Assembly: GCA_041661005.1 (NCBI GenBank) | Contig: JBAZVG010000001.1 | Coordinates: 196,917-260,916, forward strand | Reading direction: 5' to 3' | Source: Minisyncoccota bacterium | GTDB lineage: Bacteria > Patescibacteriota > Minisyncoccia > Phycocordibacterales > UBA9973 | DNA length: 64,000 bases | Program-made: the position numbers and the translations under genes | Notes under the pieces: model-generated | Databases searched by the model: none | What the model saw: only the letters and a program-made list of their open reading frames with translations | Told to the model about the DNA's origin: nothing | In this document: positions 1 to 64,000 of the stretch, one piece after another | Numbering within the stretch: the stretch's first letter is position 1 | How the letters are laid out: each line of letters opens with the position of its first letter

Positions 1-1006
<1,006 letters not shown>

Positions 1007-1105
1007 TTTTGAAAATAAAATAGTTCTTGAGAAAAGCCTTGCGCAGGAGCTTAGAAAATAAAAATGGTATTCCATTTATTATTTTCTTGAGCGACGAGCA
1101 GTTCG

Positions 1106-1123
1106 CTGGCGAAGCTTCGCCAG
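1106..1123. repeat. Perfect 18-bp palindrome CTGGCGAAGCTTCGCCAG in the 170-nt atpD-atpC spacer
   Basis: Read directly from the sequence. Centred on AAGCTT, as is the stem of the 72-bp intergenic repeat family. Confidence 0.5.
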
Positions 1124-1179
1124 ATAGATTGCTTTTCGAGAGAAGTTATTTTATTTTTAAAAATTAAAAGATTAAATAT

Positions 1180-1626
1180 ATGTCAAAACAATTAAAACTT
1201 AAAATAATTACCCCGGAACGCCTCATTTTGGAAGAAATGGTGGATCAAGTCAGCCTACCGACCACAGAGGGCGAAATAACTATTTTGCCGGAGCATATTC
1301 CGCTTATTTCCGGGCTTTCTGCCGGAGATGTGATAGCTTTCACAAATGGCGAACATGTGCCGATGGCAGTTGTAGGCGGATTCGTGGAGGTAAAGAATGG
1401 TAAAGATGGAACAACAGAAGTTGCCGTACTCGCTGATTTTGCCGAAACTATTGCCGAATTGACCGATGAGAAAATAATTCAGGCGAAAGCTCGCGCAGAA
1501 GAATTAAAGAAGCTGATGGAAAACAAAGAACATGTTGATTTCGAGCATTTCGAAGCTGAACTCGAACGCTCGCTCACACGCGTCAAAATCGCTGACAAGT
1601 GGAGAACAAGGAAATATAGAAAATAG
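1180..1626 (+). CDS. atpC: ATP synthase F1 epsilon subunit
   Basis: 148 aa; N-terminal beta-sandwich plus C-terminal helical hairpin pattern; lies immediately after atpD. Confidence 0.85.
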   Translation: MSKQLKLKIITPERLILEEMVDQVSLPTTEGEITILPEHIPLISGLSAGDVIAFTNGEHVPMAVVGGFVEVKNGKDGTTEVAVLADFAETIAELTDEKIIQAKARAEELKKLMENKEHVDFEHFEAELERSLTRVKIADKWRTRKYRK

Positions 1627-1737
1627 AACCTATTTTTAAGCTTGATTTTTCTTTTTTTTTAACATAACATCACTTTAAATGTTGTTCAAGCCCTCTTCTG
1701 GGCTTTTTGTCATAAACCTCAATCAATACTCAAAACT

Positions 1738-2754
1738 ATGCAAGAACAAAATCAGGGGCTCGTGCAAGAGCTTCAGGACGTTCAGACGTTTATCATTGGA
1801 GACAGTAAAATCGCGCTCGAAATGCGTATTCTCGCCAAGAAGCTTGGAGAAACTGATCACAAGGTTCTCATCCAAGGAGAAACTGGAGTTGGGAAAGAAA
1901 ACGCTGCCAGAGAAATTCACAAGAACGGACGCCAAGATAAACCGTTCGTGCCAGTGAATTGCTCGGCACTGCCTGAGAACCTTATCGAAAGTGAATTGTT
2001 TGGTCACAAGAAGGGTTCATTCACGGGTGCTATCGAGGACAGGAAAGGTTACTTTGAAACAGTCGAGGATGGCACTCTCTTACTCGACGAGATAGGAACA
2101 TTACCTTTACCTTCGCAGGTGAAAATCTTGCGAGTTCTTCAAGATGGGGTATTTAGTCCAGTTGGCGATCGACGTCCAATTCAACTCAAGGCGAGGGTTA
2201 TTGCCGGGACAAACATCGACCTTGAAAATGCGATACATAAAGGAGAGTTTCGCTCGGATCTTTTCCATCGTCTGAATGTGATTCCATTTTTTGTTCCGCC
2301 TCTGCGAGAACGTTTGGAGGATGTGCCTCTACTCGTTGAGCACTTTCTCAATAAGGAACAAGGAGAGGACAAACTCAAAAGATTCACTGCGGAAGCAATG
2401 GTGATGATGCAGGGCTATCACTGGCCAGGCAACATTCGTGAACTTGAGAATGCAGTTGCGCGTGCAGTGTTTTTCTCTAACGGAGAGATGGACATTAAGG
2501 TTGGGCACCTTTGTCTTCATCCCAAACTCAGAAATATGGATGAATCCGATCCTGTTTCTGGTGATGAGTTTAGGAGAGAGGGGAGGTTCATAAATTTTTA
2601 TGAGCTTGAAGAGCTCTATCTCCGAAAGCTCTTGGTAGAAGCAAGAGGAAATGTTTATCGGAGTGCCATCATTTCAGGTTTGCATCGTAACACCATCATA
2701 AGGCAGGTTAGTGAGTTCAAACTTGAACATTTGACTAATAAGCATAAAAAATAG
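1738..2754 (+). CDS. Sigma-54-dependent transcriptional activator (AAA+ enhancer-binding protein domain plus C-terminal Fis-type HTH, no N-terminal sensor domain; PspF-like)
   Basis: Motifs GETGVGKE (Walker A), GSFTGA (GAFTGA-like sigma-54 contact), LLLDEIG (Walker B), RVIAGTN and FRSDLFHRLNV. C-terminal HTH reads RSAIISGLHRNTIIRQV. Confidence 0.8.
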   Translation: MQEQNQGLVQELQDVQTFIIGDSKIALEMRILAKKLGETDHKVLIQGETGVGKENAAREIHKNGRQDKPFVPVNCSALPENLIESELFGHKKGSFTGAIEDRKGYFETVEDGTLLLDEIGTLPLPSQVKILRVLQDGVFSPVGDRRPIQLKARVIAGTNIDLENAIHKGEFRSDLFHRLNVIPFFVPPLRERLEDVPLLVEHFLNKEQGEDKLKRFTAEAMVMMQGYHWPGNIRELENAVARAVFFSNGEMDIKVGHLCLHPKLRNMDESDPVSGDEFRREGRFINFYELEELYLRKLLVEARGNVYRSAIISGLHRNTIIRQVSEFKLEHLTNKHKK

Positions 2755-2785
2755 TTAGAGGGCTACTAATTTAACCCTCGAAAAG
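2751..2785 (+). repeat. Conserved stop-codon-overlapping stem-loop ATAGTTAGAGGGYTACTAATTNAAYCCTCRAAAA (copy 1 of 2)
   Basis: Near-identical sequence recurs at 28574-28608, again overlapping a stop codon. GAGGG/CCCTC form the stem. Confidence 0.5.
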
Positions 2786-2825
2786 GCCAGTGCAACACCG
2801 AAAGGAAAAAAGTGCTGGCTTTTTA
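2786..2825 (+). terminator. Candidate rho-independent terminator after the EBP gene
   Basis: GCCAGTGC ... GTGCTGGC stem (with G-U pairs) followed by TTTTT. Confidence 0.45.
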
Positions 2826-2867
2826 GTTTTTTGTAGTTCTCGCTTGATTATTTAATTATTTAGATAT

Positions 2868-2884
2868 ATACTATATAATAGTAT
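2868..2884. promoter_or_regulatory. 17-nt perfect palindrome ATACTATATAATAGTAT (includes a TATAAT) upstream of the TA operon; putative promoter/operator
   Basis: Read directly from the sequence, about 25 nt upstream of the RHH antitoxin start. Confidence 0.4.
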
Positions 2885-2908
2885 TATAAGTTAATATTAT
2901 ATTATCAT

Positions 2909-3130
2909 ATGTCTACAATATCTGTGCCATTAAATTCAAAATTAGAGCAGTCCCTAGATTATTTAGTGAAATCAGGTGTTGCTGACAACAGAGCCGCAGT
3001 GATGCGAAAAGCTTTGACTCGCTTAACTGAAGATGAGGCAGTTTCTGCTGTTTTGCGCGCGGAGCAGGAAGTTAAAGATGGGTTAATTTTAAGAGGTGAT
3101 CTGAGAAAATTGGCTAAAAAAATAAAATAA
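2909..3130 (+). CDS. Ribbon-helix-helix (CopG/ParD-like) antitoxin
   Basis: 73 aa with an N-terminal beta-strand then two helices, typical of RHH. Lies directly upstream of a RelE-like gene with a 5-nt gap. Confidence 0.55.
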   Translation: MSTISVPLNSKLEQSLDYLVKSGVADNRAAVMRKALTRLTEDEAVSAVLRAEQEVKDGLILRGDLRKLAKKIK

Positions 3131-3135
3131 ATTTT

Positions 3136-3393
3136 ATGAAAGTAGCCTATACGCCAGCTTTTATTAAGCAATTTAACACTCTTTCGAAAGAACTTCAGGA
3201 AGAAGTTTTGGCAAAAATAGAGCTTTTCAAAGATCGAAATAATCATAAGATGCTGAAAGTTCATAAATTACACGGTAAGCATTCCTCAAAATATAGTTTT
3301 TCCATTGATTATAAAAATAGAATTGTTTTTATGTATCTAACAAAACAAGAGATTATCTGTTTATTTATTGGTGATCATGATATTTATAAATAA
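3136..3393 (+). CDS. RelE/ParE-family toxin (mRNA interferase)
   Basis: 85 aa. C-terminal KLHGKHSSKYSFSIDYKNRIVFMY...IGDHDIYK matches the RelE/ParE pattern (G..LRvg.yRiiY ... ighR.d.Y). Confidence 0.6.
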   Translation: MKVAYTPAFIKQFNTLSKELQEEVLAKIELFKDRNNHKMLKVHKLHGKHSSKYSFSIDYKNRIVFMYLTKQEIICLFIGDHDIYK

Positions 3394-3401
3394 TTTTTTA
3401 C

Positions 3402-4142
3402 ATGTCTAAATTTTACATTGTGGCGACGCCGATCGGGAATATGGGGGACATCACGCTTAGAGCTATCGAGACGCTTAAAAGCGTTGATTTGATATTGTGT
3501 GAAGATACGCGCGAGACAAAAAAAATTTTAGATAAATATGGAATAAATAAACCGACGATGAGCTATCCATCCGACGATGTAGTCGGAAAAGATAATAGAC
3601 AAAGTAAACTCGCAAAGATTCTTACTTTATTAGAAGAGGGAAAAAACTTAGCTTTAGTGTCAGATGCCGGCACGCCAACTATCTCAGACCCGGGTGCTAT
3701 GCTTGTTTCTAAGATTAAAGAAAAATTTAACCTCACCCCTTCGCCCCTCTCCTTGACAAGGAGAGGGGTTGGGGGAGAGGTGAGTGTTCAGGTGATTCCA
3801 ATTCCGGGCCCCTCGGCTGTCATCACTGCGCTTTCTGCTTCAGGACTGCCAACGCATGAATTTACTTTTCTTGGTTTTTTACCGCACAAAAAAGGTAGAG
3901 AGACTTTATTTAAAGAAATCGCTAGCGCAGAACGCACGATGGTTTTTTATGAATCTCCGCATAGAATTTTAAAAACTTTAGAGTCATTAATAAAATTTTC
4001 TCCAGAGAAGAAAGTTTGCATCGCGAGGGAGCTCACAAAAATTTACGAAGAATTTAAAACTGGAAGTCCTACTGAAGTTTTAGAATACTTAAATAAAAAT
4101 CCGATGAAACAAAAAGGGGAGTTTACGGTGATTGTGTCTTAA
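3402..4142 (+). CDS. rsmI: 16S rRNA (cytidine1402-2'-O)-methyltransferase
   Basis: N-terminus LYIVATPIGNMGDITLRA...LILCEDTR and the IPGPSAV motif. Carries an in-frame ~57-nt palindromic insertion (see repeat 3731-3786). Confidence 0.9.
   Translation: MSKFYIVATPIGNMGDITLRAIETLKSVDLILCEDTRETKKILDKYGINKPTMSYPSDDVVGKDNRQSKLAKILTLLEEGKNLALVSDAGTPTISDPGAMLVSKIKEKFNLTPSPLSLTRRGVGGEVSVQVIPIPGPSAVITALSASGLPTHEFTFLGFLPHKKGRETLFKEIASAERTMVFYESPHRILKTLESLIKFSPEKKVCIARELTKIYEEFKTGSPTEVLEYLNKNPMKQKGEFTVIVS
3731..3786 (+). repeat. In-frame G/C-rich hairpin insertion inside rsmI (CCCCTCTCC-TTGACAAG-GAGAGGGG core)
   Basis: Perfect 9-bp stem with 8-nt loop. It encodes an extra ~19 aa (NLTPSPLSLTRRGVGGEVS) between the conserved SDPG and PIPGPSA motifs. 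Related sequence occurs in purD at 61045-61085. Confidence 0.6.
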
Positions 4143-4192
4143 AATGATCGAGGGACGCACGGATGGCTCCGGTGCGTCCCTCTGACGATGCT

Positions 4193-4420
4193 TCAAGCGT
4201 ATTTCTTCAATAATTCAGGACCGCCATAATCCCTTGACAGGACGGCCGCGATTTTTTCACGTGTCTTGTCATCTACAAGCTCGGTAGATGATGGAACCTC
4301 TCGAAACAGCCTCCCACCTTTTCCAAATCTTTGTTCAGCTTCACGCCGAGCTAAAATTTGGTTGAGATTACCCTCGAATTCGTTAGATCCAAAGGTATTA
4401 GTATATATGTAGTTTGGCAT
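4193..4420 (-). CDS. Hypothetical protein (75 aa)
   Basis: ORF only; no recognisable motif. Confidence 0.3.
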   Translation of the reverse strand: MPNYIYTNTFGSNEFEGNLNQILARREAEQRFGKGGRLFREVPSSTELVDDKTREKIAAVLSRDYGGPELLKKYA

Positions 4421-4454
4421 AGAACAATTTTCCTTTCTTGCCTAACAATATACT

Positions 4455-4802
4455 CTATTTCAATTTATGTTTCAAGCAAGTAATTATAGACCAATCGAAT
4501 TTTCCTTTCTCTGCCAGGTATTTCATTTTGTCTAACGCCCAAATAGAGTCGTCTAAAACCTCATTGCATGCTTGATATAATTTTTTTGCTTCACTGGCGA
4601 GCTTTCTATATTCATATCTACCTTTATAAAATCCTTTAGGCATTTTTTCCCAGCCGTTCATTTTGTAATAACAATTTACTATCTCATGCACCGGGTTGAC
4701 AGCTTGTTTATGTTTCTGCAAATTCGCCAAATATCCACTGAATGGATTTTTTAATTCATCTTCAGAGCCGTTTTTTTTATCATCTTTCTCCATGCTATCC
4801 AT
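4455..4802 (-). CDS. Hypothetical protein (115 aa)
   Basis: ORF only. Confidence 0.35.
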   Translation of the reverse strand: MDSMEKDDKKNGSEDELKNPFSGYLANLQKHKQAVNPVHEIVNCYYKMNGWEKMPKGFYKGRYEYRKLASEAKKLYQACNEVLDDSIWALDKMKYLAEKGKFDWSIITCLKHKLK

Positions 4803-4909
4803 CCTTTTATTTTAGCATAAATATGATACCCGGTAGTGAAACTTGGCAAAGTTTTTTAAACGTGCTTCGCGCATTGCCAAGTTCTACTACCGGGTGATAT
4901 ATTACCTAT

Positions 4910-5923
4910 ATGGGTATCTTCACAAAAAGGTTGGGCATAGATTTAGGGACGGCGAATACCCTAGTGTTTTTGCCTGGCAAGGGAATAATTTTAAACGAGC
5001 CTTCGGTGGTGGCTGTTTCTGAACAAGACAATAAAATTTTAGCCATTGGTTTTGAGGCTAAAGATATGATCGGCAAAACTCCAGAGTCTATCATTACTTA
5101 TTGTCCAATGAAAGACGGAGTGATTGCAGACTATCGTGTTACGGAGGCGATGCTTCGTTATTTCATAAACAAAGCGATGGGGCGGTTTAATTTTTTTAAA
5201 CCCGATGTGATGGTTTCAGTTCCGGCGGGCGTTACTTCCACAGAAAGACGAGCTGTCATAGAGGCTACCATACGCGCAGGCGCTAAAAATGCTTACGTAG
5301 TGAAGGAGCCCATCTTGGCGGCCATCGGCGCCGGAATTCCAATCTATGAATCGAAGGGTCATATGGTGGTGGACATCGGTGGAGGCACGACGGACGTGGC
5401 TGTTATCTCACTCGGAGGAATCGTGGCTTCTACATCAGTTAAATGCGCTGGAAATAAAATAGACCAAGCCATAGCTGATTACATAAAGAAAACTTTCAAT
5501 TTGGCGATAGGTGATAGAACAGCCGAAGAAGTTAAAATAAAAATAGGTGCCGCAGTAATGCTCGAAGAAGAATTGAGTGTAACGATAAAAGGGCGAGATT
5601 TTATCCAAGGTTTGCCTAGATCTGCTCGCGTCGGAACGAATGAAATAGTAAAAGCCATAGATGGAGAATTAAGGCAAATTATAAAAGCGATTAAAGCTGT
5701 TTTGCAAGAAACTCCGCCGGAACTTGCTTCGGACATTATAGATCAAGGTATCATTATGACTGGTGGTTCGTCTCAATTGCGAAATTTTACAGACTTGGTT
5801 TTTCGCAAGACAGGCGTCAAGGCGGCGCTCGCCGAAGATCCTCTTTTTTGCGTGGTGAAGGGCACAGGCATAGCGCTCGAGCATTTGGATGTATATAAAA
5901 AAACAGTTTTAAGTAAAAAGTGA
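4910..5923 (+). CDS. mreB: Rod shape-determining protein MreB (actin-like ATPase)
   Basis: GIDLGTANTLVF phosphate-1 motif, DIGGGTTD, and 337 aa length. Confidence 0.9.
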   Translation: MGIFTKRLGIDLGTANTLVFLPGKGIILNEPSVVAVSEQDNKILAIGFEAKDMIGKTPESIITYCPMKDGVIADYRVTEAMLRYFINKAMGRFNFFKPDVMVSVPAGVTSTERRAVIEATIRAGAKNAYVVKEPILAAIGAGIPIYESKGHMVVDIGGGTTDVAVISLGGIVASTSVKCAGNKIDQAIADYIKKTFNLAIGDRTAEEVKIKIGAAVMLEEELSVTIKGRDFIQGLPRSARVGTNEIVKAIDGELRQIIKAIKAVLQETPPELASDIIDQGIIMTGGSSQLRNFTDLVFRKTGVKAALAEDPLFCVVKGTGIALEHLDVYKKTVLSKK

Positions 5924-6058
5924 GTTCTTCAAAAACAAAATAGCTACTTTTAAAAACCCGCATAAAATTCTGCTGAATTTTTGCTAAGACTTCGGCCCGT
6001 CGGCCTCCGTACGATTTTTAAAAGCACTATTTTATTTTTGAAGAATTGTTTAAACTAT

Positions 6059-6817
6059 ATGAAAATAAAAGAACATTTAGATAAAAATAATTTACATCAT
6101 GCTTATCTAGTAGAGGGCATACGTGAAGAGATTGTGTCGGAGATTTTTAATTTTTTGAAGGATTTAAACATTAAGACTTCCGGCAATCCTGATTTTTGCC
6201 ATATAACAATTGATAATTTTAAAATTGACGAGGCATTTGATCTGCGCGCCATGTCTTCAAATAAAAGCTTTGCCCTTGGCCATAGCCCTACGGGCGAGCC
6301 AGGCGAGGCTTCCTTTAAGAAAGTTTTCCTTGTTTGTGTGAACAGCTTTTCTTTAGATGCGCAGAATGTTTTGCTCAAAATGTTTGAAGAACCGATAGAG
6401 AACACGCATTTTTTTCTAGTTGTGCCAGATGTAAATGTTCTTTTGAAAACATTAGTTTCTAGATTTTATTTAATAAAAAATGAAAATTTAAATAATGAAA
6501 CAGAAGAAGCAGAGAAATTTATAAATATGTCTTTACAAAAGAGAATAGATTTTATAAAAGAATTGTTGTTAGAACCGGAGGAGAAAGATGAAGACGGGAA
6601 TGAAATTGTTCTTTTGGATTCATCTCGCTCAAAAGCACTGAAATTCTTGAATGCTCTGGAATTAACTCTGCATAAAAACCTAGTGTCAAGGGCGGGCTTT
6701 GACACTAGGTTTTTTGAGCAAATTTTCAAAGTCCGTGAATTTCTCCGTATGCCAGGTTCTTCCGCTAAAACTCTAATGGAGTCCGTGGCGTTGTTGATAC
6801 CGGAAAAAATATCTTAA
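6059..6817 (+). CDS. holB: DNA polymerase III delta' subunit-like (HolB), degenerate AAA+ fold
   Basis: HAYLVEG..., DNFKIDEAFDLR, NSFSLDAQNVLLKMFEEP and T.FFLVV match the delta' pattern (HAYLF ... AANALLKTLEEPP). The ORF extends to 5981 with a non-ATG start; 6059 is the first ATG in a good position. Confidence 0.55.
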   Translation: MKIKEHLDKNNLHHAYLVEGIREEIVSEIFNFLKDLNIKTSGNPDFCHITIDNFKIDEAFDLRAMSSNKSFALGHSPTGEPGEASFKKVFLVCVNSFSLDAQNVLLKMFEEPIENTHFFLVVPDVNVLLKTLVSRFYLIKNENLNNETEEAEKFINMSLQKRIDFIKELLLEPEEKDEDGNEIVLLDSSRSKALKFLNALELTLHKNLVSRAGFDTRFFEQIFKVREFLRMPGSSAKTLMESVALLIPEKIS

Positions 6818-6856
6818 AGATGAAATACAAAGTACGGGGCAGGCTGTAAAAAAGAC

Positions 6857-8581
6857 ATGGACAATATTAGTAAAAATAGAATATGTCAAAATTGTCGAGG
6901 TGAATTTGTAATCGAATCGGAGGATTTTAATTTCTACGAAAAGATGAAAGTTCCTGCGCCGACTTTTTGTCCGGAGTGTCGACTCATCAGGAGGCTTGTG
7001 TTGAGAAATGAGCGTATTTTATACAAACGTGAGTGTAATTTATGTAAAAAAAATATTATTTCGATTTATCATCAATCTGTACCTTTTCCAGTGTATTGTC
7101 TTCAATGCTGGTACGGCGATGGCTGGGATCCAGTTTCTTTCGGGCGGGACTATGACTTCTCTAGGCCCTTTTTTGAACAATGGAAAGGATTTTCCGATTC
7201 TGCTCCACGACTTGCTTTATGGCACAGAAATGCGATCAATTCCGATTACTCGAGCTTTGTAGGAGAGTCGAAGAATGTTTATTTATCAGTCTCGGTAGTT
7301 CTTGGATCAGAAAATGTATTTTATTCAAAATTTGTGGATAAATCAACGGATATTGTTGATTGTTTGAATATTAAAGACGGACAAATTCTTTATGAAGACA
7401 TAGAGGGCGAAAAAAATTACAATTGCCAGCACCTTTTCTTATCAAAGAATTGTATTGATTCTTTTTTTCTCGTTGACTGCACAAATTGCAGTAATTGTTT
7501 ACTTTCCCATAATTTGCGTAATAAAGAATTTTACATTCGTAATGTGAAATATTCAAAAGAAGAATATTTTAAAGAATTGGAAAAAATTAATTTAAAAAGC
7601 AGAGCGTCAAGAAAAATTTCATTGGAAGAATTTGAAAAAATCAAAATAAAATCTATTTATCGTTTTGCCAATATTGTAAAATCTGTGAACTCAACAGGGA
7701 ATAATCTTTTAAATGTTAAAAATTGTAAAAATTGTTTCGAAGTTTATGATGCTGAAAATTTAAAATATTGTTATCGGGTATTGAGATCTTTTAAAGATTC
7801 CATGGATACGAGTTATGGGATGAAATCTGAATTAATTTATGAATATATAACTGGCGCTAATACTGATTATAATGTGAAATTTTCTTCCTCTGGAATAAAT
7901 TATGTGCAAAATGCCGAATATACTGATTGTTGCATTAATTGTAATAATATTTTTGGTTGCATTTCTCTGAAGAATAAAGAAAACGCGGTTTTTAATAAAA
8001 TTTACACTAAAGAAGAATTTTTTAAACTTCGTGAAAAAATTATTGACCACATGAATGAAATGCCCTATGTTGACCAAAAGGGAAGAGTTTATAAATATGG
8101 AGAATTTTTCCCAATAGAATTGTCTCCGTTTGCCTACAATGAAACTTTGGCGCAGGAGATAGCTCCGATTACAGAGAAGCAAGCAAGCGCAGAAGGTTAT
8201 CCATGGCGCAAGTCGGACCAAAAGAATTTCAAAATTACAATTCCTGCGGAAGATATTCCAGACAACATCAATGAAGTAAGTGACAAAATTTTGAATGAAG
8301 TTTTGGGTTGCGCGCATGAAGGGAAATGTGAACATCAGTGTAATGAAGCTTTTCGCATAACCAATTATGAATTAAATTTTTATAAAAAACACAGTATACC
8401 ATTGCCGATTCTTTGTCAGAATTGCCGTTATTATGAAAGATCGAAAGTTATGCCATCACTCAAATTGTGGCACAGAAAGTGTATGAAAAAAGGTTGCGAA
8501 AATGAATTTGAAACCTCATATGCTCCAAATCGGCCGGAGATTATTTATTGTGAGCGTTGTTATCAGCAAGAAGTTTATTAA
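6857..8581 (+). CDS. Large cysteine-rich protein of unknown function (574 aa), paralog of 55332-57041
   Basis: ~40 Cys. N- and C-terminal modules read CxxC ... FY.KM.VP.PT.CP.CR, with internal C.NC.NCF.C..L.NK repeats. Clearly alignable end-to-end with the second copy. Confidence 0.8.
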   Translation: MDNISKNRICQNCRGEFVIESEDFNFYEKMKVPAPTFCPECRLIRRLVLRNERILYKRECNLCKKNIISIYHQSVPFPVYCLQCWYGDGWDPVSFGRDYDFSRPFFEQWKGFSDSAPRLALWHRNAINSDYSSFVGESKNVYLSVSVVLGSENVFYSKFVDKSTDIVDCLNIKDGQILYEDIEGEKNYNCQHLFLSKNCIDSFFLVDCTNCSNCLLSHNLRNKEFYIRNVKYSKEEYFKELEKINLKSRASRKISLEEFEKIKIKSIYRFANIVKSVNSTGNNLLNVKNCKNCFEVYDAENLKYCYRVLRSFKDSMDTSYGMKSELIYEYITGANTDYNVKFSSSGINYVQNAEYTDCCINCNNIFGCISLKNKENAVFNKIYTKEEFFKLREKIIDHMNEMPYVDQKGRVYKYGEFFPIELSPFAYNETLAQEIAPITEKQASAEGYPWRKSDQKNFKITIPAEDIPDNINEVSDKILNEVLGCAHEGKCEHQCNEAFRITNYELNFYKKHSIPLPILCQNCRYYERSKVMPSLKLWHRKCMKKGCENEFETSYAPNRPEIIYCERCYQQEVY

Positions 8582-8615
8582 ATTTAAAATTTATGATACA
8601 ATAAAATCATGCAAT

Positions 8616-8732
8616 CCCGTTAGAAGCCGCGGTCGCAGTATTATATAAAAATTATGAAGTGGAAAAATATAGAAATTAATAGTTTAATCAAGCACAGTTA
8701 CGGTTTATTGACCGCGACCTGCTTCTAACGGG
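8616..8732. mobile_element. MITE-like element: 12-bp perfect terminal inverted repeats CCCGTTAGAAGC/GCTTCTAACGGG flanked by a 7-bp direct repeat ATGCAAT
   Basis: Read from the sequence. The right-hand copy of the direct repeat is the frr start codon (ATGCAAT at 8733-8739); the left-hand copy is at 8609-8615. Confidence 0.55.
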
Positions 8733-9284
8733 ATGCAATACAATTTTTCAAACTTTAAAACAGAAATTAAAAAAGTAGGGGATTTTTTAAGCAAAGAATA
8801 TAGCCAATTAAATATTGGACGAGCGTCGCCTATGGTTTTGGACGGCGTTTCCGTAGAATCATACGGATCTCGTGTCCCGTTAAAAAACACCGCTTCTGTT
8901 TCCATTGAGGATCCGAAAACTTTGCGCGTGGTGCCTTGGGACAAGGGTCAAATAAAAGATATTGAAAAGGCTATCAATGCGGCCAATCTGGGGCTGTCAG
9001 TTGCGACCGATGATGCTGGTATTCGAGTTATTTTTCCACAGTTAACGACGGATACAAGGCAATCTCTCGTGAAAGTGCTGAAAGAAAAATTGGAGGAAAC
9101 CAGAATCACTGTGCGTCGCGAGCGTGAAAGTATTTGGAAAGACGTAGAAGCCAAAGAAAAGGAAGGCAAGCTGACCGAAGATGAAAAATTTAGAGCAAAG
9201 GAAGAATTACAAAAAATTATAGATGAAGCTAACAGAAACCTAGAGGCAAGTTTCGAAAAAAAGCAGAAAGAAGTCATGGGGTAG
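8733..9284 (+). CDS. frr: Ribosome recycling factor
   Basis: 183 aa. Pattern GRASPMVLDGV.VE.YG ... WDK ... IEKAI ... LGL ... IRV.FP.LT.D.R matches RRF. Confidence 0.9.
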   Translation: MQYNFSNFKTEIKKVGDFLSKEYSQLNIGRASPMVLDGVSVESYGSRVPLKNTASVSIEDPKTLRVVPWDKGQIKDIEKAINAANLGLSVATDDAGIRVIFPQLTTDTRQSLVKVLKEKLEETRITVRRERESIWKDVEAKEKEGKLTEDEKFRAKEELQKIIDEANRNLEASFEKKQKEVMG

Positions 9285-9296
9285 AGCCGTATGAAT

Positions 9297-9370
9297 CCCG
9301 TTAGAAATTATAGGGACATGAAAAATATAAATTACAATCAAATATTACTTTTGGGTGAATTTCTAACGGG
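9297..9370. mobile_element. MITE-like element, second copy: terminal inverted repeats CCCGTTAGAAAT/ATTTCTAACGGG flanked by a 6-bp direct repeat ATGAAT
   Basis: The right-hand ATGAAT (9371-9376) is the rseP start codon; the left-hand copy is at 9291-9296. Positions 11-12 of the inverted repeat covary relative to copy 1 (GC/GC versus AT/AT). Confidence 0.55.
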
Positions 9371-10477
9371 ATGAATATAATAATTTTTATCATAATGTTG
9401 TTGGTGTTGGTTCTCGTGCACGAAGCGGGACATTTTTTTACTGCAAAGAAATTTGGTATTCGGGTTGACGAATTTGGATTTGGTTTTCCGCCGAAGATAT
9501 TTGGCAAGAAATATGGTGAGACTGAATATAGTTTGAATTTACTACCCATCGGAGGTTTTGTGAAAATTTTTGGCGAGAACCCCGATGATGAAAACACTAA
9601 CGGGCCGGATGCTAGCCGAAGTTTCGTCAATAAAGCAAAATGGAAGCAAGCGATAGTCTTGGTCGCTGGAGTCACTGCAAATTTTTTATTGGCATGGCTT
9701 TTGTTTTCTGTTGGATTTATGTCTGGAATGCCTACATCAGTGGGTAGTCAGCCGAAAGGTATTAATTTAAATAATGTTTTTTTAACCATAGTTTCTGTTG
9801 CGCCGGATTCTCCAGCTGAAAAAGCAGGACTTAAAACTGGAGATAGGATTGCTGCTGTAGAAATTTTACCTTATACAATGGATGAGCTTAACACTGATGC
9901 TTTTAAAGCATTTATAGTTGCACATCCTCAAAAAGAGTTTGGAATAGAGTATTTAAGAGGTAAAGATGAATATACTCTTCATACAACAAAAGTCACTCCA
10001 ACTGCGGGTATTAATGGTGCACAGCCAATGATAGGCATATCTATGGATATGATCGGCACGGCTAAATTGCCCTTTTTTACAGCCCTAAAAGAGGGAATGG
10101 AGTTAACCCTATTTGTCACAAAAGGCACAGTTGTAGGGCTTTATGAGCTTATTGTAGGCAGTATACAAGGCAAAAGCGACCTTTTGTCATCCGTGACAGG
10201 TCCCGTGGGGATGGTGGGCATAGTAGGTGACGCTTATCAGTTTGGCTTCGTCTATCTTCTTTCTTTTGCCGCACTTATCTCAGTTAATCTTGCAATCATA
10301 AACTTACTTCCGTTTCCGGCGCTAGATGGCGGACGGCTTTTCTTTCTACTGATTGAGAAAATAAAAGGTTCACGAATAAATCCAAAGTTTGCCAATATGG
10401 CCAACATGATTGGTTTTGGTATTTTGATTTTGCTTATGGTTGTAGTCACTTTTCATGATGTAATTAAATTGTTCTAA
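9371..10477 (+). CDS. rseP: Site-2 protease / M50 zinc metalloprotease RseP family with PDZ domain
   Basis: HEAGHF (HExxH) in TM1, a PDZ region, and NLLPFPALDGGRL. Confidence 0.85.
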   Translation: MNIIIFIIMLLVLVLVHEAGHFFTAKKFGIRVDEFGFGFPPKIFGKKYGETEYSLNLLPIGGFVKIFGENPDDENTNGPDASRSFVNKAKWKQAIVLVAGVTANFLLAWLLFSVGFMSGMPTSVGSQPKGINLNNVFLTIVSVAPDSPAEKAGLKTGDRIAAVEILPYTMDELNTDAFKAFIVAHPQKEFGIEYLRGKDEYTLHTTKVTPTAGINGAQPMIGISMDMIGTAKLPFFTALKEGMELTLFVTKGTVVGLYELIVGSIQGKSDLLSSVTGPVGMVGIVGDAYQFGFVYLLSFAALISVNLAIINLLPFPALDGGRLFFLLIEKIKGSRINPKFANMANMIGFGILILLMVVVTFHDVIKLF

Positions 10478-10507
10478 AAATACTCTAACATTCTATAGAA
10501 TATTAGA

Positions 10508-11275
10508 ATGAAAAATCAAGGTAAAAAAATAAAATTAATTCACGAGATTCGAGCTGTTAAGAGCAGGAAGGAACTTGCATATATTGTAAAAGCGCAAAGA
10601 ATATCAGAAAAAGTATTAACAGATACTGTAAAAAAATTACGTACAGGCGTGACAGAACTTGAAATTGCGGATTTAATTAAAAAAGCATATATCAGCCATG
10701 GCGTAAATGTGTTATCTTTTCCGCCTATAGTCGCTTTTGGGAAAAATACCGCAAATATTCATCATGAACCCAACAAAACAAAATTAAAAAAAGGGAATAC
10801 TGTGATGTTTGATTTTGGATGCACAGTAAATCATTATTGTTCTGATATGACGCGGACATATTTCTGGGGTGAACCGAGTGCAAAGCAAAAGAAAATTTAT
10901 TTAATTGTTTTAGAAGCTCAAGAAATAGCTATTAGCAAAATAGAAAAGGGAGAGCGGCAGGCAAAGGTTATAGATAACGTAGCGCGAAAATTTCTTAATA
11001 AAAAATACAGAAATAAATCCGCCTCGGATCGACCGAGTCGAGACGGGTTTCCACATGGTCTTGGTCATGGAGTAGGTACTGTCATTCACGAATGGCCGAA
11101 TTTTAAACCAAAGAGTGAAGATATCCTTCCGACAGGATGCGTGATGACTATTGAGCCCGGACTATATTTCAAAGGTTTTGGCGGAATACGGATCGAAGAT
11201 ATGATTCTGATTACCAAAAATGGCTGCAAGAACCTAACCAATTTTCCTAAAGATTTAAAAAACGCAATTATATAA
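10508..11275 (+). CDS. M24-family metallopeptidase (Xaa-Pro dipeptidase / aminopeptidase catalytic domain only)
   Basis: Pita-bread fold motifs: FDFGC..N.Y.SD.TRT, HGLGHGVG.VIHE, EPG.Y and GIRIED. Confidence 0.75.
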   Translation: MKNQGKKIKLIHEIRAVKSRKELAYIVKAQRISEKVLTDTVKKLRTGVTELEIADLIKKAYISHGVNVLSFPPIVAFGKNTANIHHEPNKTKLKKGNTVMFDFGCTVNHYCSDMTRTYFWGEPSAKQKKIYLIVLEAQEIAISKIEKGERQAKVIDNVARKFLNKKYRNKSASDRPSRDGFPHGLGHGVGTVIHEWPNFKPKSEDILPTGCVMTIEPGLYFKGFGGIRIEDMILITKNGCKNLTNFPKDLKNAII

Positions 11276-11293
11276 AATAATCAAACTTTTTCC

Positions 11294-11366
11294 GGTACGA
11301 ATTTTTTTAAGCTTAAAAAATCCTGAAATTCTCTGCTCGTCAGCCTCGAAACCCCTCCAAAAGTTT
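11294..11366 (+). repeat. 72-bp intergenic repeat, copy 1 (GGTACGRATTTTTTTAAGCTTAAAAAATCCTGAAGTTYTCGGCTCGTCAGCCTCGAAACCCC..AAAAGTT)
   Basis: Three near-identical copies in this window (11294, 14908, 26738), all outside CDSs. Contains a perfect palindrome GATTTTTTTAAGCTTAAAAAAATC. Confidence 0.65.
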
Positions 11367-11416
11367 ATTATTTTATATATTTTGAAAAAAACAATTATCA
11401 AGGTATACTGTTTCCT

Positions 11417-12385
11417 ATGGCAAAAAAGAAGTTAAAAATTGGAGTGCTTTTTGGAGGAAAATCAGCGGAACATGAAGTTTCTATAAATTCAGCGCATAAT
11501 GTCATCAATGCTCTCGATAAAACTAAATATCAAATAACCCCAATAAAAATAAATATAAACGGGAAATTTAATTTGAATATTGTTAAAAATTTTGATGTGA
11601 TTTTTCCCGTGATGCACGGACCATTTGGTGAAGATGGCAGTATGCAGGGGCTTCTGAAACTTGCTGGAGTGCCGTTTGTGGGTGCGGGAGTATTAGGTTC
11701 AGCTGTTGGAATGGATAAAGATGTAATGAAAAGACTTTTGTTACAGGCAGGAATTCCGATAGGAAAATATATTACATTGAGAGACTATGAGCACATAGAT
11801 TTTAGTAAAGTAAAAAGAGATTTAGGGTTACCGGTTTTTATAAAACCGGCGAATATGGGTTCATCGGTAGGTGTCAGTAAGGTACGAAATGAAGAAGAAT
11901 GGGATAATGCTATAAAAGAGGCTTTTAAATTTGATACGAAAATAATTATAGAAAAATTTATTGATGGACGTGAAATCGAATGCGCAGTCTTGGGTAATAG
12001 TGATCCAAAAGCATCTATCCCAGGTGAAATTATAGCTAATCAAGAATTCTATTCTTACAATGCAAAATATATTGACGAAGGATATGTTATAGAAATTCCA
12101 GCAAAAATAGACAAAAAAACAACTAAAAAAGTTCAAGAGCTGGCGATTAAAGTTTTTAAAACTCTGAATTGTGAAGGTCTGGGGCGAGTGGATTCTTTTG
12201 TGACAAAAAATGGAGAAGTTTTTGTAAACGAAATAAACACGATACCTGGATTTACCAACATCAGTATGTATCCTAAATTATGGGAGGCGAGTGGAATACC
12301 ACAATCAAAACTTCTAGATAAATTGATTGATCTAGCGATAGAACGATTTGAAAAAGAACAGAAATTAAAAACCACAGTTGTCTGA
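11417..12385 (+). CDS. ddl: D-alanine--D-alanine ligase
   Basis: [16 protein letters not shown]-terminus and ATP-grasp motifs; 322 aa. Confidence 0.9.
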
Positions 12386-12391
12386 TATACT

Positions 12392-13600
12392 TTGAAAAAT
12401 AATTTACCTCTTTCCTATATTGAAATTTCTAAAAAGAATTTGATTCACAATATCAAACAATTTAGGAATTTAATAAAAGCGGGAACTAAGATTTCTGTAG
12501 CCATAAAAGGCAATGCTTATGGCCATGGACAAAATATCGTAGCAAAAATTCTTGAGCCACACGTAGATTATTTTCAAGTAAATAACGTGGAAGAGCTTGA
12601 ATCATTGCGTAAAATAAGTCAGAAAAAAGCTTTTGTTTTAGGGTATGTGCAAAATTCGGATTTACCACGTGCTATACGATCAAATTGTATTTTGACTGTC
12701 TTCTCTCTCGGTCAATTAAAAGAAATAAACAAGATATCAAAGAAGCTTAAAAAAATACAAGAAGTTTGTGTCCCAGTTGATGCATATTTAGGGCGTGAAG
12801 GATTTTTATTTAGTGACTTGGGCGAGATTTTCGAAGAAATAAAAAAATCTGGATACGTAAAATTTACAAGTATCTATGCGCATTTTGCAAATATTGAAGA
12901 TGTGTCAAATTTTACTCATGCGCAAAAACAGATTAAGGAATATGAAAAAGCTTTAGAATTGGCGAAAATGTTCGGTTTTGAAAACCCGCCTAGACCCGTT
13001 TCGACGCAAGGCGAGCTCGGCGAGGCTGGCCCGCCTAGACTCGGCGAGGCTGGTTTGCAAACACATATATCTGCCACTTCTGGAATTTTGGTTTATGAAA
13101 AAGATAGTGGAATTAATTCAATCGTGCGATTGGGTATCGGCGCATACGGCATGTGGCCATCAGAACATTTAAAAAAAGTTTATGAAAATGAAAAATTCAA
13201 TCTGAAACCAGTGTTGTCATGGAAAACAAAGATCGCGCAAGTAAAAATCTTAGAAAAAGGGAATACCGTTGGTTATGGATTGACCTATAAAACAAATCAG
13301 AAAACAAAAATAGCAATTATCCCTCAAGGATATGCCGATGGTCTAGATCGTGGTCTTTCAAACAAGGGAGAGGTTTTGATCGGGGGCGCTCGATGTAAAA
13401 TCATAGGCAGGGTATCGATGAATATGTTTGCGGTTAATGTAAATCATTTGTCAGTTGTTAAAGTCGGCGACGAAGTTGTGATTATCGGAATTCAAAATAA
13501 AGAGAAAATTACGGCAGAGCAGGTGGCGAAAAAATTAGATACGATAAATTATGAAATTACCACGCGGATAAGTTCTTTATTGCCGAGAGTTATTACGTAG
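12392..13600 (+). CDS. alr: Alanine racemase
   Basis: PLP-lysine motif AIKGNAYGHG and the C-terminal beta domain. Carries in-frame 45-nt and 24-nt repeat copies (12985-13053). Confidence 0.85.
   Translation: MKNNLPLSYIEISKKNLIHNIKQFRNLIKAGTKISVAIKGNAYGHGQNIVAKILEPHVDYFQVNNVEELESLRKISQKKAFVLGYVQNSDLPRAIRSNCILTVFSLGQLKEINKISKKLKKIQEVCVPVDAYLGREGFLFSDLGEIFEEIKKSGYVKFTSIYAHFANIEDVSNFTHAQKQIKEYEKALELAKMFGFENPPRPVSTQGELGEAGPPRLGEAGLQTHISATSGILVYEKDSGINSIVRLGIGAYGMWPSEHLKKVYENEKFNLKPVLSWKTKIAQVKILEKGNTVGYGLTYKTNQKTKIAIIPQGYADGLDRGLSNKGEVLIGGARCKIIGRVSMNMFAVNVNHLSVVKVGDEVVIIGIQNKEKITAEQVAKKLDTINYEITTRISSLLPRVIT
12985..13053 (+). repeat. In-frame 45-nt palindromic element (12985-13029) plus adjacent 24-nt deletion derivative (13030-13053) inside alr
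   Basis: CCCGCCTAGACCCGTTTCGACGCAAGGCGAGCTCGGCGAGGCTGG followed by CCCGCCTAGACTCGGCGAGGCTGG. Translated as PRPVSTQGELGEAG then PPRLGEAG. Other copies lie at 14046, 29298 and 54860. Confidence 0.75.
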
Positions 13601-13635
13601 TTGCTTTTTGTGGTTTTTTATACTAATATCTAAAT

Positions 13636-13794
13636 ATGTCACAAGATAGACTTATAAAACTTGCGTGTGGAACCTGCAAACGAGTAAATTACTGGTCCAG
13701 TAAAAACAAGAAGCTCGTAACTAAAAAAATCGAGCTCAAAAAGTATTGCAAATGGTGCCGAAAACAAACTAAGCACAAAGAAAGTAAAAAATAG
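13636..13794 (+). CDS. rpmG: 50S ribosomal protein L33
   Basis: 52 aa, MSQDRLIKLACGTCKRVNYWSSKNKK..ELKKYCKWCRKQTKHKE, with a CxxC...CxxC zinc ribbon. Below the ORF-track size cutoff. Confidence 0.8.
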   Translation: MSQDRLIKLACGTCKRVNYWSSKNKKLVTKKIELKKYCKWCRKQTKHKESKK

Positions 13795-13853
13795 ATTTTT
13801 AATGCTTTTCTGATATACTTAAAAGCGACCTAGTAAGGTCGTTTTTGGTTATA

Positions 13854-13928
13854 CGGGCGATTAGTTAAGTGGCATAACGAAGGCCTCCAAATCCTTTGTC
13901 GGGGGTTCGATTCCCTCATCGCCCGCCG
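13854..13928 (+). tRNA. tRNA-Trp (anticodon CCA)
   Basis: Acceptor stem GGGCGAT/ATCGCCC, anticodon loop CUCCAAA, T-loop TTCGATT. CCA is not encoded. Confidence 0.8.
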
Positions 13929-13965
13929 ATATATTTTATGAAATTTTTACTATCAATAAATTATA

Positions 13966-14883
13966 TTATTTGGTTAATAATTTCCGCTTTGTTTTTCGCT
14001 GTTGGTGAATTTTTGTCAGGCGAATTTTCTTAGAAGCCCGCCTAGACCCGCTTCGATGCGAAGCGAGCTCGGCGAGGCTGGCATCAAACCATTTTATTTC
14101 TTTATCGCGCTTAAACCATGTCATTTGACGTTTAGCGTATTTTAGAGTTTCAGTGACGACTTTTTCTGGCGTCGGTTTGTAGTATTCAAAACCCAATTCT
14201 TTCAGTCGTTTTTCTGACACACCATTCTTTTTTAACTTTTTAATTTCATTAAGTAAGCCATCTTTGAACATCTTTTTGACCCTTTTTTCTACTTTCTGTC
14301 TTAGTTTATCCTGCGGTAAATACAAGCCTATTTTTATAAATTTATACGGAGGAGACTTCTCCGTAATTTTTGGAACTTTACCGAGAGCTTTCACTATTTC
14401 AATTGCCCTGATTAATCTGATTTTATTTTTTGGGTCTATATTCTTTGCTCGCTCGGGGTCTATTCTTTTTAAATACTCAAATAATGCTATCGCTGATTTT
14501 GAGTATAGTTCTTTACGAAGCTTTTCATTTGGCGGAACTTCTGGGAAAATAATACCTTTAGTCATTGCATCAATGTAAAATCCCGTGCCTCCGCAAATTA
14601 TCGGAGTTTTACCTCGAGCGATTATTTCTTTTATTTTATCTTCAGCTAATTCTTTATATTGCGCTACAGTAAATTTTCTTTTAGGGTTCGCGATGTCTAG
14701 CAGATGATGGGGGACGCCTCGCATTTCTTTTCTTGTTATTTTTCCCGTGCCAATATCAAGGCCTTTGTAAACTTGTCGTGAATCAGCTGAAATTATTTCT
14801 CCATCTATTTTTTTAGCAATCTTTACGGCTAAATCACTTTTACCTGTAGCTGTTTGACCTAATATGATAATGATTGTGGGCAC
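13966..14883 (-). CDS. miaA: tRNA dimethylallyltransferase
   Basis: P-loop GQTATGKS, DSRQVYKGLDIGT(G)K. Likely GTG start at 14883 giving MPTIIIILGQTATGKS. The ORF track extends it to 15003 by reading through the intergenic repeat. The C-terminal tail contains an in-frame copy of the 45-nt element. Confidence 0.85.
   Translation of the reverse strand: MPTIIIILGQTATGKSDLAVKIAKKIDGEIISADSRQVYKGLDIGTGKITRKEMRGVPHHLLDIANPKRKFTVAQYKELAEDKIKEIIARGKTPIICGGTGFYIDAMTKGIIFPEVPPNEKLRKELYSKSAIALFEYLKRIDPERAKNIDPKNKIRLIRAIEIVKALGKVPKITEKSPPYKFIKIGLYLPQDKLRQKVEKRVKKMFKDGLLNEIKKLKKNGVSEKRLKELGFEYYKPTPEKVVTETLKYAKRQMTWFKRDKEIKWFDASLAELASHRSGSRRASKKIRLTKIHQQRKTKRKLLTK
14046..14090 (+). repeat. 45-nt palindromic element, copy within the miaA 3' region (read on the reverse strand as ASLAELASHRSGSRRA)
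   Basis: CCCGCCTAGACCCGCTTCGATGCGAAGCGAGCTCGGCGAGGCTGG, 45 nt, with internal hairpin CGCTTCG-ATG-CGAAGCG. Confidence 0.75.
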
Positions 14884-14907
14884 AGATTGAAAAACGAACT
14901 TTTTTTT

Positions 14908-14979
14908 GGTACGGATTTTTTGAAGCTTGAAAAATCCTGAAGTTCTCGGCTCGTCAGCCTCGAAACCCCGCAAAAAGTT
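14908..14979 (+). repeat. 72-bp intergenic repeat, copy 2 (in the miaA 5' leader / murA 3' flank)
   Basis: GGTACGGATTTTTTGAAGCTTGAAAAATCCTGAAGTTCTCGGCTCGTCAGCCTCGAAACCCCGCAAAAAGTTG. Confidence 0.65.
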
Positions 14980-15002
14980 GTTTTTTATTATTCGCCTCTG
15001 CA

Positions 15003-16538
15003 TTAATTTCCCTTGATTATTTTAATATCTGCGCCGATGGAATTCAATCGCTCGGCGATTTCTTCGTAACCACGATTTATCATATAAACGTTTCGTAGTA
15101 TTGAAGTGCCACTAGCTCCAAGCATTGAGATAAGTATTACCATTGATGGTCGTAAGGCCGGTGGGCAAACGACTTGAGCTCCCTTTAACGCTGTTCCGCC
15201 GTTGATATAGAGGCGATGTGGATCTGCGAGGGTAATATCTGCGCCTAGGCGGTTTAATTCAGTCAGATATATCGCGCGATTCTCATAAACCCAGTCATGG
15301 ATCATTGTTTGACCTTTGGCCTTTATGGCAATAGGCACAAAGAATGGCAGGTTGTCTATATTTATTCCGGGATAGGGATTGGAGTGTAATTTATCATAAA
15401 GAGCTTTTAGTTTGCTTGGGAAAATTTCTACATCTACTAATTTTGTTCGTCCATTAAAAGAATAATAAATTTTTGAAGCTTTGAATTTTAAATTCATTCT
15501 TTTTAGTTTTTCCAATTCTAAAGAAAGAAAGTCTATGGGGACGCGAGTGATGCTGAGTCTCGAGTCAGTGATAATTCCAGCAGAAATAAACATCATGGAT
15601 TCTATAGGGTCTTCACTGTTCCAATATTCTATATCTTTATTTATATTTGCTACGCCATGCACGGTCAGATTGGCAGTGCCGATACCTTCTATTTTTACAC
15701 CCAAAGCTTCAAGAAAAAAACAAACTTCTTGCACCATATAGTTTGCGCTGGCAAAGTTTATTTTTGTGGCGCCAGGTATAAGAGCAGAAGCCATCAAAAC
15801 ATTTTCACAGGCCGTGTCTCCAGATTCATACATTACTATTTCACTTGGTTTTAGTTTTCGTGAAGAGATTTCATAATTCTTTGCCGTAGTCTTTACTTTT
15901 ACCCCGAGTTTTTCTAGGGCGTAGATGTGGGCGGCTATTGTGCGTTTACCTAGATTGCATCCATGTGGATGGGGGAGAGAAAAGGTTGATAATTTATGAA
16001 TGAGTGGACCCATGAGCATTACGACTGAACGAGTTTTGACCGCTGACTCTATGTTTATATTTTCTAAATTAAATTTCTCTCCTGGTGTGATGGTTAAAGT
16101 ATTCTGGTTTAGCCATTTTATTGCGACCCCGATACTTTCGAGAATTTCAATGACCCGATACACTTCCTCGATTCGCGCTATGCCATGCAAGGTTGTTGTC
16201 CCCCTGTTTAAGAGCGAAGCGCAAAGAAGCCCGACCGAACCATTTTTAGAAAAATTAGTTTTGATAGTTCCACTTAATTTTTTCCCTCCATGCACTTCGA
16301 AATCGATCGAATCATTTATAGAAACTATTTGATGATCTAAAACATTGCTTATTTTTAAAAGTAATTCAGTTGTAAAATTTTGTTCGCCTTTTTCCATTCG
16401 GGGGATAGAACTTTGAGAAGTATTCAGCGCTTTAGCAAATTGCTCTTGAGTCATTCCGCGGTGTTCGCGCAATTCTTTGATAAAATAACCTATCTTTTGT
16501 TGTTCGGTCTGTACTGTTGATTTTATATTTTTTGTCAT
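15003..16538 (-). CDS. murA: UDP-N-acetylglucosamine 1-carboxyvinyltransferase (MurA) with an N-terminal HTH_XRE DNA-binding domain fusion
   Basis: N-terminal ~75 aa reads GYFIKELREHRGMTQEQFAKALNTSQSSIPRMEKGE (XRE HTH). The rest is an EPT fold with a GCNLGKR loop and ~420 aa MurA-like sequence. Confidence 0.8.
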   Translation of the reverse strand: MTKNIKSTVQTEQQKIGYFIKELREHRGMTQEQFAKALNTSQSSIPRMEKGEQNFTTELLLKISNVLDHQIVSINDSIDFEVHGGKKLSGTIKTNFSKNGSVGLLCASLLNRGTTTLHGIARIEEVYRVIEILESIGVAIKWLNQNTLTITPGEKFNLENINIESAVKTRSVVMLMGPLIHKLSTFSLPHPHGCNLGKRTIAAHIYALEKLGVKVKTTAKNYEISSRKLKPSEIVMYESGDTACENVLMASALIPGATKINFASANYMVQEVCFFLEALGVKIEGIGTANLTVHGVANINKDIEYWNSEDPIESMMFISAGIITDSRLSITRVPIDFLSLELEKLKRMNLKFKASKIYYSFNGRTKLVDVEIFPSKLKALYDKLHSNPYPGINIDNLPFFVPIAIKAKGQTMIHDWVYENRAIYLTELNRLGADITLADPHRLYINGGTALKGAQVVCPPALRPSMVILISMLGASGTSILRNVYMINRGYEEIAERLNSIGADIKIIKGN

Positions 16539-16548
16539 ATCAAACAGT

Positions 16549-16566
16549 ATATCTCATATATGAGAT
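16549..16566. promoter_or_regulatory. Perfect 18-bp palindrome TATCTCATATATGAGATA 11 bp upstream of the HTH-MurA start codon; candidate operator
   Basis: Read from the sequence. XRE-family HTH proteins typically bind such dyads. Confidence 0.4.
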
Positions 16567-16794
16567 AATGCAAGTTTATCGATTATCTGGAGTGTGGATA
16601 ACTCGCCAGAGGCGGGCAAGGTTTTATTTTAGCCCATGCCCCAGCGCTATTGACTTTTTTGCTAATATATGATAAGAAGAATGGGAAGTTCAAACTAACT
16701 GCTTTTTTAAAACCTGCAGTCAGGGTAATAGCTAAATCCTGAATGTTTAGGTAAGTTTAAAGCAACAAACGGACAGCACTTACAATCAGTAAAT

Positions 16795-17814
16795 ATGAGA
16801 AAGATCCAGTCCCTTATCGTGGCAGTGGCACTCGCGTGCTTCACGGCCCTAACCTCCGCTAACGCGGCGATGTCTGTGCAGGCGTTCTTTTCACCGGGAG
16901 TGCCCACAGATTCAACCAACAACCTGTCGAGCCAGCAGAACAAAATGGCTTTTCTCGACGCTGGCAACCTCGTGGGCGGAGCCTACGAGACAAATCCGGT
17001 GGCGATGAATCTCCCGAAGGTGCTGAAGATCGGGGATGTGTTGCGTTTCCGGCCGGGCTTTCCTGGTTGGCTTGCAGTGCCGACTTCGTCGGGACCGGAT
17101 GCATATGGCGCTCGTCTCTTCTGCATGGTGAAGGTCACCAGCACGGAGGCGAATGTGAATCCACGCCGGGTTCGGGTTCGCACATGGACGCCTCTGAATG
17201 ACGGTGTCCTTTGGTCAACCAACTGGTTGGCCAGCGAGACCATCACCATGTCGTCAACCCTAACGGGCCGTAAGTATGGCCCTGATGGAGTTCGAGGTGG
17301 ATCGGATGATCAGCCGTTCAGTTCCGGAACCTCGGACCTGAACTTCAACGAACTCATCACGGTCGGTCCCAGGATATTCCTTGACGTCTTCAATCAAGAA
17401 GATTTAAGTCTTGCGCTCAACTACTGGGATGGCAAAAGGCCCATGGAGTTACACGTCGAGGTCACGGTTTACGCCGCAGACATGGTGACGGTGCTCGGAA
17501 GGAAGGAAATTGTCCTCACCGCGCGGCCGTATCTCTTGATCGACCGTGGTGGTCTCAACTCCGAGATTCGGTACGTTCGCATGGAGAGTGAACGGGCGAA
17601 AAACTACCAGCTAATGTCATCGCTGTGGCCTGGAGGCGGTTACTCTGACGTTCCAGCCGGAGGACTTCTGCATGATGGCAGTGTTTACACGAACACCAAT
17701 CTTGCCGATCGTCAGTTCTTCGGAGTCCGGGAGACGTCGGTCTCGGCAGCGGGGTTAAGGTCGGCAACGTCGGCTTCAAAACCTTCCAGTGGAGTCGAAA
17801 GCGGAAATGAGTAA
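16795..17814 (+). CDS. Secreted hypothetical protein (signal peptide), encoded in a GC-rich (~57%) block
   Basis: N-terminus MRKIQSLIVAVALACFTALTSANA. Codon usage and GC differ from the surrounding AT-rich genome. Confidence 0.6.
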   Translation: MRKIQSLIVAVALACFTALTSANAAMSVQAFFSPGVPTDSTNNLSSQQNKMAFLDAGNLVGGAYETNPVAMNLPKVLKIGDVLRFRPGFPGWLAVPTSSGPDAYGARLFCMVKVTSTEANVNPRRVRVRTWTPLNDGVLWSTNWLASETITMSSTLTGRKYGPDGVRGGSDDQPFSSGTSDLNFNELITVGPRIFLDVFNQEDLSLALNYWDGKRPMELHVEVTVYAADMVTVLGRKEIVLTARPYLLIDRGGLNSEIRYVRMESERAKNYQLMSSLWPGGGYSDVPAGGLLHDGSVYTNTNLADRQFFGVRETSVSAAGLRSATSASKPSSGVESGNE

Positions 17815-17998
17815 GATGATGAATATGTTATGGGGGCGAGCGGATATCCCAATCGCCCCAGAGTTAGCGAGATGTGTGTCTCGCCTGATGAGCTCAAAAG
17901 AGCGAAAACTCTTGACAAACAATTGACTTTATGCTAGCGTGAGTAAATTGATAATTAATTAATAGGTCGCAGGTAATTATAAAGTAATAAATAAATAT

Positions 17999-18922
17999 AT
18001 GAGCAAGACAATAAAGACTTTTTTGAAATATGGATTTGTGGCAATTGTCGCTATTTTTATAGCCTTTTTGTCGTCAGTCGCTTTTGCTATAGATGAGGTA
18101 AATGTTAATCCAGCAAGTGATTCGGAAAATGGTAATGAAAACGCAAATCCAGGAAGTGGTTCAGAAAGAGGTAGTGAGGTAAATGTTAATCCAGGAAATG
18201 GTTCAGAAAACGGTAATGAAGGTGGAAATGTGGATACAATCCCTGGCGATGTAACTCCTCCAGATGGTGGACCTACCGGAGATAGCTCTGGCAGTAGAAG
18301 TACTGGTAGTAGCAGAACAAGCACCCAGAATATTTCTGACATTAAAGTTACGCTTGTTGGTTCTTCTGTCTCTATAACTAATCTCGTTCGCGGAGGTACT
18401 TACACTATTTCTTGGGACGCATCAGTTCAAAACGCAGACACTTCTATTAGTTTAGTTTCTTCTTATGGTTCAAATATTTTAATCGGCACAAGCAAGAATG
18501 CAAACGGTGCTAATACTTTAAATTGGACTGTTCCCACATATCTAGCTCTCGGTACTTACACTTTACGCTTTACGGATTCTAGTAATCGAATGACCGACGC
18601 TTCGAACGTGTATAGGATAGTATCTCGAAGATCTTCTAACGCAGGCGCAGAAGCTCTAGGAACTGGTGGCGGAAATTTAATTGACACAGATGGAGAATCC
18701 TCAACTGTTTCGCCTGATGAAACAGAAGTTTTACCATCGGAAGATTCGCAAATTTCGGACGAGACTTCTCCCGTAGATCAGACAGCCGCAGTTGGAAATG
18801 CTTTTACAGATTTCTTGAGTAATAAGTATATTTTGTGGTTCTTTGTTCTTCTACTTATCATTGTTGGCGCTCTTTTTTTTCAAGAACGCAAAGATAGCGA
18901 TAAATTCCCTTTTAACAAGTAA
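17999..18922 (+). CDS. Cell-surface repeat protein (signal peptide, EVNVNP.(S/N).SENGNE repeats, Ser/Thr/Gly-rich, C-terminal TM anchor)
   Basis: N-terminal TM/signal, three imperfect ~20-aa repeats, C-terminal hydrophobic ILWFFVLLLIIVGALFF. Confidence 0.6.
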   Translation: MSKTIKTFLKYGFVAIVAIFIAFLSSVAFAIDEVNVNPASDSENGNENANPGSGSERGSEVNVNPGNGSENGNEGGNVDTIPGDVTPPDGGPTGDSSGSRSTGSSRTSTQNISDIKVTLVGSSVSITNLVRGGTYTISWDASVQNADTSISLVSSYGSNILIGTSKNANGANTLNWTVPTYLALGTYTLRFTDSSNRMTDASNVYRIVSRRSSNAGAEALGTGGGNLIDTDGESSTVSPDETEVLPSEDSQISDETSPVDQTAAVGNAFTDFLSNKYILWFFVLLLIIVGALFFQERKDSDKFPFNK

Positions 18923-18944
18923 TTGTTTTACTAAACATTCAAAA

Positions 18945-18980
18945 ACAGCCTCGACTAACGTCGAGGCTGTTTTTGTTTTT
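18945..18980 (+). terminator. Rho-independent terminator
   Basis: ACAGCCTCGAC-TAAC-GTCGAGGCTGT followed by TTTTGTTTTT. Confidence 0.7.
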
Positions 18981-19054
18981 GATCTATGAATGATAATTTC
19001 AAGTTTTTCTTTGGCGGCATTCAAAATAAAATTAGTTTTCATAAATTTTTTAAT

Positions 19055-19249
19055 TTATGAAGGACCAATTTTCTGAATGTTATATTTTTTTACTTTATTT
19101 ATGACAAATCCAATAATTAATCCGATTAAACTAAATATGACGACCGGAGTGATGAACAAAATAATTTTAAAACCAATCATAGAGTCAGTAAATCCTGGAA
19201 TCCAACTAAGAAATAAAACAGGAATAATCCATAGACAGAATTCAACCAC
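19055..19249 (-). CDS. Small hydrophobic protein (64 aa, 2 TM), hypothetical
   Basis: ORF only; strongly hydrophobic. Confidence 0.3.
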   Translation of the reverse strand: MVEFCLWIIPVLFLSWIPGFTDSMIGFKIILFITPVVIFSLIGLIIGFVINKVKKYNIQKIGPS

Positions 19250-19267
19250 TGCGATTGAAAGTTGTAA

Positions 19268-19450
19268 TTAATTTTCACATCCGTTTGGTCCACCAGGAGA
19301 AGTATGGCAATTAGTTATATTACTGTAAATTCCGAAAATTATTCCAATGCATAAACCAATGAGCAACCCCTTTTTAGTTATTGACATATTTTTGTTATTT
19401 AATGATAGATTTTTTGTATATTTTAAAATAATTAAAAAATCTTCTTCCAA
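19268..19450 (-). CDS. Small membrane protein (60 aa), hypothetical
   Basis: ORF only. Confidence 0.25.
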   Translation of the reverse strand: MEEDFLIILKYTKNLSLNNKNMSITKKGLLIGLCIGIIFGIYSNITNCHTSPGGPNGCEN

Positions 19451-19506
19451 TTATATTCTATATGGCAATTAATCTCAAGCTAGTGCAAAGGAAAAGAATC
19501 AAACTC

Positions 19507-20046
19507 TCATAATTTCCAGAAGTTGATAATTTTTATAAATTTTTCCACATTCTTTGAAATTCTAATTATATATTTAACTCTATTTTTCTTTATGTCCAAG
19601 ACTTTTCTTGCTTTTATTGCAAAGCCAATTTCTTGGAGCATATCCTCTATATCTCTAATTAGAGTATAACAAACTGACGTAAAATTTACCATTTTGTAGC
19701 CTCGATCACTATAGATTGATCCGTCTGTTTGGAATAATCCTCGCAAACATTCTTTTCTATAAACCTTATTTTCCTTGATCCAGCTAGGCACGCCTACCTT
19801 CTGTTTAATTTTTGAACCACCTTTAGCTCCCCATCCCAATATTTTTTCTAAATCATTTGAATAAATACATATGTCTAAGGCATTAACTCGATCTGTGATA
19901 GAAATTTTGTTTTGAGTAAAAATTATTTTTAGATTTTTAATTATATTTTCTACAATTAGAGGATACTTTTTATCACAAGTAATTCTAAGTCTAACAGCTC
20001 TTCCATTTGGATTCGACAAATTACCATCCCCGAGAGCTATGCCCAT
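19507..20046 (-). CDS. LAGLIDADG-family homing endonuclease (double-motif, free-standing)
   Basis: Two LAGLIDADG motifs: IMGIALGDGNL and LRGLFQTDGSIY. The ORF track starts it at 20127, but that extension is antisense to tRNA-Leu, so the internal ATG at 20046 is more plausible. Confidence 0.7.
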   Translation of the reverse strand: MGIALGDGNLSNPNGRAVRLRITCDKKYPLIVENIIKNLKIIFTQNKISITDRVNALDICIYSNDLEKILGWGAKGGSKIKQKVGVPSWIKENKVYRKECLRGLFQTDGSIYSDRGYKMVNFTSVCYTLIRDIEDMLQEIGFAIKARKVLDIKKNRVKYIIRISKNVEKFIKIINFWKL

Positions 20047-20086
20047 TATGTAGGCTATAGATTTTTTATTATTTATATGAGGCAAG

Positions 20087-20170
20087 TGCCGGGAGGGAGA
20101 CTCGAACTCCCACGGGGTTGCCCCCAAACGATTTTGAGTCGTTCGCGTAAACCAATTCCGCCATCCCGGC
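20087..20170 (-). tRNA. tRNA-Leu (anticodon CAA), type II with long variable arm
   Basis: Reverse complement reads GCCGGGA ... anticodon loop CUCAAAA ... variable stem GGGG-GCAA-CCCC ... T-loop TTCGAGT ... TCCCGGC-A. Confidence 0.8.
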
Positions 20171-20211
20171 TATAATTTTTATTTTACTTTACTTTATGAT
20201 AAAATACAATC

Positions 20212-21198
20212 ATGTCCAACATATATTCAAATTCAATTTTTTGGGTAGATACAGACAAAATCAAACCTAACCCCTACCAACCCAGAAGAGATTTCGATGA
20301 ATTACGGTTGCAAGATTTGGCAGATTCCATAAAACAATACGGCGTGCTCCAACCGCTGACAGTTTCTCGCGTAGAAAAAGAAAAAGAAGGAGGCGGGCTA
20401 GTGACTGAATATGAATTGATTGCCGGAGAGCGCAGATTGCGCGCGGCTATCTTGGCTCATGTTTTGCAAGTGCCTGTCATCATACGTGAGGGAGATACAG
20501 CAATTATGAAGCTGGAGCTTGCTATCATTGAAAATTTGCAACGTGAAGATTTGAACGTAGTTGATCGCGCTCGCGCCTTTTTCCGATTAGCAAGCGAATT
20601 TAAATTTACTCACAATGAAATCGCAAAAAAAATGGGACGAAGCAGGGAATATGTTTCCAATTCTTTACGTATTTTGACTTTGCCGGAAGAGATTTTAACT
20701 GGCTTAAGGGATGGCAAGATTACCGAGGGTCATACTCGGCCGATACTAATGCTTGCCGATCACCCAGAAGAACAGTTGGTTTTGTTCAAAGAAATTGTTT
20801 ACAAGAAAATCACGGTGCGTGAGGCTGAAAAATTGGCGAGAAAAATAGCTTACGATCGAGTGCGCAAGAAAGAATTCATGCCCGATCCAGAAATAATTGA
20901 GCTCGAAGAAGAATTCCAAGAAAAATTAGGCACTCGAGTTCATATAGACAGAAAAGAGTTGGGCGGGCAAATTAAAATTGATTTTTTTTCCACCGAAGAT
21001 CTGCGATCTATTTTAGATTTGATAAGCAAGTCGAGCACTGAAAAAGCCCCGAACGAAATGCTTGAGAATTATATTGCTGGTGAAGAAGCAAAAACGTCAA
21101 CACCATCGAGCGATGAAACGCCGATAGACGACAGATCAAAAGAGGAAAAAAAAGAAGATGATGCCGACCTTTACAATATTTCTAATTTTAGCGTTTAA
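20212..21198 (+). CDS. parB: Chromosome partitioning protein ParB/Spo0J
   Basis: ParB box reads ..QPRR.F....L..L..SI...G.LQP..V ... LIAGERRLRAA. Confidence 0.85.
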   Translation: MSNIYSNSIFWVDTDKIKPNPYQPRRDFDELRLQDLADSIKQYGVLQPLTVSRVEKEKEGGGLVTEYELIAGERRLRAAILAHVLQVPVIIREGDTAIMKLELAIIENLQREDLNVVDRARAFFRLASEFKFTHNEIAKKMGRSREYVSNSLRILTLPEEILTGLRDGKITEGHTRPILMLADHPEEQLVLFKEIVYKKITVREAEKLARKIAYDRVRKKEFMPDPEIIELEEEFQEKLGTRVHIDRKELGGQIKIDFFSTEDLRSILDLISKSSTEKAPNEMLENYIAGEEAKTSTPSSDETPIDDRSKEEKKEDDADLYNISNFSV

Positions 21199-21212
21199 GA
21201 AGTGCAAAATAT

Positions 21213-23465
21213 CTATATCTCAATCTTCTTTATTTTGTGGGGGTTATGCATGGGGCAAGATTTATTGGAGCAACGTTCTGGGATAGTTTTGGTGCCTTCC
21301 ATCATCAGACTGCCACATTCTTTACATATCGCGCCAGTTGGTTTTGCCTTGATCGCAAACTTGCATTTGGGATAGTTTGAACAAGAATAAAAAATACCAA
21401 ATCGTCCACGACGTTCACTGATATCTCCTGTTTTACAAAGGGGACACAACACGCCAGTTCTCTTTTTTGCTTCATCTGCTTCATCGCTTTTGATAAATTT
21501 ACATTTTGGATAACGTGAGCAAGAAATAAATGTGCCAGTGCCATCGCGTCTTTCTCTGACAACAAGTTTTCCACCACCAGATTTACCTTTTTTTTCACCG
21601 CATTCTGGACATATTTCTCCGGTTTCTGCTGGACCTTTTAATTCTGTGCCGTCGAGCATAAGGGCTCCATCACAATCAGGATATTTGGAACAAGAATAAA
21701 ATTTACCTGCGCGAGAAAGTTTTATTATCATTTCGGATCCGCATTTCGGGCATTTTATGTTTGAGGGCGCTGATCCCAAGTTTGTCGCTTTTTCCAATTT
21801 TTCTTTTGATTTTACTTCCTTTAGAAAAGGTCCGTAAAAATCTCTCAGAGTTTTTTCATATTCGCGTTCTCCTCTCGATATCTCGTCAAGCTCGTCTTCC
21901 ATTTCTGCTGTAAAACTATCTGAAATATAATTCATAAAATGTTTTTCCAAAAAATCTGAAACAACTTCACCGACATCAGTGGGGAATAATGTTTTTCCTT
22001 CTTTGTTCACATAACCTCTCTCTTCAATTGTTTTCATGATGGATGCATATGTGGACGGTCTGCCTATCCCTCTAGCTTCTAATTCTTTGACCAGTCCTGC
22101 TTCGCTGTATCTGTCGGGTGGCAGGGTGAATTTTTCTTCATTTACGAGATCAAGTAGTTTCAACTCTTCTTCTGCTTTGCACACTGGTAGTTCTACATCA
22201 TCGCCTCGAGCGTCGCTATCCACCTTGAGCCATCCAGGAAAAAGCAGACGGGAACCATTGATGGAAAAATCTGGCAAGTCCTCATGTCCTTTTATAACGG
22301 CTGAAATTTTAGTTTTCAATAATTTTGCGTCAGTCATCTGCGAGGATATGGCGCGCTCCCAGATCAATCTATACAATTTGTCTTGCTCATCAGTGCCTAC
22401 AATCATATTTGTTATGTGCGTTGGACGTATGGCCTCATGCGCTTCCTGGGCGTTTTTTGATTTTGTTTTGTAAATTCTAGCTTCAGCATATTCTTTTCCA
22501 TATTTATTTTGGATAAAAGAAATTATTTGCGTTTGCGCAGCTGCAGATAAGTTTGTGCTGTCGGTTCGCATATATGTGATATGTCCAGCCTCGTAAAGTT
22601 TCTGCGCTATTTGCATGGTGCGAGAAGGTGAATACCCGAGACGTGAACTCGCTGTTTGTTGCAATGTAGAAGTGGTAAAAGGCGCGCGGGGCGAACGTTT
22701 CTGTTCAGATTCCTTTACCCCACTAACAATCCATGTGCCGGCTTTACCCTCGGTCATTATTTTTTGTACTAATTTTTCATCTCGTGGTTCTTCTGAACAT
22801 TCTAGAGTAATTTTTTCCCCTCCTGCCTGAGGAGGGGTGCCCTTTAGGGCGGGGTGGTGGGAGGTTTCAAACAGTCCGAATATTTTCCAATATTTCTCTG
22901 GAACAAAGGCGCGGATTTCACGTTCACGTTCCATTACTATGCGAAGCGCAGGGGACTGCACGCGTCCGGCAGAAAGTCCGTATCGCACTTTTTTCCAAAT
23001 AAGTCCCGAAAGGTCATAGCCCACAAGACGGTCCAAGACTCGGCGCGCCTCTTGCGCCTTTCTTAATGCTGTGTCTATCTGGCGTGGATGTTGCAGGGCT
23101 TCTTCTACGGCTTCTTTAGTAATTTCATGAAAAGTTACTCGCTCAATGGGGGCTTTTACTTTTTTATCTTCTTTTAAAAGAGTTTCTATATGCCAAGCAA
23201 TGGCTTCTCCTTCGCGATCAGGGTCGGTCGCTAAAATTATTTCTTTCGCCTTTTCCGCCAATCCTTGCAATTCGTGCACAATTTTTTCTTTACCTTTAGA
23301 AATTTCATAATGCGGAATAAAACCTCCTTCGATATCAATTGCTATTTTATTTGATTTCGGTAAATCACGAATATGTCCGACAGATGCACGCACAGTAAAA
23401 GCGCCTTCCAAATATTTTTCAATCGTCTTTGCTTTTGATGGTGACTCAACAATTAATAATTTCAT
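21213..23465 (-). CDS. topA: DNA topoisomerase I
   Basis: TOPRIM N-terminus MKLLIVESPSKAKTI, active-site region, C-terminal C4 zinc ribbons; 750 aa. Confidence 0.9.
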   Translation of the reverse strand: MKLLIVESPSKAKTIEKYLEGAFTVRASVGHIRDLPKSNKIAIDIEGGFIPHYEISKGKEKIVHELQGLAEKAKEIILATDPDREGEAIAWHIETLLKEDKKVKAPIERVTFHEITKEAVEEALQHPRQIDTALRKAQEARRVLDRLVGYDLSGLIWKKVRYGLSAGRVQSPALRIVMEREREIRAFVPEKYWKIFGLFETSHHPALKGTPPQAGGEKITLECSEEPRDEKLVQKIMTEGKAGTWIVSGVKESEQKRSPRAPFTTSTLQQTASSRLGYSPSRTMQIAQKLYEAGHITYMRTDSTNLSAAAQTQIISFIQNKYGKEYAEARIYKTKSKNAQEAHEAIRPTHITNMIVGTDEQDKLYRLIWERAISSQMTDAKLLKTKISAVIKGHEDLPDFSINGSRLLFPGWLKVDSDARGDDVELPVCKAEEELKLLDLVNEEKFTLPPDRYSEAGLVKELEARGIGRPSTYASIMKTIEERGYVNKEGKTLFPTDVGEVVSDFLEKHFMNYISDSFTAEMEDELDEISRGEREYEKTLRDFYGPFLKEVKSKEKLEKATNLGSAPSNIKCPKCGSEMIIKLSRAGKFYSCSKYPDCDGALMLDGTELKGPAETGEICPECGEKKGKSGGGKLVVRERRDGTGTFISCSRYPKCKFIKSDEADEAKKRTGVLCPLCKTGDISERRGRFGIFYSCSNYPKCKFAIKAKPTGAICKECGSLMMEGTKTIPERCSNKSCPMHNPHKIKKIEI

Positions 23466-23519
23466 ACTGCTAGAACAGTATTACACGAAATAGTTTTGCA
23501 ATGCAAATTTATGTAAATT

Positions 23520-24383
23520 TTAATTTAATTTTATCTCACTCATTTCTTCTTTAATAAGTCCTTTGATTTCCATAACCGTCAGTAAAGCGTTAGCGTTTGG
23601 AATTGGCATTTTCATAGTGCGAATTAAATAATCTCTTTGCATAGGCTCTCTTAATAATTTAACAACGGTTTTCTCTTCTGGCGATAAATCTTCAAAAAGT
23701 CTTTTTTGTTTTTCTTCATCTTTGGCTAATTTAAAACCAAGTGCTTCCAACACGTCTTCAGAGCAAGTGATGGGGGTCGCGCCTTGATGAAGTAGTCTGT
23801 TTGTTCCTTTTGAATTGGAAGAGAAAATTGATCCAGGCACTACCAGTAAATCTCTATTGTATTCTGTCGTGAGTCGCGCAGTGATAAGGGTGCCAGATCG
23901 CTCTTCGGCTTCTATTATTAACACAGCTTTTGAAATGCCTGCCATAAGTCTGTTGCGCATTGGAAAACTCCATTGAGTTGCTTTGAAGTCAGGTTCGAAT
24001 TCTGAAATTAAACATCCACCATTTTCAACTATTTCATTTATCAATCGCACGTTCGTTTTCGGATACATTGCTTCGTCGGAGAGTCCAGAACCCGGGAAGA
24101 CGATAGTCGTGAGTCCCGTTTGCATTGCTTTTTTGTGTGCGATTGTGTCTATGCCTATGGCAAAACCGGAGACTATCACTATGGGATAGCCTTTTAGACC
24201 CGCAATTATTTTCTCACAAGCTTCGCGTCCATAGGTAGTAAACTTGCGCGAGCCTACCACGCATAAGTAAATTAAATTTTCGTCAGTAGGTAAGTCGCCT
24301 ATGATCCAAAGGTCTTCTGGGGGTTGGGGAATTTCTAGAAGTGCTTTTGGGAATTTATTTTTTGGTAGTTTTCTGATTTGCAT
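23520..24383 (-). CDS. dprA: DNA processing protein DprA (Smf)
   Basis: Rossmann-like DprA core GSRKFTTYG ... VVSGFAIGID..AHKKAM ... ERSGTLITA. Confidence 0.85.
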   Translation of the reverse strand: MQIRKLPKNKFPKALLEIPQPPEDLWIIGDLPTDENLIYLCVVGSRKFTTYGREACEKIIAGLKGYPIVIVSGFAIGIDTIAHKKAMQTGLTTIVFPGSGLSDEAMYPKTNVRLINEIVENGGCLISEFEPDFKATQWSFPMRNRLMAGISKAVLIIEAEERSGTLITARLTTEYNRDLLVVPGSIFSSNSKGTNRLLHQGATPITCSEDVLEALGFKLAKDEEKQKRLFEDLSPEEKTVVKLLREPMQRDYLIRTMKMPIPNANALLTVMEIKGLIKEEMSEIKLN

Positions 24384-24523
24384 GTTACGCGAGAAATATC
24401 TTTTAAAAACCGCACATAATTTTCTGCTGAAAATTTGTTATGCTCGGCGCGCCCGCCTGCGCAATGCTTTTTAAAAGTTATTTCTCGCTTCACATTATAG
24501 CAAGTTTGATATACAATATGAAT

Positions 24524-25792
24524 ATGCTAGACATAAAATTTATTCGTGAAAATAAGGATATCGTGCAAGCGGGGGCTAAAAAAAAGCATGTGGATATCGA
24601 TATTGAAAAGCTTATAACTCTCGACGATGAACGATTAAAAGAACTTAAAGAAGTAGAAGATCTTCGAGCGGAAGTCAATCGAGTGTCGAATGACATAGCT
24701 CGTGACCAAGATTCCGCGCTCAAAATCCAACTGATTGAAGAAATGCGTACCGTCAAAGAAGATATCAAGGCTAAAGAAGAAAAATTAAAAAAAACGATAG
24801 AGGAATGGCAAAAAATAATGTTGCAGGTTCCAAACGTGCCGGATATGTCAGTGCCGGAAGGTGATGGTGAAGAAAACAATAAAGAAATTTTGACCTGGGG
24901 AGAGAAACCTAGATTTGATTTTACTCCCAAAGATCATGTCGAGTTGATGTTGAAGCTGGATATGGTTGATTTTGAAAGAGGCGTGAAAGTTCACGGTTTT
25001 CGAGGTTATTTTTTGAAAAACGATGGAGCGGAACTTTCTTGGGCGATTTGGAATTATGCCCGAAAGTTTTTTGGAGAAAAAAAATTCAGTACTTTTATTG
25101 CCCCAGCAATCGTACGCAAGCAACATCTATACGGCACAGGACATTTACCTGGCGGAGCAGAAGATATTTATCAGACACAAGACGAGGATTATTTATCTGG
25201 TACAGCAGAAATACCAATGATGGGATATCATAGCAACGAAATCATAGGGAAAGAAGAATTACCAAAAAGATATCTAGCATTTTCACCATGTTTTAGAAGG
25301 GAAGCCGGAGCGCATTCAAAAGACACGAAAGGGCTCATAAGAGTGCAGGAATTTTATAAGTTAGAGCAACTTATACTTTGTGAAGCAAGTCACACCGAAT
25401 CAGTAAAATATCATGAAGAAATAAATAGAAATTTCGAAGAATTTTTAGAATCTCTCGATATTCCTTATCGTCGGTTAGAGATTTGCACAGGAGATTTAAA
25501 ATCTGCGCATGTAAAAAGCTATGACACCGAAGCTTGGATTCCATCGCAAAATCAATACCGTGAGCTTTCTAGCGCTTCGTATTATCATGACTTTCAGGCG
25601 AGAAGATTTAATATTCGCTACAAAGACGAAGCTGGAAAATATCATTTTGTTCACTCACTCAATAGTACCGCTGTGGCAACTCCGAGAATCCTCGTGGCAA
25701 TTGTAGAAAATTTTCAACAAGCAGACGGCTCTGTAAAAATTCCGGAAGTCTTGAGGAAATACATGGGCGATAGGGAGTTCATAACGAAATAA
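24524..25792 (+). CDS. serS: Seryl-tRNA synthetase
   Basis: N-terminal coiled coil (MLDIKFIREN...) and class II motifs FRREAG and GLIRVQEF. The ORF-track start at 24440 is probably too far upstream. Confidence 0.9.
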   Translation: MLDIKFIRENKDIVQAGAKKKHVDIDIEKLITLDDERLKELKEVEDLRAEVNRVSNDIARDQDSALKIQLIEEMRTVKEDIKAKEEKLKKTIEEWQKIMLQVPNVPDMSVPEGDGEENNKEILTWGEKPRFDFTPKDHVELMLKLDMVDFERGVKVHGFRGYFLKNDGAELSWAIWNYARKFFGEKKFSTFIAPAIVRKQHLYGTGHLPGGAEDIYQTQDEDYLSGTAEIPMMGYHSNEIIGKEELPKRYLAFSPCFRREAGAHSKDTKGLIRVQEFYKLEQLILCEASHTESVKYHEEINRNFEEFLESLDIPYRRLEICTGDLKSAHVKSYDTEAWIPSQNQYRELSSASYYHDFQARRFNIRYKDEAGKYHFVHSLNSTAVATPRILVAIVENFQQADGSVKIPEVLRKYMGDREFITK

Positions 25793-25816
25793 AACGATTC
25801 GTTTGAATAAAATGAG

Positions 25817-26710
25817 ATGCAAAAGAAAAATATTTTAAATTCTCCACGGCTTTTGGAGTTAAAAAAACACAGGCGTAAGATTTTTTTAGGGAAAATCGCA
25901 TTTTATGTATTTGTATTTTTGGCAATTTCTTTCGGGTTGACTTACGCATCTCGCATTTCTGTTTTAAATATTGGTTCAATAGAAGTATCGGGCAATAAAG
26001 TTGTAGATACCGAAACTATTAAAATGGTCGTTAAGAAAGAAATTAACGGATATTACCTTTGGTTTTTTCCCAAAACGAACGTTTTGTTTTATCCAAAAGA
26101 CAAAATTAAAAATGCACTCAGAGAGAATTTTGCAAGGCTCCAAAACGTAAATTTATCAATTAAAGAAGATAAAATTTTAAAAATAGATTTGACTGAACGC
26201 ATAGTGAAATACACATGGTGCGGAAATACGGTTGACTCGACGGTCGGATTGGGAGAGGGCGACACAACGAGCCAAAAGGAAAAATGTTATTTTATGGATG
26301 CAGAAGGTTATATTTTTGACGAAGCGCCGTATTTTTCCGGTGAAGTTTATTTTAAATTTTACGGAACCACTGATTCAAACTCTGATGAACCATCGGGATC
26401 TTATTTCTTGAAAGAGAATTTTGGAAAATTAGTTTCATTTAAAAAAACACTGGAAAACATCGGGCTCGTGCCTGCGAAACTATACAAAAAAGACAACGGG
26501 GATATCGAATTTTTCCTTTCTAGGAAGAACTCAGTATCTATCGGCCCTAAAATAATTTTTAAAATTGATTCTGATTTCCAGAAGATAGCTGAAAATTTAG
26601 AAGTGGCTCTTGACACGGAACCTCTTTTGTCGGATTTTAAGAATAAATACTCTTCTCTGTTATATATTGATTTAAGGTTTGGAAATAAGGTATACTATAA
26701 GTTTAAGTAA
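25817..26710 (+). CDS. Cell division protein FtsQ/DivIB-like (single N-terminal TM plus POTRA)
   Basis: Basic N-terminus, one TM, then ISVLNIGSIEVSGNKVVDTETIK (POTRA-like). Confidence 0.5.
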   Translation: MQKKNILNSPRLLELKKHRRKIFLGKIAFYVFVFLAISFGLTYASRISVLNIGSIEVSGNKVVDTETIKMVVKKEINGYYLWFFPKTNVLFYPKDKIKNALRENFARLQNVNLSIKEDKILKIDLTERIVKYTWCGNTVDSTVGLGEGDTTSQKEKCYFMDAEGYIFDEAPYFSGEVYFKFYGTTDSNSDEPSGSYFLKENFGKLVSFKKTLENIGLVPAKLYKKDNGDIEFFLSRKNSVSIGPKIIFKIDSDFQKIAENLEVALDTEPLLSDFKNKYSSLLYIDLRFGNKVYYKFK

Positions 26711-26737
26711 ACTCTTTATCGGTATATCTTTTTCTAG

Positions 26738-26810
26738 GGTACGGATTTTTTTAAGCTTAAAAAATCCTGAAGTTTTCGGCTCGTCAGCCTCAAAACCCCC
26801 TAAAAAAGTT
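26738..26810 (+). repeat. 72-bp intergenic repeat, copy 3
   Basis: GGTACGGATTTTTTTAAGCTTAAAAAATCCTGAAGTTTTCGGCTCGTCAGCCTCAAAACCCCCTAAAAAAGTT. Confidence 0.65.
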
Positions 26811-26837
26811 ATCCCTCAATGAGTTTACTTTATTTTT

Positions 26838-27959
26838 ATGCAAAATTTTTGGAAAAAATTAAAAAAGCCCGCCTTGCCTGACGGAAGTCGAGGCAGGCCA
26901 TTTTTCTGCCTTGCGCCGATGTCAGATGTCACTGATATCGCTTTTCGTCACATGTTGGCAAAATATGGCAAAAATAGGGAAAATAAAGATAGAGTTGTTT
27001 TTTGGACAGAGTTTGTGTCTGCTGATGGTTTGTGCAATAAATTTGCCAGACAAAAGTTGGCACACATGCTGGTCTTCTCGGAATCTGAAAGGCCAATTGT
27101 GGCGCAAATTTTTGGCGCTAATCCGGAAAATATGAAGAAAGCTTGCCAATATGTCGCAAATCTTGGCTTTGATGGGATAGATATAAATATGGGTTGCCCA
27201 GATAAATCAGTCGTGAGTCAGGGGGCTGGCGCAGGGTTGATTAAAAATCCAGAACTTGCGCGACAGATTATCAAAGCAGTTCATGCGGGTATAAAATCAG
27301 CTGGACGAGACATACCTGTGTCAGTGAAAACTAGAATTGGTTTTAATAAAGAAGAAATTGATCGCTGGATACCAGAATTATTAAAAGAAGATATTTCTGC
27401 TTTGACGATTCACTTGCGCACAGCCAAAGAGCTTTCACTCGTTCCAGCCAATTGGGAACATATCAAAAAAATAAAGAAACTTATAGAAAAAAGTGGGAAA
27501 AATATTTTGCTGATAGGCAACGGTGATGTGAAAGATTTAAAAGATGCAGAAGAAAAAGCCTCGAAATATGGCTGTGATGGGGTGATGATAGGTCGCGGAG
27601 TTTTTGGCAATCCGTGGTTTTTTGATTCCACTAGAAAAATGGAAAACGGTAGTGAATTTTATGTCCCCGAGGGTCCCGCTTTGTGTCCCTTAATGCGCCC
27701 AAAGAAGGGCGCAGGGGCAGAAAATTCACTACCGTTTTCCATTATACGAGAAAAACTTCAAGTCCTCATAGAGCATACGCAAATTTTTGATAAAGAACTT
27801 GCGATACCTAAACATAAAAATTTTGATGTAATGAAAAAACATTTCAAGGCTTATGTGAATGGTTTTGATGGCGCCAAAGAACTTCGAATAAAATTAATGG
27901 AAACTGAAAATTCGAAACAAGTTGAAAAGATAATAAATGATTTTTTGGAAACAAACTGA
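26838..27959 (+). CDS. dus: tRNA-dihydrouridine synthase
   Basis: FMN-binding TIM barrel motifs LAPMSDVTD.AFR and GFDGIDINMGCP. Carries an in-frame ~106-nt inverted-repeat insertion (27638-27743). Confidence 0.85.
   Translation: MQNFWKKLKKPALPDGSRGRPFFCLAPMSDVTDIAFRHMLAKYGKNRENKDRVVFWTEFVSADGLCNKFARQKLAHMLVFSESERPIVAQIFGANPENMKKACQYVANLGFDGIDINMGCPDKSVVSQGAGAGLIKNPELARQIIKAVHAGIKSAGRDIPVSVKTRIGFNKEEIDRWIPELLKEDISALTIHLRTAKELSLVPANWEHIKKIKKLIEKSGKNILLIGNGDVKDLKDAEEKASKYGCDGVMIGRGVFGNPWFFDSTRKMENGSEFYVPEGPALCPLMRPKKGAGAENSLPFSIIREKLQVLIEHTQIFDKELAIPKHKNFDVMKKHFKAYVNGFDGAKELRIKLMETENSKQVEKIINDFLETN
27638..27743 (+). repeat. In-frame ~106-bp palindromic element inside dus: 23-bp perfect terminal inverted repeats AATGGAAAACGGTAGTGAATTTT / AAAATTCACTACCGTTTTCCATT
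   Basis: Read from the sequence. Its GC-rich palindromic core GCGCCCAAAGAAGGGCGC is translated in frame as ..MENGSEFYVPEGPALCPLMRPKKGAGAENSLPFSI.. Confidence 0.7.
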
Positions 27960-28065
27960 GTCAAAGTTTGACTAAATACATATTTTTGTGTTAAAATAAA
28001 TCTGGAGATAGTTATCCATTTTGTGATGCAAATCAGCACTACAAAAAGAAAAAGGGTAGCTCACA

Positions 28066-28581
28066 ATGAAGAATATGATCCTTAACAATGCGGTATTGCA
28101 GAGTTTTGGTAAAACGGACAAGCGGTGGTGGATGAAGGTATTAAACCTAAGCTTGGTAACTCAAGAATATGCCACAAAACTTCCCAAATCGGTGAAATTT
28201 CCCACTTTTGAATGTCACACGATATGTAGGGCAATCGCCAAGCATATTCATGGATTAAAGGTAGTTGATGGTTACTATGTGGGAGTAGCTCAACAACACA
28301 GAAATGGCAAAGTCGTAGCGCAATTACAATATTGTGAGCATTCGTGGTTGGTCACACCGAGTGGTTCCATTATTGATCCATATCCGGTTGGATGTCTGGC
28401 AACCAATCCAATTCTGGTGGTGAACCGAGGTAAATACAAAAACTTCGGGGGAGACCTTTATTGGCCGGACAGATTCATCACCAAGAAAGTATGCACTCAA
28501 AGACTGCGCGAAAAAGTGAAAATTCTATCGCGTATTGCCAAAGAGGCTGAGAAACACGCTCGACGCTCCGAGCATAGTTAG
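28066..28581 (+). CDS. Hypothetical protein (171 aa, Cys/His-containing)
   Basis: ORF only. Confidence 0.45.
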   Translation: MKNMILNNAVLQSFGKTDKRWWMKVLNLSLVTQEYATKLPKSVKFPTFECHTICRAIAKHIHGLKVVDGYYVGVAQQHRNGKVVAQLQYCEHSWLVTPSGSIIDPYPVGCLATNPILVVNRGKYKNFGGDLYWPDRFITKKVCTQRLREKVKILSRIAKEAEKHARRSEHS

Positions 28582-28608
28582 AGGGTTACTAATTAATCCT
28601 CAAAAAAA
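28574..28608 (+). repeat. Conserved stop-codon-overlapping stem-loop (copy 2 of 2), followed by a terminator hairpin
   Basis: ATAGTTAGAGGGTTACTAATTAATCCTCAAAAAAA, then AGCTAGC-taaacaaaat-GCTAG plus TTTTTTT (28608-28637). Confidence 0.5.
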
Positions 28609-28663
28609 GCTAGCTAAACAAAATGCTAGTTTTTTTAGTTATATATAAGGTATAATCATTTCT

Positions 28664-29722
28664 ATGCACGACTTGGCATTATATCGCAAATATCGGCCGA
28701 AAAACTTCAAGGAAGTCTTGGGGCAAGATCATATCGTAAAAGTGCTGGAAAGCTCTGTAGAAGCCAACAAGGTTTCCCACGCATACCTTTTTGTAGGTTC
28801 GCGTGGCACAGGCAAAACTTCCGTCGCCAGAATTTTTGCAAATGAAATCGGTGTATCAGCCAATGACTTATATGAGATAGACGCCGCCAGCAATAGGGGA
28901 ATCGAAGATATAAAAGAATTGCGTGATGGCGCGCGAGTATTGCCTTTTGATTCAAAATACAAAGTTTATATAATCGACGAAGTGCATATGCTCTCCAAAG
29001 ACGCTTGGGGTGCGTTATTGAAGACCCTAGAAGAACCTCCAAAACATGTTATTTTTATTCTAGCTACCACTGAGTTTCATAAAGTGCCTGAGACTATTAT
29101 CTCACGCTGTCAGGTTTTCACTTTCAAAAAAGCATCAGACGTAGTTTGTAAAAAAATGCTGACTGATGTTGGGAAGAAAGAAGGTTTCGATTTGGATGCC
29201 GGCTCGGCCGAGCTTTTAGCTGTATTATCTGATGGATCGTTCAGGGATGGATTGGGAGAGTTGCAAAAAGTTTTGAATTTCAGTGGAAGTAAGAAAACCC
29301 GCCTAGACTCGGCGAGGCTGGTCAATAGAGAAGATGTTGAAAAAATAACCGGCGCGCCAAAGGCGACTTTGGTAAATGATTTTATTTCAGCAATTGCAGA
29401 AAAAAATATTGAAAAAGGAATATCTGTCGTGCGATCTGCGGCTGAAGAAAATTTAGATATGGAATTATATTTGAAACTCATTATCGCAAAATTCCGTATG
29501 GCGATAATTTTGCGATACGCGCCAAAATTAAAAGGAGAGATGATAGGGGATTTATCTGAAGCTGATTTAGAATTTCTGCAGATTTTAATAAAAGAAAGTG
29601 GGGAGATGTTTAATTCTTCTACTCTAGCGACACTTTTAGAAGCTTATCAGAATATAGATAATGCGTTTATTACCGAGTTACCACTGGAGCTTGCGTTAGT
29701 GAAGATTTTAAGCAAAGAGTAA
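28664..29722 (+). CDS. dnaX: DNA polymerase III gamma/tau subunit (short form)
   Basis: YRKYRP..F.EV.GQ.H ... HAYLF.G.RGTGKTS.ARI.A ... AWGALLKTLEEPP. Carries an in-frame 24-nt repeat copy. Confidence 0.85.
   Translation: MHDLALYRKYRPKNFKEVLGQDHIVKVLESSVEANKVSHAYLFVGSRGTGKTSVARIFANEIGVSANDLYEIDAASNRGIEDIKELRDGARVLPFDSKYKVYIIDEVHMLSKDAWGALLKTLEEPPKHVIFILATTEFHKVPETIISRCQVFTFKKASDVVCKKMLTDVGKKEGFDLDAGSAELLAVLSDGSFRDGLGELQKVLNFSGSKKTRLDSARLVNREDVEKITGAPKATLVNDFISAIAEKNIEKGISVVRSAAEENLDMELYLKLIIAKFRMAIILRYAPKLKGEMIGDLSEADLEFLQILIKESGEMFNSSTLATLLEAYQNIDNAFITELPLELALVKILSKE
29298..29321 (+). repeat. 24-nt short form of the 45-nt element inside dnaX (translated TRLDSARL)
   Basis: CCCGCCTAGACTCGGCGAGGCTGG, identical to the short copy in alr. 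Confidence 0.7.
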
Positions 29723-29725
29723 TAT

Positions 29726-30586
29726 TTAAAAATAACTATTCGCCTTTACTAATTCTTTGAAGTCACTAAACATTCTTTCTGCTGTTATTCTTCCTCCAGC
29801 ACCAGGACCTTCTATAATTTTTTTACCATTAATATACAAAACGTTATTTACACCTTTTGGAAACCAAGAAATGTCTTCAAATTTAATAAATCCTGCTTTA
29901 ATTTCTTTTTTATTCAAAAGTACAGAGCATCGAAGACTTTGATTATATTTTTGTAATTTTATATCTTCAGTTTTGATTGTGCGTTTGTAAAGTTTGGAAT
30001 GATTGGCAAGTATCAGTGTTTTATAAATTACGTCTTTCAATTCGTTTTCAATAACTTCTTCAAAGTTTTTTGAACTTGGCTCAGCGAAACCATTTCCCAA
30101 TACTTCTCTATATAGTTGTTCCTTAGAAACTCCTGTACTTAATTTATCACTTATATAATTCAGCGTTCCATTTGCTATAACTTTAATTTCTTTCATTTTA
30201 TTTTTATTTTCTGTAATTGCATTTAAAATTCCAGAATTACCTCCGACTGTCGCTGAATATTTTATTAGTTTTTTAAATTTTTTAATCAGCTCCCAGTTAT
30301 TAGCTAAAAAAGCTTTTTCACAAGTTATAATCTTTGCATTTTTTTGTAATGCATTTAAATAGTATTTAGACGCATCTTCTCCTTTACCTTTACTGGGTAT
30401 AGCTATAAAAATATACGTGTCTGAATCTAAATATTTTTCAAGATTTTGATTTTCATCAATCTTTAAATTATTAGCATCAAATATGCCATTGGTTTTGACA
30501 ATGAAATTTTCCGCTAAGTTTTTCTCGTTAAGAATCTTATGCAATTCTTTTCCCACGTTTCCATATCCAATAAGTATAATTTTCAT
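29726..30586 (-). CDS. Homoserine dehydrogenase-family protein (putative)
   Basis: N-terminal Rossmann MKIILIGYGNVGKELHKIL ... ITCEKA (compare vvTANKA); C-terminal region resembles the HSDH catalytic domain. Weak call. Confidence 0.4.
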   Translation of the reverse strand: MKIILIGYGNVGKELHKILNEKNLAENFIVKTNGIFDANNLKIDENQNLEKYLDSDTYIFIAIPSKGKGEDASKYYLNALQKNAKIITCEKAFLANNWELIKKFKKLIKYSATVGGNSGILNAITENKNKMKEIKVIANGTLNYISDKLSTGVSKEQLYREVLGNGFAEPSSKNFEEVIENELKDVIYKTLILANHSKLYKRTIKTEDIKLQKYNQSLRCSVLLNKKEIKAGFIKFEDISWFPKGVNNVLYINGKKIIEGPGAGGRITAERMFSDFKELVKANSYF

Positions 30587-30695
30587 GCTTATCTAGTATA
30601 TCAGAATTACATATGGCAAGGGGACTTTGAAAGATTAAAAAGATATCTAGTTTTTTCTAAAAATTTATGTTATAAATTAAGTGTTTTTAAGATAT

Positions 30696-30766
30696 TGGGG
30701 GATCGTCTAATGGTAGGACACATCCCTTTGAAGGATGTTATTTTGGTTCGAGTCCAAGTCCCCCAG
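30696..30766 (+). tRNA. tRNA-Gln (anticodon UUG)
   Basis: Acceptor TGGGGGA/TCCCCCA, anticodon stem-loop CATCC-CUUUGAA-GGATG, T-loop TTCGAGT. GC content jumps immediately at its 3' end. Confidence 0.8.
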
Positions 30767-32446
30767 CACGTTTGGACTCACAGAGGCGGATGCCTCATTT
30801 GGCCCTTTCGACAGGCCAGTATTTTCAGGTTCGATTGGCTTGTTTTCGGTTTCTGTATCCGACATGGACTTTTCGAGGATGAAGAACGGTTCGCGGGCTT
30901 CAATGCTCAGCTTTTTGGCCTTCAAAGTTAGGTTCGATCCGAATGTCACCAGCATCTCCTCTTTGGTCTTCGCATCGCCGTTCGCGAACCGCTCCCGAGC
31001 GGTCGAGGCAAATTCAAACGTGTCTTCGGACAGTTTTAACTGCTGCTCAATCCGCTTCCCGGCATCCTGAAGCAACTCCTCCAAAGCGGACTTTTCTTTG
31101 AGTAGCTTCACCCTCCTCTGACCGTATTCCTCATCCGATAGCTGGCTTCCGTCTGCGTTGCTGGACGAGGTTTTCAGACCCACCAGATTGTCGATTTCCT
31201 GCAAGCACGCTCGATATGCCTTCTGCTGGGCTTCGATGATGGCGCTTTGCTCCATGCTCTCCTTCGCGTGCAATTCATGGAGGAATTTGATGCAGTAGGC
31301 TTTGAATTTCTCGGAAATATGGATGCGGCCAAGATATTCACGAATCTGCCTTTCGAGATCAAATGCACTCACACTCTTCTGCGGACAAGATGGACGTTTG
31401 CTTTTTGAACAATGGTAATAGGTGTAGTGAAGGAAGAGCGGGTTCGTCATTTCTTCGATCGATGTCTGGCAGCGCGGGCAGGCGTTTCGCTTGCGGTAGG
31501 CAAACTTGAACCGGCATTGGCCACACATGACCTGGTGCTTTTCCTCAGCGGTCACCATCCGGTCACACTCGCCACAACGGATGAGGCCGGTGAAAGCAAA
31601 TTCAAAGTGCGATTGAGGCCGCGGACTGCCGTTGCGGCCAAGCAAAGTCTGCACCCGGTCATATTCCGCTTCGGTGATCATCGGCTCGTGCTTTCCCTGA
31701 TACCACTTGTTGCTGCCGTTTGGATATTCAAACCAGCCGTAATAGAAGGGCTTGGTGAAGATCTGGTAGATGGCGCTTCGGCAAAGAGGCTTGCCACCCA
31801 TCTTGCGCGTTGGCCTCGTGCGGAAGGCCCACTCTTTGTTGGCGATTTCCAGAATTCTCGGCGGGGTGTAGAGGCCGGTCAGCATCAAATCCCACATGCG
31901 ACGGAGCAGAGGAAAACGCTCCGGATCTTTGACCAGAGTGTTTTCGCCCGTCAGCTTGTCGGTGTGGTTCAAGTAGCCTGCCGGGGCGACGCCGGGATAC
32001 CAGCCGTTTTCGGTCTTGGTCTTGAGTCCCCGTTTTACGTTTTTGCTCAGGTCGTCCACGTATTTCTGCGCCATGCCGAATTCGATATACATGAGGATGA
32101 TATTGTCATCTTCACGGGCGTAAGTCTGGGCCGGGGTCATGATCCTGATGCCATGCTGTTTGATGCCCCAGATGATGGAACCTCCGTCCACCGGATTACG
32201 CGCCAGACGATCAAGTTTCCAGCAGATGACGCCGGCAGCTTCACCACGGTAAAGGCGTTGCATCATCTGATTGAACACCGGGCGCCCCGGATCTTTTGCG
32301 GATTTCGACTCGGTCAATACTTCGACAACTTGTAAATTTAACTTGGCCGCCAACTGCTCCAATTCGCGGGTTTGGGATTCAATGGAAAGAATCTGCCGGT
32401 CTTCGGCTTCGGATGATTTGCGACAATAGATGAAGTATCCTGACAT
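30707..32446 (-). CDS. Large serine recombinase (integrase of a tRNA-Gln-associated island)
   Basis: N-terminal resolvase catalytic domain IYCRKSSEAEDRQ..SIESQ ... LDRLARN, a recombinase domain, a zinc ribbon CGECDR...CGQC...CPRC, and a coiled coil. Its 3' end overlaps the tRNA-Gln 3' half on the opposite strand. Confidence 0.8.
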   Translation of the reverse strand: MSGYFIYCRKSSEAEDRQILSIESQTRELEQLAAKLNLQVVEVLTESKSAKDPGRPVFNQMMQRLYRGEAAGVICWKLDRLARNPVDGGSIIWGIKQHGIRIMTPAQTYAREDDNIILMYIEFGMAQKYVDDLSKNVKRGLKTKTENGWYPGVAPAGYLNHTDKLTGENTLVKDPERFPLLRRMWDLMLTGLYTPPRILEIANKEWAFRTRPTRKMGGKPLCRSAIYQIFTKPFYYGWFEYPNGSNKWYQGKHEPMITEAEYDRVQTLLGRNGSPRPQSHFEFAFTGLIRCGECDRMVTAEEKHQVMCGQCRFKFAYRKRNACPRCQTSIEEMTNPLFLHYTYYHCSKSKRPSCPQKSVSAFDLERQIREYLGRIHISEKFKAYCIKFLHELHAKESMEQSAIIEAQQKAYRACLQEIDNLVGLKTSSSNADGSQLSDEEYGQRRVKLLKEKSALEELLQDAGKRIEQQLKLSEDTFEFASTARERFANGDAKTKEEMLVTFGSNLTLKAKKLSIEAREPFFILEKSMSDTETENKPIEPENTGLSKGPNEASASVSPNVLGDLDSNQNNILQRDVSYH

Positions 32447-32532
32447 GGAAATGGGTGATTAAAATAAGGGAGGCGGGCGACCTTGGAGCCTGCATCCCTA
32501 TGCTAACGTACCGGCAAAATACGTCAATGAGG

Positions 32533-32796
32533 TCACTGGCTAAGACGGTTCTCGTCGGGCTCCTTGTCTGAACCCGGCTGCTTCAGAATCCCGAAGAAGC
32601 GAAGTAGACGCACAGCGATTTCTTGGATCTCGTCGTCGCTAAGACGCTTACCGAACTCCTCTTGGTAAATGGCTCTGAACTCCTCGATAGCTTCACGACT
32701 TAGTTGTTGTGGTGTTTTCATATCGTCCACTTTACTTGCTGTTACTCTTCGGCAAAGGACGGAAGAATTGCCACATACGGCATGTCCGCATTGCAC
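32533..32796 (-). CDS. Small helical hypothetical protein upstream of the recombinase (possible directionality or regulatory factor)
   Basis: ORF only; the likely true start is an internal Met (MKTPQQLSREAIEEF...). Confidence 0.3.
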   Translation of the reverse strand: MQCGHAVCGNSSVLCRRVTASKVDDMKTPQQLSREAIEEFRAIYQEEFGKRLSDDEIQEIAVRLLRFFGILKQPGSDKEPDENRLSQ

Positions 32797-33024
32797 TTGG
32801 AACTAGAATTCGGGGCACCTCCCTTGACGAATAGCGAGTTTCGTGCTTAAATACGAAAACCTTCCACCGAGTTCAAGAAGCTCGGTGTTTAATAGGTTTG
32901 CCATTTCTGGCAAAGGTTCCCGCCTTTGGTATTTTTACCATTGAGATATGGTGGTGTCGTGGAACTCGCATTGGGTTCCTCCGCTTCCACACTGATGACT
33001 TCACTTCAACTTCCAAACTATTTG

Positions 33025-33366
33025 CTATCTAATCGAAAACGCCTGACTCTTTCTCAAGAAGAGGTCGCATTTCTGTTGGGAGCGGGAAGGCGGCGTATTG
33101 TCCACCTTGGTCGTCGCGGCGAGCGTGACCCGCGAGAGGCGGTTGCCGGCATCGTCGTAGGCGTATGACTCAGCCGAACCGTCGGAATATGCGGCGTTGG
33201 TGAGGCGGGACAGGGGGTCGTGGGAATGCTCGAAAGTGGCGCCATTTACTTGCGATATCGCAAGGATAATGCAACCGCAGGCCAAAACGTAAACAGCGGT
33301 AAACATAATACACCTCATACTAGTTATTGTTAAATACGTTAAATACGATTCGGATAACCAACCCAA
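33025..33366 (-). pseudogene. Fragment: signal peptide plus a single YD/RHS repeat (YAYDDAGNRL), likely a remnant of an RHS-family protein
   Basis: Hydrophobic N-terminus MFTAVYVLACGCIILAISQVNGA, then a YxYDxxGRL-type repeat, then an unrelated tail. Confidence 0.4.
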
Positions 33367-33471
33367 TCATTGTAATCGAAATAACTAACCACATAGGTGG
33401 AAGAAGCGGCCCATCATGACCGAAAAATAAACCACGTAAAAACGAAATTATCTGCTGGATTGTTTGCTTTT

Positions 33472-34962
33472 TCATGGAAGCTGAAAGAGATTTATATAAG
33501 CGTTCACACCCTGTTGAATTTGATCGCCTCGCAGTTGGAAAAGATTTAACGTATAGGTGTTCAAAAAAACAGCGCTATACGAAGTCAAAGCATCATCAAC
33601 AGACTGCCACGCCTCAAGCGGATTATGTAGTGCATACGTCAGGTTCTCGTCAATGTGCATAATACTTTCACCCAGAGTGCTGAAATCGACGCCCCGAGCA
33701 CGCAATTCGGCCTGACTTGATTGGAAAACGCCGTAAACAGTGGAGGCCCTTGCAGTTAATCTGAGCGTGCGACCGATACCATGAAGGTCGATAACGTTTC
33801 CCGGTGATAATCGCAGTTGTCCAATCGTAACTCGACCGTATCCCGTATCCACATACAGTTCGAGCCGCGAACCAATTTCGCGCAACAGCCATTCAATCGA
33901 TTCTCTTGGCAAATCGCCAAAATTTAATTGACCGAATATATTGCCTGAGGTTGTTCCTCCTTCCTGCGCCGACAAGCCACTTACATCAAGCCATTTCAAA
34001 GGATTGTTCAGCGCATACACATAGCGATTCAAACTCTGCCCGTCGCTGTCCTTCCCAGTAACTGGGTCTTTAGTGGCAAATCGGCCCAGTTGCGGGCTGA
34101 AATAGCGAGCGCGGGCATGATAAAGACCATTACCGTCATCCATGATACCATACCGCCCCAGATAACGGAAGGGCTGCGGAGAATCCCCCTCGGAATTCGC
34201 CACGACGCCAAACGAATCAAACGCGTAGGCGTCGGTTTCGTCTCCGTTGGTGTTGAATGAATCATTCCCACCGATGGACTGAACTTGATGCGAATACAGT
34301 TTGTTAATCAGACGTTCGCGTTCCATGAACTGCTCTGGTTGCAGAAATGGACGATCCCAGCGTAAGTAGTGTTTGAAATAAATACATCTGAGAATGGTTC
34401 GCATCTCTGACGCACTAACGAGTACACGCTGATCTGGTAAGAGCACCATTAAGTCTGCTGGATAACTTGTCTGTCCATCGTAAGTTTGAAGAACTGGATA
34501 ATGGTAAGCAAAATCCACGGTGCGAAATCCGAGTCGCTTGAAATACCCGATCAGTTTGTCGTCGGGCTCCCATTGTTGGGAACTATTCCGCCTCCGTGCT
34601 ACCTCAAACACAATGGAAAAACCAGGTGGGTAGTTCTGTGCGAGAAACTGTTCTATACTCCTAATAGCACGACTTGGCAAAAGGCCAGGCCGTTTGGAGT
34701 CGCGAATGCATAGATACTCAAAGAAGAAAAGTTGTTCCTCTATGAAAAAGCTGTACTGCAAATATCCCACAACGGTGTGGTCATTTTGAAGTGCAAAGCA
34801 TTTGAACTCATCGGCGAGAACTTCTTTGCTGTGCTCGATCCAATAGAGAATCTGGCGCTCTGGATTCTGAGCTTCCGGCAGTATGGTTTCCCGGTAGATA
34901 CTCAAAGCTGCATACAAGCGATTCTTCCCGCGATTTGTCCGGTCGATTGGCTTAAGAAACAT
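33472..34962 (-). CDS. Chimeric protein: N-terminal GNAT-like fold, RHS repeat-associated core domain, C-terminal ~170-aa variable (toxin-like) domain
   Basis: The core reads PFRYLGRYGIMDDGNGLYHARARYFSPQLGRFATKDPVTGKDSDGQSLNRYVYALNNPLKWLDVSGL, which matches the RHS core consensus (..Y.ARYYDP..GRF.S.DP ... N.Y.Y..NNP....DPSGL). The N-terminus FSIVFEVARRR..KLIGYFKRLGF is GNAT-like. Confidence 0.55.
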   Translation of the reverse strand: MFLKPIDRTNRGKNRLYAALSIYRETILPEAQNPERQILYWIEHSKEVLADEFKCFALQNDHTVVGYLQYSFFIEEQLFFFEYLCIRDSKRPGLLPSRAIRSIEQFLAQNYPPGFSIVFEVARRRNSSQQWEPDDKLIGYFKRLGFRTVDFAYHYPVLQTYDGQTSYPADLMVLLPDQRVLVSASEMRTILRCIYFKHYLRWDRPFLQPEQFMERERLINKLYSHQVQSIGGNDSFNTNGDETDAYAFDSFGVVANSEGDSPQPFRYLGRYGIMDDGNGLYHARARYFSPQLGRFATKDPVTGKDSDGQSLNRYVYALNNPLKWLDVSGLSAQEGGTTSGNIFGQLNFGDLPRESIEWLLREIGSRLELYVDTGYGRVTIGQLRLSPGNVIDLHGIGRTLRLTARASTVYGVFQSSQAELRARGVDFSTLGESIMHIDENLTYALHNPLEAWQSVDDALTSYSAVFLNTYTLNLFQLRGDQIQQGVNAYINLFQLP

Positions 34963-35287
34963 AGATAATTGTTAATTATCCGTGATGTGGGCGAGATGTC
35001 TTGTTCGGAAATGTGTGTTTCGTATCCGACATTGCGGTAGTCAGTGCAGGAGACCAAGGAAGATGTTGCTAGTCTGCTGGATTCCTCTCTCTTGGTTCTT
35101 CGCAAGACAGTGTTCTGTCACAAAAGTGATCGAATTACAGTGGGCTTTTGTTTTCGGAGCGAGGCTTTGATAACGGATTTCTGGTGCATACACATACCAC
35201 AGCCTAATGTTTTTGAATTACTGGTCTATGAGTTATGATTGTCCTCCTGCGAGATTTATAGAGAAATAGTTTGCTGGATGAGGGCGT

Positions 35288-35761
35288 ATGTTGAGGTATA
35301 TGCATATTTGGTGCTATAATGAGAACATGTGGGTTATTTATGCATTTATAGCTGCATTGTTGTGGGGTCTTGATTATGCACTTACAGAAAAAGTACTAAA
35401 CAGGATTACATTCTCGACATTGCTCAGTATTGAGTTGTTTTTCGGTCTGCTTGGTATGCTCTTGTTGGGGCTTTTACGGGGGACGTATTGGAAAGACTGG
35501 TCAGTGATTCTCTCTTCCCAAAAGATAATATGGCACGTTGTTATAATTGTGCTTGTGTTCAACATCGCCAACACTTTTATCGTTCTTTCCATTGGAAACA
35601 AGAACGCCACCCTTGCGGGCTTAATTGAGATTTCTTACCCCTTGTTTATTGCCGTTTTTTCGTGGTTCTTGTTCAAGGAGAGCCATGTTAACCTATGGAC
35701 AGGAATTGGTGCGGTATTGGTGTTTAGCGGGATTGGGTTGATCTACTACGTCAACAAATGA
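35288..35761 (+). CDS. EamA/DMT-family transporter half (4-5 TM), hypothetical
   Basis: Hydrophobic protein with an EamA-like WGLDYALTEK region; 157 aa, likely a fragment. Confidence 0.4.
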   Translation: MLRYMHIWCYNENMWVIYAFIAALLWGLDYALTEKVLNRITFSTLLSIELFFGLLGMLLLGLLRGTYWKDWSVILSSQKIIWHVVIIVLVFNIANTFIVLSIGNKNATLAGLIEISYPLFIAVFSWFLFKESHVNLWTGIGAVLVFSGIGLIYYVNK

Positions 35762-35862
35762 AGAGGAAAAGGGACGCTCATCCTTGCCGGCGTCGGCAAA
35801 TAAGAAAAAGGGCGACCCGATTGGATCGCCCTTGTGATTAGTAGTCTTCCGGCACCCAAGCG

Positions 35863-36240
35863 GTGAGTTTGTTTGAGCAGGCAATTTTGGTCGCTCAAGC
35901 ATTACATGATTTGCGATATGAAGGATTCTGGATGGGTAGTCTTGGTGTCCTTTATATGGAAGAAAAGCACTACAAGGACGCGGAAGCTTTCTTGCAACGC
36001 GCTTTGGCAATCGCTATTCAAATAGGTGACCAACGTTACGAAGGAACGCATTTGAGTTGGCTTGGGGATTTATACACCACGACGGGCCAATTTCAGAAAG
36101 CTCGTGAATGCCTTGAAAGGGCCGTGAAATTGGCAGAGGATCTGCAGATTGAATCATGGATTCAGCAGCGCAAAGCGAAAATTGAGAAATTGGAACGTTT
36201 GGAGAAGGAGGCGGGTGACCACGCTCGTCCTCAAATCTGA
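35863..36240 (+). CDS. TPR-repeat protein fragment
   Basis: Three TPR-like helical repeats (..AE.FLQRALAIA...GDQRYEG..L..LGDLY...GQFQKA.E.LERA..LA). Confidence 0.4.
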   Translation: MSLFEQAILVAQALHDLRYEGFWMGSLGVLYMEEKHYKDAEAFLQRALAIAIQIGDQRYEGTHLSWLGDLYTTTGQFQKARECLERAVKLAEDLQIESWIQQRKAKIEKLERLEKEAGDHARPQI

Positions 36241-36855
36241 TTGGACCTTATTGGACAAAGCTCGAACTCTTTTCGATGAACATCGAAGTGATACGCAGAA
36301 AACGATGCCGATGAACCGACCGGATGATTTCACCGTCGCGCTCGGTGATTTGGATGGGGGCAACCGCAGATGCGCGTTTGAAACGGGGAAGACGATGGGA
36401 TTCCATCCATCCACGGTAACGAAGATCAAGCTCCTAATGTAGGAGGCGGGGTTTGCGCACTGCGCCAAGTCACATAATCTCGGTGATGTTTCAGTATAAT
36501 CATTGGAAGCAAATTGTCACTATTACATTAACACTCTGCAATCCTAGCTTGACGGACAATAGGCACTTACTTACGGATAAACGATAAAAGCCCCTTCGGG
36601 GTGTTGGATGATGAATAATGGATGTTCAAACGCGCCAATATCGTAGCACAAAAAAAACTCCGAATACATACAATGACGTATTCGGAGTCACGCTTTGATA
36701 CAACCAACAGATGCGTGATTCTTGTTGGGCGACCCTTTGGTCCGCTCAAGGCTCGGGTAGATCCAAGAGAAGCCGAGTTAAGACGAGGTTATCCCAGGGA
36801 ACTCGGACTGCTGGGACACACATTATAGCACAGGTAAGTGGCAATGTGTCATCAT

Positions 36856-37581
36856 CTAAACATTGTCGTCTTGATTTAGTCCACCCCTTACCTCCGCTAG
36901 CCTCCGCGACAGAGACAGCAATTCGTCTTCCATTCCAAAATATGACCAGTCCTGAATGTAGCGGGTGTAGAACGAGTAAATGCCAGCACTGAATCCGTTC
37001 AATAGCCTATCCGATATCCACTCATTTCCAAACTCAATACGGAAATCATCGAGAATGTCATCATTCTTGAGTCTTAAGAGTTCCGCAGCTTCGCCTTCAA
37101 CTGCGTCTTGGCACAACGCTAAAACCTCTCGACAGCGTTGCCTGATGTCTAACTGGTGCGTCGGAATACGGGTCCAGTTATGGCGTTCGGAGAGGTGGAG
37201 GTCATCTCTAAAGCATCCAAGGAGTGTATCGTTAGTCGCCAATTCTTCCCAGATCTTCCGGGCTCTTGGAGTGACCGTAATTGCGTCGCCTGGACTCAAT
37301 AAAGATGGTGCATACCCTCTGTCAGATTCAATCAAGCGTTCGGCATATAATTCATCGAGCATGTCGCTCATCTGCTCTGGCTTTTTCGCGAAATAGCTAG
37401 CACCAATTGCATTCATGGCATCCAACGTCCATGGCGACCGTGTGCGCTCTTCAACGAATGGTTCCACCAGTCGGCGATGAGAATGCGGCTGCCACAACGG
37501 CAGCAGATGGGGAATCAACCAGCGCTTGCCACCCGGCCATTTGAGCGGTGGCCGGTTCTCCGTTGTGCTCGTAATCGGCAA
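36856..37581 (-). CDS. Hypothetical protein with an N-terminal remnant of a D12-class (Dam-like) adenine MTase motif
   Basis: PLKWPGGKRWLIPHLLPL....RLVEPFVE matches the Dam N-terminal motif (KWAGGK..L...I......Y.EPF.GGG), but the rest is unrelated. Confidence 0.35.
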   Translation of the reverse strand: MPITSTTENRPPLKWPGGKRWLIPHLLPLWQPHSHRRLVEPFVEERTRSPWTLDAMNAIGASYFAKKPEQMSDMLDELYAERLIESDRGYAPSLLSPGDAITVTPRARKIWEELATNDTLLGCFRDDLHLSERHNWTRIPTHQLDIRQRCREVLALCQDAVEGEAAELLRLKNDDILDDFRIEFGNEWISDRLLNGFSAGIYSFYTRYIQDWSYFGMEDELLSLSRRLAEVRGGLNQDDNV

Positions 37582-37743
37582 GGCTGGAGAGAAGTCACGC
37601 GAGTTGTGACTGACGACAGAAACACGCCTTTGAAATGGGCGTAGATGAGTGCGGCTGCCCGTTCTGCTTTGTGACCATAGGCTCGAACATCGTCCAGTCC
37701 TCTCAGCATTTTAAATGAGAGTGATTACTTGCAATTATCCTTG

Positions 37744-37766
37744 CTTGCAATGAAAAAAATTGCAAG
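37744..37766. promoter_or_regulatory. Dyad CTTGCAAT-N7-ATTGCAAG (plus an extra TTGCAAT half-site at 37729) upstream of an extended -10 (TGATATAAT ~37787-37795) preceding the putative REase gene
   Basis: Read from the sequence. Confidence 0.4.
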
Positions 37767-37801
37767 TTTATAACTTTCTAGGAAAGTGATATAATCCCAA
37801 C

Positions 37802-38638
37802 ATGTCTAGTAATTTAATCGGAAAAACAGAAGCTATCAATTTTCTTAATGTATCAGAAAAAGATTTTAAAAATTACCATGAATCTAGTAAAGAAATAGAA
37901 GGTCAAAAAATATCAGGAAGATGGTATTTTGATAAACAAAAATTAGAAGAATGGAAAAAATTAAAGGGAGAAAGAACCATATTTTTAACTATTAGTGAAT
38001 ATGAAAAATGTTTTCAATTTGCAATTAAAATGGTTTATGGAGGACTTTCTCTTAATGGAATAAGAGGACAAAGAACAGAGGTTCAAGCAGCAGACGATGT
38101 TATTTTAGGAATTCTTGCAGAACATGCTGTTAAGAATTTTCTAAAAAATAAATTCTCAATCGAAATAGAATTAGACGAAGAAGTTCACCCAGAACGTATT
38201 ACCCCTCAAGACTTTGATAAAATCAAGGTAAATAATGTTTTCAAAACACCTAAAATAGGTGTGGGTATCAAAGCAAGTAAAATGAAAAACGCCTTTTTGG
38301 TTTTAGGAGGTAATGAAGTAGACCTCAAGGAAAGAAGAAGTGATGTTTATGTATTTGCCAGAGTAGGTTTACCAAGCGACCACTTATTTAGGATTTTACG
38401 AGACCATTCATTCTTTAAACAAGTAAGAGAATTTATGGATAAAGATAAAAAATTTAGAAAAATAGAATTACTAAAACCAATTCCAATATGGATATGTGGT
38501 TTTACATACAAAGAAGAGTTAGAAAAAGTAACTGAAATTCCGGGTCAAGAATTTGCAAATGGGTATAGATATGTTAAGTCTGTAAGTAAACTTCACAACT
38601 CAGACCAAGACTGGAAAAATCTTATAAAAAAACTTTAA
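37802..38638 (+). CDS. Putative type II restriction endonuclease with N-terminal excisionase/MerR-type HTH (HTH_17-like)
   Basis: Convergent with and abutting a C5-MTase gene (2-nt gap). N-terminus LNVSEKDFKNYHES..ISGRWYFDKQKLEEWKK matches the (G)RW.F....L..W pattern. No clear PD-(D/E)xK motif could be assigned by eye. Confidence 0.5.
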   Translation: MSSNLIGKTEAINFLNVSEKDFKNYHESSKEIEGQKISGRWYFDKQKLEEWKKLKGERTIFLTISEYEKCFQFAIKMVYGGLSLNGIRGQRTEVQAADDVILGILAEHAVKNFLKNKFSIEIELDEEVHPERITPQDFDKIKVNNVFKTPKIGVGIKASKMKNAFLVLGGNEVDLKERRSDVYVFARVGLPSDHLFRILRDHSFFKQVREFMDKDKKFRKIELLKPIPIWICGFTYKEELEKVTEIPGQEFANGYRYVKSVSKLHNSDQDWKNLIKKL

Positions 38639-38639
38639 T

Positions 38640-39647
38640 CTAGTATGCCATGGCTAGGGACAACCTAGGTTGTGTAGCTTGTTGCGTTTGTCCATTCAGC
38701 ACCTCCTGAATATTGTTCGCAATTCTACCAATGACAGAAATACTTACGGAATTACCGAATTGTTTATATAAATGTGAATCTGAAATATTTGGTAATTTAT
38801 AGGAATTAGGAAAACCTTGTAGGCGAGCACATTCTCTTGGTGTTAACTTTCGTATACCACGAGAATCCCTTACTAAGGGGACATTATGACCTCCTGTACC
38901 CATATTTGCAGTTAAAGTAGGACATACTCCACTTTTATTATGTCTTATATATTGTCGTCTCCATTGATAGACATCTCCAATTTCAAAATCGTACTTTTTT
39001 AACTTTTCAAACAAAGGTTTGTCGTTATAATAGTATTTCTGATCAATAAATTCTGGCTTTTCCAAAATATCTAAAACAGTTTTATTTCTTTCAATTTTTT
39101 CAGGAAATTCAAAACTATTAATATATCCAGTATCTTTTCTAAAACCAACAATATATATCCGCTCTCTGTTTTGGGGAACATTCCCATAATGCATACTATT
39201 TAATATTTCAGCTTTAACATCATAACCAAGCTCATCCAATGTTTTCAGAATGACACGAAATGTATTTCCATTATCATGATTATAAAGATTTTTTACATTT
39301 TCTAAAAGAAAGCCAATGGGTTTTCTTTCATCAATTATTCTTGCAACATCAAAAAATAAATTACCCCTGTCATCTTTAAATCCATGACGATAACCAGCAA
39401 TAGAAAATGCCTGACATGGGAATCCACCCAATAAAAAATCAAATTGGGGTAAATCACTAATTTTAATTTTTCTTATATCCTCAACAGTTAAAGCTGTATC
39501 TTTAAAATTTAGATCGTAAGTATCTTTGCATTTAGGTTCAAAATCATTAGCAAAGACTGTATTAAAGCCAGCTTTTTCAAAGCCAATTCTTATACCTCCG
39601 ACTCCCGCAAATAAGTCTATTGTTCTATATTTTTTTACATTTGCCAT
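38640..39647 (-). CDS. DNA (cytosine-5)-methyltransferase
   Basis: Motifs I DLFAGVGG, IV GFPCQAFS, VI ENVKNL, VIII QNRERIYIVG, X RKLTPRECARLQGFP. Confidence 0.9.
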   Translation of the reverse strand: MANVKKYRTIDLFAGVGGIRIGFEKAGFNTVFANDFEPKCKDTYDLNFKDTALTVEDIRKIKISDLPQFDFLLGGFPCQAFSIAGYRHGFKDDRGNLFFDVARIIDERKPIGFLLENVKNLYNHDNGNTFRVILKTLDELGYDVKAEILNSMHYGNVPQNRERIYIVGFRKDTGYINSFEFPEKIERNKTVLDILEKPEFIDQKYYYNDKPLFEKLKKYDFEIGDVYQWRRQYIRHNKSGVCPTLTANMGTGGHNVPLVRDSRGIRKLTPRECARLQGFPNSYKLPNISDSHLYKQFGNSVSISVIGRIANNIQEVLNGQTQQATQPRLSLAMAY

Positions 39648-39718
39648 TGATTATAATTATAACATTATCCCTTTAAAAAAGCAGCAATCAACTTTTACAG
39701 TTATGTTATAATGCTTTT

Positions 39719-40084
39719 ATGAGTGATGAAGAGAATAGTATAAATAGACTAGGCATTGACCAGACTAGTTTGGGGAAACTAAAACCTGAAGATCTTAATA
39801 ATGCAAAAACTGCTGGAATGGTTTTAAATTACTTAACCTCTCTAGAGTCTGAAAATACTCAACTTAAAACAAAAAATGAAACCTTGAGTACTTATGTGAG
39901 TAGTTATAATAATCAAAAAAATAATTCAAAAATTGCTGCAACTTTATCTTTAATTTCAGTTGTCTCTATTGGTTTTGCAATAAATATTCTTACAAGTGAT
40001 AGTAAAAATTATGGAGGTTATATACTTTTAATCATTGGTATTGTGCTGCAGTTATATAGTACCTATTTAACTTATAAAGAATGA
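39719..40084 (+). CDS. Hypothetical membrane protein (2 C-terminal TM)
   Basis: ORF only. Confidence 0.35.
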   Translation: MSDEENSINRLGIDQTSLGKLKPEDLNNAKTAGMVLNYLTSLESENTQLKTKNETLSTYVSSYNNQKNNSKIAATLSLISVVSIGFAINILTSDSKNYGGYILLIIGIVLQLYSTYLTYKE

Positions 40085-40386
40085 GATATATTTTTAATAC
40101 ATCAGGTGAATACGTGGCCTTTATTTCAGGAGATAATTTATTTAATCTGAACTGCGATTGGATTGGTTTTATTTTAAACGGCAATGAAGTTTATTCATCA
40201 AACGATTTATCTTTTATTGGCTATATTAGTGCAGATGATAGAATCTTAGGTAAAAGAAATGATTTACGTAAACTTCGTCCATTACGACCACTTCGTCCAT
40301 TACGACCACTTCGTCCATTACGACCACTTCGCAGACTAAGAATGCTTAGAGTGCCTTATCCATGGTTTGATGTGTTTGAAAAATAA
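40081..40386 (+). CDS. Hypothetical protein with (LRP)n tandem repeat
   Basis: The ORF contains RKLRPLRPLRPLRPLRPLRRLRMLR, encoded by a 9/18-bp DNA tandem repeat (40272-40335). Confidence 0.3.
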   Translation: MRYIFNTSGEYVAFISGDNLFNLNCDWIGFILNGNEVYSSNDLSFIGYISADDRILGKRNDLRKLRPLRPLRPLRPLRPLRPLRRLRMLRVPYPWFDVFEK

Positions 40387-40476
40387 TATATTACGGTTCC
40401 CACGTCGCACCAAACACCAAGCCAGCAAAAATTTTTATAAAATTTTATGTAACAATTCTATTTCTAAAACGTCTAT

Positions 40477-40962
40477 ATGATTATGAAAAACAATTTAAAA
40501 ATAATTATGGTAGTACTCGTTTTAACTATTGTTGGTATTTTTATCTATTATTACAAAACAAAACCTACACCTATCAATGAAGAAGTTCCAATAGTAACAG
40601 AAGACTCAATAAAAGGTTGCTATGTGGCCAAACTTGCGAAGGATATTTATACTCTCACTATTTCGTCTCAAAGTGGTGAATCCTTTGAGGGTAAACTTTC
40701 GTTTAAGAATTTTGAAAAAGACAGCTCAAGCGGTACATACAAAGGCACATATAAAGATGGAATTCTTTTAGGAAACTATTCTTTCCAATCCGAAGGAATG
40801 TTTTCTGTTATGCAGGTGATATTTAAAAAGTCGGGAAATGGTTTTGTTCGAGGATACGGAGATACGATTCAAGGAGGAACTCGTTTTGTTGACATAAACA
40901 AGATTACCTATGATTTATCTTATGTGTTCGAAACATCCACAGAGTGTATAATTACTAATTAA
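40477..40962 (+). CDS. Membrane-anchored hypothetical protein (N-terminal TM, Gly/Ser-rich ectodomain)
   Basis: ORF only. Confidence 0.4.
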   Translation: MIMKNNLKIIMVVLVLTIVGIFIYYYKTKPTPINEEVPIVTEDSIKGCYVAKLAKDIYTLTISSQSGESFEGKLSFKNFEKDSSSGTYKGTYKDGILLGNYSFQSEGMFSVMQVIFKKSGNGFVRGYGDTIQGGTRFVDINKITYDLSYVFETSTECIITN

Positions 40963-40969
40963 TTAAATT

Positions 40970-41590
40970 ATGAAAAACAAAACACAAATATTTTATATGC
41001 ATGGCGGAATGACCTTTAAAAATAGAAAGGATTATTTGTCTTATCTAAAAAACAAGAAAATTTCGACTGAAAAGAAAATAAGGTGGAGTGATGATTATTT
41101 AGATAAAGAATTAGGTAAAAATTTTGAAATCATTAGGCCGAGAATGCCTTTACAGGAAGATGCCAAGTATGAAGATTGGAAAATATTTTTTGAAAGATAC
41201 TTTCCTTTTTTAAGAAATAATCTAATTTTGATTGGTGCTTCTTTGGGTGGAATTTTTTTAGCAAAATATTTATCTGAACATAAATTCCCAAAAAAGATAT
41301 TATCGACATATTTAATTTGTCCGCCTTTTGACGATACAGTTATGGGAGAGGATTTAGTTGGGGGATTTAAACTTAAATCTAACTTATCTTTACTTGAGAA
41401 AAATGCAGGGAATCTTTATTTATTATTTTCTAAAGACGATGATATTGTTCCTGTGTCTCATGCTAAAAAATATGAAGGAAAATTAAAAAACGCAAAAATA
41501 ATAATCTATAAAAGTAAAAACGGACACTTTAAAATATCTAAGTTTCCAGAAGTTGTGAAGATGATAAAAAGTGATTTTAAGAAAATGTGA
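40970..41590 (+). CDS. Alpha/beta-hydrolase-fold serine hydrolase (GASLGG nucleophile elbow)
   Basis: LILIGASLGGIF matches a GxSxG motif; ~200 aa hydrolase with downstream Asp/His candidates. Confidence 0.55.
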   Translation: MKNKTQIFYMHGGMTFKNRKDYLSYLKNKKISTEKKIRWSDDYLDKELGKNFEIIRPRMPLQEDAKYEDWKIFFERYFPFLRNNLILIGASLGGIFLAKYLSEHKFPKKILSTYLICPPFDDTVMGEDLVGGFKLKSNLSLLEKNAGNLYLLFSKDDDIVPVSHAKKYEGKLKNAKIIIYKSKNGHFKISKFPEVVKMIKSDFKKM

Positions 41591-41949
41591 TTGCGTGAAT
41601 TATCAAGACGTCAAAATTTAAATAAAAAATGAAGAGGGCGCCCCGTAGTGACGAGGCGCCTCTTGTAATTTGGGCGGTGGGATTATGCCCAGATGAACCT
41701 CCTTTTGCGGAAGGTCGCAAAAATTCTTCTCAGAGGCTGTTTTCTGAAGTGATCCAGCCTGAGTTGCCGGACCGTGTTATCTTCACGATTTGCAATCTGA
41801 TGGTTCTGATTACTTTTCATGCTATCTATACTTGGGTTGTTGTGGTTTTCTGACTGTAACCGTCTTCACAAGAAGAGCGATTCAAACAAATTATATAATT
41901 TTATTAGAAAAAAGCAAGGTACTACTAAATCTCTAGAAATACACTCAGC

Positions 41950-42270
41950 TTGAAAGTCTGCTATAATGGAAATATGAAAAAACCATTTTATTTTGCGGGG
42001 GTGGCAGTGGCATATATTGTGTTGATAGTTTCGGGTATCAATTTTATGGGCAACATTATGCAAAATCAAGAGGAAACAATATTCATCCCGATGGCTATGT
42101 TAAGTCTGTTTGTATTATCAGCCGCAATTATGGGATTTTTATTTTTATCTGAACCTCTACAGCTACTTATAGAAAATCGAAGGCAAGAAGCTGTCGTTTT
42201 CTTTGCTAAAATTGTGGGGATTTTTGCTTGTTTTGTGGCTATTTTTACAATTTTACTTTTTTTGTTTTAA
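41950..42270 (+). CDS. Small integral membrane protein (3 TM), hypothetical
   Basis: ORF only. Confidence 0.4.
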   Translation: MKVCYNGNMKKPFYFAGVAVAYIVLIVSGINFMGNIMQNQEETIFIPMAMLSLFVLSAAIMGFLFLSEPLQLLIENRRQEAVVFFAKIVGIFACFVAIFTILLFLF

Positions 42271-42293
42271 TTTCATTTTGATAGAATCATTTC

Positions 42294-42968
42294 ATGAGTA
42301 TGGATATCAAAATCACAAGTGAGGTTGAGATGGTGGCGGGATTCATTGCAAATAAAATTATAAATCAAATCGATCTAGGTAAAAAAGTTTTGTTTTTTGC
42401 GTCGGGTGGTTCAGCTATCGCTGTGACATCCGAGATGGCAAAAATTATTAAGCAACATTCGCATCAAAATTTAACTGTCATACTTGCTGACGAACGTTTT
42501 GGATCAATTGGTCATAAAGATTCAAATTGGCAACAACTTTTGGATAAAGGTTTTGATTTGCCACAGGCGAAACTTATACCCATAATAACCGGAAAAGATA
42601 TTATCGAGACAACACAAGAATTCAACGTTACGCTTGAAAAAGAATTGAAAAAGGCAGATTATAAGATTGGCTTGTTCGGGGTAGGTAAAGATGGACATAC
42701 AGCAGGTATATTGCGGAACAGTGAGGCTGTAAAGAGCCAAAATTGGGCTTGTAGCCATGTTGTGCCACCATTTGAACGTGTCACCATAACAACCAAAACA
42801 ATACTGAAATTAGACGAAGCAGTGCTTTGGGCGCAAGGTAATGAAAAATGGAAAATTATAGAAGAGCTACGTGATGATGATATCGATATAAATACACAGC
42901 CAGCGCAAATTTTGAAAAAGGTTCCAATATTAACAATATTTACAGATTATCCCGGTAGTAGAGTATAG
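42294..42968 (+). CDS. pgl: 6-phosphogluconolactonase
   Basis: FFASGGSA ... LADERF ... GVGKDGHTAG match Pgl/NagB-family motifs; lies in an operon with gnd and zwf. Confidence 0.75.
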   Translation: MSMDIKITSEVEMVAGFIANKIINQIDLGKKVLFFASGGSAIAVTSEMAKIIKQHSHQNLTVILADERFGSIGHKDSNWQQLLDKGFDLPQAKLIPIITGKDIIETTQEFNVTLEKELKKADYKIGLFGVGKDGHTAGILRNSEAVKSQNWACSHVVPPFERVTITTKTILKLDEAVLWAQGNEKWKIIEELRDDDIDINTQPAQILKKVPILTIFTDYPGSRV

Positions 42969-42999
42969 CTCGCTACGGGACAGGTAAAAAATAAAAATT

Positions 43000-43908
43000 A
43001 TGAAAATAGCAATCACTGGTTTAGGAAGAATGGGGAAGCAAATTGCAAAAAAGCTTCATGAAGATGGATTTGAAGTTATCGTTCACAACAGAAGTCAAAG
43101 TTCCATTGAAGAAATGAAATTATTGGGAATGACTCCGGCTTACACAAAAGAGGAAGTGGTAAATTTATTTAAAAAAGAACGTGTCATCATTTGGATGATG
43201 GTTCCATCGGATGCAGTAGATCAAGAATTAAATGAGTGGCTTAAAATTATTCCCAAAAACAGTATTTTGATTGATGGAGGAAATTCAGATTTTCGTCTTA
43301 CAAAAAAAAGGGCTTTGAGGGTTTTGAAAATGGGTTCTACTTTGCTCGATGTTGGGACTAGTGGGGGAATCTGGGGTTATAAAAATGGATTTTCGATGAT
43401 GGTGGGTGGAGACAAAGAATCATTTAAAAAAATAGAGCCTATCTTGAAAACATTAGCCAAGCCAGAAGGCGCGTATTTTCATTTTGGAGAAAGTGGCGCC
43501 GGGCATTATGTAAAAATGACACATAATGCTATCGAATACGGCATGATGGAGTCTTTAGCAGAAGGGTATAGATTATTAAAAGAAGGGCCATATAAAAAGA
43601 TAAATTTAGCGGAAGCTGGAGATGTTTGGCAACATCATAGTGTCGTTACTTCGTGGCTCAATGAGCTGACACGTGATGCATTAAAAGAAAATCCGGAATT
43701 AAAAGGGATAGAAGGATTCGTAGCAGAGAGTGGCGAGGCGCGCTGGGCGTTAGAGACTGCAAGGAAATTAAAAATAGAAACGCCTTCAATCAGCGCGGCG
43801 TTTGGTGTGCGAGTCGCTTCTCAAAAAGGTAAGGTTAATTTTACCACAAAACTTCTAGCTGCTATGCGCAATTCTTTTGGCGGGCACAATATAAATAAAA
43901 ATAAATGA
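43000..43908 (+). CDS. gnd: 6-phosphogluconate dehydrogenase (decarboxylating), short ~300-aa form
   Basis: N-terminal Rossmann MKIAITGLGRMGKQIAKKL ... NRS and the GGNS..... substrate-binding region. Confidence 0.8.
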   Translation: MKIAITGLGRMGKQIAKKLHEDGFEVIVHNRSQSSIEEMKLLGMTPAYTKEEVVNLFKKERVIIWMMVPSDAVDQELNEWLKIIPKNSILIDGGNSDFRLTKKRALRVLKMGSTLLDVGTSGGIWGYKNGFSMMVGGDKESFKKIEPILKTLAKPEGAYFHFGESGAGHYVKMTHNAIEYGMMESLAEGYRLLKEGPYKKINLAEAGDVWQHHSVVTSWLNELTRDALKENPELKGIEGFVAESGEARWALETARKLKIETPSISAAFGVRVASQKGKVNFTTKLLAAMRNSFGGHNINKNK

Positions 43909-44945
43909 GAAAAAGTGAAGCAACTTATATAATTTTCGGAGCCTCCGGAGATTTATCCAGACGTTATTTAATGCCAGCTATCAAGCAGGTAAAGGCTTTG
44001 AACCATGAAGGCGCTGTCGTTCATGTTTCTCGTAAAGATTACAGAAATTTAAAAAATTTAATTACCGGGAAGGGAGAGAAAATATTCCATTTAGCCATTC
44101 CGCCAGAGGCGGTATCGGGTGTTATCGAAATAATCAGCAACAACTTTGGTAAGGACGATATAAAAATAATGCTTGAAAAACCTTTCGGTAAAGATTTAAA
44201 ATCTGCGCAGAGTTTGGTAGAAAGTATTGATAGATATTTCCTTGAAGATCAGATTTATAGAGTGGATCATTATTTAGCGAAAAGATCGATGCAAAAAGTA
44301 ATAGAGGAAAAATGGAGAAAAGAAAATATTGCCAATATTGAAATAATCGCTAGTGAAAAAATAGATATAGAGGGACGGGCTAATTTTTATGAGCAGACTG
44401 GGGCGTTAAAAGATTTTGTGCAAAGCCATCTTCTTGAAATGCTCTCGGTGGTTCTCTCTGGAAGTTTCGAAACCGTCCGCCGTTATAACGCATTAAAAAA
44501 TTTAGAGGTTGTCTGCGATGTTACGAGTCACGAATGTGTAAAAAGGGGTCAATATGAGGGGTATCGTGACGAAGTAAGTAATATGACCAGCATGACGGAA
44601 ACTTTTGTTTCAATTAATCTAGTATCAAATGATCCAGTTTGGCGCGGAGTGTCCATGACTCTTTCGACCGGTAAAGCCATGAGTGAGAAATTGACGCAAA
44701 TAAAAATTAAATATAGAGACGGTAGCAAGAAAATTTTTAATATTGAACATGAACCAGATGCTTATGAGAGAGTTATCTCTGCCGCAATATTAAGGAATCA
44801 TGATTTATTTATATCAAGCGGGGAAGTATTAGAAACTTGGAGAATTTTAGACGCCATACAGAAAACTTGGGAAAAACATCAGGATGATCTAATAATTTAC
44901 AAAAAGGGTAGCGCGATCGATGAAGTGATAAATGCTCACATTTAG
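43905..44945 (+). CDS. zwf: Glucose-6-phosphate 1-dehydrogenase (compact form)
   Basis: IIFGASGDLSRRYLMPA (compare FGATGDLA.RKL.PA), EKPFGKDLKSAQSL, YRVDHYLAKRSMQ (compare RIDHYLGKE). Start overlaps the gnd stop. Confidence 0.75.
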   Translation: MRKSEATYIIFGASGDLSRRYLMPAIKQVKALNHEGAVVHVSRKDYRNLKNLITGKGEKIFHLAIPPEAVSGVIEIISNNFGKDDIKIMLEKPFGKDLKSAQSLVESIDRYFLEDQIYRVDHYLAKRSMQKVIEEKWRKENIANIEIIASEKIDIEGRANFYEQTGALKDFVQSHLLEMLSVVLSGSFETVRRYNALKNLEVVCDVTSHECVKRGQYEGYRDEVSNMTSMTETFVSINLVSNDPVWRGVSMTLSTGKAMSEKLTQIKIKYRDGSKKIFNIEHEPDAYERVISAAILRNHDLFISSGEVLETWRILDAIQKTWEKHQDDLIIYKKGSAIDEVINAHI

Positions 44946-44960
44946 TGCTACAATATAGGA

Positions 44961-46049
44961 ATGTTTTTTACTGAGCCTATCCGTAATTTCTATAGTCGGT
45001 TTGAACGGCCAATTTCTTCCCTTTCTCTAATTTTGGGATTTATTTTTGATGTATTCACTTTAAAACGCGTAGATGCGTTTTGGGAAAATGCTTGGATTTT
45101 TGGTTACCTTGTAATAATTGGAATTTTTATAACACTCATTCATATCAAAGAAAACGAAATCGGTGGCGAGAGAAATCCCGGTAAGGCTCATTTTTGGTAT
45201 GTAAACATACTACAATTTTCCTTTGGTGGAGTTTTTTCCGCTTTTTTGATTCTATATTTTAGGAGCGCGGACATAATGGTAGCATGGCCATTTATCGCTC
45301 TTTTAGCTGCTATTTTTATTGCTAATGAATTTTTTAAAAAGCATTATATTAGGCTCAGTTTTCAGATAAGCTTCTTTTTCCTTTCAATTTATTGGTTTGC
45401 AATTTTCTTAGTGCCGGTTTTGCTTCACAAGATCAATGCGTGGATATTTTTGCTTTCCGGGCTGATCAGTCTCGTGGCGATTTCATTTTATGTTACAGTT
45501 TTATTTTATTTTACCAAGGGAAAGTTTATAAAAAGTAAAGAATTGATTGTATTACTGATCTCGAGTATTTTTATTTTAGTCAATGTGTTATATTTCACAA
45601 ACTTAATTCCGCCGATTCCACTTTCGCTCAAAGATGGTGGTATTTATCATTCTGTGCAAAAAAACAAAGAAGGAAATTACAAAGTTACCTATGAAGACTA
45701 TGGCTGGATGGGATATTTTAAATTATACCCAGATTTTAAAAAGAAAAATGGAGAACCTGTGTATGTTTTTAGCGCTATTTTTTCTCCCAAAAATCTAAAT
45801 ACTGTTATTGTCCACGAATGGCAGCATTATGATGAAATGGAGAGCAGGTGGACGACAGAGAGCATGATAAAGTTGCCTGTAATCGGCGGGCGAGATGGAG
45901 GTTTCAGGACATATTCAATGAGAACAAATGTAGCACTCGGAAAATGGCGGGTAAATGTAAAGACCGAATCCGGCCAAATCATTGGACGTCAGCGTTTCAA
46001 CATCGTGCTGGTGGATACAGATCCGACACTCACGACTGCGGTAAAATAG
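44961..46049 (+). CDS. Polytopic membrane protein with a C-terminal soluble domain, hypothetical
   Basis: ~7 TM segments followed by a ~150-aa hydrophilic domain. Confidence 0.5.
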   Translation: MFFTEPIRNFYSRFERPISSLSLILGFIFDVFTLKRVDAFWENAWIFGYLVIIGIFITLIHIKENEIGGERNPGKAHFWYVNILQFSFGGVFSAFLILYFRSADIMVAWPFIALLAAIFIANEFFKKHYIRLSFQISFFFLSIYWFAIFLVPVLLHKINAWIFLLSGLISLVAISFYVTVLFYFTKGKFIKSKELIVLLISSIFILVNVLYFTNLIPPIPLSLKDGGIYHSVQKNKEGNYKVTYEDYGWMGYFKLYPDFKKKNGEPVYVFSAIFSPKNLNTVIVHEWQHYDEMESRWTTESMIKLPVIGGRDGGFRTYSMRTNVALGKWRVNVKTESGQIIGRQRFNIVLVDTDPTLTTAVK

Positions 46050-46578
46050 AAAGGAGCTTTTCTAAACCTTGTTCATCAAAAAGAATTGTCTTTAGGTTTG
46101 GATATTTTTTAAAATCCAGATTCGCAAAATGTTTCGCTTTATCGTCAACAAAGATTACCTGCTCATCTTTATGTTTAGCGCATATTTTCTCTATTGCTTC
46201 TTTCTTACTATCTGACACTACAGTAATTTTTGAAAAAAGTGTCTCTATACGGGCTCTCTTTATTTTATCTGATTGAAATTCTCTATCGCCAAAACTTACG
46301 ATATAGCAATTCTCCCGTCCCAGTTTTTTTATTATTTTGAGTAAATCCTGGTTTATAAATTCTTCGCTATTTTTAAGTATTTTTTCATACCAATTCAAAT
46401 TTACAGAAAATTTATTTAGCAATTCTTTCAATGAAAAACCTTTTCCTTGCAGATTTTCTACATATTCTTCTACCGCTACGCGAGAAATACCAGCTTTTTC
46501 CAGAGAAGAACGCAAATGCTCTTTAAATCGCGGAGTGCTATGAAACAACACATCATCAAAATCAAAAATAAATTTCAT
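46030..46578 (-). CDS. HAD-superfamily hydrolase
   Basis: Motif I FDFDDVL (DxDx[TV]) at the N-terminus and a C-terminal FVDD motif IV. Confidence 0.6.
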   Translation of the reverse strand: MKFIFDFDDVLFHSTPRFKEHLRSSLEKAGISRVAVEEYVENLQGKGFSLKELLNKFSVNLNWYEKILKNSEEFINQDLLKIIKKLGRENCYIVSFGDREFQSDKIKRARIETLFSKITVVSDSKKEAIEKICAKHKDEQVIFVDDKAKHFANLDFKKYPNLKTILFDEQGLEKLLSILPQS

Positions 46579-46591
46579 ATTACGTAATATA

Positions 46592-47572
46592 TTACTTATA
46601 TATTATTTTCTTAATACACTCTGCTAGTTTTTGAGAATCGTGGCGGATAAATCCTCTCGTCGCTTTCATTTTTTCATCATATTGGGGCTTGAACATTACA
46701 TCAGATAAAAGTTCGGCGTGAATTACTTTGTCATTACTAAGATCATCGTTTACTAGAACTCCTTTTCCTTCTTCTAATTCATATAATTTTGTTTGCTCAG
46801 CGCTTGGTTTTTTATTGTTTACCAAGATGATGTCGACAGATTTTCCTAAATATTTTTCAATATCTTTAACATAATCGCTTACTTTCCAGCCAGAAGTGTG
46901 TTCGAGTTTATTTGTTAGATTCACAGGAAAAATTATCTTCGCTCTACTTTTTGCAATAGCTTCTTTAAAACCACGCACGATAAGGTTCGGTATGACAGAA
47001 CAATAGTAATTGCCGGGACCAAGAATAATCACATCAGCATTGATTATGGCGTCTTTTGCGTGTTTGTTTAAAGAAATATCTTTTTGATAAAACATTTTAT
47101 CTATACCATATTTCTTTACATCAGGATCATTTTGAATATTATCTTCACCTTCTATTATTTTTCCGTTTAAAAGCGACATTGAGAGCTTGGCAGGATCATG
47201 GGTAATGGGCACGACCTTTCCTTTTATTTTTAGAATTTCAGAAGCCACCTCTACTCCTTCGGCAAAATTTCCTGTGACTTTTTCTAAAGCGGCAAGGAAA
47301 ATATTACCAAAACTGTGTCCAGAGAGACCGCCATTTTCAAATCTATAACTCATGAGTTCTCGAACTACGTTGCTATGTTCGGAAAGAGCAACAAGGCACT
47401 GCCTCACGTCTCCAGGAGGTAGAACTCCGAGCTCGTCTCGCAATACTCCGGTCGAACCTCCATCATCTGCCATGGAAACAAGGGCAGTAATAGAAATATT
47501 TTCCAAATTCTTCAGCCCTGACAGAACAGTATAACTTCCAGTACCTCCGCCCACAGTGACTACATTTTTCAT
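46592..47572 (-). CDS. YvcK/CofD-family (UPF0052) gluconeogenesis factor-like protein
   Basis: VVTVGGGTGSYTVLSGLK N-terminal motif and GPG(N/S) motifs. The ORF extends to 47611 with a non-ATG start. Confidence 0.75.
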   Translation of the reverse strand: MKNVVTVGGGTGSYTVLSGLKNLENISITALVSMADDGGSTGVLRDELGVLPPGDVRQCLVALSEHSNVVRELMSYRFENGGLSGHSFGNIFLAALEKVTGNFAEGVEVASEILKIKGKVVPITHDPAKLSMSLLNGKIIEGEDNIQNDPDVKKYGIDKMFYQKDISLNKHAKDAIINADVIILGPGNYYCSVIPNLIVRGFKEAIAKSRAKIIFPVNLTNKLEHTSGWKVSDYVKDIEKYLGKSVDIILVNNKKPSAEQTKLYELEEGKGVLVNDDLSNDKVIHAELLSDVMFKPQYDEKMKATRGFIRHDSQKLAECIKKIIYK

Positions 47573-47617
47573 TCTTAAATAATAGCCTAAATTCGTTAAT
47601 TTTGCTATCATTTTGCC

Positions 47618-49459
47618 ATGTGTGGCATTGTTGGATACATAGGAAAAAGAGAAGCGTGGCCGGTCTTAGTCAAAGGATTGGAGCGGTTGGAATACCGTGG
47701 TTATGACTCCGCAGGGATCGCATTATTGGAAAATGGTGTTTTTTCAGTTTTTAAAAAGAAGGGTAGAGTTGTAGAATTGTCTAAATTTGTAAAAAATAGC
47801 CATGAACTTTCAGGTGGAGTTGGCATCGCGCATACACGTTGGGCAACGCATGGTGTGCCATCAGACAAAAATGCTCATCCGCATTTATCAAACGGTGGAG
47901 ATATTGTAATAGTTCACAATGGCATAATTGAAAATTATCTTTCTATAAAAAAAGCATTGACAGAAAAAGGATACAGATTTAAAAGTGATACTGATACAGA
48001 AGTTTTGGCGAACTTAATTGAAGACATTAAAAAAAATGCAAAAGTTGACATAACTGAGGCTGTGCGGTTGGCGTTAGCGCAAGTCGTCGGCGCTTATGCC
48101 ATATTAGTTTTATCGAAAGATGAACCTGATACCATGATTGTCGCAAAAGTAGGTAGTCCGGCTGTTATCGGCGTCGGTAAGGGTGAATTTTTTATTGCTT
48201 CGGACGCTACACCTATTGTCGAACATACAAATAAAGTTATTTATTTAGAAGACGGAGAAATTGCCATAATAAAAAACGGCAAGCTTTTCATTAAAACAGT
48301 TCAAAACAAAATAATCAAAAATCCTTATATTCATAGACTAAAAACTAAGATTGAAGAATTAGAAAAAGGAGGTTTTCCGCATTTTATGTTGAAAGAAATT
48401 TTCGAACAGCCGGAATCTTTGCGTAATACCATACGAGGCAGAATTATTTTAGAAAAAGGTAGCTTTAAATTTGGCGGACTTGAAAAATTTTCAAAAAAAT
48501 TAAAAAATTTAAATAGTTTGACTATAGTGGGGATGGGGACAGCTCGTTTTGCTGGACTTGTCGGTGAATATGCGTTTGAAGAATTGTCTGGAATTCCAAC
48601 AAAAGTGGAATACGGTTCAGAATTTACTTATCGCGATGTTGCCAAACATTCCAATGCTGGACTGTTAGCCATCTCGCAATCAGGAGAAACTGCAGACACA
48701 TTGAATGCCATAAAAAAAGCTAAAAAAGAAAAAATGCTAACTTTGGGAATTGTAAATGTTATCGGTTCAAGTATCGCGCGAGAGGTAGATGCCGGTATTT
48801 ATAATCATGTGGGCGGAGAAACGGCTGTAGCTTCTACTAAAGCATCAACATCGCAAGTTTTGCTTCAGATAATGCTGGCTATTTATCTGGGAAGAATGCG
48901 TGACCTTCCCAAATCCAAAGGTCAGGAAATTATAAAAGAAATACAAAAACTTCCAGAATTAGTCGAGCAAATTTTGAAAAACGCGAATTTGATTAAAAAA
49001 TTGGCGCAAAAATACAAAAAATATAATAATTTCTTTTTTTTGGGACGTAAATATAATGTTGCCACCGCAATGGAGGGAGCCTTAAAAATGAAAGAGTGTT
49101 CTTATATTCACACCGAAGGAACTAATTCAGCAGAACTTAAACACGGTCCTATTTCTCTGATAGATAAAAATTTCCCCTCAGTTGTTATTGTGCCGACTGA
49201 CAGTATGTATGAAAAAAATAAAAGTTCCATACAAGAGATCAAGGCTCGTGGAGGGTTGGTGATAGCTCTCACGACTTTCGGCAATAAAGATCTGGAAAAT
49301 ATCGCCGATGATGTGATCTACATTCCAGAAACTCTTGAAATGTTGACTCCAATTCTAGCTTTTATACCAATGCAACTTTTAGCTTATTATATATCAGTGG
49401 AACGCGGTAACGATGTCGACAAACCGCGCAACCTAGCAAAAAGTGTAACTGTGGAGTAA
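47618..49459 (+). CDS. glmS: Glutamine--fructose-6-phosphate aminotransferase
   Basis: MCGIVGY N-terminal nucleophile, two SIS domains, C-terminal ...VE end; 613 aa. Confidence 0.9.
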   Translation: MCGIVGYIGKREAWPVLVKGLERLEYRGYDSAGIALLENGVFSVFKKKGRVVELSKFVKNSHELSGGVGIAHTRWATHGVPSDKNAHPHLSNGGDIVIVHNGIIENYLSIKKALTEKGYRFKSDTDTEVLANLIEDIKKNAKVDITEAVRLALAQVVGAYAILVLSKDEPDTMIVAKVGSPAVIGVGKGEFFIASDATPIVEHTNKVIYLEDGEIAIIKNGKLFIKTVQNKIIKNPYIHRLKTKIEELEKGGFPHFMLKEIFEQPESLRNTIRGRIILEKGSFKFGGLEKFSKKLKNLNSLTIVGMGTARFAGLVGEYAFEELSGIPTKVEYGSEFTYRDVAKHSNAGLLAISQSGETADTLNAIKKAKKEKMLTLGIVNVIGSSIAREVDAGIYNHVGGETAVASTKASTSQVLLQIMLAIYLGRMRDLPKSKGQEIIKEIQKLPELVEQILKNANLIKKLAQKYKKYNNFFFLGRKYNVATAMEGALKMKECSYIHTEGTNSAELKHGPISLIDKNFPSVVIVPTDSMYEKNKSSIQEIKARGGLVIALTTFGNKDLENIADDVIYIPETLEMLTPILAFIPMQLLAYYISVERGNDVDKPRNLAKSVTVE

Positions 49460-49482
49460 AATTAATTTTAATATAAAAATTT

Positions 49483-50709
49483 ATGCAAAAAAACACCAAA
49501 AAAATTGAAGGAAAATTTATTAAAGCTTTAACTTTTGATTTACAAAAAGATGGCTGGGACAAAAGCCGTGGCTTTGTCATGCGTGATGTATCGATGCCAG
49601 TTTTAAATGAAAAAAGTAATCCCGAAGATTCAATTTCTGTTATCGTAAAAATACGATACGCAGGTGTCTGTGGTTCTGATAGGGGACTTTGGCATAGGAC
49701 ATCTTTTAAAGATTTAGTTCATAGTTCTCTTGAAAAAGAGGGAAAAACTATGAGGATAACCGGACATGAATTTGTGGGAGAAATTGTAGAAGCTGGCAGT
49801 ATGGTGAAAAATCTTTATTATGATAAAGATCCACAAAATAAAGCAAAAATAGAAGTCGGCGGTCTCGTGTCTGGAGATTCTCATGTCACATGCGGGCGTT
49901 GCTATCAATGCAGGATAGGTGAAGGACATGTTTGTCTAAATGAGTCAATTCTTGGGATTTCCATTGATGGTATTTTTGCGGAGTATGTAAAAATTCCAGC
50001 AAAAAATTTATGGGCAGTGGATGAAAGTCGTCTTCGTACTGAAATTGCATCTATCTATGATCCATTTGGTAATGCCGTCCATGCGACAACAAAGGTAGAT
50101 TTTCGCGGACAACGGGTGGCTATTTTTGGTTGCGGACCTATTGGATTATTTTCGATTTTGCTAGCGCGCAATTTTGGCGCGGCAAAAATTATTGCTGTAG
50201 ATATACTTCCCGAAAATTTAAAAATGGCAAAAGAGCTGGGCGCGCATGAAACTATTCTTATTCCAGAAACTAAAAAAGAAAATAATTGGGAAAGTGATAA
50301 GTCTGTGGTTGATCAAATCATGAAATTAACCTATGGCAAAGGTGTGGATGTGTCCATGGAAATGTCTGGAGCTTTTTCATCAGTAAATAATGCTATCGAT
50401 AGCACTCGTCGCGGGGGTGACGTCATATTTTTTGGAATCAAAGATGGTGATCTGGTAATACCAAAATTTTCCCGTGTTATTGTGCGAGGTTTGACCATGC
50501 ATAACATTATCGGCCGTGAAATCTTTCGCACATGGCAAATAGCGCAACGTATTTTGAATGATAAAAGTAATGGAATTCAAGATGCCATTTGGAATATAAT
50601 TCTAAAAAGTGGGAAGGGAACTATTTTATCGTTTAAAGATTTTACACCTGAAAGTTTTGAAAAAGCAATGAACGAAAATCCAAAAATTATTTTCAAAATT
50701 AACGGCTAA
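49483..50709 (+). CDS. tdh: L-threonine 3-dehydrogenase (zinc-dependent MDR family)
   Basis: GHEFVGEIVEAG and CGRCYQCRIGEGHVC zinc motifs, GCGPIGL Rossmann fold; followed by kbl. Confidence 0.75.
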   Translation: MQKNTKKIEGKFIKALTFDLQKDGWDKSRGFVMRDVSMPVLNEKSNPEDSISVIVKIRYAGVCGSDRGLWHRTSFKDLVHSSLEKEGKTMRITGHEFVGEIVEAGSMVKNLYYDKDPQNKAKIEVGGLVSGDSHVTCGRCYQCRIGEGHVCLNESILGISIDGIFAEYVKIPAKNLWAVDESRLRTEIASIYDPFGNAVHATTKVDFRGQRVAIFGCGPIGLFSILLARNFGAAKIIAVDILPENLKMAKELGAHETILIPETKKENNWESDKSVVDQIMKLTYGKGVDVSMEMSGAFSSVNNAIDSTRRGGDVIFFGIKDGDLVIPKFSRVIVRGLTMHNIIGREIFRTWQIAQRILNDKSNGIQDAIWNIILKSGKGTILSFKDFTPESFEKAMNENPKIIFKING

Positions 50710-50787
50710 AAAATACCTGTCCCGTACTAAATTTTTGAGTAAAACAAATGGTCAATATTAATAACAATTTAAAATTTTAGTACTGGG

Positions 50788-51120
50788 ATGGATATAAAAT
50801 CAAATAAAGAAAATAAAAGTTGTGCGATAAAGTTTACAGCCGAAGAAAATTGTAAAATTTTGGGCCGAGCATACCTTTATATTGTGTTCAACGATTTACA
50901 CAAAGAACCTTTTGGATTTATGGAGGACGTCTTTGTGGAGGAAAAAAATCGTGGCAAAGGCATTGGAACAAAACTTGTAAATGAAGTAATAGCCGAAGCA
51001 AAGAAACAAAATTGTTATAAAATTATCTGTACAAGTCGTTATGAAAAACCCGAAGTTCATTCATTATATAAAAAGCTTGGTTTTAAAGATCATGGTAAAG
51101 AATTTAGAATAGATTTATAA
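50788..51120 (+). CDS. GNAT-family N-acetyltransferase
   Basis: FVEEKNRGKGIGTKLV...YKKLGF match motif A/B. Confidence 0.6.
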   Translation: MDIKSNKENKSCAIKFTAEENCKILGRAYLYIVFNDLHKEPFGFMEDVFVEEKNRGKGIGTKLVNEVIAEAKKQNCYKIICTSRYEKPEVHSLYKKLGFKDHGKEFRIDL

Positions 51121-51132
51121 TAGTAAAACTAT

Positions 51133-52356
51133 ATGTATTCAAAAAAATTGATTCAAGATATTGAGAATGAGTTAAAAGCGCTTCAACAGGCCGGTAAATT
51201 TAAAGTTGAAAGGGAATTAGAGGGTGCGCAGGGTCCGGAAGTGGAAATAAATAGTAAGAAAGTTCTAATGTTTGCCTCCAATAATTACTTGGGTTTAGCA
51301 AATCATCCTGAAATAGTTAAAGCGAGCAAAGAAGCGATAGATAAATATGGTTTTGGACTTTCTTCTGTGCGTTTTATTTCTGGTACTGAAACGATACACA
51401 AAATTTTAGAAAAGAAATTGTCAGAATTTTTAGGCACAGAAGACGTCATTCTATATTCTACAAATTTTATGGCAAATTTAGGATTTTTTGCGACTATTAC
51501 CAATGAAGCTTTAGGTAGCACAGAATATATAGACGCTATTTACAGTGATGAACTAAACCATGCTAGCATTATTGATAGCTTCAAGCTTTGTAAAAAAGAA
51601 AATGTTGTGAAAAGAATTTATCCACATGGTGATTTGGTTGCATTAGAAAAAATACTTGAAGAAGATGAAACTAAAAACTACCGATTTAAAATCATTGTTA
51701 CGGATGGAGTTTTTTCGATGGAAGGATATTTAGCGCAACTACCAAAAATTGTGGAGCTTTCAAAGAAATACGAGACATTAGTCTTTGTGGATGATGCGCA
51801 TGCTATAGGGGTGCTCGGTAAAACAGGCGCAGGTACGCCAGAGCATTTCGGTCTTCACGGAAAAATTGATGTCCTCTCTGGAACTTTTGGTAAAGCGCTC
51901 GGTGGAGCAGTCGGTGGATATATCGCGGGTAAAAAAGAAATTATAGAATTACTTCGTCAAAAATCCCGCACTTATCTTTTTTCAAATTCTGTACCTCCAT
52001 CTGTAGTTATCGCTTCTATTAGGGCATTAGATTTATTAAAAGAAAAACCAGAACTTCTAAAAAAAGTTAGAGAAAATTCAGAATATTTTAGAAATGGAGT
52101 CAAGAAAATGGGTTTTAATGTTTTAGAGGGTGATCATCCGATAGTGCCAGTCATGCTCGGTGATGCTGCTAAAACTCAAGAAATGAGTAAAAAACTATTA
52201 GAAAAAGGCCTTTTTGTTGTAGGTCTTTGGTTTCCAGTTGTGCCAGAAGGTACAGCTAGACTGCGTTTTCAGCTTTCCGCCGCGCATACCCGTGAACAGA
52301 TAGATCAAGCGCTAAAAATAATGGGAGAGGTTGGTAAAGAAATGAAAATAGTATAA
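51133..52356 (+). CDS. kbl: 2-amino-3-ketobutyrate CoA ligase (glycine C-acetyltransferase)
   Basis: PLP-dependent AOS family: FASNNYLGLANHP ... DDAHA.G ... SGTFGKALGG. Confidence 0.85.
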   Translation: MYSKKLIQDIENELKALQQAGKFKVERELEGAQGPEVEINSKKVLMFASNNYLGLANHPEIVKASKEAIDKYGFGLSSVRFISGTETIHKILEKKLSEFLGTEDVILYSTNFMANLGFFATITNEALGSTEYIDAIYSDELNHASIIDSFKLCKKENVVKRIYPHGDLVALEKILEEDETKNYRFKIIVTDGVFSMEGYLAQLPKIVELSKKYETLVFVDDAHAIGVLGKTGAGTPEHFGLHGKIDVLSGTFGKALGGAVGGYIAGKKEIIELLRQKSRTYLFSNSVPPSVVIASIRALDLLKEKPELLKKVRENSEYFRNGVKKMGFNVLEGDHPIVPVMLGDAAKTQEMSKKLLEKGLFVVGLWFPVVPEGTARLRFQLSAAHTREQIDQALKIMGEVGKEMKIV

Positions 52357-52365
52357 TATGTCAGT

Positions 52366-55335
52366 ATGATTTCACGGATATATGTGATACCTAAAAACGA
52401 AGCAACCAAGGCAGATTCTTATTTGATTGACTCTAAATTATCTAAAAAAGAACTTGTAAAACTAGCTCAGACACTTACTAATCCTATTTTGGAGGATTAT
52501 TTTATAGACGAATCTCCAAGAGTTGGAAACTTTTCCCATGCAATCGAAATAGGATTTTTACCGGGGGTCACAGATAATGTCGGCCATACAGTCAAAGAAA
52601 TTGCGACAGATATGCTTCATCTAAAAAAGAATTTCAGTTTGGCGGTTTATACCTCCAAGATTTTTTTTATTAATTCACACGGCCTTGAAGACGCCCAGAA
52701 ACACTCTCTTACTTTATACAATCCGCTTATTGAAAGAGCCCTTTTTGTAGAGATAAAATCCGGAAAAATAGATTTGCCAAATAAAATACCTGAAGTTGTT
52801 TTAAGAAAAGGTGTGTCAATTTTACCTGTTTCACTTTCAGTGTCAGATGAAGAACTTATAAAAATAGGGAAAGAAGGAATACTGGACGAGACAAATTTAC
52901 GCAGGGGACCTTTAGCGCTTGATCTATCTTCAATGCAAGCTATTCAAAAATATTTTTCTTCGCTAAAAAGAAACCCGACTGATATAGAGCTCGAATCTCT
53001 AGCTCAAACTTGGTCAGAACATTGCAAGCACACTATTTTTGCAAATGAAATAGATGATATTAAAGATGGCTTGTATAAAACTTACATAAAAGGGGCGACA
53101 AATTTAATAAGAAAACAAAAGACAGAGAGAGGTCAGCAGGATTTTTGTGTTTCTGTTTTTAGTGATAATGCTGGCGGAATAATTTTTGATGAAGATTATT
53201 TAATAACACACAAAGTCGAAACCCATAACAGCCCTTCGGCTCTCGATCCATTTGGTGGAGCAATCACAGGCATAGTAGGGGTGAATCGCGACACAATCGG
53301 CTTTGGATTGGGCGCCAAACCGATAGCCAATACTTATGGATTTTGTTTTGGTAATCCGGAAGATACAAGACCGCTTTTTCGAGATAAAGAGCAGAAACAA
53401 AGAATGCTTTTACCGAAACGCATCATGGAAGGGGTGGTAAAGGGAATAAACGTCGGAGGAAACTGCTCCGGGATTCCGACTCTTTCTGGATTTATCAAAT
53501 TTGACGATAGATATAGGGGGAAACCTTTGGTTTTTGCCGGAACTGTTGGATTAATTCCAAGAAACTTATCTATCCATGGAGGGAAAAAACAACTATCGCA
53601 TGAAAAACAGGCACGAGTAGGGGATTATATAGTTATGGTTGGTGGAAGGGTAGGACTCGATGGAATACATGGAGCCACTTTTTCTTCCGTAACTATGGAT
53701 TCGACTTCTCCTGCGACAGCAGTGCAGATAGGAGATCCGATAACTCAAAAGAAACTTAGCGATAGCATCGTCAAAGAAGCGCGCGATATGAATTTATATA
53801 CTAGCATCACAGATAACGGTGCTGGTGGGCTGTCATGTTCAGTATCCGAGATGGCAAAAGAATGCGGTGGAGCAAAAGTTTTCATAGAAAAAATACCACT
53901 TAAATATCCAGGTCTTCTTCCTTGGGAAATTTGGATTTCTGAATCGCAAGAACGAATGACTTTGTCTGTTCCAAAAAATAAATGGAAAATGTTCCAAAAG
54001 TTGATGGAAAGTCGGGGGGTAGAAGCGATTGTGATTGGAGAATTCACAAATTCTGGAAAAGTTATCGTGCAATATAAAGGAAAAAAAATTATGGATATAG
54101 ATATGGAGTTTTTGCACAACGGATTGCCGAAACATTATTTAAACACTACTCCAGTGATAATCAAAAATCTTGAGCCTGCATTACCTAAAGGTCTATCACG
54201 CACAAAGGTTCTAGAAAAATTGTTAGGTGAAAAAAATATCAGCGGATTTGCTTTCATTTCCGAGCAGTATGACCACGAGGTGCAAGCATCTTCCGTGTTA
54301 AAACCGTTGTCCGGGAGGGGACGTATTAATACCGACAGTCAAATTTTTCGTCCGGTTTTGAATTCAAACAAAGGAGTTGTGTTGTCATCCTCAAGCTATC
54401 CTTCATACGGAGACATAAGCTCTTATGACATGGCATCTTGCGCGCTCGATACTGCAATTCGAAACATAATTGCATCAGGTGGTACGCTTTCACACCTTGC
54501 GATACTAGATAATTTCTGCTGGTGCTCATCAAATGATCCGAAACGGCTATACCAGCTTGTAGAGGCTGTAAAGGCTTGTCATGACACAGCTATCGGCTAC
54601 GGGACGCCGTTTATCTCTGGTAAAGACAGTATGTTCAATGATTTTAAAGGATATGATGAAAAAGGTAATCCTGTTTCTATCTCCATCCCGCCAACCCTTT
54701 TGATTTCTGCGATTAGTGTAATGCCTGATTTATATAAAACAGTTTCACCAGAATTTAAAAATAGTGGGGATATAATTTATTTACTGGGAGAAACGCATGA
54801 TGAATTAGGCGCAAGCGAATATTATAAACTTTTGGTAAAACAAGAGGGGAATAATGCAACCCACCTAGACCCGCTTCGATGCGAGGCGAGCTCGGCGAGG
54901 CTGGTAGGCAATAGTGTGCCAAAAGTTAATTTAGAAAAAAATCTAAAAACTTATTTAGCGTTAGAGAAGGCTATTCAAAAAGAACTGTTAGCTTCTTCGC
55001 TTTCTGTAACTTCCGGAGGCTTTGGAATCGCCTTAACTAAAGCATCTATTGGTGGAATGCTCGGATGTGAAATAAACATCAAAAACATGCTGGGGGGCTC
55101 AAATTTGGCCGATGTGAAGCTTTTTTCTGAAAGCCAGGGTAGGATATTGGTTTCTGTATCTCCTAAAAACACAAAGCAGTTTGAAAGAATAATGCAGGAA
55201 ATTCCTTGTGCTAAACTTGGAAAAGTAACAAAAAATGATAAGTTTGTAATTTTAGATGGTAAAGATAAAATTGTCGAAACAAATATTAAAAAATTGCACG
55301 CCATTTATCATAAATTTTCGAATTCACAACAATGA
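52366..55335 (+). CDS. purL: Phosphoribosylformylglycinamidine synthase subunit PurL with a large-type N-terminal (PurS-like) domain; glutaminase encoded separately
   Basis: RNPTDIELESLAQTWSEHCKHTIF (compare NP.DIEL.M.AQ.NSEHCRHKIF), VETHNSPSALDPFGGA, AIR-synthase-like domains; 989 aa. Carries an in-frame 45-nt element at 54860-54904. Confidence 0.85.
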   Translation: MISRIYVIPKNEATKADSYLIDSKLSKKELVKLAQTLTNPILEDYFIDESPRVGNFSHAIEIGFLPGVTDNVGHTVKEIATDMLHLKKNFSLAVYTSKIFFINSHGLEDAQKHSLTLYNPLIERALFVEIKSGKIDLPNKIPEVVLRKGVSILPVSLSVSDEELIKIGKEGILDETNLRRGPLALDLSSMQAIQKYFSSLKRNPTDIELESLAQTWSEHCKHTIFANEIDDIKDGLYKTYIKGATNLIRKQKTERGQQDFCVSVFSDNAGGIIFDEDYLITHKVETHNSPSALDPFGGAITGIVGVNRDTIGFGLGAKPIANTYGFCFGNPEDTRPLFRDKEQKQRMLLPKRIMEGVVKGINVGGNCSGIPTLSGFIKFDDRYRGKPLVFAGTVGLIPRNLSIHGGKKQLSHEKQARVGDYIVMVGGRVGLDGIHGATFSSVTMDSTSPATAVQIGDPITQKKLSDSIVKEARDMNLYTSITDNGAGGLSCSVSEMAKECGGAKVFIEKIPLKYPGLLPWEIWISESQERMTLSVPKNKWKMFQKLMESRGVEAIVIGEFTNSGKVIVQYKGKKIMDIDMEFLHNGLPKHYLNTTPVIIKNLEPALPKGLSRTKVLEKLLGEKNISGFAFISEQYDHEVQASSVLKPLSGRGRINTDSQIFRPVLNSNKGVVLSSSSYPSYGDISSYDMASCALDTAIRNIIASGGTLSHLAILDNFCWCSSNDPKRLYQLVEAVKACHDTAIGYGTPFISGKDSMFNDFKGYDEKGNPVSISIPPTLLISAISVMPDLYKTVSPEFKNSGDIIYLLGETHDELGASEYYKLLVKQEGNNATHLDPLRCEASSARLVGNSVPKVNLEKNLKTYLALEKAIQKELLASSLSVTSGGFGIALTKASIGGMLGCEINIKNMLGGSNLADVKLFSESQGRILVSVSPKNTKQFERIMQEIPCAKLGKVTKNDKFVILDGKDKIVETNIKKLHAIYHKFSNSQQ
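54860..54904 (+). repeat. 45-nt palindromic element copy inside purL (translated THLDPLRCEASSARL)
   Basis: CCCACCTAGACCCGCTTCGATGCGAGGCGAGCTCGGCGAGGCTGG. Confidence 0.75.
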
Positions 55336-57041
55336 AAGCTGAAACAAAAATCTGTCAAAACTGTAAAAAGGATTTCGTCATCGAATCGGATGATTTTGGA
55401 TTTTATAAAAAGATGGGTGTACCGGTGCCGACTTTTTGCCCTGACTGTAGGTTTCAAAGAAGACTTTTATTTAGAAATAATCGAGTGTTTTATAAACGCG
55501 AGTGTGCTTTTTGTAAGAAAGTAGTTCTAAGTTTATATAATAAGGATCGTCCTTTTATAGTTTATTGTCATGATTGCTGGTTTTCAGATAAATGGGATGT
55601 AATGAGTTATGGACGTGATTATGATTTTTCAATTCCATTTTTTAGACAATTTCAATTACTCCAAAAAGCAGTACCCAGAGCAAACTTATACCAAACAAAT
55701 TTCGTTTCAAGTGAATATTGTAATTACGGACTAGATTTTAAAGAATGTTATCTTTTATTTGGAGGTCATAATAACGAGCGAGTTTATTTTGGCAATCAGG
55801 TTTTTGATTCCCGTGATTCCTTTGATATTGCATTCTCAGCAACAAATGAACTTAGCTATGAAATTTTCGAGGGTAAAAGTTTAAACAAAGTTGTTTATAG
55901 TTCTTATTCAAAAGATTGTATAGACAGCCATTATCTAATTTTTTGCAAAAATTGCATTAATTGTTTTGGTTGTATCGGGCTGGTAAATAAGCAATATTAT
56001 ATTTGGAATATCCCACATTCGAAAGCAAGTTATGAAAAGTTCATTAAAGAAAATCAAGGAAGCTATACAAGGCACCTTGAAAATTTAAGAAAACTTCAGG
56101 AATTGAAATTAGAATTACCACACAGATATGCGAGAGTATACCAATCTGTAAATTCTGACGGTGATGATATTAGAAGATGTAGAAATACCCACATGGCTTT
56201 CACGTCCAGTGATGCGGAAAACTCCAAACATCTTTTTTTTTGCGTAAGAGGCGCAAACGAGTGCTATGATAATTCTTTTCAGGGTACAGGTAGTGAACTC
56301 TTATATGAAATAGCCCACGGTTTCGGTGGTTCCAGAAGTATTGTCGGTGTCGGAAATTTTAGTAATCAAGATTCACAATATAATGAGGAATGCCACGATT
56401 GTTTAAATATTTTTGGATGCGAAGGATTGCGAAAGAAACAATATTGTATTTTGAATAAACAATATAGTAAGGAAGAGTATGAAAAAATATTACCTAAAAT
56501 AATTGTGCATATGAAAAGCACGAGAGAATATGGTGAATTTTTCCCTAGTAATTTATCTCCGTTTTCATACAACGAAACTATTGCGCAAGAATATTTTCCT
56601 TTAAACAAAGAAGACGCCCTAAAACAAGGTTTTCTATGGCAGGACAGTGAAGCCAGGAATTATAAAATTGATATAGAAAATCAGGATATACCGGATAACA
56701 TCCAAGATGTTACGGAAAATATAGTGAGTAAAGTGATTGCTTGCGGACACGAAGGTAAATGCAAACATCAATGTACTGAGGCATTTAAAATTGTCTCTGA
56801 AGAATTTAAATTCTATAAAAAAATGAATTTGCCCTTGCCTAGACTATGTCCGAATTGTAGACATTATCAGCGTATCAATTTAAGAAATCCATTGAAACTT
56901 TGGGAGAGAGTTTGCATGTGCGAAAAAGAAAATCATTTTCACGGGCAAGAAAAATGTGTAGTAGAATTCAAAACGAGCTATGCATCAGACAGACCAGAAA
57001 TAGTGTATTGTGAAAAATGTTATCAACAAGAAATTTATTAA
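55332..57041 (+). CDS. Large cysteine-rich protein, paralog of 6857-8581, embedded in the pur operon
   Basis: 569 aa; N- and C-terminal modules and internal Cys repeats are collinear with the first copy. ATGA overlap with the purL stop codon. Confidence 0.8.
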   Translation: MKAETKICQNCKKDFVIESDDFGFYKKMGVPVPTFCPDCRFQRRLLFRNNRVFYKRECAFCKKVVLSLYNKDRPFIVYCHDCWFSDKWDVMSYGRDYDFSIPFFRQFQLLQKAVPRANLYQTNFVSSEYCNYGLDFKECYLLFGGHNNERVYFGNQVFDSRDSFDIAFSATNELSYEIFEGKSLNKVVYSSYSKDCIDSHYLIFCKNCINCFGCIGLVNKQYYIWNIPHSKASYEKFIKENQGSYTRHLENLRKLQELKLELPHRYARVYQSVNSDGDDIRRCRNTHMAFTSSDAENSKHLFFCVRGANECYDNSFQGTGSELLYEIAHGFGGSRSIVGVGNFSNQDSQYNEECHDCLNIFGCEGLRKKQYCILNKQYSKEEYEKILPKIIVHMKSTREYGEFFPSNLSPFSYNETIAQEYFPLNKEDALKQGFLWQDSEARNYKIDIENQDIPDNIQDVTENIVSKVIACGHEGKCKHQCTEAFKIVSEEFKFYKKMNLPLPRLCPNCRHYQRINLRNPLKLWERVCMCEKENHFHGQEKCVVEFKTSYASDRPEIVYCEKCYQQEIY

Positions 57042-57045
57042 AATA

Positions 57046-57900
57046 ATGAAAAATAAAAAACTACATTCGCATAGCTCAGTATTTTCGGCAAAAAAGCCTC
57101 GGATTATAATAATGTCCGGTTACGGACTTAATTGTGAAGAAGAAACAAAATTCGCTTTTGAGACGACAGGTGGAATTGCGAATATTGTGCATATCAATGA
57201 CCTTATCGCTAAACCGAAGATGCTTTCACAATATCAAATACTGGTTTTTCCGGGAGGGTTTTCTTATGGCGATGATACTGGTAGTGGAAAAGCTTATGCA
57301 AATAAATTTAAAAATCATCTAGAAAAAGAACTAGAGGAATTCTTATCTCGCGACACTCTCACTATAGGTATTTGTAACGGATTTCAAATCATAACTAATT
57401 TAGGAATTTTACCCGGTGCGTTAACGCATAATAAAAATGGTAAATATATCGACCGTTGGGTGGACCTGACCACCTCCACAGGAAGCTCCAGTGTGTCAAA
57501 GGAAGTTAGTCCATGGCTTAAAGATATTAAAAGTATATCGCTTCCGATAGCGCACGGCGAAGGGCATTATGTTGTTGACCCAAAGAAATACAAAGAATTA
57601 GAAAAAAATAACCAGATAGCTTTTAAATATACCAAAGGGGAAATTTGTAAATTTCAAAATCTCGAAAAAAATCCTAATGGCTCGGAACATGACATTGCGG
57701 GAGTTTTGGCATATAATGGTAGGGTATTGGGAATGATGCCCCATCCGGAAAGGGCCATGTTTTCACACCAGAGTCCGTTGTGGTCCCTCGACAAAACTCG
57801 GGATAAACAGAAAATAAAAAAGGAAGGAATAGGTTTACAAATTTTTAAAAACGCAGTTAATTATTTCAAGAATCATGAGAAAAATTTCTTAGGAAAATAA
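57046..57900 (+). CDS. purQ: Phosphoribosylformylglycinamidine synthase glutaminase subunit
   Basis: Class I GATase: RIIIMSGYGLNCEEET, FPGGFSYGDD, GICNGFQ and a catalytic His region. The ORF track begins it at 57010 with a non-ATG codon. Confidence 0.8.
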   Translation: MKNKKLHSHSSVFSAKKPRIIIMSGYGLNCEEETKFAFETTGGIANIVHINDLIAKPKMLSQYQILVFPGGFSYGDDTGSGKAYANKFKNHLEKELEEFLSRDTLTIGICNGFQIITNLGILPGALTHNKNGKYIDRWVDLTTSTGSSSVSKEVSPWLKDIKSISLPIAHGEGHYVVDPKKYKELEKNNQIAFKYTKGEICKFQNLEKNPNGSEHDIAGVLAYNGRVLGMMPHPERAMFSHQSPLWSLDKTRDKQKIKKEGIGLQIFKNAVNYFKNHEKNFLGK

Positions 57901-57931
57901 ACTTTTTCTAAGAAATTTTTAGAAAATTACT

Positions 57932-59365
57932 ATGAAAGATTTAAACGAAAAGTGCGCAGTATTTGGAATTTTTGGAGACAAAAATTCTTTAGAAAATAGA
58001 ATTGCAAGAGAGACATATTTCGGATTATTTTCTTTACAACATCGCGGACAGGAACATTCGGGGATTGCGACGACTGACGGTGAAAGACTTCACATGCACA
58101 AAAGCTCAGGCTTGGTAAGTCAAATTTATACTGAAGAAATTTTAAAAAAACTTCCCGGTTTTGCCGCCATTGGACACAATCGCTATTCTACATCCAATGG
58201 AAATCATGTCGAATACGCCCAGCCATTTCTTTACGATAATCTTTTTGCTTTTGGGCATAATGGCAATTTGCCGAGCACGGCAAAATTGGTTGAATTCTTA
58301 AAAAAAAATAATGAAATATCAAAAAATCTTTCTGATTCACAACTCATGACGCAAGCCATCGGTGTATATGTAAAAAAAGGAGAATCACTCGCTGACTCTA
58401 TTGAAAAAACTTACCCACTTTTTACTGGAGCGTTCTCTTGTGTAGTGCTGGGATTAAACGAACTGATAGCTTTTCGCGATTCGTGTGGTATTCGCCCGCT
58501 TATTTTAGGTAAAAGAGGGAACGAAACAATCATATGTTCTGAGACATGCGCGTTAAACACTCTCGGAGCAGAATTCATAAGGGAAATAGATCCCGGAGAA
58601 ATGGTTATTGTCACAAAAAATGGCATTAAAAGCAGAAAAATAGCCAAAGCCAAGCCAAAATTTGATATTTTTGAATTTGTTTATTTTGCTCGTTATGACA
58701 GCATGATGCTCGGCAAATCTGTTTACGAAGTTAGAAAAAACTTAGGACGCATGCTCGCGCGTCAAAACAAAACACAGAATAAAATTAACAGCGGAGTAAA
58801 CGATGTCGACATGATAATTCCCGTGCCGGAATCAGCCATATCGGCCTCGATCGGCTACGCAGAAGAATCAGGCATACCATTTGAAATGGCTATTTCTAAG
58901 AACCGTTATATTAATCGCACTTTTATCGAACCCACCCAAGAGATTCGAGCGGAAAAAGTGAAATTAAAACTCTCTCCACTCAAAAGCGTAATCTTTGGAA
59001 AAAAAATTGCGGTAATGGATGATTCGATAGTGCGAGGCACAACTAGCAAGCAAATTGTAAAAATGCTTTTTGAAGCAGGCGCAAAAGAAGTGCATTTCTT
59101 GGTGAGTTCTGCGCCGATACGTTTCCCTGATTTTTACGGTATTGATACCCCGAATCAAAAAGAACTTATTGCTTCAAAGAAGACAATAAAAGAAATCTGT
59201 AAATTCCTTGGAGCGACATCACTTTCATATTTATCAATTGACGGAATGGTGTCTGCAACGGGGTTACCCAAAGAATGTTTTTCGCTTGCTTCTTTTGATG
59301 GAGTTTATCCGGTTGATATTCATGAACGCGCCAAAGAGATAAATTACGATGTCCCAAAAGACTAA
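57932..59365 (+). CDS. purF: Amidophosphoribosyltransferase
   Basis: N-terminal MKDLNEKCAVFGIFG (Ntn Cys) and a PRTase domain with DDSIVRGTT. Confidence 0.9.
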   Translation: MKDLNEKCAVFGIFGDKNSLENRIARETYFGLFSLQHRGQEHSGIATTDGERLHMHKSSGLVSQIYTEEILKKLPGFAAIGHNRYSTSNGNHVEYAQPFLYDNLFAFGHNGNLPSTAKLVEFLKKNNEISKNLSDSQLMTQAIGVYVKKGESLADSIEKTYPLFTGAFSCVVLGLNELIAFRDSCGIRPLILGKRGNETIICSETCALNTLGAEFIREIDPGEMVIVTKNGIKSRKIAKAKPKFDIFEFVYFARYDSMMLGKSVYEVRKNLGRMLARQNKTQNKINSGVNDVDMIIPVPESAISASIGYAEESGIPFEMAISKNRYINRTFIEPTQEIRAEKVKLKLSPLKSVIFGKKIAVMDDSIVRGTTSKQIVKMLFEAGAKEVHFLVSSAPIRFPDFYGIDTPNQKELIASKKTIKEICKFLGATSLSYLSIDGMVSATGLPKECFSLASFDGVYPVDIHERAKEINYDVPKD

Positions 59366-59957
59366 AATAAAATTGGCAATTCTTATTTCCGACGCTGGCA
59401 CTGGCACTAATCTCCAAGCTATAATTGACGGAATCGAGAATGGAAAAATTAATGCAGAAATATGCGCAGTGATTTCCGACAAAATTGAAACGCAGGGATT
59501 GGAACGCGCTAGAAAACACAATTTAAAAATTGAAATTTGCTCAAAAAAAGAAGCCCTACTTCCGCTCTTAAAAAAATTAAATCCAAATTATATTTGCCTT
59601 GCTGGTTGGAAGCAGATTATTTTAGATGAAGTAATCCTCGCATATCCGAATAAAATTTTAAATTTACACCCGGGGCTTATTCCGAACACTATTGGTGGAG
59701 ATGTGAAAAATCCCGATGGCACAGACGCGCTTTGGAACAAGGGAATGCTCACAACCAAAGCTATTCAAAATTTTTTAGATCAAAAGTCTACCTTTGCAGG
59801 ATCATCAATCCATTTTTTGACGTTAAATTTTGATTTTGGTCCGGTTCTGGATAGAACTTTTGAAAAAATTCAAGCTGGAGATACTGTGGAATCTTTGTAT
59901 AGAAGGCTAAAGAAAAAAGAAAATAACTTATACGTAGAAGTTTTATCCCGCTTATAG
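59349..59957 (+). CDS. purN: Phosphoribosylglycinamide formyltransferase
   Basis: KLAILISDAGTGTNLQAI ... LAGWKQII ... NLHPGL(IP). Confidence 0.85.
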   Translation: MSQKTKIKLAILISDAGTGTNLQAIIDGIENGKINAEICAVISDKIETQGLERARKHNLKIEICSKKEALLPLLKKLNPNYICLAGWKQIILDEVILAYPNKILNLHPGLIPNTIGGDVKNPDGTDALWNKGMLTTKAIQNFLDQKSTFAGSSIHFLTLNFDFGPVLDRTFEKIQAGDTVESLYRRLKKKENNLYVEVLSRL

Positions 59958-59975
59958 CGGGACCCCGCCAAGGCG

Positions 59976-61280
59976 GTGGGAAAAATTAACCAAATGAAAC
60001 AAGATAAACGAAAAATTTTAATAATTGGCGGCGGAGGAAGAGAACATGCAATAGGATGGAAAATTACCCAGTCTGAAAGGTCAGTGGACCTGTATTTTGC
60101 TCCTGGAAACGCGGGAACAGCTCAAATTGGAACAAATTTGCTTATCATGGCAACGAATGTATCAGGGCTCTTAAATTTCGCAAAGGAAGAGAAAATAGAT
60201 CTAATATTGGCTTTGCCTGACGATCCTCTTGCTCTCGGTATAGTTGATGAATTTCAAAAAGCGGGTATGCGAATTTGGGGTCCAACAAAGAGAGCGAGTG
60301 AGCTTGAGTGGTCTAAAGCATATGCTAAAGATTTAATGAAAAGACATAAAATCCCAACTGCGAAACACGAAGTTTTTACTAACTTTGAAAAAGCAAAAAC
60401 ATATATTGAAAAAGGGTCATTACCTATTGTGATCAAAGCAAGTGGGCTGGCGCTCGGGAAAGGCGTGACAGTCGCGCAAACGAAAGAGGAAGCCGTCGAA
60501 GCGCTTCATAAAATATTGGTAGATAAAATTTTTGGAAATGCCGGTAATGAAGTTGTGATTGAAGAATATCTATCCGGTATTGAAATTTCAATTCACGCAA
60601 TTTCTGATGGAAAATCATGGAAAATTTTTCCATCATCGCAAGATCACAAACGCATATTTGACGGAAATGTGGGTCCGAACACTGGCGGAATGGGAGTTAT
60701 TGCGCCACTGCCTTTTGTAGATGATAAACTTATGTTGCAAATTGAAAAAGAAATAATTAAACCCACCATAGATGGAATGAGAGAAGAGGGAAGACCGTTT
60801 GTTGGCATTTTGTATCCAGGAATAATGCTTACCAACGAAGGTCCGAAGGTATTTGAATTTAACGCGCGTTTTGGCGATCCAGAAACACAAGTCTATATGC
60901 GATTGCTTGATACGGATATTCTCGATATTATTGACGCCAGTATTGATGGTAAAATTTCTAACTTAGACATCCAGTGGAAAAAAAATAAATATGCCTGCAA
61001 TATTGCGCTGGCTTCAGCCGGTTATCCGGGAAATTATGAGAAGGGGAACCCCATCCTCCTTGAGGAGGGGGGAGGGGGTGGTGACATCATAATCTTTCAC
61101 GCCGGTACAAAAATAGAAAACAATAAACTTGTCACCAACGGCGGGCGAGTTCTGGGAGTCAGTGCCGTAGGTGATACTTTAAAAGAAGCGCTTAAGAAAG
61201 CATATAAAGCAATAGATAAAATTTCTTTTGCGGGGATGCAATATAGAAAAGATATCGGCAAAATTGCTCTTAAATTGTAA
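59976..61280 (+). CDS. purD: Phosphoribosylamine--glycine ligase
   Basis: ILIIGGGGREHAIGWKI N-terminus, ATP-grasp fold, C-terminal domain. Confidence 0.9.
   Translation: MGKINQMKQDKRKILIIGGGGREHAIGWKITQSERSVDLYFAPGNAGTAQIGTNLLIMATNVSGLLNFAKEEKIDLILALPDDPLALGIVDEFQKAGMRIWGPTKRASELEWSKAYAKDLMKRHKIPTAKHEVFTNFEKAKTYIEKGSLPIVIKASGLALGKGVTVAQTKEEAVEALHKILVDKIFGNAGNEVVIEEYLSGIEISIHAISDGKSWKIFPSSQDHKRIFDGNVGPNTGGMGVIAPLPFVDDKLMLQIEKEIIKPTIDGMREEGRPFVGILYPGIMLTNEGPKVFEFNARFGDPETQVYMRLLDTDILDIIDASIDGKISNLDIQWKKNKYACNIALASAGYPGNYEKGNPILLEEGGGGGDIIIFHAGTKIENNKLVTNGGRVLGVSAVGDTLKEALKKAYKAIDKISFAGMQYRKDIGKIALKL
61045..61085 (+). repeat. G-rich hairpin segment in purD (CCTCC-TTGA-GGAGG GGGGAGGGGGTGGTGA) related to the rsmI insertion
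   Basis: Shares the CTCCTTGA..GGAG.GGGG..GGGGGAG.GGTGA pattern with 3731-3786 and is translated LLEEGGGGGD. It may be partly native linker. Confidence 0.4.
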
Positions 61281-61572
61281 AAATAAAAAGAGCCGTCCCT
61301 CTGGGTGGGACGGCTCGGGTTGAAATTGATGTCTGTTTGTTGTGCTTGTACTGGAAGCACTGCCATTTTAGGCGGAGGTGGTACCCAGTCTTGTTCAAAA
61401 ACACCGTGATATTTTGAATTAAATTGGGAACCTCTTCCGTTTGTTTGGACCAATAAAACTTGAACAACAGTCGAAATTATGCGACAGAAAAGTCCGCATA
61501 CCGACTGGTAAAAGAAGAACAGCATACTTAGTGAGGACTATAACACAGAAAAGATAAATAAATCAAGTAAAT

Positions 61573-62937
61573 CTATCTATCCCAATTAAAAAAGTGCTCG
61601 CGGTCAGGACCGGTGCCGACGGAGATGATTTTCACATCGAGATCGGCTAGTTCAGCTTTTATATATTTTAAATACGAGGCTAATTCTTTTGAAACTTTCT
61701 TTTTGTCTCTTACCCCATAATTAGCTTTTCCCCAGCCGGGTATTTCTTCTGTCACTACGCTTTTTATTTCACTTAAGTAAAGCGGGAATTCCTTGAAATT
61801 TTTCCCAGCATTGTTTTTGTATCCAGTCACAACTTTCACTTTATCGCTCAGGCAGATATCGGCCTTATTTATAAAAATTTTATTGGCGCCCGATAAGGTA
61901 ATCGCATAACGAAGCGCAAACAGATCGAGCCAGCCACACATACGAGGTCTTCCAGTCGTAGCTCCGAATTCATGTCCAGCATTTTGAAAAAGTTTTTCTA
62001 GAGCTTCGTCTTTGATTCTAGAAGGAAAATTTCCACCACCCACTTTAGTAGTATAAGCTTTAATAACTCCATATATATTTCTGATTGCAGTATGAGGCAC
62101 ACCCAAACCGAGACACGCATTCGCCGGCAGGGTATTACTGCTTGTGACATTTGGATAATCTCCAAAATCAATATCAAGCATGACAGCTTGCGCTCCCTCG
62201 GCTAAAATATTTTTACCCTCGCGCAATCGTGTTTGAATCAAAAATGCTAAATCGCAAATTTGTAATTTTTTCATTTCTTTCACAGCTTTCAGCCATTTTT
62301 CTTTTGTTTCTTTTATTTTTTCTACAGGAATTTCAAAACCATACTTCTCTTTATACATATTCAAGATATTCATGTGGAATTCCGCAAGAGCTGTTTCTTT
62401 TTGTTCAAAATCAGAAAGAAGTATGTCGCCGATTAGAAGCCCTCTTCGAGCTCGCACATCGCTATAAGCAGGACCGATACCTCTTGAAGTCGTGCCTATT
62501 TTTGTTCCTAGTTTATTTCTGCGATATTCGTCAGCCTGATCTAAAAACGGATGTAAATATGAAACTAATTTTGCGCGATTAGAAATATAAAGACAAGAGG
62601 CAACATCAAACCCTAAACTTTTCAATTGGGACATTTCTGCCGTCAATGACACAGCATCGACTACGACACCATTGCCAATATATAATTCTATATTTTTTTG
62701 CAAACATCCAGAAGGCACGATATGTCCGATGAAAGTCACATCGCCCAATTTGAGAGTGTGTCCGGCATTTGCTCCGCCTTGGAAACGCGCTACCCCCGAA
62801 TAATCACCCCTCGATAGAAGCTCATCTATATTTTTTCCTTTTCCCTCGTCTCCCCATTGCAGGCCGACAACTACATCAACAAATCCATGTCGAGACGATG
62901 AGCGAGCTTTTTTATTTTTTACAATTTTACTTTTCAT
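61573..62937 (-). CDS. purA: Adenylosuccinate synthetase
   Basis: QWGDEGKGK P-loop, GIGP and TTGR motifs; ~20-aa N-terminal extension in the ORF track. Confidence 0.9.
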   Translation of the reverse strand: MKSKIVKNKKARSSSRHGFVDVVVGLQWGDEGKGKNIDELLSRGDYSGVARFQGGANAGHTLKLGDVTFIGHIVPSGCLQKNIELYIGNGVVVDAVSLTAEMSQLKSLGFDVASCLYISNRAKLVSYLHPFLDQADEYRRNKLGTKIGTTSRGIGPAYSDVRARRGLLIGDILLSDFEQKETALAEFHMNILNMYKEKYGFEIPVEKIKETKEKWLKAVKEMKKLQICDLAFLIQTRLREGKNILAEGAQAVMLDIDFGDYPNVTSSNTLPANACLGLGVPHTAIRNIYGVIKAYTTKVGGGNFPSRIKDEALEKLFQNAGHEFGATTGRPRMCGWLDLFALRYAITLSGANKIFINKADICLSDKVKVVTGYKNNAGKNFKEFPLYLSEIKSVVTEEIPGWGKANYGVRDKKKVSKELASYLKYIKAELADLDVKIISVGTGPDREHFFNWDR

Positions 62938-62940
62938 AAT

Positions 62941-64000
62941 CTAGTTTCCAATACTATAATTAGGAGCTTCTTTTGTAATTATGACATCGTGCGGATGACT
63001 TTCTGTCATACCAGACTGCGTAATTCTAACAAATTTTGCTTTTTTCTGCAGAGCCTCAATATTTTTTGCTCCACAATACCCCATGCCAGCTCTAAGTCCT
63101 CCAACGAGCTGATAAACAACTTCGGAAAGACCGCCTTTGAAAGACACCCTACCCACAATGCCCTCAGGCACAAGTTTTTTAATATCATCTTCCGCGTCTT
63201 GGAAATATCTATCCTTTGAGCCTTGATGCATAGCTTCGATTGAACCCATACCACGGTATGTTTTATATTTTCTGGCTTCTAAGATTATTGTCTCACCCGG
63301 AGATTCTTCTACTCCGGCAAAAATAGAACCGGCCATAACCGAACTTGCCCCAGCGGCGATAGCTTTTGGAATGTCTCCAGTATGCCGTATTCCTCCGTCA
63401 GCGATAATCGGCACACCAGATCCTTTTATCGCTCTAGCAACTTCATACACAGCAGAAAATTGCGGAAAACCAACGCCAGCGATCACCCGAGTGGTGCAAA
63501 TTGACCCCGGACCGATGCCAACTTTTACCGCATCAGCTCCAGCCAGCACCAAGTCTTTTGCCGCATCTCCGGTAGCGATATTTCCGACTATAACTTCTAA
63601 TTTTGGAAATATTTTTTTTATTTTCTTTAACATCTCGATCACCCCCTTGGAATGACCATGAGCCGTATCTATAACTATCGCATCAACTCCATTTTGTTCG
63701 AGCTCTTTGACTCTCTCTAAAGTATCAGCTGTCACTCCGACTGCAGCGCCCACTCGCAGACGTCCGAGACTATCTCTGCAGGAATTCGGGCGGGATTTCA
63801 CTTTCATTATATCTTTATAAGTAATGAGACCGATAAGCTTGTTTTGTTTATCAACCAAAGGCAATTTTTCAACTTTATATTTTGTAAGTATTTTTTCTGC
63901 ATCGGCTAGATTTGTGCCTAGACTGCCGGTTATTAAATTTTTCTTGGTCATAATTTCTCCGACAGGAAGCTCTAAATTTTTCTGAAACCTCAAATCTCGA
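62941..64000 (-). CDS. guaB: IMP dehydrogenase, 3'-portion (gene continues beyond the window end)
   Basis: GIGPGSICTTR, GGIR..GD, one CBS-domain segment near the window edge. The reading frame is open to position 64000 (TTG at 63993 is not the true start). Confidence 0.8.
   Translation of the reverse strand, partial: RDLRFQKNLELPVGEIMTKKNLITGSLGTNLADAEKILTKYKVEKLPLVDKQNKLIGLITYKDIMKVKSRPNSCRDSLGRLRVGAAVGVTADTLERVKELEQNGVDAIVIDTAHGHSKGVIEMLKKIKKIFPKLEVIVGNIATGDAAKDLVLAGADAVKVGIGPGSICTTRVIAGVGFPQFSAVYEVARAIKGSGVPIIADGGIRHTGDIPKAIAAGASSVMAGSIFAGVEESPGETIILEARKYKTYRGMGSIEAMHQGSKDRYFQDAEDDIKKLVPEGIVGRVSFKGGLSEVVYQLVGGLRAGMGYCGAKNIEALQKKAKFVRITQSGMTESHPHDVIITKEAPNYSIGN

What the first reader, a model, noticed from the sequence alone, without database searches (positions are those of the whole stretch)
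37729..39647. Convergent type II R-M pair in which the putative endonuclease carries its own N-terminal HTH and faces a dyad operator
A canonical Dcm-type MTase (all ten motifs visible) ends 2 nt from the convergent gene 37802-38638, a 278-aa protein with no detectable homology beyond an N-terminal excisionase/MerR-like HTH (ISGRWYFDKQKLEEWKK). Its promoter region contains CTTGCAAT-N7-ATTGCAAG plus a third half-site. A REase that autoregulates through a fused HTH, replacing a separate C protein, would be an uncommon control architecture. Alternatively, the protein is not a nuclease but a regulator or Vsr-like partner.
Basis: partly seen in the sequence, partly recalled or inferred. Interest (0 to 1): 0.6.

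Follow-up and report, generated by a model that had tools for sequence, protein, structure and literature searches.

The report
Restriction enzyme with built-in HTH domain
This is a normal-looking restriction-modification gene pair from a candidate-phyla (Paceibacterota) bacterium; its cutting enzyme belongs to a widespread, unnamed family that always carries a small DNA-binding domain at its front end, and about 120 related loci indicate that this domain is a fixed part of the enzyme, not a replacement for the usual control protein.

Summary

In 112 of 124 loci examined (123 related loci plus the window) a cognate-type methyltransferase lies nearby. The target is probably GCNGC, an inference from site avoidance.

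The proposed mechanism, a fused HTH replacing a C protein and autoregulating at the dyad, is not supported by comparison:
- The HTH is present across the family.
- Fifteen loci keep it and also carry a separate XRE-type C gene; the two inspected have canonical C-boxes.
- The closest relatives (79-84% identity) have the same HTH recognition helix and a near-identical wing but no TTGCAA sites.

The array is specific to this locus, its binder is unknown, and it begins 18 bp from the edge of a foreign island. C-REase fusions are already documented (CR.NsoJS138I).

Verdict: a new member of a known kind, from an unannotated REase family.

The parts
37728..37735 (+). Repeat copy 1, CTTGCAAT (contains palindromic TTGCAA). 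It lies 18 bp inside the low-GC side of the island boundary.
37744..37751 (+). Repeat copy 2, CTTGCAAT. It is the left arm of the dyad CTTGCAAT-N7-ATTGCAAG. It could also serve as a -35-like hexamer (TTGCAA-N18-TATAAC); that reading is mine, made directly from the sequence.
37759..37766 (-). Repeat copy 3 (ATTGCAAG on the + strand), the right arm of the dyad. It ends 1 nt before the predicted -35 hexamer.
37767..37795 (+). Predicted promoter of the R gene: TTTATA, 17 nt, then TG-extended TATAAT. The -10 hexamer ends 6 nt before the ATG and there is no Shine-Dalgarno sequence, so the mRNA is probably leaderless or nearly so.
   Evidence: Family-wide, -10-like hexamers pile up 0-7 nt before the ATG and only 6 of 92 upstream regions have an SD-like motif. 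Inference only.
37802..37972 (+). R gene, residues 1-57: excisionase/AlpA/MerR-type winged helix-turn-helix domain.
37973..38638 (+). R gene, residues 58-278: PD-(D/E)xK nuclease body. Proposed active site: E107, D137 (in P-Q-D), G155-I-K157 and possibly E172. R91 is invariant and lies in a low-confidence loop.
38640..39647 (-). C5-cytosine DNA methyltransferase, full length, with no HTH extension.
39650..39691 (-). Candidate promoters of the M gene. A GCAGC (GCNGC) site at 39681-39685 lies between the hexamers of one candidate.
   Evidence: Consensus matches only.

Best explanation
This is an intact type IIP restriction-modification cassette.

Shown: the methyltransferase is a standard m5C enzyme. 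The 278-aa partner is a PD-(D/E)xK restriction endonuclease of a large family that is not in Pfam or NCBIfam and is labelled 'hypothetical protein' in all 5 named public records inspected. The two genes travel together across CPR bacteria, DPANN and other archaea, Firmicutes and Bacteroidota.

Inferred: the system most likely recognises GCNGC. The N-terminal excisionase/MerR-type winged helix is a constitutive module of the enzyme. It most probably helps hold or read substrate DNA, as winged-helix domains do in SdaI, FokI, DpnI and NaeI. It is not a substitute for a C protein. The R gene appears to be expressed from its own TG-extended -10 promoter as a leaderless or near-leaderless mRNA. It converges on the M gene with 1 nt between the stop codons and no predicted terminator. 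The three CTTGCAAT copies just upstream of the -35 hexamer are a real cis-element but are specific to this locus. They sit at the junction with a ~7-kb foreign island and their binding protein is unknown.
For: Nuclease:
- AF2 model with pLDDT 87 and pTM 0.86.
- Invariant E107 and D137 and an xIK motif across distant relatives.
- PADLOC REase_II hit.

R-M linkage:
- 38 of 40 genome loci and 112 of 124 loci overall have a homologous C5 MTase nearby; 83 are convergent and adjacent, and 9 of the rest are contig ends.
- Vsr or a mismatch glycosylase is often linked.

The HTH is constitutive and is not a C substitute:
- It is present in all full-length members recovered.
- Fifteen loci also have an XRE-type C gene directly upstream. 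L007 and L037 share C-boxes.
- Relatives at 79-84% identity share the recognition helix (E/D)KDFKNYHESS and have a near-identical wing, yet lack TTGCAA sites.
- The repeat arrays seen in some archaeal loci (TGCACA x3-4, GTCCGA x4) differ from one another while the HTHs there are nearly the same.

GCNGC target:
- O/E is 0.37-0.42 in native window DNA and 0.77 in the island.
- O/E is 0.56 over 123 R-M loci (median 0.44) against 0.98 in unrelated control contigs.
- A Bsp6I-family (GCNGC) REase gene sits beside this R gene in L035 and L036, where one homologous C5 MTase was detected.
- GCGC is not depleted (O/E 1.14).

Promoter.
Against: - No biochemical data exist. Cleavage, specificity and the role of the HTH are all inferred.
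- HTH-less relatives of 232-242 aa exist and are complete genes. The nuclease body can therefore stand alone, which leaves room for a regulatory role of the HTH.
- The HTH is less conserved than the core (50% versus 66% mean pairwise identity).
- Nothing else encoded in this cassette has a DNA-binding domain that could read the TTGCAA array.
- The first acidic position of the (D/E)xK motif is Gly in this clade.
- The controls for GCNGC avoidance are not taxonomically matched.
Confidence: 0.62

Rival explanations
1. In this C-less cassette the endonuclease's own N-terminal wHTH binds the CTTGCAAT-N7-ATTGCAAG dyad and the third copy next to the -35 hexamer, and autoregulates R transcription. It would be a fused controller, analogous to CR.NsoJS138I but with an Xis/MerR-type HTH instead of an XRE-type one.
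For: - The array is non-random and abuts the -35 hexamer of the R promoter.
- R is the only protein in the cassette with a DNA-binding domain, since M has no HTH extension.
- The HTH is dispensable in some distant relatives, so it is a separable module.
- C-REase fusions that retain both activities exist (PMC3850674).
- Some archaeal cassettes with different neighbours also carry repeat arrays upstream of R.
Against: - The array occurs in 1 of about 92 distinct upstream regions.
- The nearest relatives share the recognition helix and lack any such site.
- Fifteen loci combine the HTH-bearing R gene with a separate XRE-type C gene; the two inspected also have C-boxes.
- The archaeal arrays differ in sequence (TGCACA versus GTCCGA) while the HTHs are nearly unchanged.
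- The half-sites are 15-16 bp apart centre to centre, about 1.5 helical turns. To my knowledge that is atypical for a dimeric HTH operator.
Confidence: 0.13
2. The TTGCAA array is unrelated to control of the R-M system. It would be a remnant or functional end of the adjacent ~7-kb foreign island, for example a recombinase or accessory-protein site. Alternatively it is a binding site for a host or island transcription factor, or simply a set of -35-like hexamers.
For: - GC content falls from about 50% to about 27% at roughly 37.71 kb, 18 bp before copy 1.
- The other island end carries tRNA-Gln and a large serine recombinase ORF.
- Serine-recombinase att sites are imperfect dyads (my own knowledge).
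- The array does not travel with the R-M cassette in any relative.
- TTGCAA-N18-TATAAC reads as a plausible promoter.
Against: - No matching repeat was found at the left island end.
- All three copies lie on the low-GC, cassette side of the boundary.
- No candidate binding protein was identified.
- The dyad with any spacer occurs in viral contigs only 26 times in 2.9 million contigs, which by my rough estimate is about the chance rate, so nothing links it to a mobile-element family.
Confidence: 0.2
3. The 278-aa protein is not a restriction enzyme. It would be a repair nuclease (a Vsr-like partner of the m5C methyltransferase) or a DNA-binding regulator with a degenerate nuclease fold.
For: - The canonical first acid of (D/E)xK is Gly155 in this clade.
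- No characterised homologue carries a name.
- The best fold hits are a Holliday-junction resolvase (Hjc) and a homing endonuclease (I-Ssp6803I), not REases.
Against: - E107, D137 and K157 are invariant or nearly so in the family, and D or E occupies position 155 in relatives.
- Fifteen loci carry a separate bona fide Vsr beside R and M.
- Linkage to an MTase is tight, and GCNGC is strongly avoided in flanking DNA.
- A PADLOC REase_II profile matches.
Confidence: 0.05

Closest known systems
Type IIP R-M systems with an m5C methyltransferase (HhaI-type MTase architecture; Bsp6I, Fnu4HI and Cac824I as GCNGC systems)
   Same: Separate R and M genes. The C5 MTase is full length, with M.HhaI as its best solved relative (2e-67). 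Vsr or a mismatch glycosylase is frequently linked. GCNGC avoidance and the Bsp6I-family neighbours in L035 and L036 point to GCNGC.
   Different: The REase has no sequence similarity to R.HhaI (no PDB sequence hit) or to Pfam RE_Bsp6I. The MTase TRD does not align well with that of M.HhaI, and GCGC is not avoided. Specificity has not been measured.
Modular REases with a winged-helix DNA-binding domain joined to a PD-(D/E)xK domain (SdaI, FokI, DpnI, NaeI); named from my own knowledge, except DpnI and NaeI, which appear
   Same: A small wH/wHTH domain joined to a PD-(D/E)xK catalytic domain. The domain is a constant part of the enzyme.
   Different: Here the domain has the excisionase/MerR (HTH_17-like) fold, lies at the N terminus and is only 57 residues long. 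Whether it reads the target, binds a second site or only anchors DNA is unknown. Foldseek found no whole-chain structural match in the PDB.
C-REase fusions (CR.NsoJS138I, PvuII family; Liang and Blumenthal 2013, PMC3850674)
   Same: An HTH at the N terminus of a type IIP REase, and no separate C gene in this particular locus.
   Different: In that family the HTH is an XRE-type C protein with conserved C-boxes, and the fusion replaces the separate C gene. Here the HTH is Xis/MerR-type, is present across the whole family, coexists with separate C genes in 15 loci, and has no conserved operator.
Canonical C-protein-controlled R-M operons (PvuII, Esp1396I, AhdI and others)
   Same: Some relatives (L007, L037, L001, L010 and 11 others) have exactly this arrangement: an XRE-type C gene that ends next to or overlaps the start of R. 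Shared C-boxes were seen in L007 and L037.
   Different: The window locus has no C gene, and the TTGCAA repeats do not resemble those C-boxes.
Archaeal Holliday-junction resolvase Hjc, I-Ssp6803I and D212 (minimal PD-(D/E)xK nucleases)
   Different: Sequence identity is 8-14%. These proteins lack the HTH and the C-terminal subdomain and are not linked to an MTase. The resemblance is in fold only.

Membership tests
Type II restriction-modification system | A complete DNA methyltransferase with catalytic motifs | tested here: met
   PF00145 at 4e-97 over profile 1-323/324 and TIGR00675 at 2e-104. PCQ, ENV, QxRxR and GNSV motifs present.
Type II restriction-modification system | An adjacent gene encoding a nuclease, with linkage conserved across unrelated genomes | tested here: met
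   112 of 124 loci have the homologous MTase nearby, 83 of them convergent and adjacent. Hosts span CPR, DPANN, Asgard, Firmicutes and Bacteroidota.
Type II restriction-modification system | Site-specific cleavage that is blocked by the cognate methylation | not testable with these tools
   Indirect evidence only: GCNGC O/E of 0.56 in DNA flanking family members against 0.98 in control contigs.
PD-(D/E)xK nuclease superfamily | The alpha-beta-beta-beta-alpha-beta core fold | tested here: met
PD-(D/E)xK nuclease superfamily | Catalytic signature: E on helix 1, D at the start of strand 2, (D/E)xK on strand 3 | tested here: inconclusive
   E107 and D137 are invariant across the superfamily and K157 is nearly so. 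The first position of (D/E)xK is Gly155 here but D or E in several relatives. E172 may compensate, as in Cfr10I and NgoMIV (that analogy is from memory).
C-protein control, or C-REase fusion | XRE/Cro-type (HTH_3) C domain | tested here: not met
   No HTH_3 hit. The fold is excisionase/MerR type. True HTH_3 C proteins are encoded separately in relatives.
C-protein control, or C-REase fusion | A conserved operator (C-box) upstream that travels with the regulator | tested here: not met
   The TTGCAA array is unique to the window among about 92 distinct upstream regions. It is absent from relatives at 79-84% identity.
C-protein control, or C-REase fusion | The fusion replaces the separate C gene, so the two are mutually exclusive | tested here: not met
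   Fifteen loci have both a separate C gene and the HTH-bearing R gene. C-boxes are seen in L007 and L037.
C-protein control, or C-REase fusion | The protein binds its own promoter and changes transcription | not testable with these tools
   This needs EMSA or a reporter assay.
Excisionase/MerR-like winged HTH (Pfam HTH_17 clan) | Fold: strand, helix-turn-helix, beta-hairpin wing, then a C-terminal helix | tested here: met
Excisionase/MerR-like winged HTH (Pfam HTH_17 clan) | A score above the Pfam gathering threshold | tested here: not met
   16.7 bits against a 27-bit cut-off. Two of the 120 listed homologues carry a precomputed PF12728 hit.

The most novel reading that the evidence does not exclude
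In cassettes that lack a C gene, such as this one, the endonuclease's own Xis/MerR-type winged helix would bind promoter-proximal repeats (here 3 x CTTGCAAT) and time or limit expression of a leaderless R transcript. That would be a second type of controller-endonuclease fusion, structurally unrelated to the known XRE-type C-REase fusions. It would occur in a REase family abundant in CPR bacteria and DPANN archaea.
Probability: 0.12. Interest if true: 0.55.

Novelty: new member of a known kind. Interest (0 to 1): 0.3.

Why it matters
The finding gives a probable function (PD-(D/E)xK restriction endonuclease) to a protein family that carries no functional name in the public records inspected and matches no Pfam or NCBIfam model. 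The family has 388 homologue clusters at 90% identity and 175 representative clusters at 50% identity. It is common in the small-genome CPR and DPANN lineages.

It also gives a testable specificity prediction (GCNGC) and candidate active-site residues. For R-M regulation the main message is a caution: an HTH fused to a nuclease, next to a dyad, is not enough to infer autoregulation. Here comparative data argue that the HTH is an integral enzyme module.

If the minority reading were right, it would add a second class of controller-endonuclease fusion.

Tried and rejected
- PDB sequence search with R found nothing. Foldseek against the PDB gave no significant whole-chain hit, only local matches to the N-terminal domain. 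The AFDB library was unavailable.
- Pfam and NCBIfam gave nothing for R beyond a sub-threshold HTH_17 hit. Pfam on ten distant relatives returned no relevant family.
- tblastn of R against annotated plasmids gave no match. Against phages it gave only a weak hit to a hypothetical protein of Aeropyrum spindle-shaped virus 1.
- The public names of R relatives and R-like paralogues that I looked up are all 'hypothetical protein' where a name exists.
- HhaI-like GCGC specificity is rejected. GCGC O/E is 1.14, there is no GCGC in the cassette, and the TRD aligns poorly with that of M.HhaI.
- TTGCAA as the restriction target is rejected. It occurs 35 times in the window and contains no GCNGC.
- The TTGCAA pairs seen upstream of R in L046, L047, L051, L055 and L056 lie inside the coding sequence of the upstream C-like gene (…FDVLQLKEFAK…), so they are coincidental.
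- A scan of viral contigs for the dyad with any spacer gave 26 hits in 2.9 million contigs. By my rough estimate that is about the chance rate and is uninformative.
- A search for repeats shared by the two island ends found nothing convincing.
- I tried to link Cac824I (CAC1502, GCNGC) to this family through the literature, but the paper contains no sequence information.
Full report
**What is there**

The window comes from a Candidatus Paceibacterota (CPR) genome. The 278-aa protein is 100% identical to a 'hypothetical protein' on an 813-kb contig.

ORF 38640-39647 (minus strand, 335 aa) is a complete C5-cytosine methyltransferase. It matches Pfam PF00145 at E 4e-97 over the whole profile and TIGR00675 at 2e-104, and its best solved relative is M.HhaI at 2e-67. 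It starts directly with motif I, so it has no regulatory N-terminal extension.

ORF 37802-38638 (plus strand, 278 aa) converges on it, with one nucleotide between the stop codons.

Upstream of the 278-aa ORF, CTTGCAAT occurs at 37728 and 37744, and its inverted copy ATTGCAAG at 37759. Copies 2 and 3 form the described CTTGCAAT-N7-ATTGCAAG dyad.

This is more than chance. Paired TTGCAA at this spacing occurs 3 times against 0.12 expected. Only three places in the 64 kb hold any 8-mer three times within 45 bp, against a simulated mean of 0.23; the other two are a coding tandem repeat and an A-rich word.

**Is the 278-aa protein a nuclease?**

Sequence libraries say little. Pfam gives only a sub-threshold HTH_17 hit for residues 10-52, NCBIfam gives nothing, and no PDB sequence matches. 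A PADLOC type II REase profile does match residues 46-203 at E 1.7e-10.

Foldseek finds no whole-chain analogue in the PDB.

I aligned the protein with distant relatives recovered by an exhaustive profile search, which found 175 representative clusters. Only R91, G103, E107, D137 and G233 are invariant. The column after D137 reads (D/E/G/S/N/Q)-[I/V]-K. This is the PD-(D/E)xK signature, here P-Q-D137 … G155-I-K157 with E107 on the preceding helix. In this clade the first acid is Gly. The invariant E172 may substitute for it, by analogy with Cfr10I and NgoMIV; that analogy is from memory and was not tested.

The protein has a nuclease fold and is not a Vsr.

**Is it the partner of the methyltransferase?**

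I collected 40 loci from genomes and 80 from metagenomes, plus three nearest relatives. Counting the window itself, that makes 124 loci.
- 112 have a homologous C5 MTase within the stored stretch. In 83 it is convergent and adjacent. Nine others end at a contig edge.
- The hosts range over Patescibacteria, DPANN and Asgard archaea, Methanosarcinales, Clostridia and Bacteroidota. That spread is the horizontal-transfer pattern typical of R-M cassettes.
- Fifteen loci carry a Vsr gene next to R or between R and M; the L017 copy matches Pfam PF03852.
- One HTH-less relative is followed by an ORF whose sequence I read as a MutY/Nth-type glycosylase; this was not checked against a profile.

Both accessory genes fit m5C systems.

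**Likely specificity**

GCGC is not avoided (O/E 1.14), and the TRD aligns poorly with that of M.HhaI. GCNGC is the most depleted short palindrome:
- O/E is 0.37-0.42 in the native parts of the window and 0.77 in the foreign island.
- O/E is 0.56 over 123 family loci, with a median of 0.44 per locus.
- O/E is 0.98 in 26 unrelated viral contigs.

In L035 and L036 a Bsp6I-family REase (PF09504, GCNGC) lies beside this R gene, and one homologous C5 MTase was detected. I therefore infer GCNGC, with moderate confidence. The control set is not taxonomically matched.

**Does the HTH replace a C protein and act at the dyad?**

Four comparative results argue against this.
1. The HTH is a constant of the family. 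It is present in every full-length member recovered. The hydrophobic core and K20, N24, S29, E31, K36 and R40 are conserved, although the domain as a whole is less conserved than the core (50% versus 66% pairwise identity).
2. Fifteen loci have an XRE-type (HTH_3) gene that ends next to or overlaps the start of an R gene which still has the HTH. In L007 (a CPR bacterium) and L037 (Xanthomarina) this C gene is preceded by the same GCTAAyTATAGTATGT…ACTAAAGTTAGC element, a canonical C-box. A controller fused to R would make such a gene redundant.
3. The TTGCAA array is unique to the window among about 92 distinct upstream regions. The three closest relatives (79-84% identity) share the recognition helix ((E/D)KDFKNYHESS) and have a near-identical wing, yet have no such site and only short or absent intergenic regions. 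The TTGCAA pairs in five other loci lie inside the coding sequence of the upstream C gene.
4. Some archaeal cassettes do carry repeat arrays upstream of R: TGCACA x3-4 in L022, L028 and L032, and GTCCGA x4 in L029. These arrays differ in sequence while the HTHs are almost the same.

- R is the only DNA-binding protein encoded in this cassette.
- The array abuts the -35 hexamer of the predicted promoter.
- HTH-less relatives of 232-242 aa exist as complete genes, so the HTH is a separable module.

The idea also has precedent. CR.NsoJS138I is a natural C-REase fusion with both activities (PMC3850674). Even if the model were true, this would be a variant rather than a new principle.

**Most likely mechanism**

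R is transcribed from TTTATA-17-TGaTATAAT (37767-37795). The -10 hexamer ends 6 nt before the ATG and no Shine-Dalgarno sequence is present, so the mRNA is probably leaderless. Across the family, -10-like hexamers cluster 0-7 nt before the ATG, and only 6 of 92 upstream regions have an SD-like motif.

R and M converge without a predicted terminator, so transcriptional interference is possible but untested.

I take the wHTH to be a substrate-DNA-binding module, as in other REases that combine a winged helix with a PD-(D/E)xK domain. This is an inference.

**Context of the array**

GC content rises from about 27% to about 50% at 30.8 kb, immediately after tRNA-Gln (30696-30767). A 579-aa large serine recombinase ORF lies there. 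GC falls back at about 37.71 kb, 18 bp before the first CTTGCAAT.

The island also holds an Rhs-like toxin fragment and a Dam fragment. The array therefore sits at an island junction. It could belong to the island's end or be a host or island regulator site. I found no matching repeat at the other end and no candidate binding protein.

**Verdict**

This is a real R-M pair with a genuine endonuclease from an unannotated family. The nuclease reading is supported. The 'HTH replaces C' reading is not supported by comparison, although it is not excluded for this single locus.

Noticed in passing
window 30696-37710: A ~7-kb foreign island with GC about 50% against about 27-30% in the flanks. It starts right after tRNA-Gln (30696-30767) with a 579-aa large serine recombinase ORF (30707-32446, minus strand) and ends 18 bp before the TTGCAA array. 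It contains an Rhs-core-like fragment (ORF 33472-34962) and an ORF (36856-37581, minus strand) whose first ~40 residues match the Dam methyltransferase N terminus while the rest is unrelated, so it is probably a gene remnant.
   Followed up: partly
window, whole; loci L001-L123: GCNGC is strongly under-represented. O/E is 0.37-0.42 in native window DNA, 0.77 in the island and 0.56 across 123 loci carrying this R-M family, against 0.98 in unrelated viral contigs. GGCC, GATC and GTAC are also depleted (0.5-0.75), which hints at further R-M pressure in these genomes.
   Followed up: partly
window 39681-39685: A GCAGC (GCNGC) site lies between the -35-like and -10-like hexamers of one candidate M promoter. 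If GCNGC is the target, methylation here could feed back on M expression, as reported for CfrBI. This is pure speculation.
   Followed up: no
L036 4001-8283; L037 4001-7476: In two Bacteroidota loci, several extra REase-like genes lie between R and the single homologous C5 MTase detected. In L036 these are a 350-aa ORF, a 256-aa ORF and a Bsp6I-family gene. In L037 they are a 275-aa and a 253-aa ORF. The 350-, 256- and 253-aa ORFs are distant paralogues of this family. This looks like a pile-up of nucleases around one methyltransferase.
   Followed up: partly
L022, L028 (=L100), L032 upstream of R; L029/L098 upstream of R: Some DPANN archaeal cassettes carry direct-repeat arrays upstream of R: TGCACA(T/A)T(A/T)AATA x3-4, or GTCCGA x4. 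The neighbouring genes differ, so the arrays travel with the cassette. The TGCACA units resemble a BRE plus TATA box and may be tandem promoters. They remain unexplained.
   Followed up: partly
window 40270-40330 (ORF 40081-40386): An 18-bp tandem repeat encodes (LRP)n at the C-terminal end of a small 'beta-flower' (PF21784) protein just downstream of the R-M pair.
   Followed up: no
92 distinct upstream regions of R genes (loci L001-L123): R genes of this family almost never have a Shine-Dalgarno motif (6 of 92). Their -10-like hexamers cluster 0-7 nt upstream of the ATG, which suggests leaderless R transcripts across the family.
   Followed up: partly
cluster 3 (Dehalobacter sp. TBBPA1): In Dehalobacter sp. 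TBBPA1 the family member is annotated as two fragments of 49 and 215 aa, which probably reflects a disrupted R gene.
   Followed up: no
phage record HE580238.1 28615-29220: The only hit in the phage collection is a hypothetical protein of Aeropyrum pernix spindle-shaped virus 1. It is 27% identical over residues 46-239 (E 3e-7), so a virus encodes a relative of the nuclease core.
   Followed up: no

What the first reader, a model, noticed from the sequence alone, without database searches (positions are those of the whole stretch)
54860..54904. 45-nt element copy inside purL, and 24-nt copy inside dnaX (29298-29321)
These are additional in-frame copies in the genes for an essential replication clamp-loader subunit and for FGAM synthase. 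They are translated THLDPLRCEASSARL in purL and TRLDSARL in dnaX. The 24-nt form is exactly the 45-mer minus its central 21-nt hairpin, which suggests recurrent hairpin excision that preserves the reading frame.
Basis: seen in the sequence. Interest (0 to 1): 0.6.

Follow-up and report, generated by a model that had tools for sequence, protein, structure and literature searches.

The report
Tiny hairpin inserts inside essential genes
A 24-base GC-rich hairpin, and a 45-base version with a second hairpin nested in its loop, sit in frame inside purL, dnaX, alr and miaA of an ultra-small (CPR/Patescibacteria) bacterium, and they belong to a very widespread family of miniature, probably mobile repeats that are translated as extra protein loops.

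Summary
The 45-mer lies at 54859-54903 in purL and the 24-mer at 29297-29320 in dnaX. Further copies lie in alr (45-mer plus 24-mer in tandem) and, antisense, in the 3' end of miaA. None of 120 PurL orthologs carries the 15-residue insert. About 100 of 120 DnaX orthologs lack any insert at that codon.

The genome is a Paceibacterota/Nomurabacteria (CPR) bacterium. The exact 24-mer ("module A") occurs in at least 117 contigs, mostly from many CPR classes. More than half the copies lie inside long ORFs, in both orientations, and almost never in the frame that reads its TAG.

The central 21 nt ("module B") is a separate hairpin module. It occurs alone, and it also hosts A in its own loop. The 45-mer is therefore a nested composite, and that composite is itself dispersed.

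At the dnaX codon, A is 24/24 identical in lineages whose synonymous sites are saturated. The DnaX proteins that carry A are scattered among empty ones. This points to repeated, precise insertion or loss.

Best reading: non-autonomous miniature mobile hairpins, like REP elements, Rickettsia palindromic elements and yeast mitochondrial GC clusters. The mobilising enzyme is unknown. "Recurrent excision" is not shown.

The parts
54859..54903 (+). 45-nt composite (module A with module B in its loop), in frame in purL, read as THLDPLRCEASSARL
   Evidence: absent from 120 PurL orthologs
54871..54891 (+). module B inside the purL copy (CCGCTTCGATGCGAGGCGAGC; 7-bp stem with one G-T pair and a 3-nt loop)
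29297..29320 (+). 24-nt module A, in frame in dnaX, read as TRLDSARL (residues 212-219)
   Evidence: lies in a coil in the AF2 model
12984..13028 (+). 45-nt composite in alr, read in a different frame (PPRPVSTQGELGEAG)
13029..13052 (+). 24-nt module A directly abutting the alr 45-mer (PPRLGEAG); together the two add 23 residues compared with solved Alr structures
14036..14080 (+). 45-nt composite with the best-preserved palindrome; it lies antisense in the 3' tail of miaA (ASLAELASHRSGSRRAS), after the IPPT domain
52366..55335 (+). host gene purL (FGAM synthase, 989 aa)
28664..29722 (+). host gene dnaX (clamp-loader gamma/tau, 352 aa)
12392..13600 (+). host gene alr (alanine racemase)
13966..15003 (-). 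host ORF miaA (tRNA isopentenyltransferase); its 5' end is probably over-extended across a 97-nt repeat

Best explanation
The 24-mer (module A) is (G)CCCGCCT-AGACTCGGCG-AGGCTGG(C), an 8-bp stem with one mismatch. The 21-mer (module B) is CGCTTCG-AYG-CGARGCG. Both belong to a family of very small GC-rich hairpin repeats dispersed through AT-rich Patescibacteria genomes. They behave as non-autonomous mobile DNA. A copy is written precisely into a new site as a net 24 nt with no detectable target-site duplication, and often into the loop of another hairpin module. This produces nested composites such as the 45-mer (B in the loop of A) and the reverse arrangement (A in the loop of B). A composite then spreads as a unit, because only the outer stem defines the element. 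The modules are multiples of three in length and carry a stop codon (the loop CTAG) in only one frame per strand. Insertions into surface loops or tails of proteins therefore survive selection and are translated as 8 or 15 extra residues, whose sequence depends on frame and orientation. Shown here: the clean presence/absence, the nesting, the frame filter, the wide distribution, the lack of a linked gene, and the patchy distribution at one codon of dnaX. Inferred: that movement is enzymatic and acts in trans, through a hairpin-recognising nuclease or recombinase encoded elsewhere. The enzyme is unidentified.
For: Insertion relative to orthologs is seen in purL (0 of 120), dnaX, alr (23 extra residues) and topA with a different module. 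It has 0 hits in viral contigs. Of 128 copies, 71 lie inside long ORFs (38 sense, 33 antisense, using all four stop-free frames), 9 lie at ORF edges and 48 are non-coding. Only 5 sit in the TAG frame with open reading on both sides. Nesting occurs in both orders, and A sits at several positions in the B loop. The exact 45-mer composite occurs at six or more further loci in metagenomes. At the dnaX codon, A is 24/24 identical in 5 of 6 lineages, while third-codon positions elsewhere are only about 50% identical. A-bearing DnaX proteins are no closer to each other than random sets: 0.836 against 0.851, with empty nearest neighbours. A different 33-nt palindromic module occupies exactly the same site in L126. 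Individual copies decay: purL has 1 substitution, the alr B module has 2, and L123 has 2. This argues against strong in-situ selection. No protein family recurs near the copies (maximum 5 of 117 loci). The DnaX insert lies in a coil of the model.
Against: No transposase or other mobilising gene was found. No target-site duplication or clear target motif appears beyond a purine at -1 and a pyrimidine at +1. There is no orientation bias relative to local GC skew, which a strictly single-strand, replication-coupled mechanism would predict. No near-identical relative was available to show an empty purL site at nucleotide level. Exact identity of a 24-mer across deeply diverged CPR classes is unusual for a selfish repeat; REP sequences, for comparison, differ between species. 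The 24-mer alone does not fold better than shuffled sequence (z = -0.66). The dnaX scatter rests on similarities within a single gene, not on a species tree.
Confidence: 0.68

Rival explanations
1. The 45-mer is the original element, and the 24-mers arise again and again by precise loss of the central hairpin through replication slippage or enzymatic excision.
For: The 24/45 dimorphism occurs at the identical nucleotide position in dnaX and in ligA. The junction of the composite is identical at nine or more loci. Hairpins are known substrates for deletion (established knowledge).
Against: 112 of 123 matches are the bare 24-mer. B exists independently and hosts A in its own loop. L115 has a different B-in-A junction with extra bases. 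Only 1 nt of direct repeat flanks B, so identical slippage end points are unlikely. At dnaX there are 7 short forms against 1-2 long forms.
Confidence: 0.15
2. The 24-mer is a functional DNA or RNA signal, such as a binding site for a conserved CPR protein, an uptake or recombination signal, or an mRNA hairpin. It would be an old feature kept identical by selection rather than by recent movement.
For: The sequence is identical across lineages whose synonymous sites are saturated and across many CPR classes. Non-coding copies are enriched about 3-4 fold over the share expected from an assumed ~10% non-coding fraction typical of CPR genomes. Some non-coding copies are followed by T runs, like terminators (L011, L068).
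Against: Copies arise as clean 24-nt insertions, not by point substitution. Density is low, at 5 copies in 64 kb. Carriers are scattered among empty orthologs. Copies decay. Other, unrelated palindromic modules occupy the same site. Both orientations and all open frames are used.
Confidence: 0.12
3. The extra peptides are selected for a function at the protein level.
For: TRLDSARL is conserved in 6 of the 8 A-bearing DnaX orthologs; the other two read TRPDSARL and the 45-nt form.
Against: The same DNA is read in four different frames and orientations, giving unrelated peptides: TRLDSARL, PPRLGEAG, and the antisense ASLAE...SRRAS or PASPS...GLGG. The GC-rich codons are kept even though the genome is AT-rich. 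Most orthologs do without the insert.
Confidence: 0.03
4. The copies are an assembly, adapter or chimera artefact.
For: None specific. The only grounds are that the same short GC-rich sequence appears in many metagenome assemblies.
Against: The copies are in frame and at orthologous positions in assemblies from independent projects, including a single-cell genome (L062). Flanks differ, and the sequence matches no adapter I can recall (from memory).
Confidence: 0.02

Closest known systems
Yeast and fungal mitochondrial GC clusters (for example the optional in-frame clusters of var1)
   Same: Both are short GC-rich palindromic clusters in an AT-rich, gene-dense genome. Both show presence/absence polymorphism and in-frame insertions that enlarge a protein. 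Clusters merge and shuffle into composites, and no transposase is encoded (PMC8811140).
   Different: GC clusters are organellar and fungal, not bacterial. They have AG/TAG terminal repeats read as target duplications, which were not seen here. Their sequences vary greatly between species, whereas this 24-mer is invariant across CPR classes.
Rickettsia palindromic elements (RPE)
   Same: Both are palindromic repeats inserted in frame into unrelated housekeeping genes of a reduced genome. They are translated as extra surface segments, and no linked transposase is known (PMC10969869).
   Different: RPEs are about 100-150 bp and restricted to Rickettsia. The modules here are 21-48 nt, nest inside each other and are spread across a superphylum.
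REP/BIME elements and REPINs mobilised by RAYT (Y1/HUH) transposases
   Same: Both are imperfect GC-rich palindromes of 20-40 nt, form mosaics of modules, are non-autonomous and lack a target duplication (established knowledge).
   Different: REPs are extragenic, carry a conserved GTAG-type 5' tetranucleotide, are organised as inverted doublets and are specific to a species and its RAYT. None of these holds here, and no RAYT was found.
Bacterial MITEs (Correia, RUP, Nezha, ERIC)
   Same: Both are non-autonomous dispersed repeats with inverted ends, and some MITEs give in-frame gene fusions (PMC10969869).
   Different: MITEs are at least about 50-100 bp, have target-site duplications and share ends with a parent IS. 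Here the whole element is 24 nt, with no duplication and no parent IS.

Membership tests
REP/REPIN (RAYT-mobilised) | Short GC-rich imperfect palindrome of 20-40 nt | tested here: met
   A has an 8-bp stem with one mismatch and B has a 7-bp stem. The miaA 45-mer folds at -26.4 kcal/mol (z = -3.0); the bare 24-mer is not significant.
REP/REPIN (RAYT-mobilised) | Extragenic location | tested here: not met
   71 of 128 copies lie inside long ORFs and 9 lie at ORF edges.
REP/REPIN (RAYT-mobilised) | Conserved GTAG-like tetranucleotide 5' of the palindrome | tested here: not met
   The flank logo shows only G/A at -1 and C/T at +1, with no GTAG.
REP/REPIN (RAYT-mobilised) | Inverted doublets (REPIN organisation) | tested here: not met
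   Copies are singletons or head-to-tail tandems. The only loci with both orientations (L023, L064) have the copies 2.7-4.5 kb apart.
REP/REPIN (RAYT-mobilised) | A cognate RAYT (Y1 transposase) gene in the genome | tested here: inconclusive
   No protein family recurs near the copies. There is no IS200/IS605 TnpA-like tblastn hit in about 1.1 Mb, but the query was recalled from memory. Whole genomes were not scanned.
Rickettsia palindromic elements | In-frame insertion into unrelated protein-coding genes, with translation | tested here: met
   Searches support this. Translation is inferred from depletion of the stop-bearing frame and was not measured directly.
Rickettsia palindromic elements | Length of about 100-150 bp, membership of the RPE-1..10 sequence families, Rickettsia host | tested here: not met
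   The modules are 24-45 nt and the host is a Paceibacterota (CPR) bacterium.
MITE | Target-site duplication flanking terminal inverted repeats | tested here: not met
   The net insertion is exactly 24 nt at dnaX and inside module B, and positions -1 and +1 are not identical.
MITE | A parent IS sharing the same ends | tested here: inconclusive
   None was seen in 117 loci of up to 8 kb. Complete genomes were not searched.
Mitochondrial GC clusters | Short GC-rich palindromic cluster in an AT-rich genome, optional in-frame insertions, cluster merging | tested here: met
   Searches support this. It is a functional analogy only, because the host here is a bacterium and not a mitochondrion.
Mitochondrial GC clusters | AG/TAG terminal direct repeats | tested here: not met
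   Flank logo.
DNA uptake sequences (DUS/USS) | About one copy per kb, built up by point substitution rather than insertion | tested here: not met
   There are 5 copies in 64 kb, and the copies are clean 24- or 45-nt insertions.

The most novel reading that the evidence does not exclude
Patescibacteria carry a superphylum-wide class of mobile DNA smaller than any described MITE. It consists of codon-neutral (3n), stop-poor, self-nesting hairpin modules of 21-48 nt. A conserved and still unidentified trans-acting machinery writes them, without target duplication, into hairpin loops and repeatedly into the same codon of essential genes such as dnaX and ligA. That machinery holds the 24-nt sequence invariant across classes.
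Probability: 0.3. Interest if true: 0.85.

Novelty: new variant of a known kind. Interest (0 to 1): 0.65.

Why it matters
If this reading is right, the smallest bacterial genomes known tolerate, and keep acquiring, miniature selfish hairpins inside essential replication and biosynthesis genes. [quoted passage not shown] It would also give a simple sequence marker: an exact 24-mer.

The recurrence at a single codon and the invariance of the sequence make the mobilising activity findable by phylogenetic profiling. The inserts mark permissive loops in DnaX, PurL, Alr, LigA, TopA and GrpE.

The inserts also matter for annotation. They inflate apparent protein divergence, and, together with a separate 97-nt repeat, they can extend ORFs, as at both ends of miaA here.

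Tried and rejected
- **Rfam.** No family matches the element at gathering score or at E up to 10.
- **Viral contigs.** The pattern has no match.
- **Linked gene.** All-against-all clustering of 1,935 ORFs from 117 loci found no family in more than 5 loci.
- **IS200/IS605 TnpA.** tblastn over all held DNA gave no hit below E = 3. The query was recalled from memory, so this is a weak test.
- **Orientation against replication.** There is no bias relative to local GC skew (46:57). The all-plus orientation in the window reflects only four independent events and is probably chance.
- **Adjacent flanks forming a stem.** A crude contiguous-pairing test was not enriched (7 against 4.8 expected). The nesting claim therefore rests on the specific B-half flanks.
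- **Direction of the 24/45 change at ligA.** The three LigA proteins are equidistant at about 73% identity, so this was unresolved.
- **Non-CPR hosts.** The "Bathyarchaeia" contig L014 is identical to the Moranbacteria contig L054. The "Gammaproteobacteria" contig L005 has Woesebacteria/Microgenomates relatives. These labels are unreliable.
- **Literature.** Four searches for a description of such repeats in CPR found nothing. The library is incomplete, so prior description cannot be excluded.
- **Rejected readings.** Protein-level function, an uptake signal and an artefact were all considered and rejected; see the rival explanations.
Full report
**Observation**

The two sequences are present, one base below the stated coordinates. 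The 45-mer ACCCACCTAGAC-CCGCTTCGATGCGAGGCGAGC-TCGGCGAGGCTG lies at 54859-54903. The 24-mer ACCCGCCTAGAC-TCGGCGAGGCTG lies at 29297-29320. Each begins on a codon boundary of a long ORF and is read as THLDPLRCEASSARL or TRLDSARL.

Pfam and solved-structure searches identify the hosts as purL and dnaX. Three more copies lie on the same strand. A 45-mer at 12984-13028 is directly followed by a 24-mer at 13029-13052 in alr, where it is read in another frame (PPRPVSTQGELGEAG-PPRLGEAG). A 45-mer at 14036-14080 lies antisense in the 3' tail of miaA. Shuffled controls give no such matches.

**Are they insertions?**

Yes.
- None of 120 PurL orthologs has the 15 residues. The nearest read ..LAKQENNNA-IGNNVPKV.., against ..LVKQEGNNA[THLDPLRCEASSARL]VGNSVPKV.. 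in the window.
- Most of the 120 DnaX orthologs (82-86% identical) read ..LNF-SKxKK-I/VKREDVEK.. and are 345 aa long. The window has 8 extra residues between KK and V.
- Alr carries 23 extra residues, equal to 45 + 24 nt, compared with solved racemases.
- In the AlphaFold model of DnaX (mean pLDDT 83.7) the insert lies in a coil between helices 193-206 and 222-229. This is just before domain III, which Pfam starts at residue 220.

**Organism and distribution**

The DnaX protein is 100% identical to one from an 813-kb "Candidatus Paceibacterota" contig, and its relatives are Nomurabacteria.

Most carry CPR labels: Nomura-, Giovannoni-, Falkow-, Moran-, Levy-, Gottesman- and Lipton-bacteria and Saccharibacteria.

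Non-CPR labels are unreliable. The "Bathyarchaeia" contig is identical to a Moranbacteria contig. A 265-kb "Gammaproteobacteria" contig has hrcA-grpE synteny, and its MurJ has closest named relatives in Woesebacteria/Microgenomates. Viral contigs have no match.

**Anatomy: two modules that nest**

Of 123 matches, 112 are the bare 24-mer, which I call module A. With its preferred flanking G and C, A is a hairpin: GCCCGCCT / AGGCTGGC, with one mismatch.

The central 21 nt of the 45-mer is a second hairpin, module B: CGCTTCG-AYG-CGARGCG.
- B occurs on its own with various loops, for example cccgcttcgccaaagctacagcgaggcgag.
- B also carries A inside its own loop, at three or more different loop positions (L025, L035, L091, L110 and others).
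- B sits in the loop of A in the window's 45-mers. It does so with a different junction in L115.
- Head-to-tail tandems of A occur in alr, L006 and L075.

The exact 45-mer composite is itself dispersed. A metagenome scan found it at six or more further loci, including an IF2-like gene, the ligA N-terminus and dnaX. The 45-mer is therefore a nested composite that now spreads as a unit.

**Coding bias**

Of 128 copies of A, 71 lie within long ORFs (38 sense, 33 antisense, using all four stop-free frames). Nine lie at ORF edges and 48 are non-coding.

The loop CTAG gives a stop in one frame per strand. Only 5 copies sit in that frame with 60 or more open codons on both sides, where about 35-40 would be expected if frame did not matter.

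So genic copies are read through by the ribosome, and stop-bearing insertions are purged. Non-coding copies are over-represented relative to an assumed (not measured) non-coding share of about 10%, typical of CPR genomes, which indicates selection against many genic insertions.

The lengths seen in genes (24, 21, 45, 33, 48, 36 nt) are all multiples of three. This is required for survival in genes, but A is 24 nt in non-coding DNA too.

**Dynamics at one codon**

In six DnaX lineages the element sits at the identical nucleotide position (aaa aaa | ACC ... CTG | gtN aaa). It is 24/24 identical in five of them. Third-codon positions at conserved residues elsewhere in the gene are only 45-58% identical, that is, saturated.

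The A-bearing proteins do not cluster. Their nearest neighbours are empty alleles. Their mean pairwise identity (0.836) is no higher than that of random sets (0.851).

L118/L133 carry the 45-mer at this site. L126 carries an unrelated 33-nt palindromic module at exactly the same site. L125 carries a 48-nt CCCTCCCCTT..AAGGGGAGGG module four codons upstream.

The ligA N-terminus shows the same 24/45 dimorphism. Individual copies do decay: purL has 1 change, the alr B module has 2, and L123 has 2. Ungapped variants of A are few.

Together this indicates repeated, precise gain or loss at preferred sites, rather than one old insertion preserved by selection.

**Mechanism**

Shown:
- Net insertion of exactly 24 nt, with no target duplication and no clear target motif beyond purine/pyrimidine at -1/+1.
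- No linked gene.
- No orientation bias against local GC skew.
- No IS200/IS605-like transposase near the copies, although that test was weak.

Inferred: a trans-acting activity recognises the outer stem and tolerates any loop content. This would explain both the nesting and the spread of composites. Which enzyme does this is unknown. The window's only recombinase is a large serine recombinase, and it belongs to a tRNA-linked island.

**Comparison with known elements**

The behaviour matches three known kinds of element:
- Yeast mitochondrial GC clusters: in-frame optional insertions in var1, merging of clusters, no encoded transposase (PMC8811140).
- Rickettsia palindromic elements: in-frame selfish DNA in housekeeping genes (PMC10969869).
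- REP/BIME mosaics.

It is not a member of any of them. It is not extragenic, has no GTAG, forms no inverted doublets, has no target duplication and is far smaller than RPEs or MITEs. Its 24-nt sequence is constant across classes instead of being species-specific.

Four literature searches found no description of such repeats in CPR. The library is partial.

**Verdict**

The "insertion in essential genes" reading is supported. The "recurrent hairpin excision" reading is one possible direction of a real 24/45 dimorphism, but it is not shown and is less economical than modular nesting.

I rate it a new variant of a known kind, namely intragenic palindromic mini-repeats. It is of above-average interest because of its size, its nesting, its recurrence at single codons and its conservation across the whole superphylum.

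Noticed in passing
window 11276-11372, 14890-14986, 26720-26816: A 97-nt repeat family (74-82% identical) with roughly 16-nt inverted ends (AATAATCAAACTTTTT...AAAAGTTTATTATT) and an internal GGATTTTTT..AAAAATCC hairpin, so it looks like a MITE. Two copies lie between genes. The third overlaps the annotated 5' end of the miaA ORF, which is therefore probably over-extended.
   Followed up: partly
window 22817-22854 (topA, minus strand, ORF 21213-23465): A different GC-rich double-hairpin insert (CACCCCGCCCTAAAGGGCACCCCTCCTCAGGCAGGAGGGG) adds 12 residues (HPALKGTPPQAG) that are absent from three TopA orthologs. Its ..PPQAGG.. motif resembles inserts seen at the DnaX hot spot in other lineages.
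   Followed up: partly
window 30696-38640: A higher-GC stretch (0.44-0.49 against about 0.36) starts at a tRNA (30696-30766). It holds a large serine recombinase (30707-32446, minus strand), an RHS-repeat fragment, a TPR protein and ORFs without Pfam hits, and is followed by a C5 cytosine methylase (38640-39647). It is probably an integrated island.
   Followed up: partly
window 19507-20127 (minus) and tRNA 20087-20170 (minus): A 206-aa ORF with a LAGLIDADG domain. Its start overlaps a tRNA gene on the same strand. It may be a homing-endonuclease relic or a mis-called start.
   Followed up: no
window 61058-61085 (purD ORF 59976-61280); also 6284-6313 and 23029-23059: Further GC-rich, partly palindromic islands lie inside AT-rich genes, for example CCTCCTTGAGGAGGGGGGAGGGGG. 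Whether they are insertions was not checked against orthologs.
   Followed up: no
window 40264-40331 and 18094-18229: In-ORF tandem repeats: an 18-nt unit repeated three or more times (TTACGACCACTTCGTCCA) in ORF 40081-40386, and units of about 40 nt in the Pfam-less ORF 17999-18922.
   Followed up: no
loci L002, L015, L016, L030, L058, L064, L074, L097, L104 (Patescibacteria MAG223 and relatives): Here module A is always embedded in a longer repeated unit..cgggggtcccgagcaaatttagg..ggaatcgccagccagagg[A]ctggtcgctcttcgagcgagattccc... This is a larger composite repeat present in many copies per genome.
   Followed up: no
L018 (OZ218778.1, 2.88-Mb chromosome, local GC 0.51): An exact copy of the 24-mer lies in a closed 2.9-Mb genome, which is too large for a CPR bacterium. 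This may be a genuine non-CPR carrier or a case of horizontal transfer.
   Followed up: no
L014 versus L054; L005: Public MAG taxonomy labels are wrong for some contigs. The Bathyarchaeia contig is 100% identical to a Moranbacteria contig. The "uncultured Gammaproteobacteria" contig is Woesebacteria-like.
   Followed up: yes
L118 13729-13971 and L121 4093-4353: Small (80-86 aa) GIY-YIG nuclease genes lie within a few kb of dnaX in two relatives. They are not present in the window at this position, and no link to the repeats was tested.
   Followed up: no

What the first reader, a model, noticed from the sequence alone, without database searches (positions are those of the whole stretch)
55332..57041. 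Cysteine-rich paralog is translationally coupled inside the purine operon between purL and purQ
Its ATG overlaps the purL TGA (ATGA at 55332-55335) and it ends 4 nt before the purQ ATG, so it is almost certainly co-transcribed and stoichiometrically co-expressed with the FGAM synthase subunits. This system has a PurL with a large-type N-domain but a separate PurQ and no recognisable purS in the window. A dedicated Zn-ribbon-rich partner could be a novel assembly, regulatory or channelling component of the FGAM synthase complex. Alternatively it may be an operon-embedded passenger.
Basis: inference. Interest (0 to 1): 0.8.

Follow-up and report, generated by a model that had tools for sequence, protein, structure and literature searches.

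The report
Unknown zinc-finger gene lodged in purine operon
The cysteine-rich gene between purL and purQ is real and probably co-expressed with them, but it is a dispensable copy of a large, uncharacterised, multi-copy zinc-finger protein family found so far only in Patescibacteria, not a purine-enzyme subunit.

Summary
A 569-aa, 32-Cys ORF (55332-57041) starts in the ATGA that ends purL and stops 4 nt before purQ. A 42.5%-identical paralog lies at 6857-8581.

The idea of a dedicated FGAM-synthase partner does not hold.
- Among 50 non-redundant purL..purQ junctions found by searching with PurQ, 21 have no such gene, and 12 of those show a direct purL/purQ ATGA overlap. The rest carry 1-3 copies from at least eight paralog groups, sometimes with unrelated genes.
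- Empty and occupied junctions are interleaved on a PurL+PurQ tree.
- Close orthologs of this gene also lie far from pur genes, in tandem arrays of up to 8-9 paralogs.

The gene belongs to a family of at least 2,000 clusters at 50% identity, seen here only in Patescibacteria. It is under strong purifying selection (dN/dS about 0.05). No curated family, solved structure or paper was found for it.

The predicted structure has two homologous double zinc-finger modules flanking a duplicated beta-solenoid. I read it as a zinc-stabilised binding or scaffold protein, retained from a decaying paralog array that sits in the pur operon. Its function is unknown. One lead is a recurrent neighbourhood with orphan VirD4/HerA-like ATPases.

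The parts
55332..57041 (+). Gene X: 569-aa cysteine-rich protein of a multi-copy family seen here only in Patescibacteria. It is identical to NCBI 'hypothetical protein WC735_01480 [Candidatus Paceibacterota bacterium]'.
   Evidence: ORF and translation. The 100% database match and more than 7,600 homolog clusters. 4,948 clusters at 50% identity with E<=1e-3. dN/dS 0.04-0.06.
55332..55335 (+). ATGA start/stop overlap between purL and X. In relatives without X, the same overlap joins purL directly to purQ.
   Evidence: Sequence. Empty junctions in L078 and L096. 12 loci with a gap of -4.
55332..55616 (+). N-terminal double zinc-finger module (aa 1-95). It has a treble-clef-like C8/C11/C36/C39 site followed by a basic helix (RFQRRLLFRNNR), then a C58/C61/C79/C82 ribbon. 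Net charge is +8.
   Evidence: Invariant Cys. Sub-threshold Pfam zf_Tbcl match at 18.3 bits. AF2 pLDDT 88-92.
55686..56465 (+). Duplicated beta-solenoid core (aa 119-228 and 262-378). Each half ends in a Cys knuckle, C-x2-C-x2-(C/I)-F-G-C-x-G-L-x-x-K-Q-Y-x-I-x-N, followed by a helix.
56532..56735 (+). Acidic middle segment (aa 401-468, charge -8) with the family-wide motif GEFFP..LSPF.YNET.AQE.FPL...G..W.
   Evidence: Conservation and charge. pLDDT 81-94.
56736..57038 (+). C-terminal double zinc-finger module (aa 469-569), homologous to the N-terminal module and LIM-like.
   Evidence: The N-module aligns to the C-terminal regions of family members in tblastn. Conserved Cys. Weak zf_Tbcl_2 and LIM hits in family members.
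52366..55335 (+). purL: a fusion of a PurS-like N-domain (52366-52905), a linker and the FGAM synthetase domain, without the glutaminase domain.
57046..57900 (+). purQ, the glutaminase subunit of FGAM synthase.
   Evidence: Pfam GATase_5 E 1.4e-71 and TIGR01737 above its cut-off.
6857..8581 (+). Second family member in the window (574 aa, 42.5% identical to X). It lies between holB and frr in the cluster mreB-holB-Xpar-frr-rseP-map-ddl-alr.
   Evidence: tblastn. Neighbour Pfam annotation. Its own conserved ortholog set at 57-71% identity.

Best explanation
Gene X is not part of FGAM synthase. It is one member of a large, uncharacterised, multi-paralog protein family found here only in Patescibacteria. 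In this Paceibacteria subgroup a tandem array of these paralogs lies between purL and purQ and is being lost piecemeal, so relatives carry 0, 1, 2 or 3 copies of different paralog types in a consistent order. The window keeps one of them. Because the genome is tightly packed, X is read through from the pur promoter and its ATG sits in the purL stop (ATGA). It is therefore probably co-transcribed and translationally coupled, but as a passenger.

The protein itself is cytoplasmic and built on zinc sites. It has two homologous, basic double zinc-finger modules at the ends. Between them lie a duplicated beta-solenoid with Cys knuckles and a conserved acidic segment.

My inferred mechanism is a non-enzymatic binding or scaffold protein. 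The parts shared by all paralogs (the zinc-finger modules and the 'EFFP...YNET' motif) would dock to a common partner, either a protein or a nucleic acid. The paralog-specific solenoid surface would give each paralog its own target.

Shown: the gene, the overlap, the family, the arrays, the junction polymorphism, purifying selection and the absence of known homologs. Inferred: co-expression, zinc binding, the array-decay history and the binding/scaffold role.
For: 1. Junction census. Of 59 non-redundant purL..purQ loci, 21 lack any family member: 20 have no gene at all between purL and purQ (12 of them with a 4-nt ATGA overlap) and 1 holds only an unrelated gene. 31 have one copy, 5 have two and 2 have three. 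In the subset found by searching with PurQ, which is not biased toward X, 21 of 50 lack it. The copies belong to at least eight paralog groups.
2. Empty and occupied states are interleaved on a PurL+PurQ NJ tree. For example, empty L096 nests among the window's closest relatives.
3. The order of paralog groups never conflicts across multi-copy loci ({g34,g25}<g21<{g42,g24}; g42<g32). It matches a non-pur array, L006.
4. The empty-site sequence is what a deletion between the ATGAAA starts of X and purQ would produce.
5. Orthologs of X at 60-68% identity lie outside pur operons: in arrays (L006, L010, L011, L014-L016), after relBE (L115) and after dnaJ (L118). Arrays of 7-9 copies occur in Jorgensenbacteria, Staskawiczbacteria and Peribacteria MAGs.
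6. Unrelated genes also occupy the junction in relatives: a HAD hydrolase, a pyroglutamyl peptidase, an HD-domain protein and a TrmB-like regulator on the opposite strand.
7. FGAM synthase is complete without X, because the PurL N-domain is PurS-like.
8. X is functional: dN/dS is 0.04-0.06 and orthologs are 68-72% identical, close to PurL at 68-77%.
9. Architecture: AF2 pLDDT 82.8 and pTM 0.84, conserved Cys sets, basic terminal modules and an acidic middle, and no hydrophobic segment (max KD19 1.3). The solenoids are conserved within ortholog groups but divergent between paralogs.
10. No known homolog was found in Pfam, NCBIfam, PADLOC, PHROGs or the PDB, by sequence or by fold.
Against: - 58% of junctions in this clade do hold at least one family member, and the association persists across PurQ divergence of 70-80%. 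Some benefit of co-expression with purine genes is therefore not excluded.
- No interaction test with PurL or PurQ could be run, because no multimer prediction was available.
- The array-decay history rests on an unbootstrapped NJ tree and on clustering of paralogs by identity. Repeated insertion is not formally excluded.
- The binding/scaffold role is inferred only from architecture. A few invariant acidic or polar solenoid residues (K137, E149, D165, D313) could form an unrecognised active site.
- Solenoid 1 is modelled with low confidence (pLDDT 52-59 for aa 160-220).
- Zinc binding is inferred from Cys patterns only.
Confidence: 0.72

Rival explanations
1. One reading: X is a dedicated assembly, regulatory or channelling subunit of the split FGAM synthase (PurL+PurQ), expressed with it through translational coupling.
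For: ATGA overlap with purL and a 4-nt gap to purQ. At least one family member occupies this junction in 29 of the 50 junctions found by searching with PurQ. No stand-alone purS is present in the window.
Against: 21 of 50 relatives have none, mostly with a direct purL/purQ overlap, and these are interleaved phylogenetically with occupied loci. The occupying copies belong to different paralog groups that are only 38-44% identical to X. X orthologs occur away from pur genes. The family is widespread in CPR bacteria, most of which are reported to lack de novo nucleotide synthesis (PMC6744442). The PurS function is already fused to PurL.
Confidence: 0.05
2. X-family proteins are clients, adaptors or partners of orphan, soluble VirD4/TraG/HerA-like ATPases, possibly together with the Hsp70 system. 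Together they would form a Patescibacteria-specific machine, and the pur-operon copy is simply a displaced member.
For: T4CP-like ATPases (Pfam TrwB_AAD_bind, TraG-D_C, DUF87) lie inside or beside X arrays in L014, L022, L023, L024, L027, L118 (two copies) and L120. The one read in full (L118, 691 aa) has no N-terminal membrane segment. Some carry a bona fide zf_Tbcl_2 zinc ribbon (43 bits), which aligns to the second ribbon of X. X genes interleave with grpE/dnaK/dnaJ in L118, L120, L023 and L025. PMC12102498 reports 5,713 VirD4-like homologs in Patescibacteria, only 148 of them near virB4, and says they may have been exapted for other functions.
Against: Only about 8 of roughly 35 non-pur loci show the ATPase, and several of these are syntenic, so they are not independent. 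The window's two copies have no such neighbour. The shared zinc ribbon is short (31 aa, hhalign probability 12%). No co-occurrence statistics or interaction data exist.
Confidence: 0.12
3. X is an enzyme of unknown activity whose active site lies on the beta-solenoid, with paralogs differing in substrate.
For: Each paralog group is strongly conserved. Family-wide invariant K137, E149, D165 and D313 lie in the solenoid. Some beta-helix proteins are enzymes, and the weak fold hits include LbH acyltransferases and gamma-carbonic anhydrase.
Against: No significant match to any enzyme family by sequence or fold. There is no invariant His, Ser or Cys triad outside the zinc sites. Most invariant solenoid residues are Tyr, Asn or Gly, which are typical structural ladder residues.
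Confidence: 0.1
4. X is a selfish or mobile gene, for example a homing-type cassette, that inserts between genes of well-expressed operons.
For: Presence/absence polymorphism at a precise junction. Family members lie between other housekeeping genes: holB|frr, purN|purD, grpE|dnaK, dnaJ|.... Unrelated genes also land at this junction.
Against: No nuclease, transposase or integrase domain. No flanking repeats beyond short chance matches. No relatives in phage, plasmid or IMG/VR collections. Strong purifying selection and ancient, colinear ortholog groups. In a genome of under 1 Mb, almost every gene has housekeeping neighbours.
Confidence: 0.04

Closest known systems
Pfam zf_Tbcl (PF13451) and zf_Tbcl_2 (PF23477), 'probable treble clef' zinc fingers
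   Same: The CxxC...CPxC-plus-helix pattern at both termini. Sub-threshold hits occur at aa 5-44 of X (18.3 bits), in 33 of 83 family members for zf_Tbcl and in 11 of 83 for zf_Tbcl_2.
   Different: Every zf_Tbcl and zf_Tbcl_2 hit whose score was read is below the gathering cut-off. The matches cover at most 45 of 569 residues. These Pfam families have no assigned function themselves, so membership would not explain X.
LIM / cysteine-rich protein (CRP) double zinc fingers
   Same: The C-terminal module aligns with CRP LIM domains (profile E 0.24). 3 of 83 family members hit Pfam LIM, with a best E of 2e-5. LIM domains are protein-binding adaptors, which is the role I infer.
   Different: The match is not significant for X itself. 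The Cys/His spacing differs. LIM is a eukaryotic family. X adds a beta-solenoid core that LIM proteins lack.
Beta-solenoid proteins (Tenebrio antifreeze protein, phi29 gp12, curli CsgA, LbH acyltransferases)
   Same: A parallel beta-solenoid is predicted for aa 119-378. The Cys-rich rungs recall TmAFP. These are the only fold matches.
PurS / N-domain of large PurL (the small structural component of FGAM synthase)
   Different: X has no similarity to PurS. The PurS-like domain is already the first 160 aa or so of this PurL. X is dispensable at this junction.
Orphan VirD4-like coupling-protein homologs of Patescibacteria (PMC12102498)
   Same: They share a short zinc ribbon (zf_Tbcl_2-like) with X and recur as neighbours of X arrays.
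   Different: They are P-loop ATPases and X has no NTPase motif. The linkage appears in only a minority of loci.

Membership tests
FGAM synthase complex (PurS/PurL/PurQ) | Homology to PurS, PurL or PurQ | tested here: not met
   X gives no Pfam or NCBIfam hit to any pur family, whereas its neighbours hit strongly.
FGAM synthase complex (PurS/PurL/PurQ) | Obligate co-occurrence and conserved adjacency with purL/purQ | tested here: not met
   21 of the 50 junctions found by searching with PurQ lack any family member. Orthologs lie elsewhere in other genomes.
FGAM synthase complex (PurS/PurL/PurQ) | Physical interface with PurL or PurQ | not testable with these tools
   No multimer prediction or experiment was available.
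Pfam zf_Tbcl (PF13451) | Score at or above the gathering cut-off (24 bits) | tested here: not met
   18.3 bits, E 0.0023, at aa 5-44. Among 83 family members, 33 hit at E<=0.05, with a best E of 7e-4.
Pfam zf_Tbcl (PF13451) | Four-ligand CxxC...CxxC treble-clef pattern | tested here: met
   C8, C11, C36 and C39 are conserved in 98-100% of 130 family members. The model places strands then a helix here at pLDDT about 90.
LIM domain (PF00412) | Significant profile match with LIM Cys/His spacing | tested here: not met
   X itself gives no hit. 3 of 83 relatives hit at E down to 2e-5. The PDB profile match to CRP has E 0.24.
Left-handed beta-helix acyltransferases / gamma-carbonic anhydrases | Hexapeptide repeats and a significant fold match | tested here: not met
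Known anti-phage defence proteins (PADLOC) | Match to a defence-system model | tested here: not met
   Only a weak Csf1 zinc-ribbon hit (E 0.0033) for X, and none for the paralog.
Mobile elements / homing endonuclease genes | Nuclease or recombinase domain, terminal repeats, presence on phages or plasmids | tested here: not met
   No such domains. No meaningful repeats. No hits in phages, plasmids or IMG/VR.
The uncharacterised ~570-aa Cys-rich family itself (seen here only in Patescibacteria) | Full-length homology with the conserved Cys sets and the N/C module duplication | tested here: met
   More than 7,600 full-length homologs at 90% clustering. 2,075 clusters at 50% identity with E<=1e-30, lengths about 550-600 aa. 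Invariant residues.

The most novel reading that the evidence does not exclude
The ~570-aa zinc-finger/beta-solenoid family would be the specificity layer of a so-far unrecognised Patescibacteria-specific cytoplasmic machine. In this reading, ancient paralogs each recognise a different target through their solenoid surface. They would deliver it, through the shared zinc-finger modules, to orphan soluble VirD4/HerA-like ATPases and possibly Hsp70. That would give those abundant 'exapted' coupling-protein homologs a function. The pur-operon copy would be one such adaptor retained from a decaying array.
Probability: 0.12. Interest if true: 0.75.

Novelty: categorically new. Interest (0 to 1): 0.45.

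Why it matters
For purine biology the result is negative. This split FGAM synthase (a PurS-PurL fusion plus PurQ) needs no extra subunit, and the inserted gene is dispensable.

What remains is a protein family of at least 2,000 clusters at 50% identity with no curated family, no solved structure and no literature found. It is strongly conserved and occurs at up to 8-9 copies per locus. The genomes that carry it are otherwise noted for having almost no paralogs (89 paralogs among 118,635 genes, PMC12455944). A family taking up a percent or so of such a streamlined genome is probably important for the CPR lifestyle. The array dynamics and the ATPase neighbourhood give concrete starting points for working out its role.

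Tried and rejected
- Sequence searches for X and its paralog found nothing above threshold: Pfam, NCBIfam, PADLOC and PHROGs, and the PDB by phmmer and by profile.
- A mobile or viral origin was rejected. There were no hits in phages, plasmids or IMG/VR and no flanking repeats.
- No riboswitch or other Rfam element lies in 46-62 kb. Promoter and terminator counts are at chance level.
- Literature searches found no description of the family: cysteine-rich/paralog/tandem in Patescibacteria, PF13451/zf_Tbcl, CPR protein families, beta-helix/zinc finger, and purine genes in Paceibacteria.
- A profile of the PurL N-terminus against PDB sequences found nothing. The PurS relationship appeared only through homologs and the fold comparison.
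- Mirror-tree co-evolution of X with PurL/PurQ was considered and dropped, because all three share one species tree and the test would not discriminate.
- One Pfam call failed on bad coordinates.
Full report
**1. Observation**

The ORF at 55332..57041 (+) is real. It encodes 569 aa with 32 cysteines. Its ATG overlaps the purL TGA, giving ATGA at 55332-55335. Its TAA at 57039-57041 lies 4 nt before the purQ ATG at 57046.

The neighbours are annotated securely:
- purL at 52366..55335, matching FGAR-AT_linker, AIRS and AIRS_C.
- purQ, matching GATase_5 at E 1.4e-71.
- purF, purN and purD downstream.
- tdh, a GNAT gene and kbl upstream, with glmS before them.
- purA and guaB convergent beyond purD.

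All intergenic distances in the cluster run from -17 to +31 nt. Promoter-like and terminator-like sites occur at chance frequency, and no Rfam element is present. Co-transcription and translational coupling are therefore plausible but not shown. A paralog 42.5% identical over its full length lies at 6857..8581, between holB and frr.

**2. What the gene is**

The protein is identical to an NCBI 'hypothetical protein' from a Candidatus Paceibacterota MAG whose contig is 813 kb. A word-indexed search returned more than 7,600 homolog clusters (90% identity clustering), all unnamed. The paralog has its own set of orthologs at 57-71% identity. An exhaustive profile search of 1.84 billion cluster representatives (50% identity clustering) found 4,948 family members at E<=1e-3 and 2,075 at E<=1e-30. 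Most of the listed members are 550-600 aa long.

The record titles of related loci name the following groups: Nomurabacteria, Staskawiczbacteria, Jorgensenbacteria, Liptonbacteria, Parcubacteria, Gracilibacteria, Peribacteria and Minisyncoccia. These are all Patescibacteria. Many records are only generically labelled.

No curated model covers the protein. Pfam gives only sub-threshold zf_Tbcl, zf_Tbcl_2 and LIM hits on the terminal zinc fingers. NCBIfam, PADLOC and PHROGs give nothing meaningful. PDB sequence and profile searches give nothing. Five literature searches found no description of the family.

**3. Structure**

AlphaFold2 with an 83-sequence alignment gave pLDDT 82.8 and pTM 0.84. 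The predicted architecture is:
- aa 1-95: two zinc ribbons, C8/C11/C36/C39 followed by a basic helix, then C58/C61/C79/C82.
- aa 119-228 and 262-378: two beta-solenoid halves. Each ends in a Cys knuckle (C-x2-C-x2-(C/I)-F-G-C-x-G-L..KQY.I.N) followed by a helix.
- aa 401-468: an acidic segment carrying a family-wide 'EFFP..SPF.YNET' motif.
- aa 469-569: a second double zinc-finger module, homologous to the first.

The terminal modules are basic, at +8 and +4 in X against family means of +3.1 and +4.8. The middle segment is acidic (-8). There is no hydrophobic segment.

Purifying selection is strong. dN/dS is 0.04-0.06 wherever dS could be computed, although dS is high (at least 1.2). X orthologs are 68-72% identical, compared with 68-77% for PurL, 67-79% for PurQ and mostly 53-57% for PurF in the same loci.

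**4. Test of the FGAM-synthase idea**

I fetched 34 loci by searching genome contigs with X and 80 loci by searching metagenome contigs with PurQ. I then mapped the window's genes onto them.

Among 59 non-redundant loci holding both the purL 3' end and the purQ 5' end:

| Junction content | Loci |
|---|---|
| No gene at all between purL and purQ (12 of these with the 4-nt ATGA overlap) | 20 |
| Only an unrelated gene | 1 |
| One family copy | 31 |
| Two family copies | 5 |
| Three family copies | 2 |

In the subset found with PurQ, which is not biased toward X, 21 of 50 junctions lack the family. The resident copies fall into at least eight paralog groups. These include g42, which contains the X orthologs, and g21, g25, g34, g24, g32, g28 and g39.

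Four occupied junctions also carry unrelated genes: a pyroglutamyl-peptidase-like gene, a HAD hydrolase, a TrmB-like regulator on the opposite strand and an unknown 236-aa ORF. One further junction holds only an HD/DUF4202 gene. Copies also sit between purN and purD in L004 and L085.

On an NJ tree of PurL plus PurQ, empty and occupied states are interleaved. Empty L096 nests within the window's own clade, L078 pairs with a g21 locus, and L062 pairs with a three-copy locus.

The empty-site sequences read ...CAAAAATGAAAAATAAAAAACC... in L096 and ...ATGCAATGAAAAATAAAAAACCC... in L078. This is what a deletion between the ATGAAA starts of X and purQ in the window would leave.

**5. Origin of the junction copies**

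Paralog-group order is consistent across all multi-copy loci:
- L018: g21-g42.
- L038: g42-g32.
- L065: g25-g21-g24.
- L071: g34-g21.
- L073 and L102: g25-g42.
- L088: g34-g21-g24.

The order also matches a five-copy array outside any pur context, L006/L116: g25-g35-g42-g32-g22. Elsewhere the family forms co-directional arrays of 7-9 copies with a median spacing of 2 nt (L020, L021, L024, L027, L030). One Staskawiczbacteria MAG carries at least 9 copies on two contigs (L016 and L024).

The simplest history is an ancestral array lodged between purL and purQ that underwent differential loss. Repeated insertion is not formally excluded.

**6. Nothing is missing from the enzyme**

PurL residues 159-830 are colinear with Salmonella large PurL residues 166-861. 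Homologs of the first 180 aa hit Pfam PurS in 14 of 49 cases. An AF2 model of this region (pLDDT 90.7) matches:

No other PurS-like sequence exists in the window. The organism therefore has a 'split large PurL': PurS-like domain, linker and synthetase in one chain, with the glutaminase separate.

**7. Other contexts and a lead**

Orthologs and paralogs sit in varied housekeeping neighbourhoods:
- relBE|X|tRNA-binding protein (L115).
- HPF followed by a five-copy array (L116).
- dnaK|T4CP-like|X|194 aa|X|T4CP-like|dnaJ|X (L118).
- grpE|X|X|paaX-like|dnaK|404 aa|T4CP-like|X (L120).
- mreB|holB|frr|rseP|X|ddl|alr (L121).
- TerC|X|X|X|nrdA|nrdB (L122).

The only recurrent non-pur neighbour is a VirD4/TraG/HerA-like ATPase, found in 8 loci. 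The one read in full (L118, 691 aa) has no N-terminal membrane segment. One of these ATPases carries a bona fide zf_Tbcl_2 ribbon, which aligns weakly to the second ribbon of X.

PMC12102498 reports 5,713 such homologs in Patescibacteria, only 148 of them near virB4, and suggests they may have been exapted for other functions. This is a lead, not a finding: the loci are partly syntenic, and neither copy in the window has such a neighbour.

**8. Rivals**

A mobile or viral origin is unlikely. There are no hits in phage, plasmid or IMG/VR collections, no nuclease or recombinase domain, no terminal repeats, and the ortholog groups are ancient and constrained. An enzymatic role cannot be excluded, but nothing found here points to one.

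**9. Verdict**

The dedicated-partner interpretation is not supported. The passenger alternative is supported.

The gene is nonetheless a member of a large, strongly conserved and entirely uncharacterised family, seen here only in Patescibacteria, with a domain arrangement that has no solved counterpart. That stands out in genomes reported to have almost no paralogs (PMC12455944). Interest is moderate: low for purine metabolism and real for CPR cell biology.

Noticed in passing
window 52366-55335 and 57046-57900: FGAM synthase is a 'split large PurL'. A PurS-like N-domain, the linker and the synthetase are fused in one 989-aa chain, while the glutaminase (PurQ) is a separate gene. In relatives without the inserted gene the two overlap by ATGA.
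   Followed up: yes
window 49483-52356: A threonine-dehydrogenase-like gene, a small GNAT gene and kbl (2-amino-3-ketobutyrate CoA ligase) sit immediately upstream of purL, 9 nt away. This suggests threonine-to-glycine supply is co-encoded with the glycine-consuming purine pathway. The block is present in only some relatives (e.g. L002, L044, L086) and is partly missing in others.
   Followed up: partly
window 57932-59365; loci L019, L035, L068, L081, L110 versus most others: PurF is only 51-57% identical to the window's in most relatives, although their PurQ, PurN and PurD are 60-80% identical. In a few loci PurF is 78-97% identical. This suggests two purF lineages, possibly a replacement, within otherwise syntenic operons.
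   Followed up: no
L003:9163-9873, L004:8910-9563, L058:3543-4076, L074:6773-7456, L091:7271-8083(-): The purL-purQ junction of relatives also hosts unrelated genes: an unknown 236-aa ORF, a pyroglutamyl-peptidase-like gene, an HD/DUF4202 gene, a HAD hydrolase and a TrmB-like regulator on the opposite strand. The junction is a general hot spot for gene gain and loss.
   Followed up: partly
L118:1527-3602 and 7797-9293; L120:11729-13690; L014:3643-5142; L023:978-2480; L027:12054-13877; L022:5788-7461: VirD4/TraG/HerA-like ATPases, some carrying a zf_Tbcl_2 zinc ribbon, recur inside or beside arrays of the Cys-rich family. In L118 and L120 both gene types are interleaved with grpE, dnaK and dnaJ.
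   Followed up: partly
L022:3729-4034, L024, L027, L122:12927-13382: A CutA1 (divalent-ion tolerance) gene lies next to or near arrays of the family in four loci. This may be conserved synteny or a hint of a link to metals.
   Followed up: no
window 6857-8581 versus L121:6001-7719 and L013:10001-11731: Within the conserved mreB-holB-frr-rseP-ddl-alr cluster, the family copy sits between holB and frr in the window but after rseP in L121 and L013. In L013 the copy at that site belongs to the X-type ortholog group, not the paralog's. This again fits shifting remnants of an array.
   Followed up: partly
window 1738-2754: A 338-aa protein consists essentially of a sigma-54 interaction (AAA+) domain plus its lid, with no obvious receiver or DNA-binding domain in the Pfam output.
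   Followed up: no
window 61290-61316 (- strand): The only strong intrinsic-terminator-like hairpin in the region (10 pairs, 8 of them GC, followed by a T-run) lies just beyond the end of purD (61280). It is on the strand of the convergent purA gene (61573-62937).
   Followed up: no

What the first reader, a model, noticed from the sequence alone, without database searches (positions are those of the whole stretch)
52366..61280. De novo purine cluster purL-(Cys-rich)-purQ-purF-purN-purD with hybrid PurL architecture; purA and guaB convergent
PurL carries the N-terminal domain typical of single-chain large PurL (the NP.DIEL..AQ.NSEHC.H.IF linker motif) but lacks the fused glutaminase, which is encoded separately as PurQ. 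No purS was seen. This intermediate architecture, plus the embedded Cys-rich gene and an in-frame selfish repeat, makes the locus a good case study of pathway remodelling.
Basis: partly seen in the sequence, partly recalled or inferred. Interest (0 to 1): 0.5.

Follow-up and report, generated by a model that had tools for sequence, protein, structure and literature searches.

The report
Purine operon with PurS-fused PurL
This is an ordinary purine-synthesis gene cluster from a tiny groundwater-type (CPR) bacterium; its PurL enzyme has the small helper protein PurS built in at the front, a form already catalogued as "PurSL", and the cluster also carries two lineage-specific hitchhikers.

Summary
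52366-61280 encodes purL, a 569-aa Cys-rich ORF, purQ, purF, purN and purD. purA and guaB converge on it from the other strand. The window comes from a Candidatus Paceibacterota/Nomurabacteria genome.

This architecture is not new. It is the "mdPurL" described in methanogens in 2011, and IMG already names relatives "subunit PurSL".

The Cys-rich gene is translationally coupled to purL. It belongs to a large Paceibacteria paralogue family that forms tandem arrays elsewhere and varies in copy and position inside pur clusters. It is most likely a passenger, not a pathway enzyme.

The in-frame repeat is real: 15 codons absent from orthologues. It belongs to a dispersed GC-rich mini-element found mostly inside ORFs.

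Interest is low to moderate.

The parts
52366..55335 (+). purL, PurSL (mdPurL) type, 989 aa: tandem PurS-like N-domain, linker, small-PurL-type FGAM synthetase core, no glutaminase domain
   Evidence: A 100% identical protein is annotated in a Candidatus Paceibacterota MAG on an 813-kb contig.
52366..52881 (+). N-terminal domain (residues 1-172), made of two PurS-like halves. The first half lacks about 22-28 residues, the stretch that corresponds to the second half's first helix (71-83).
52903..53031 (+). FGAR-AT linker (residues 180-222) with the NPTDIELESLAQTWSEHCKHTIF motif
   Evidence: PF18072, 58.7 bits. Large-PurL models score 43 and 39 bits here, small-PurL models 17 and 16 bits.
54859..54903 (+). 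In-frame 45-nt GC-rich element (THLDPLRCEASSARL, residues 832-846) in a variable loop of PurL
   Evidence: Absent from 11 orthologues. Other copies in the window. At least 120 metagenome contigs carry the core.
55332..57041 (+). Cys-rich ORF, 569 aa: zinc-ribbon-like CxxC modules at both ends and a repeat-rich middle. Member of an expanded Paceibacteria paralogue family. Its start overlaps the purL stop (ATGA).
57046..57900 (+). purQ (glutaminase subunit). ATG lies 4 nt after the Cys-rich stop; the ORF opens at GTG 57010. GICNGFQ and MPHPERA motifs are conserved.
57932..59365 (+). purF (amidophosphoribosyltransferase)
   Evidence: TIGR01134, 415 bits against a cut-off of 350.
59349..59957 (+). 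purN (GAR formyltransferase)
   Evidence: PF00551, 103 bits. TIGR00639, 112 bits, below its cut-off of 150.
59976..61280 (+). purD (GAR synthetase). ORF opens at GTG; an ATG lies 6 codons in.
   Evidence: TIGR00877, 514 bits.
61290..61316 (.). GC-rich hairpin with a T-run between the convergent purD and purA; terminator-like
61573..62937 (-). purA (adenylosuccinate synthase), convergent with purD
   Evidence: NF002223, 407 bits.
62941..64000 (-). guaB (IMP dehydrogenase); its 5' part lies beyond the window end
   Evidence: TIGR01302 aligns from profile position 135. The full gene sits in the same position in L001.

Best explanation
The locus is a working de novo purine operon of a Paceibacterota (CPR) bacterium.

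**FGAM synthetase.** Step 4 of the pathway is carried out by a two-protein enzyme.
- PurSL is a small-PurL-type ATP-dependent synthetase. Its N-terminus carries two fused PurS-like repeats. These take the place of the PurS dimer of the PurL-Q-S complex, and of the N-domain of single-chain PurL.
- PurQ is a separate glutaminase. It hydrolyses glutamine and passes ammonia to the PurL active site.

The fold and homology of the N-domain and the intact PurQ motifs are shown here. Complex formation, channelling and activity are inferred from the characterised B. subtilis, T. maritima and Salmonella enzymes.

**Cys-rich ORF.** The ORF between purL and purQ is a co-transcribed member of a large lineage-specific paralogue family. 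It has lodged in the operon and is not a pathway component.

**In-frame element.** The 45-nt GC-rich insertion in purL is one copy of a dispersed mini-element. It is tolerated because it keeps the reading frame and sits in a variable loop.
For: **PurL core and N-terminal region**
- The core matches small PurL: 494 bits for the whole protein, 476 bits for residues 266-989.
- The N-terminal 265 residues match the N-terminus of clade-II large PurL (E 1e-15).
- The N-domain model has pLDDT 93.
- The family profile has PurS chains as its six best PDB matches, best E 3.6e-4.
- A PurS/half-1 HMM hits both halves of PurL in relatives: 1.7e-12 and 5.9e-5 in L018. It finds no free-standing purS ORF in the window or the 80 loci, 1.2 Mb in all; the only other hit is a purL start cut off at a locus end.
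- A homologue's N-domain hits the PurS model NF005019.

**PurQ**
- PurQ passes the TIGR01737 cut-off.
- It aligns with T. maritima PurQ through GICNGFQ and MPHPERA.

**Precedent and conservation**
- mdPurL was described in methanogens, five of six of which lack purS (PMC3261824).
- IMG names relatives PurSL.
- The gene order is conserved in L001-L005, L009, L018 and L022.
- Relatives also carry purE, purM and purC.

**Cys-rich family**
- At least 582 relatives occur in GTDB species genomes, some in tandem arrays without pur genes.
- A different paralogue (38% identity) sits between purL and purQ in L001.
- Two copies sit there in L009, and an extra copy lies between purN and purD in L004.
- purSL directly abuts purQ in a non-CPR contig.

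**In-frame element:**
Against: - No biochemical data exist for any PurSL.
- The first PurS-like half in this protein has lost about 22-28 residues, the stretch corresponding to the first helix of the second half. It may therefore not fully replace a PurS subunit.
- Only 64 kb of an 813-kb contig was available, so a purS gene elsewhere cannot be excluded. One methanogen has both forms.
- purM, purE, purC, purB and purH are not in the window.
- The Cys-rich orthologue group is as conserved as PurL (65-73% identity). It keeps the purL-purQ position in at least seven genomes and is translationally coupled. A functional link is therefore not excluded.
Confidence: 0.85

Rival explanations
1. The ancestor was a single-chain PurS-L-Q enzyme. 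It was split into purL and purQ when a Cys-rich gene inserted between the synthetase and glutaminase domains.
For: - A triple fusion of the same family exists: P0282, 1274 aa.
- The Cys-rich gene sits exactly at the domain boundary, with an ATGA overlap to purL and a 4-nt gap to purQ.
- The copy number at this site varies among relatives.
Against: - PurQ scores better against stand-alone PurQ models (187.5 bits, above cut-off) than against the C-termini of large PurL (142-157 bits).
- Separate purSL and purQ occur without any Cys-rich gene in a non-CPR bacterium and in methanogens.
- Only one long (>1200 aa) triple-fusion protein appeared among the 150 listed representatives.
Confidence: 0.07
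2. The Cys-rich protein is a real partner of FGAM synthetase or of the purine pathway in these bacteria. It could be a scaffold or regulator, or it could compensate for the truncated first PurS repeat.
For: - It holds a conserved position between purL and purQ in L002, L003, L004, L005, L009, L018 and L022.
- It is translationally coupled to purL.
- It is under strong purifying selection: 65-73% identity, many invariant Cys.
- Most Nomurabacteria PurL carry the truncated first half.
Against: - The same orthologue group occurs away from pur genes in L006-L008, L010-L017, L019-L021 and L026.
- The family forms arrays of up to about 10 copies.
- L001 has a 38%-identical paralogue at the site, while its own orthologue lies elsewhere on the same contig.
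Confidence: 0.06
3. The N-terminal extension does not replace PurS. A separate purS elsewhere in the genome serves the enzyme, and the extension has another role or none.
For: - Only 8% of the contig was visible.
- The first half is degenerate in this protein.
- The second half scores weakly against the PurS HMM in the window copy (i-E 0.91).
Against: - The fold match covers 139-145 residues of large-PurL N-domains.
- The domain is conserved in 397 clusters of relatives.
- No purS lies in or beside any of the eight related pur clusters examined.
Confidence: 0.05

Closest known systems
mdPurL of methanogens (Brown et al. 2011, Biol Direct 6:63), which is the 'PurSL' subunit name used by IMG
   Same: - A small-PurL-type synthetase with about 200 extra N-terminal residues where large PurL has its PurS-like domain.
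- A separate PurQ.
- purS usually absent.
   Different: - This one is bacterial (CPR).
- Here the PurS-like nature of the extension is supported by a fold search and by profile hits. The 2011 paper only suspected it, on low sequence identity.
- The first repeat is truncated in this lineage.
Single-chain large PurL (Salmonella 1T3T/4LGY; human PFAS 9N9W; TIGR01735, NF003672, TIGR01857)
   Same: - Linker motif NPxDIELxxxAQxxSEHCxHxIF.
- The same order of N-domain, linker and synthetase.
   Different: - No fused glutaminase domain.
- The synthetase core scores about twice as high against small-PurL models.
- All large-PurL models score far below their cut-offs (244-284 bits against 783-1123).
PurL-PurQ-PurS complex of B. 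subtilis and T. maritima (3D54)
   Same: - The same three functional modules.
- A small-PurL core and a stand-alone PurQ with the GICNGFQ and HPE motifs.
- The family's PurS-like halves match T. maritima PurS at sequence level (E 3.6e-4).
   Different: The two PurS subunits are replaced by one covalently fused tandem domain.
Rickettsia palindromic elements (RPEs)
   Same: Short dispersed repeats inserted in frame inside protein-coding genes without destroying them. They are read in several frames and in both orientations.
   Different: - Much shorter: 23-48 nt, against the roughly 100-150 bp I recall for RPEs (from memory, not checked here).
- GC-rich in an AT-rich genome.
- No sequence relationship was tested.
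- Mobility is inferred only from presence and absence among orthologues.

Membership tests
PurSL / mdPurL | FGAM synthetase core of the small-PurL type (duplicated AIRS / AIRS_C) | tested here: met
   TIGR01736 scores 494 bits over residues 190-984. Residues 266-989 alone score 476 bits, against 199-243 bits for large-PurL models.
PurSL / mdPurL | N-terminal extension of about 200 aa equivalent to PurS or the large-PurL N-domain | tested here: met
   [not shown]
PurSL / mdPurL | No fused glutaminase; separate purQ | tested here: met
   PurL ends at the synthetase core. purQ lies at 57046-57900 and passes the TIGR01737 cut-off.
PurSL / mdPurL | No stand-alone purS in the genome | tested here: inconclusive
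   None in the 64-kb window or in 1.1 Mb of related loci. The rest of the 813-kb contig could not be fetched.
PurSL / mdPurL | Forms an active FGAM synthetase with PurQ alone | not testable with these tools
   Needs biochemistry or complementation.
Large single-chain PurL | C-terminal glutaminase domain fused to the synthetase | tested here: not met
   No GATase_5 in the 989-aa protein. NF003672 aligns only to profile positions 168-986 of 1290.
Large single-chain PurL | Score above the curated cut-off of TIGR01735, NF003672 or TIGR01857 | tested here: not met
   244, 284 and 260 bits against cut-offs of 1123, 783 and 1057.
Small PurL (TIGR01736) | Protein begins at the linker (about 720-740 aa) and scores above the cut-off | tested here: not met
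   About 185 extra N-terminal residues. 493.7 bits against a cut-off of 525.75.
RPE-like in-frame mini-elements | Dispersed multi-copy repeat lying inside ORFs, keeping the frame, absent from orthologues | tested here: met
   Five copies in the window, all inside ORFs. The purL copy is absent from 11 orthologues. 90 of 120 metagenome copies lie in open stretches of at least 100 codons, and four frames are used.
RPE-like in-frame mini-elements | Palindromic, hairpin-forming sequence | tested here: inconclusive
   Fold z-scores are -0.9, -0.6, -2.8 and +0.1 for the four copies.
zf_Tbcl (PF13451), for the Cys-rich protein | Score above the Pfam gathering threshold | tested here: not met
   18.3 bits against 24.

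The most novel reading that the evidence does not exclude
The 45-nt insertion in purL may belong to a previously undescribed family of very short (23-48 nt) GC-rich mobile elements of Paceibacteria.

Like Rickettsia palindromic elements, these would spread into protein-coding genes in any of four stop-free frames and persist as extra surface loops.

Together with the operon-lodging Cys-rich gene family, this would mean that streamlined CPR genomes are shaped by selfish elements compatible with coding sequence.
Probability: 0.4. Interest if true: 0.55.

Novelty: new member of a known kind. Interest (0 to 1): 0.3.

Why it matters
**PurL.** The PurL architecture is not a discovery. It is a clear, well-supported bacterial example of the PurS-PurL fusion.
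- It adds fold-level evidence to what was only a suspicion in 2011.
- In the same family there are also PurS-L-Q, PurD-PurS-L and PurF-PurN fusions. That makes the group a convenient natural series for asking how single-chain FGAM synthetase was assembled.
- For annotation, genomes of this lineage should not be scored as lacking purS.

**By-products.** These may be the more original part.
- One is a very large, strongly conserved, uncharacterised Cys-rich family in Paceibacteria.
- The other is a short GC-rich element that sits in frame inside genes.

Tried and rejected
- **Pfam on the N-terminus.** Residues 1-190 alone gave no hit even at E 10.
- **Literature search for 'PurSL'.** It found nothing relevant. 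The precedent came from a PurS/PurL/PurQ/fusion search.
- **Walking along the genome.** This failed. The window's PurL and PurA are not in the gene-position index, so purS, purM, purC, purE, purK, purB and purH could not be searched genome-wide. They are absent from the window by reading all ORFs of at least 120-140 aa.
- **First purS HMM run.** It returned nothing because duplicate record names collapsed the seed set. It was repeated correctly.
- **AFDB search.** The afdb50 library was unavailable.
- **Rfam.** It found only three tRNAs, with no purine or ZTP riboswitch.
- **purD EEGGGGG stretch (61049-61088).** It looked like another insertion, but it replaces a segment of similar length in orthologues and is shared with L002 and L003. 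It is not claimed as an insertion.
- **tdh-kbl linkage to the pur cluster.** It was absent from the relatives' loci I held, though these covered little sequence upstream of purL.
- **Split large-PurL idea.** Considered and ranked low; see the rival explanations.
Full report
**What is there**

The window is low-GC DNA, about 30-45%. The PurL protein is 100% identical to one annotated in a Candidatus Paceibacterota MAG on an 813-kb contig. Its nearest relatives (68-77% identity) are where named from Nomurabacteria, Paceibacterota or Patescibacteria.

On the plus strand, tightly packed, lie these genes:
- purL, 52366-55335
- a 569-aa Cys-rich ORF, 55332-57041
- purQ, ATG at 57046, ending at 57900
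- purF, 57932-59365
- purN, 59349-59957
- purD, 59976-61280

On the minus strand, purA (61573-62937) and guaB (from 62941, cut by the window end) converge on purD. A GC-rich hairpin with a T-run at 61290-61316 lies between them.

The purL stop overlaps the start of the Cys-rich ORF (ATGA). Only 4 nt separate that ORF's stop from the purQ ATG. The finding's coordinates are exact.

**PurL architecture**

Small-PurL models give the best whole-protein score. TIGR01736 scores 494 bits, just under its cut-off of 526, but aligns only from residue 190. Large-PurL models align from residues 163-172 at nearly the same profile positions and stop where their glutaminase domain would begin.

Scoring the two parts separately gives a split result:
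- Residues 1-265 match the N-terminus of the clade-II large-PurL model TIGR01857 (residues 24-256 to profile 44-260, E 1e-15).
- They also match the linker of TIGR01735 and NF003672 (43 and 39 bits), against only 17 and 16 bits for small-PurL models.
- Residues 266-989 match small PurL at 476 bits, against 199-243 bits for large-PurL models.

In that descriptive sense the protein is a hybrid. The linker domain itself is not diagnostic, because small PurL also starts with it. T. maritima PurL residues 12-36 align to residues 199-223 here.

**The N-terminal domain**

Pfam sees nothing in residues 1-190. An exhaustive search with residues 1-180 found 397 cluster representatives.

Most of those relatives have two complete halves. 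Each begins like PurS, for example MAHRIEVGFKPG.RDP.GE in the first half and EIGFLPGVTDNVG in the second. This protein, and most of its close Nomurabacteria relatives, lack about 22-28 residues of the first half.

Four lines of evidence tie the domain to PurS:
- A 44-sequence profile of the domain has PurS chains as its six best PDB matches (3D54_B E 3.6e-4, then 1VQ3, 1GTD, 2CUW, 2YX5, 8J3N).
- The AlphaFold model is confident (pLDDT 93, pTM 0.81).
- An HMM built from PurS and first-half sequences hits both halves of PurL in relatives (L018: 1.7e-12 and 5.9e-5). Across the window and 80 related loci, 1.2 Mb in all, it finds no free-standing purS ORF; its only other hits are the start of a purL cut off at the end of L052 and a noise-level ORF at E 1.

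The domain is therefore a fused tandem PurS. It is the equivalent of the PurS dimer in the T. maritima complex and of the N-domain of single-chain PurL.

**PurQ**

PurQ is intact. It aligns with T. maritima PurQ through the GICNGFQ nucleophile motif and the MPHPERA motif.

**Is it new?**

No.
- Brown and co-workers (2011) described "mdPurL" in six methanogens. It has about 200 extra N-terminal residues in the place of the PurS-like domain, and five of the six species lack purS (PMC3261824).
- IMG already names members of this family "subunit PurSL".
- The form is not restricted to CPR. A contig with flagellar basal-body genes carries purSL directly followed by purQ.

The same family also contains other fusions:
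- a PurS-L-Q triple fusion (P0282, 1274 aa)
- a PurD-PurS-L fusion (P0327, 1443 aa), next to a PurF-PurN fusion

Whether PurSL is an evolutionary intermediate or a repeated fusion was not tested. That needs a phylogeny.

**The pathway around it**

No purM, purC, purE, purK, purB or purH is in the window. The rest of the genome could not be reached.

Relatives keep the order purL, Cys-rich, purQ, purF, purN, purD (L001-L005, L009, L018; L022 holds a truncated version). In L005, L009 and L018, guaB and purA lie upstream and run in the same direction as purL. In L009 and L018 the cluster continues as purE, an unknown ORF of 270-280 aa, purM and, in L018, purC. The lineage therefore has more of the pathway, and the cluster has been rearranged in the window's genome.

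Directly upstream of purL are tdh, a GNAT gene and kbl. These would make glycine from threonine. A link to PurD is only an inference, and no tdh or kbl turned up in the related loci, which covered at most about 5 kb upstream of purL.

**The Cys-rich gene**

It has CxxC pairs at both ends, in homologous modules of the form CxxC...F.I...FY.K...P.P..CP.CR, and many invariant cysteines. It matches no Pfam or NCBIfam family above threshold.

Context is more informative:
- The window has a 43%-identical paralogue at 6857-8581.
- GTDB species genomes hold at least 582 relatives. They often form tandem arrays, with about ten copies per 17 kb on one contig.
- Each paralogue group is itself well conserved, at 65-75% identity.
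- The orthologue of this copy sits next to purQ in seven loci but away from any pur gene in many others.
- L001 has a different paralogue (38% identity) between purL and purQ, while its own orthologue lies elsewhere on the same contig.
- L009 has two copies at the site, and L004 has one more between purN and purD.

The most likely reading is a lineage-specific family member that lodged in the operon and is co-expressed with it, not a purine enzyme. A functional link is not excluded; I give it about 6%.

**The in-frame repeat**

Positions 54859-54903 encode THLDPLRCEASSARL. This stretch is absent from 11 orthologues and lies in a length-variable loop.

The same GC-rich sequence occurs elsewhere in the window:
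- in alr (12982-13054), a long and a short copy in tandem
- in miaA (14034-14082), read on the opposite coding strand
- in a dnaX-like gene (29298-29322), a short copy

Of these, 90 lie in open stretches of at least 100 codons. All four stop-free frames are used.

Hairpin propensity is unconvincing, with z-scores between -2.8 and +0.1. Orthologues in other species carry other GC-rich peptide insertions at other sites, for example ARNATRNVAGG and LEVLPPLGG.

This behaviour resembles Rickettsia palindromic elements on a smaller scale. I found no paper describing it in CPR, but the library is incomplete.

**Verdict**

The architecture is a catalogued type, so the main claim is a new member of a known kind. 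The two passengers are the less expected content of the locus. Overall interest is 0.3.

Noticed in passing
window 6857-8581; loci L030, L031, L033 (one contig), L041, L006: The Cys-rich ORF has a 43%-identical paralogue in the window. It belongs to a family with at least 582 relatives in GTDB species genomes, often in tandem arrays of 5-10 copies. Each paralogue group is 65-75% conserved. No known domain or fold.
   Followed up: partly
window 12982-13054 (alr), 14034-14082 (miaA), 29298-29322 (dnaX-like): Further copies of the GC-rich element found in purL, all inside ORFs and read in different frames and orientations. The 23-nt core occurs in at least 120 metagenome contigs, and 75% of those copies lie inside long open frames.
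   Followed up: partly
L009 15206-16048; L018 14533-15345: In relatives the cluster continues purD, purE, an ORF of 270-280 aa with no NCBIfam hit, purM, purC. The unknown ORF sits where purK might be expected.
   Followed up: no
L081 143-2140 and 2271-6602; protein P0282: Other fusions in the same PurL family: PurF-PurN (665 aa), PurD-PurS-PurL (1443 aa) and PurS-PurL-PurQ (1274 aa).
   Followed up: partly
window 49483-52356: tdh, a GNAT acetyltransferase and kbl (glycine C-acetyltransferase, above cut-off) lie directly upstream of purL on the same strand. This is a possible threonine-to-glycine supply for PurD. They were absent from the relatives' loci held, which covered little sequence upstream of purL.
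   Followed up: partly
window 11276-11372, 14890-14986, 26720-26816: A 97-nt repeat in three copies (74-82% identity). Two copies lie between ORFs; the third overlaps the 5' end of the longest miaA reading frame. It may be a separate small dispersed element.
   Followed up: no
window 30696-37600: A large serine recombinase gene (30707-32446, minus strand) overlaps tRNA-Gln and is followed by a block of much higher GC. This looks like an integrated element.
   Followed up: no
window 61049-61088 (purD) and 22816-22864 (topA): GC-rich CCTCC/GGAGG palindromes inside coding sequence. The purD one encodes EEGGGGG. It replaces a segment of similar length in orthologues and is shared with L002 and L003.
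   Followed up: partly
window 18094-18229 and 40264-40331: Short tandem coding repeats: units of 39-42 nt in a Gly/Asn/Ser-rich protein with a hydrophobic N-terminal segment, and 18-nt units in a small ORF.
   Followed up: no
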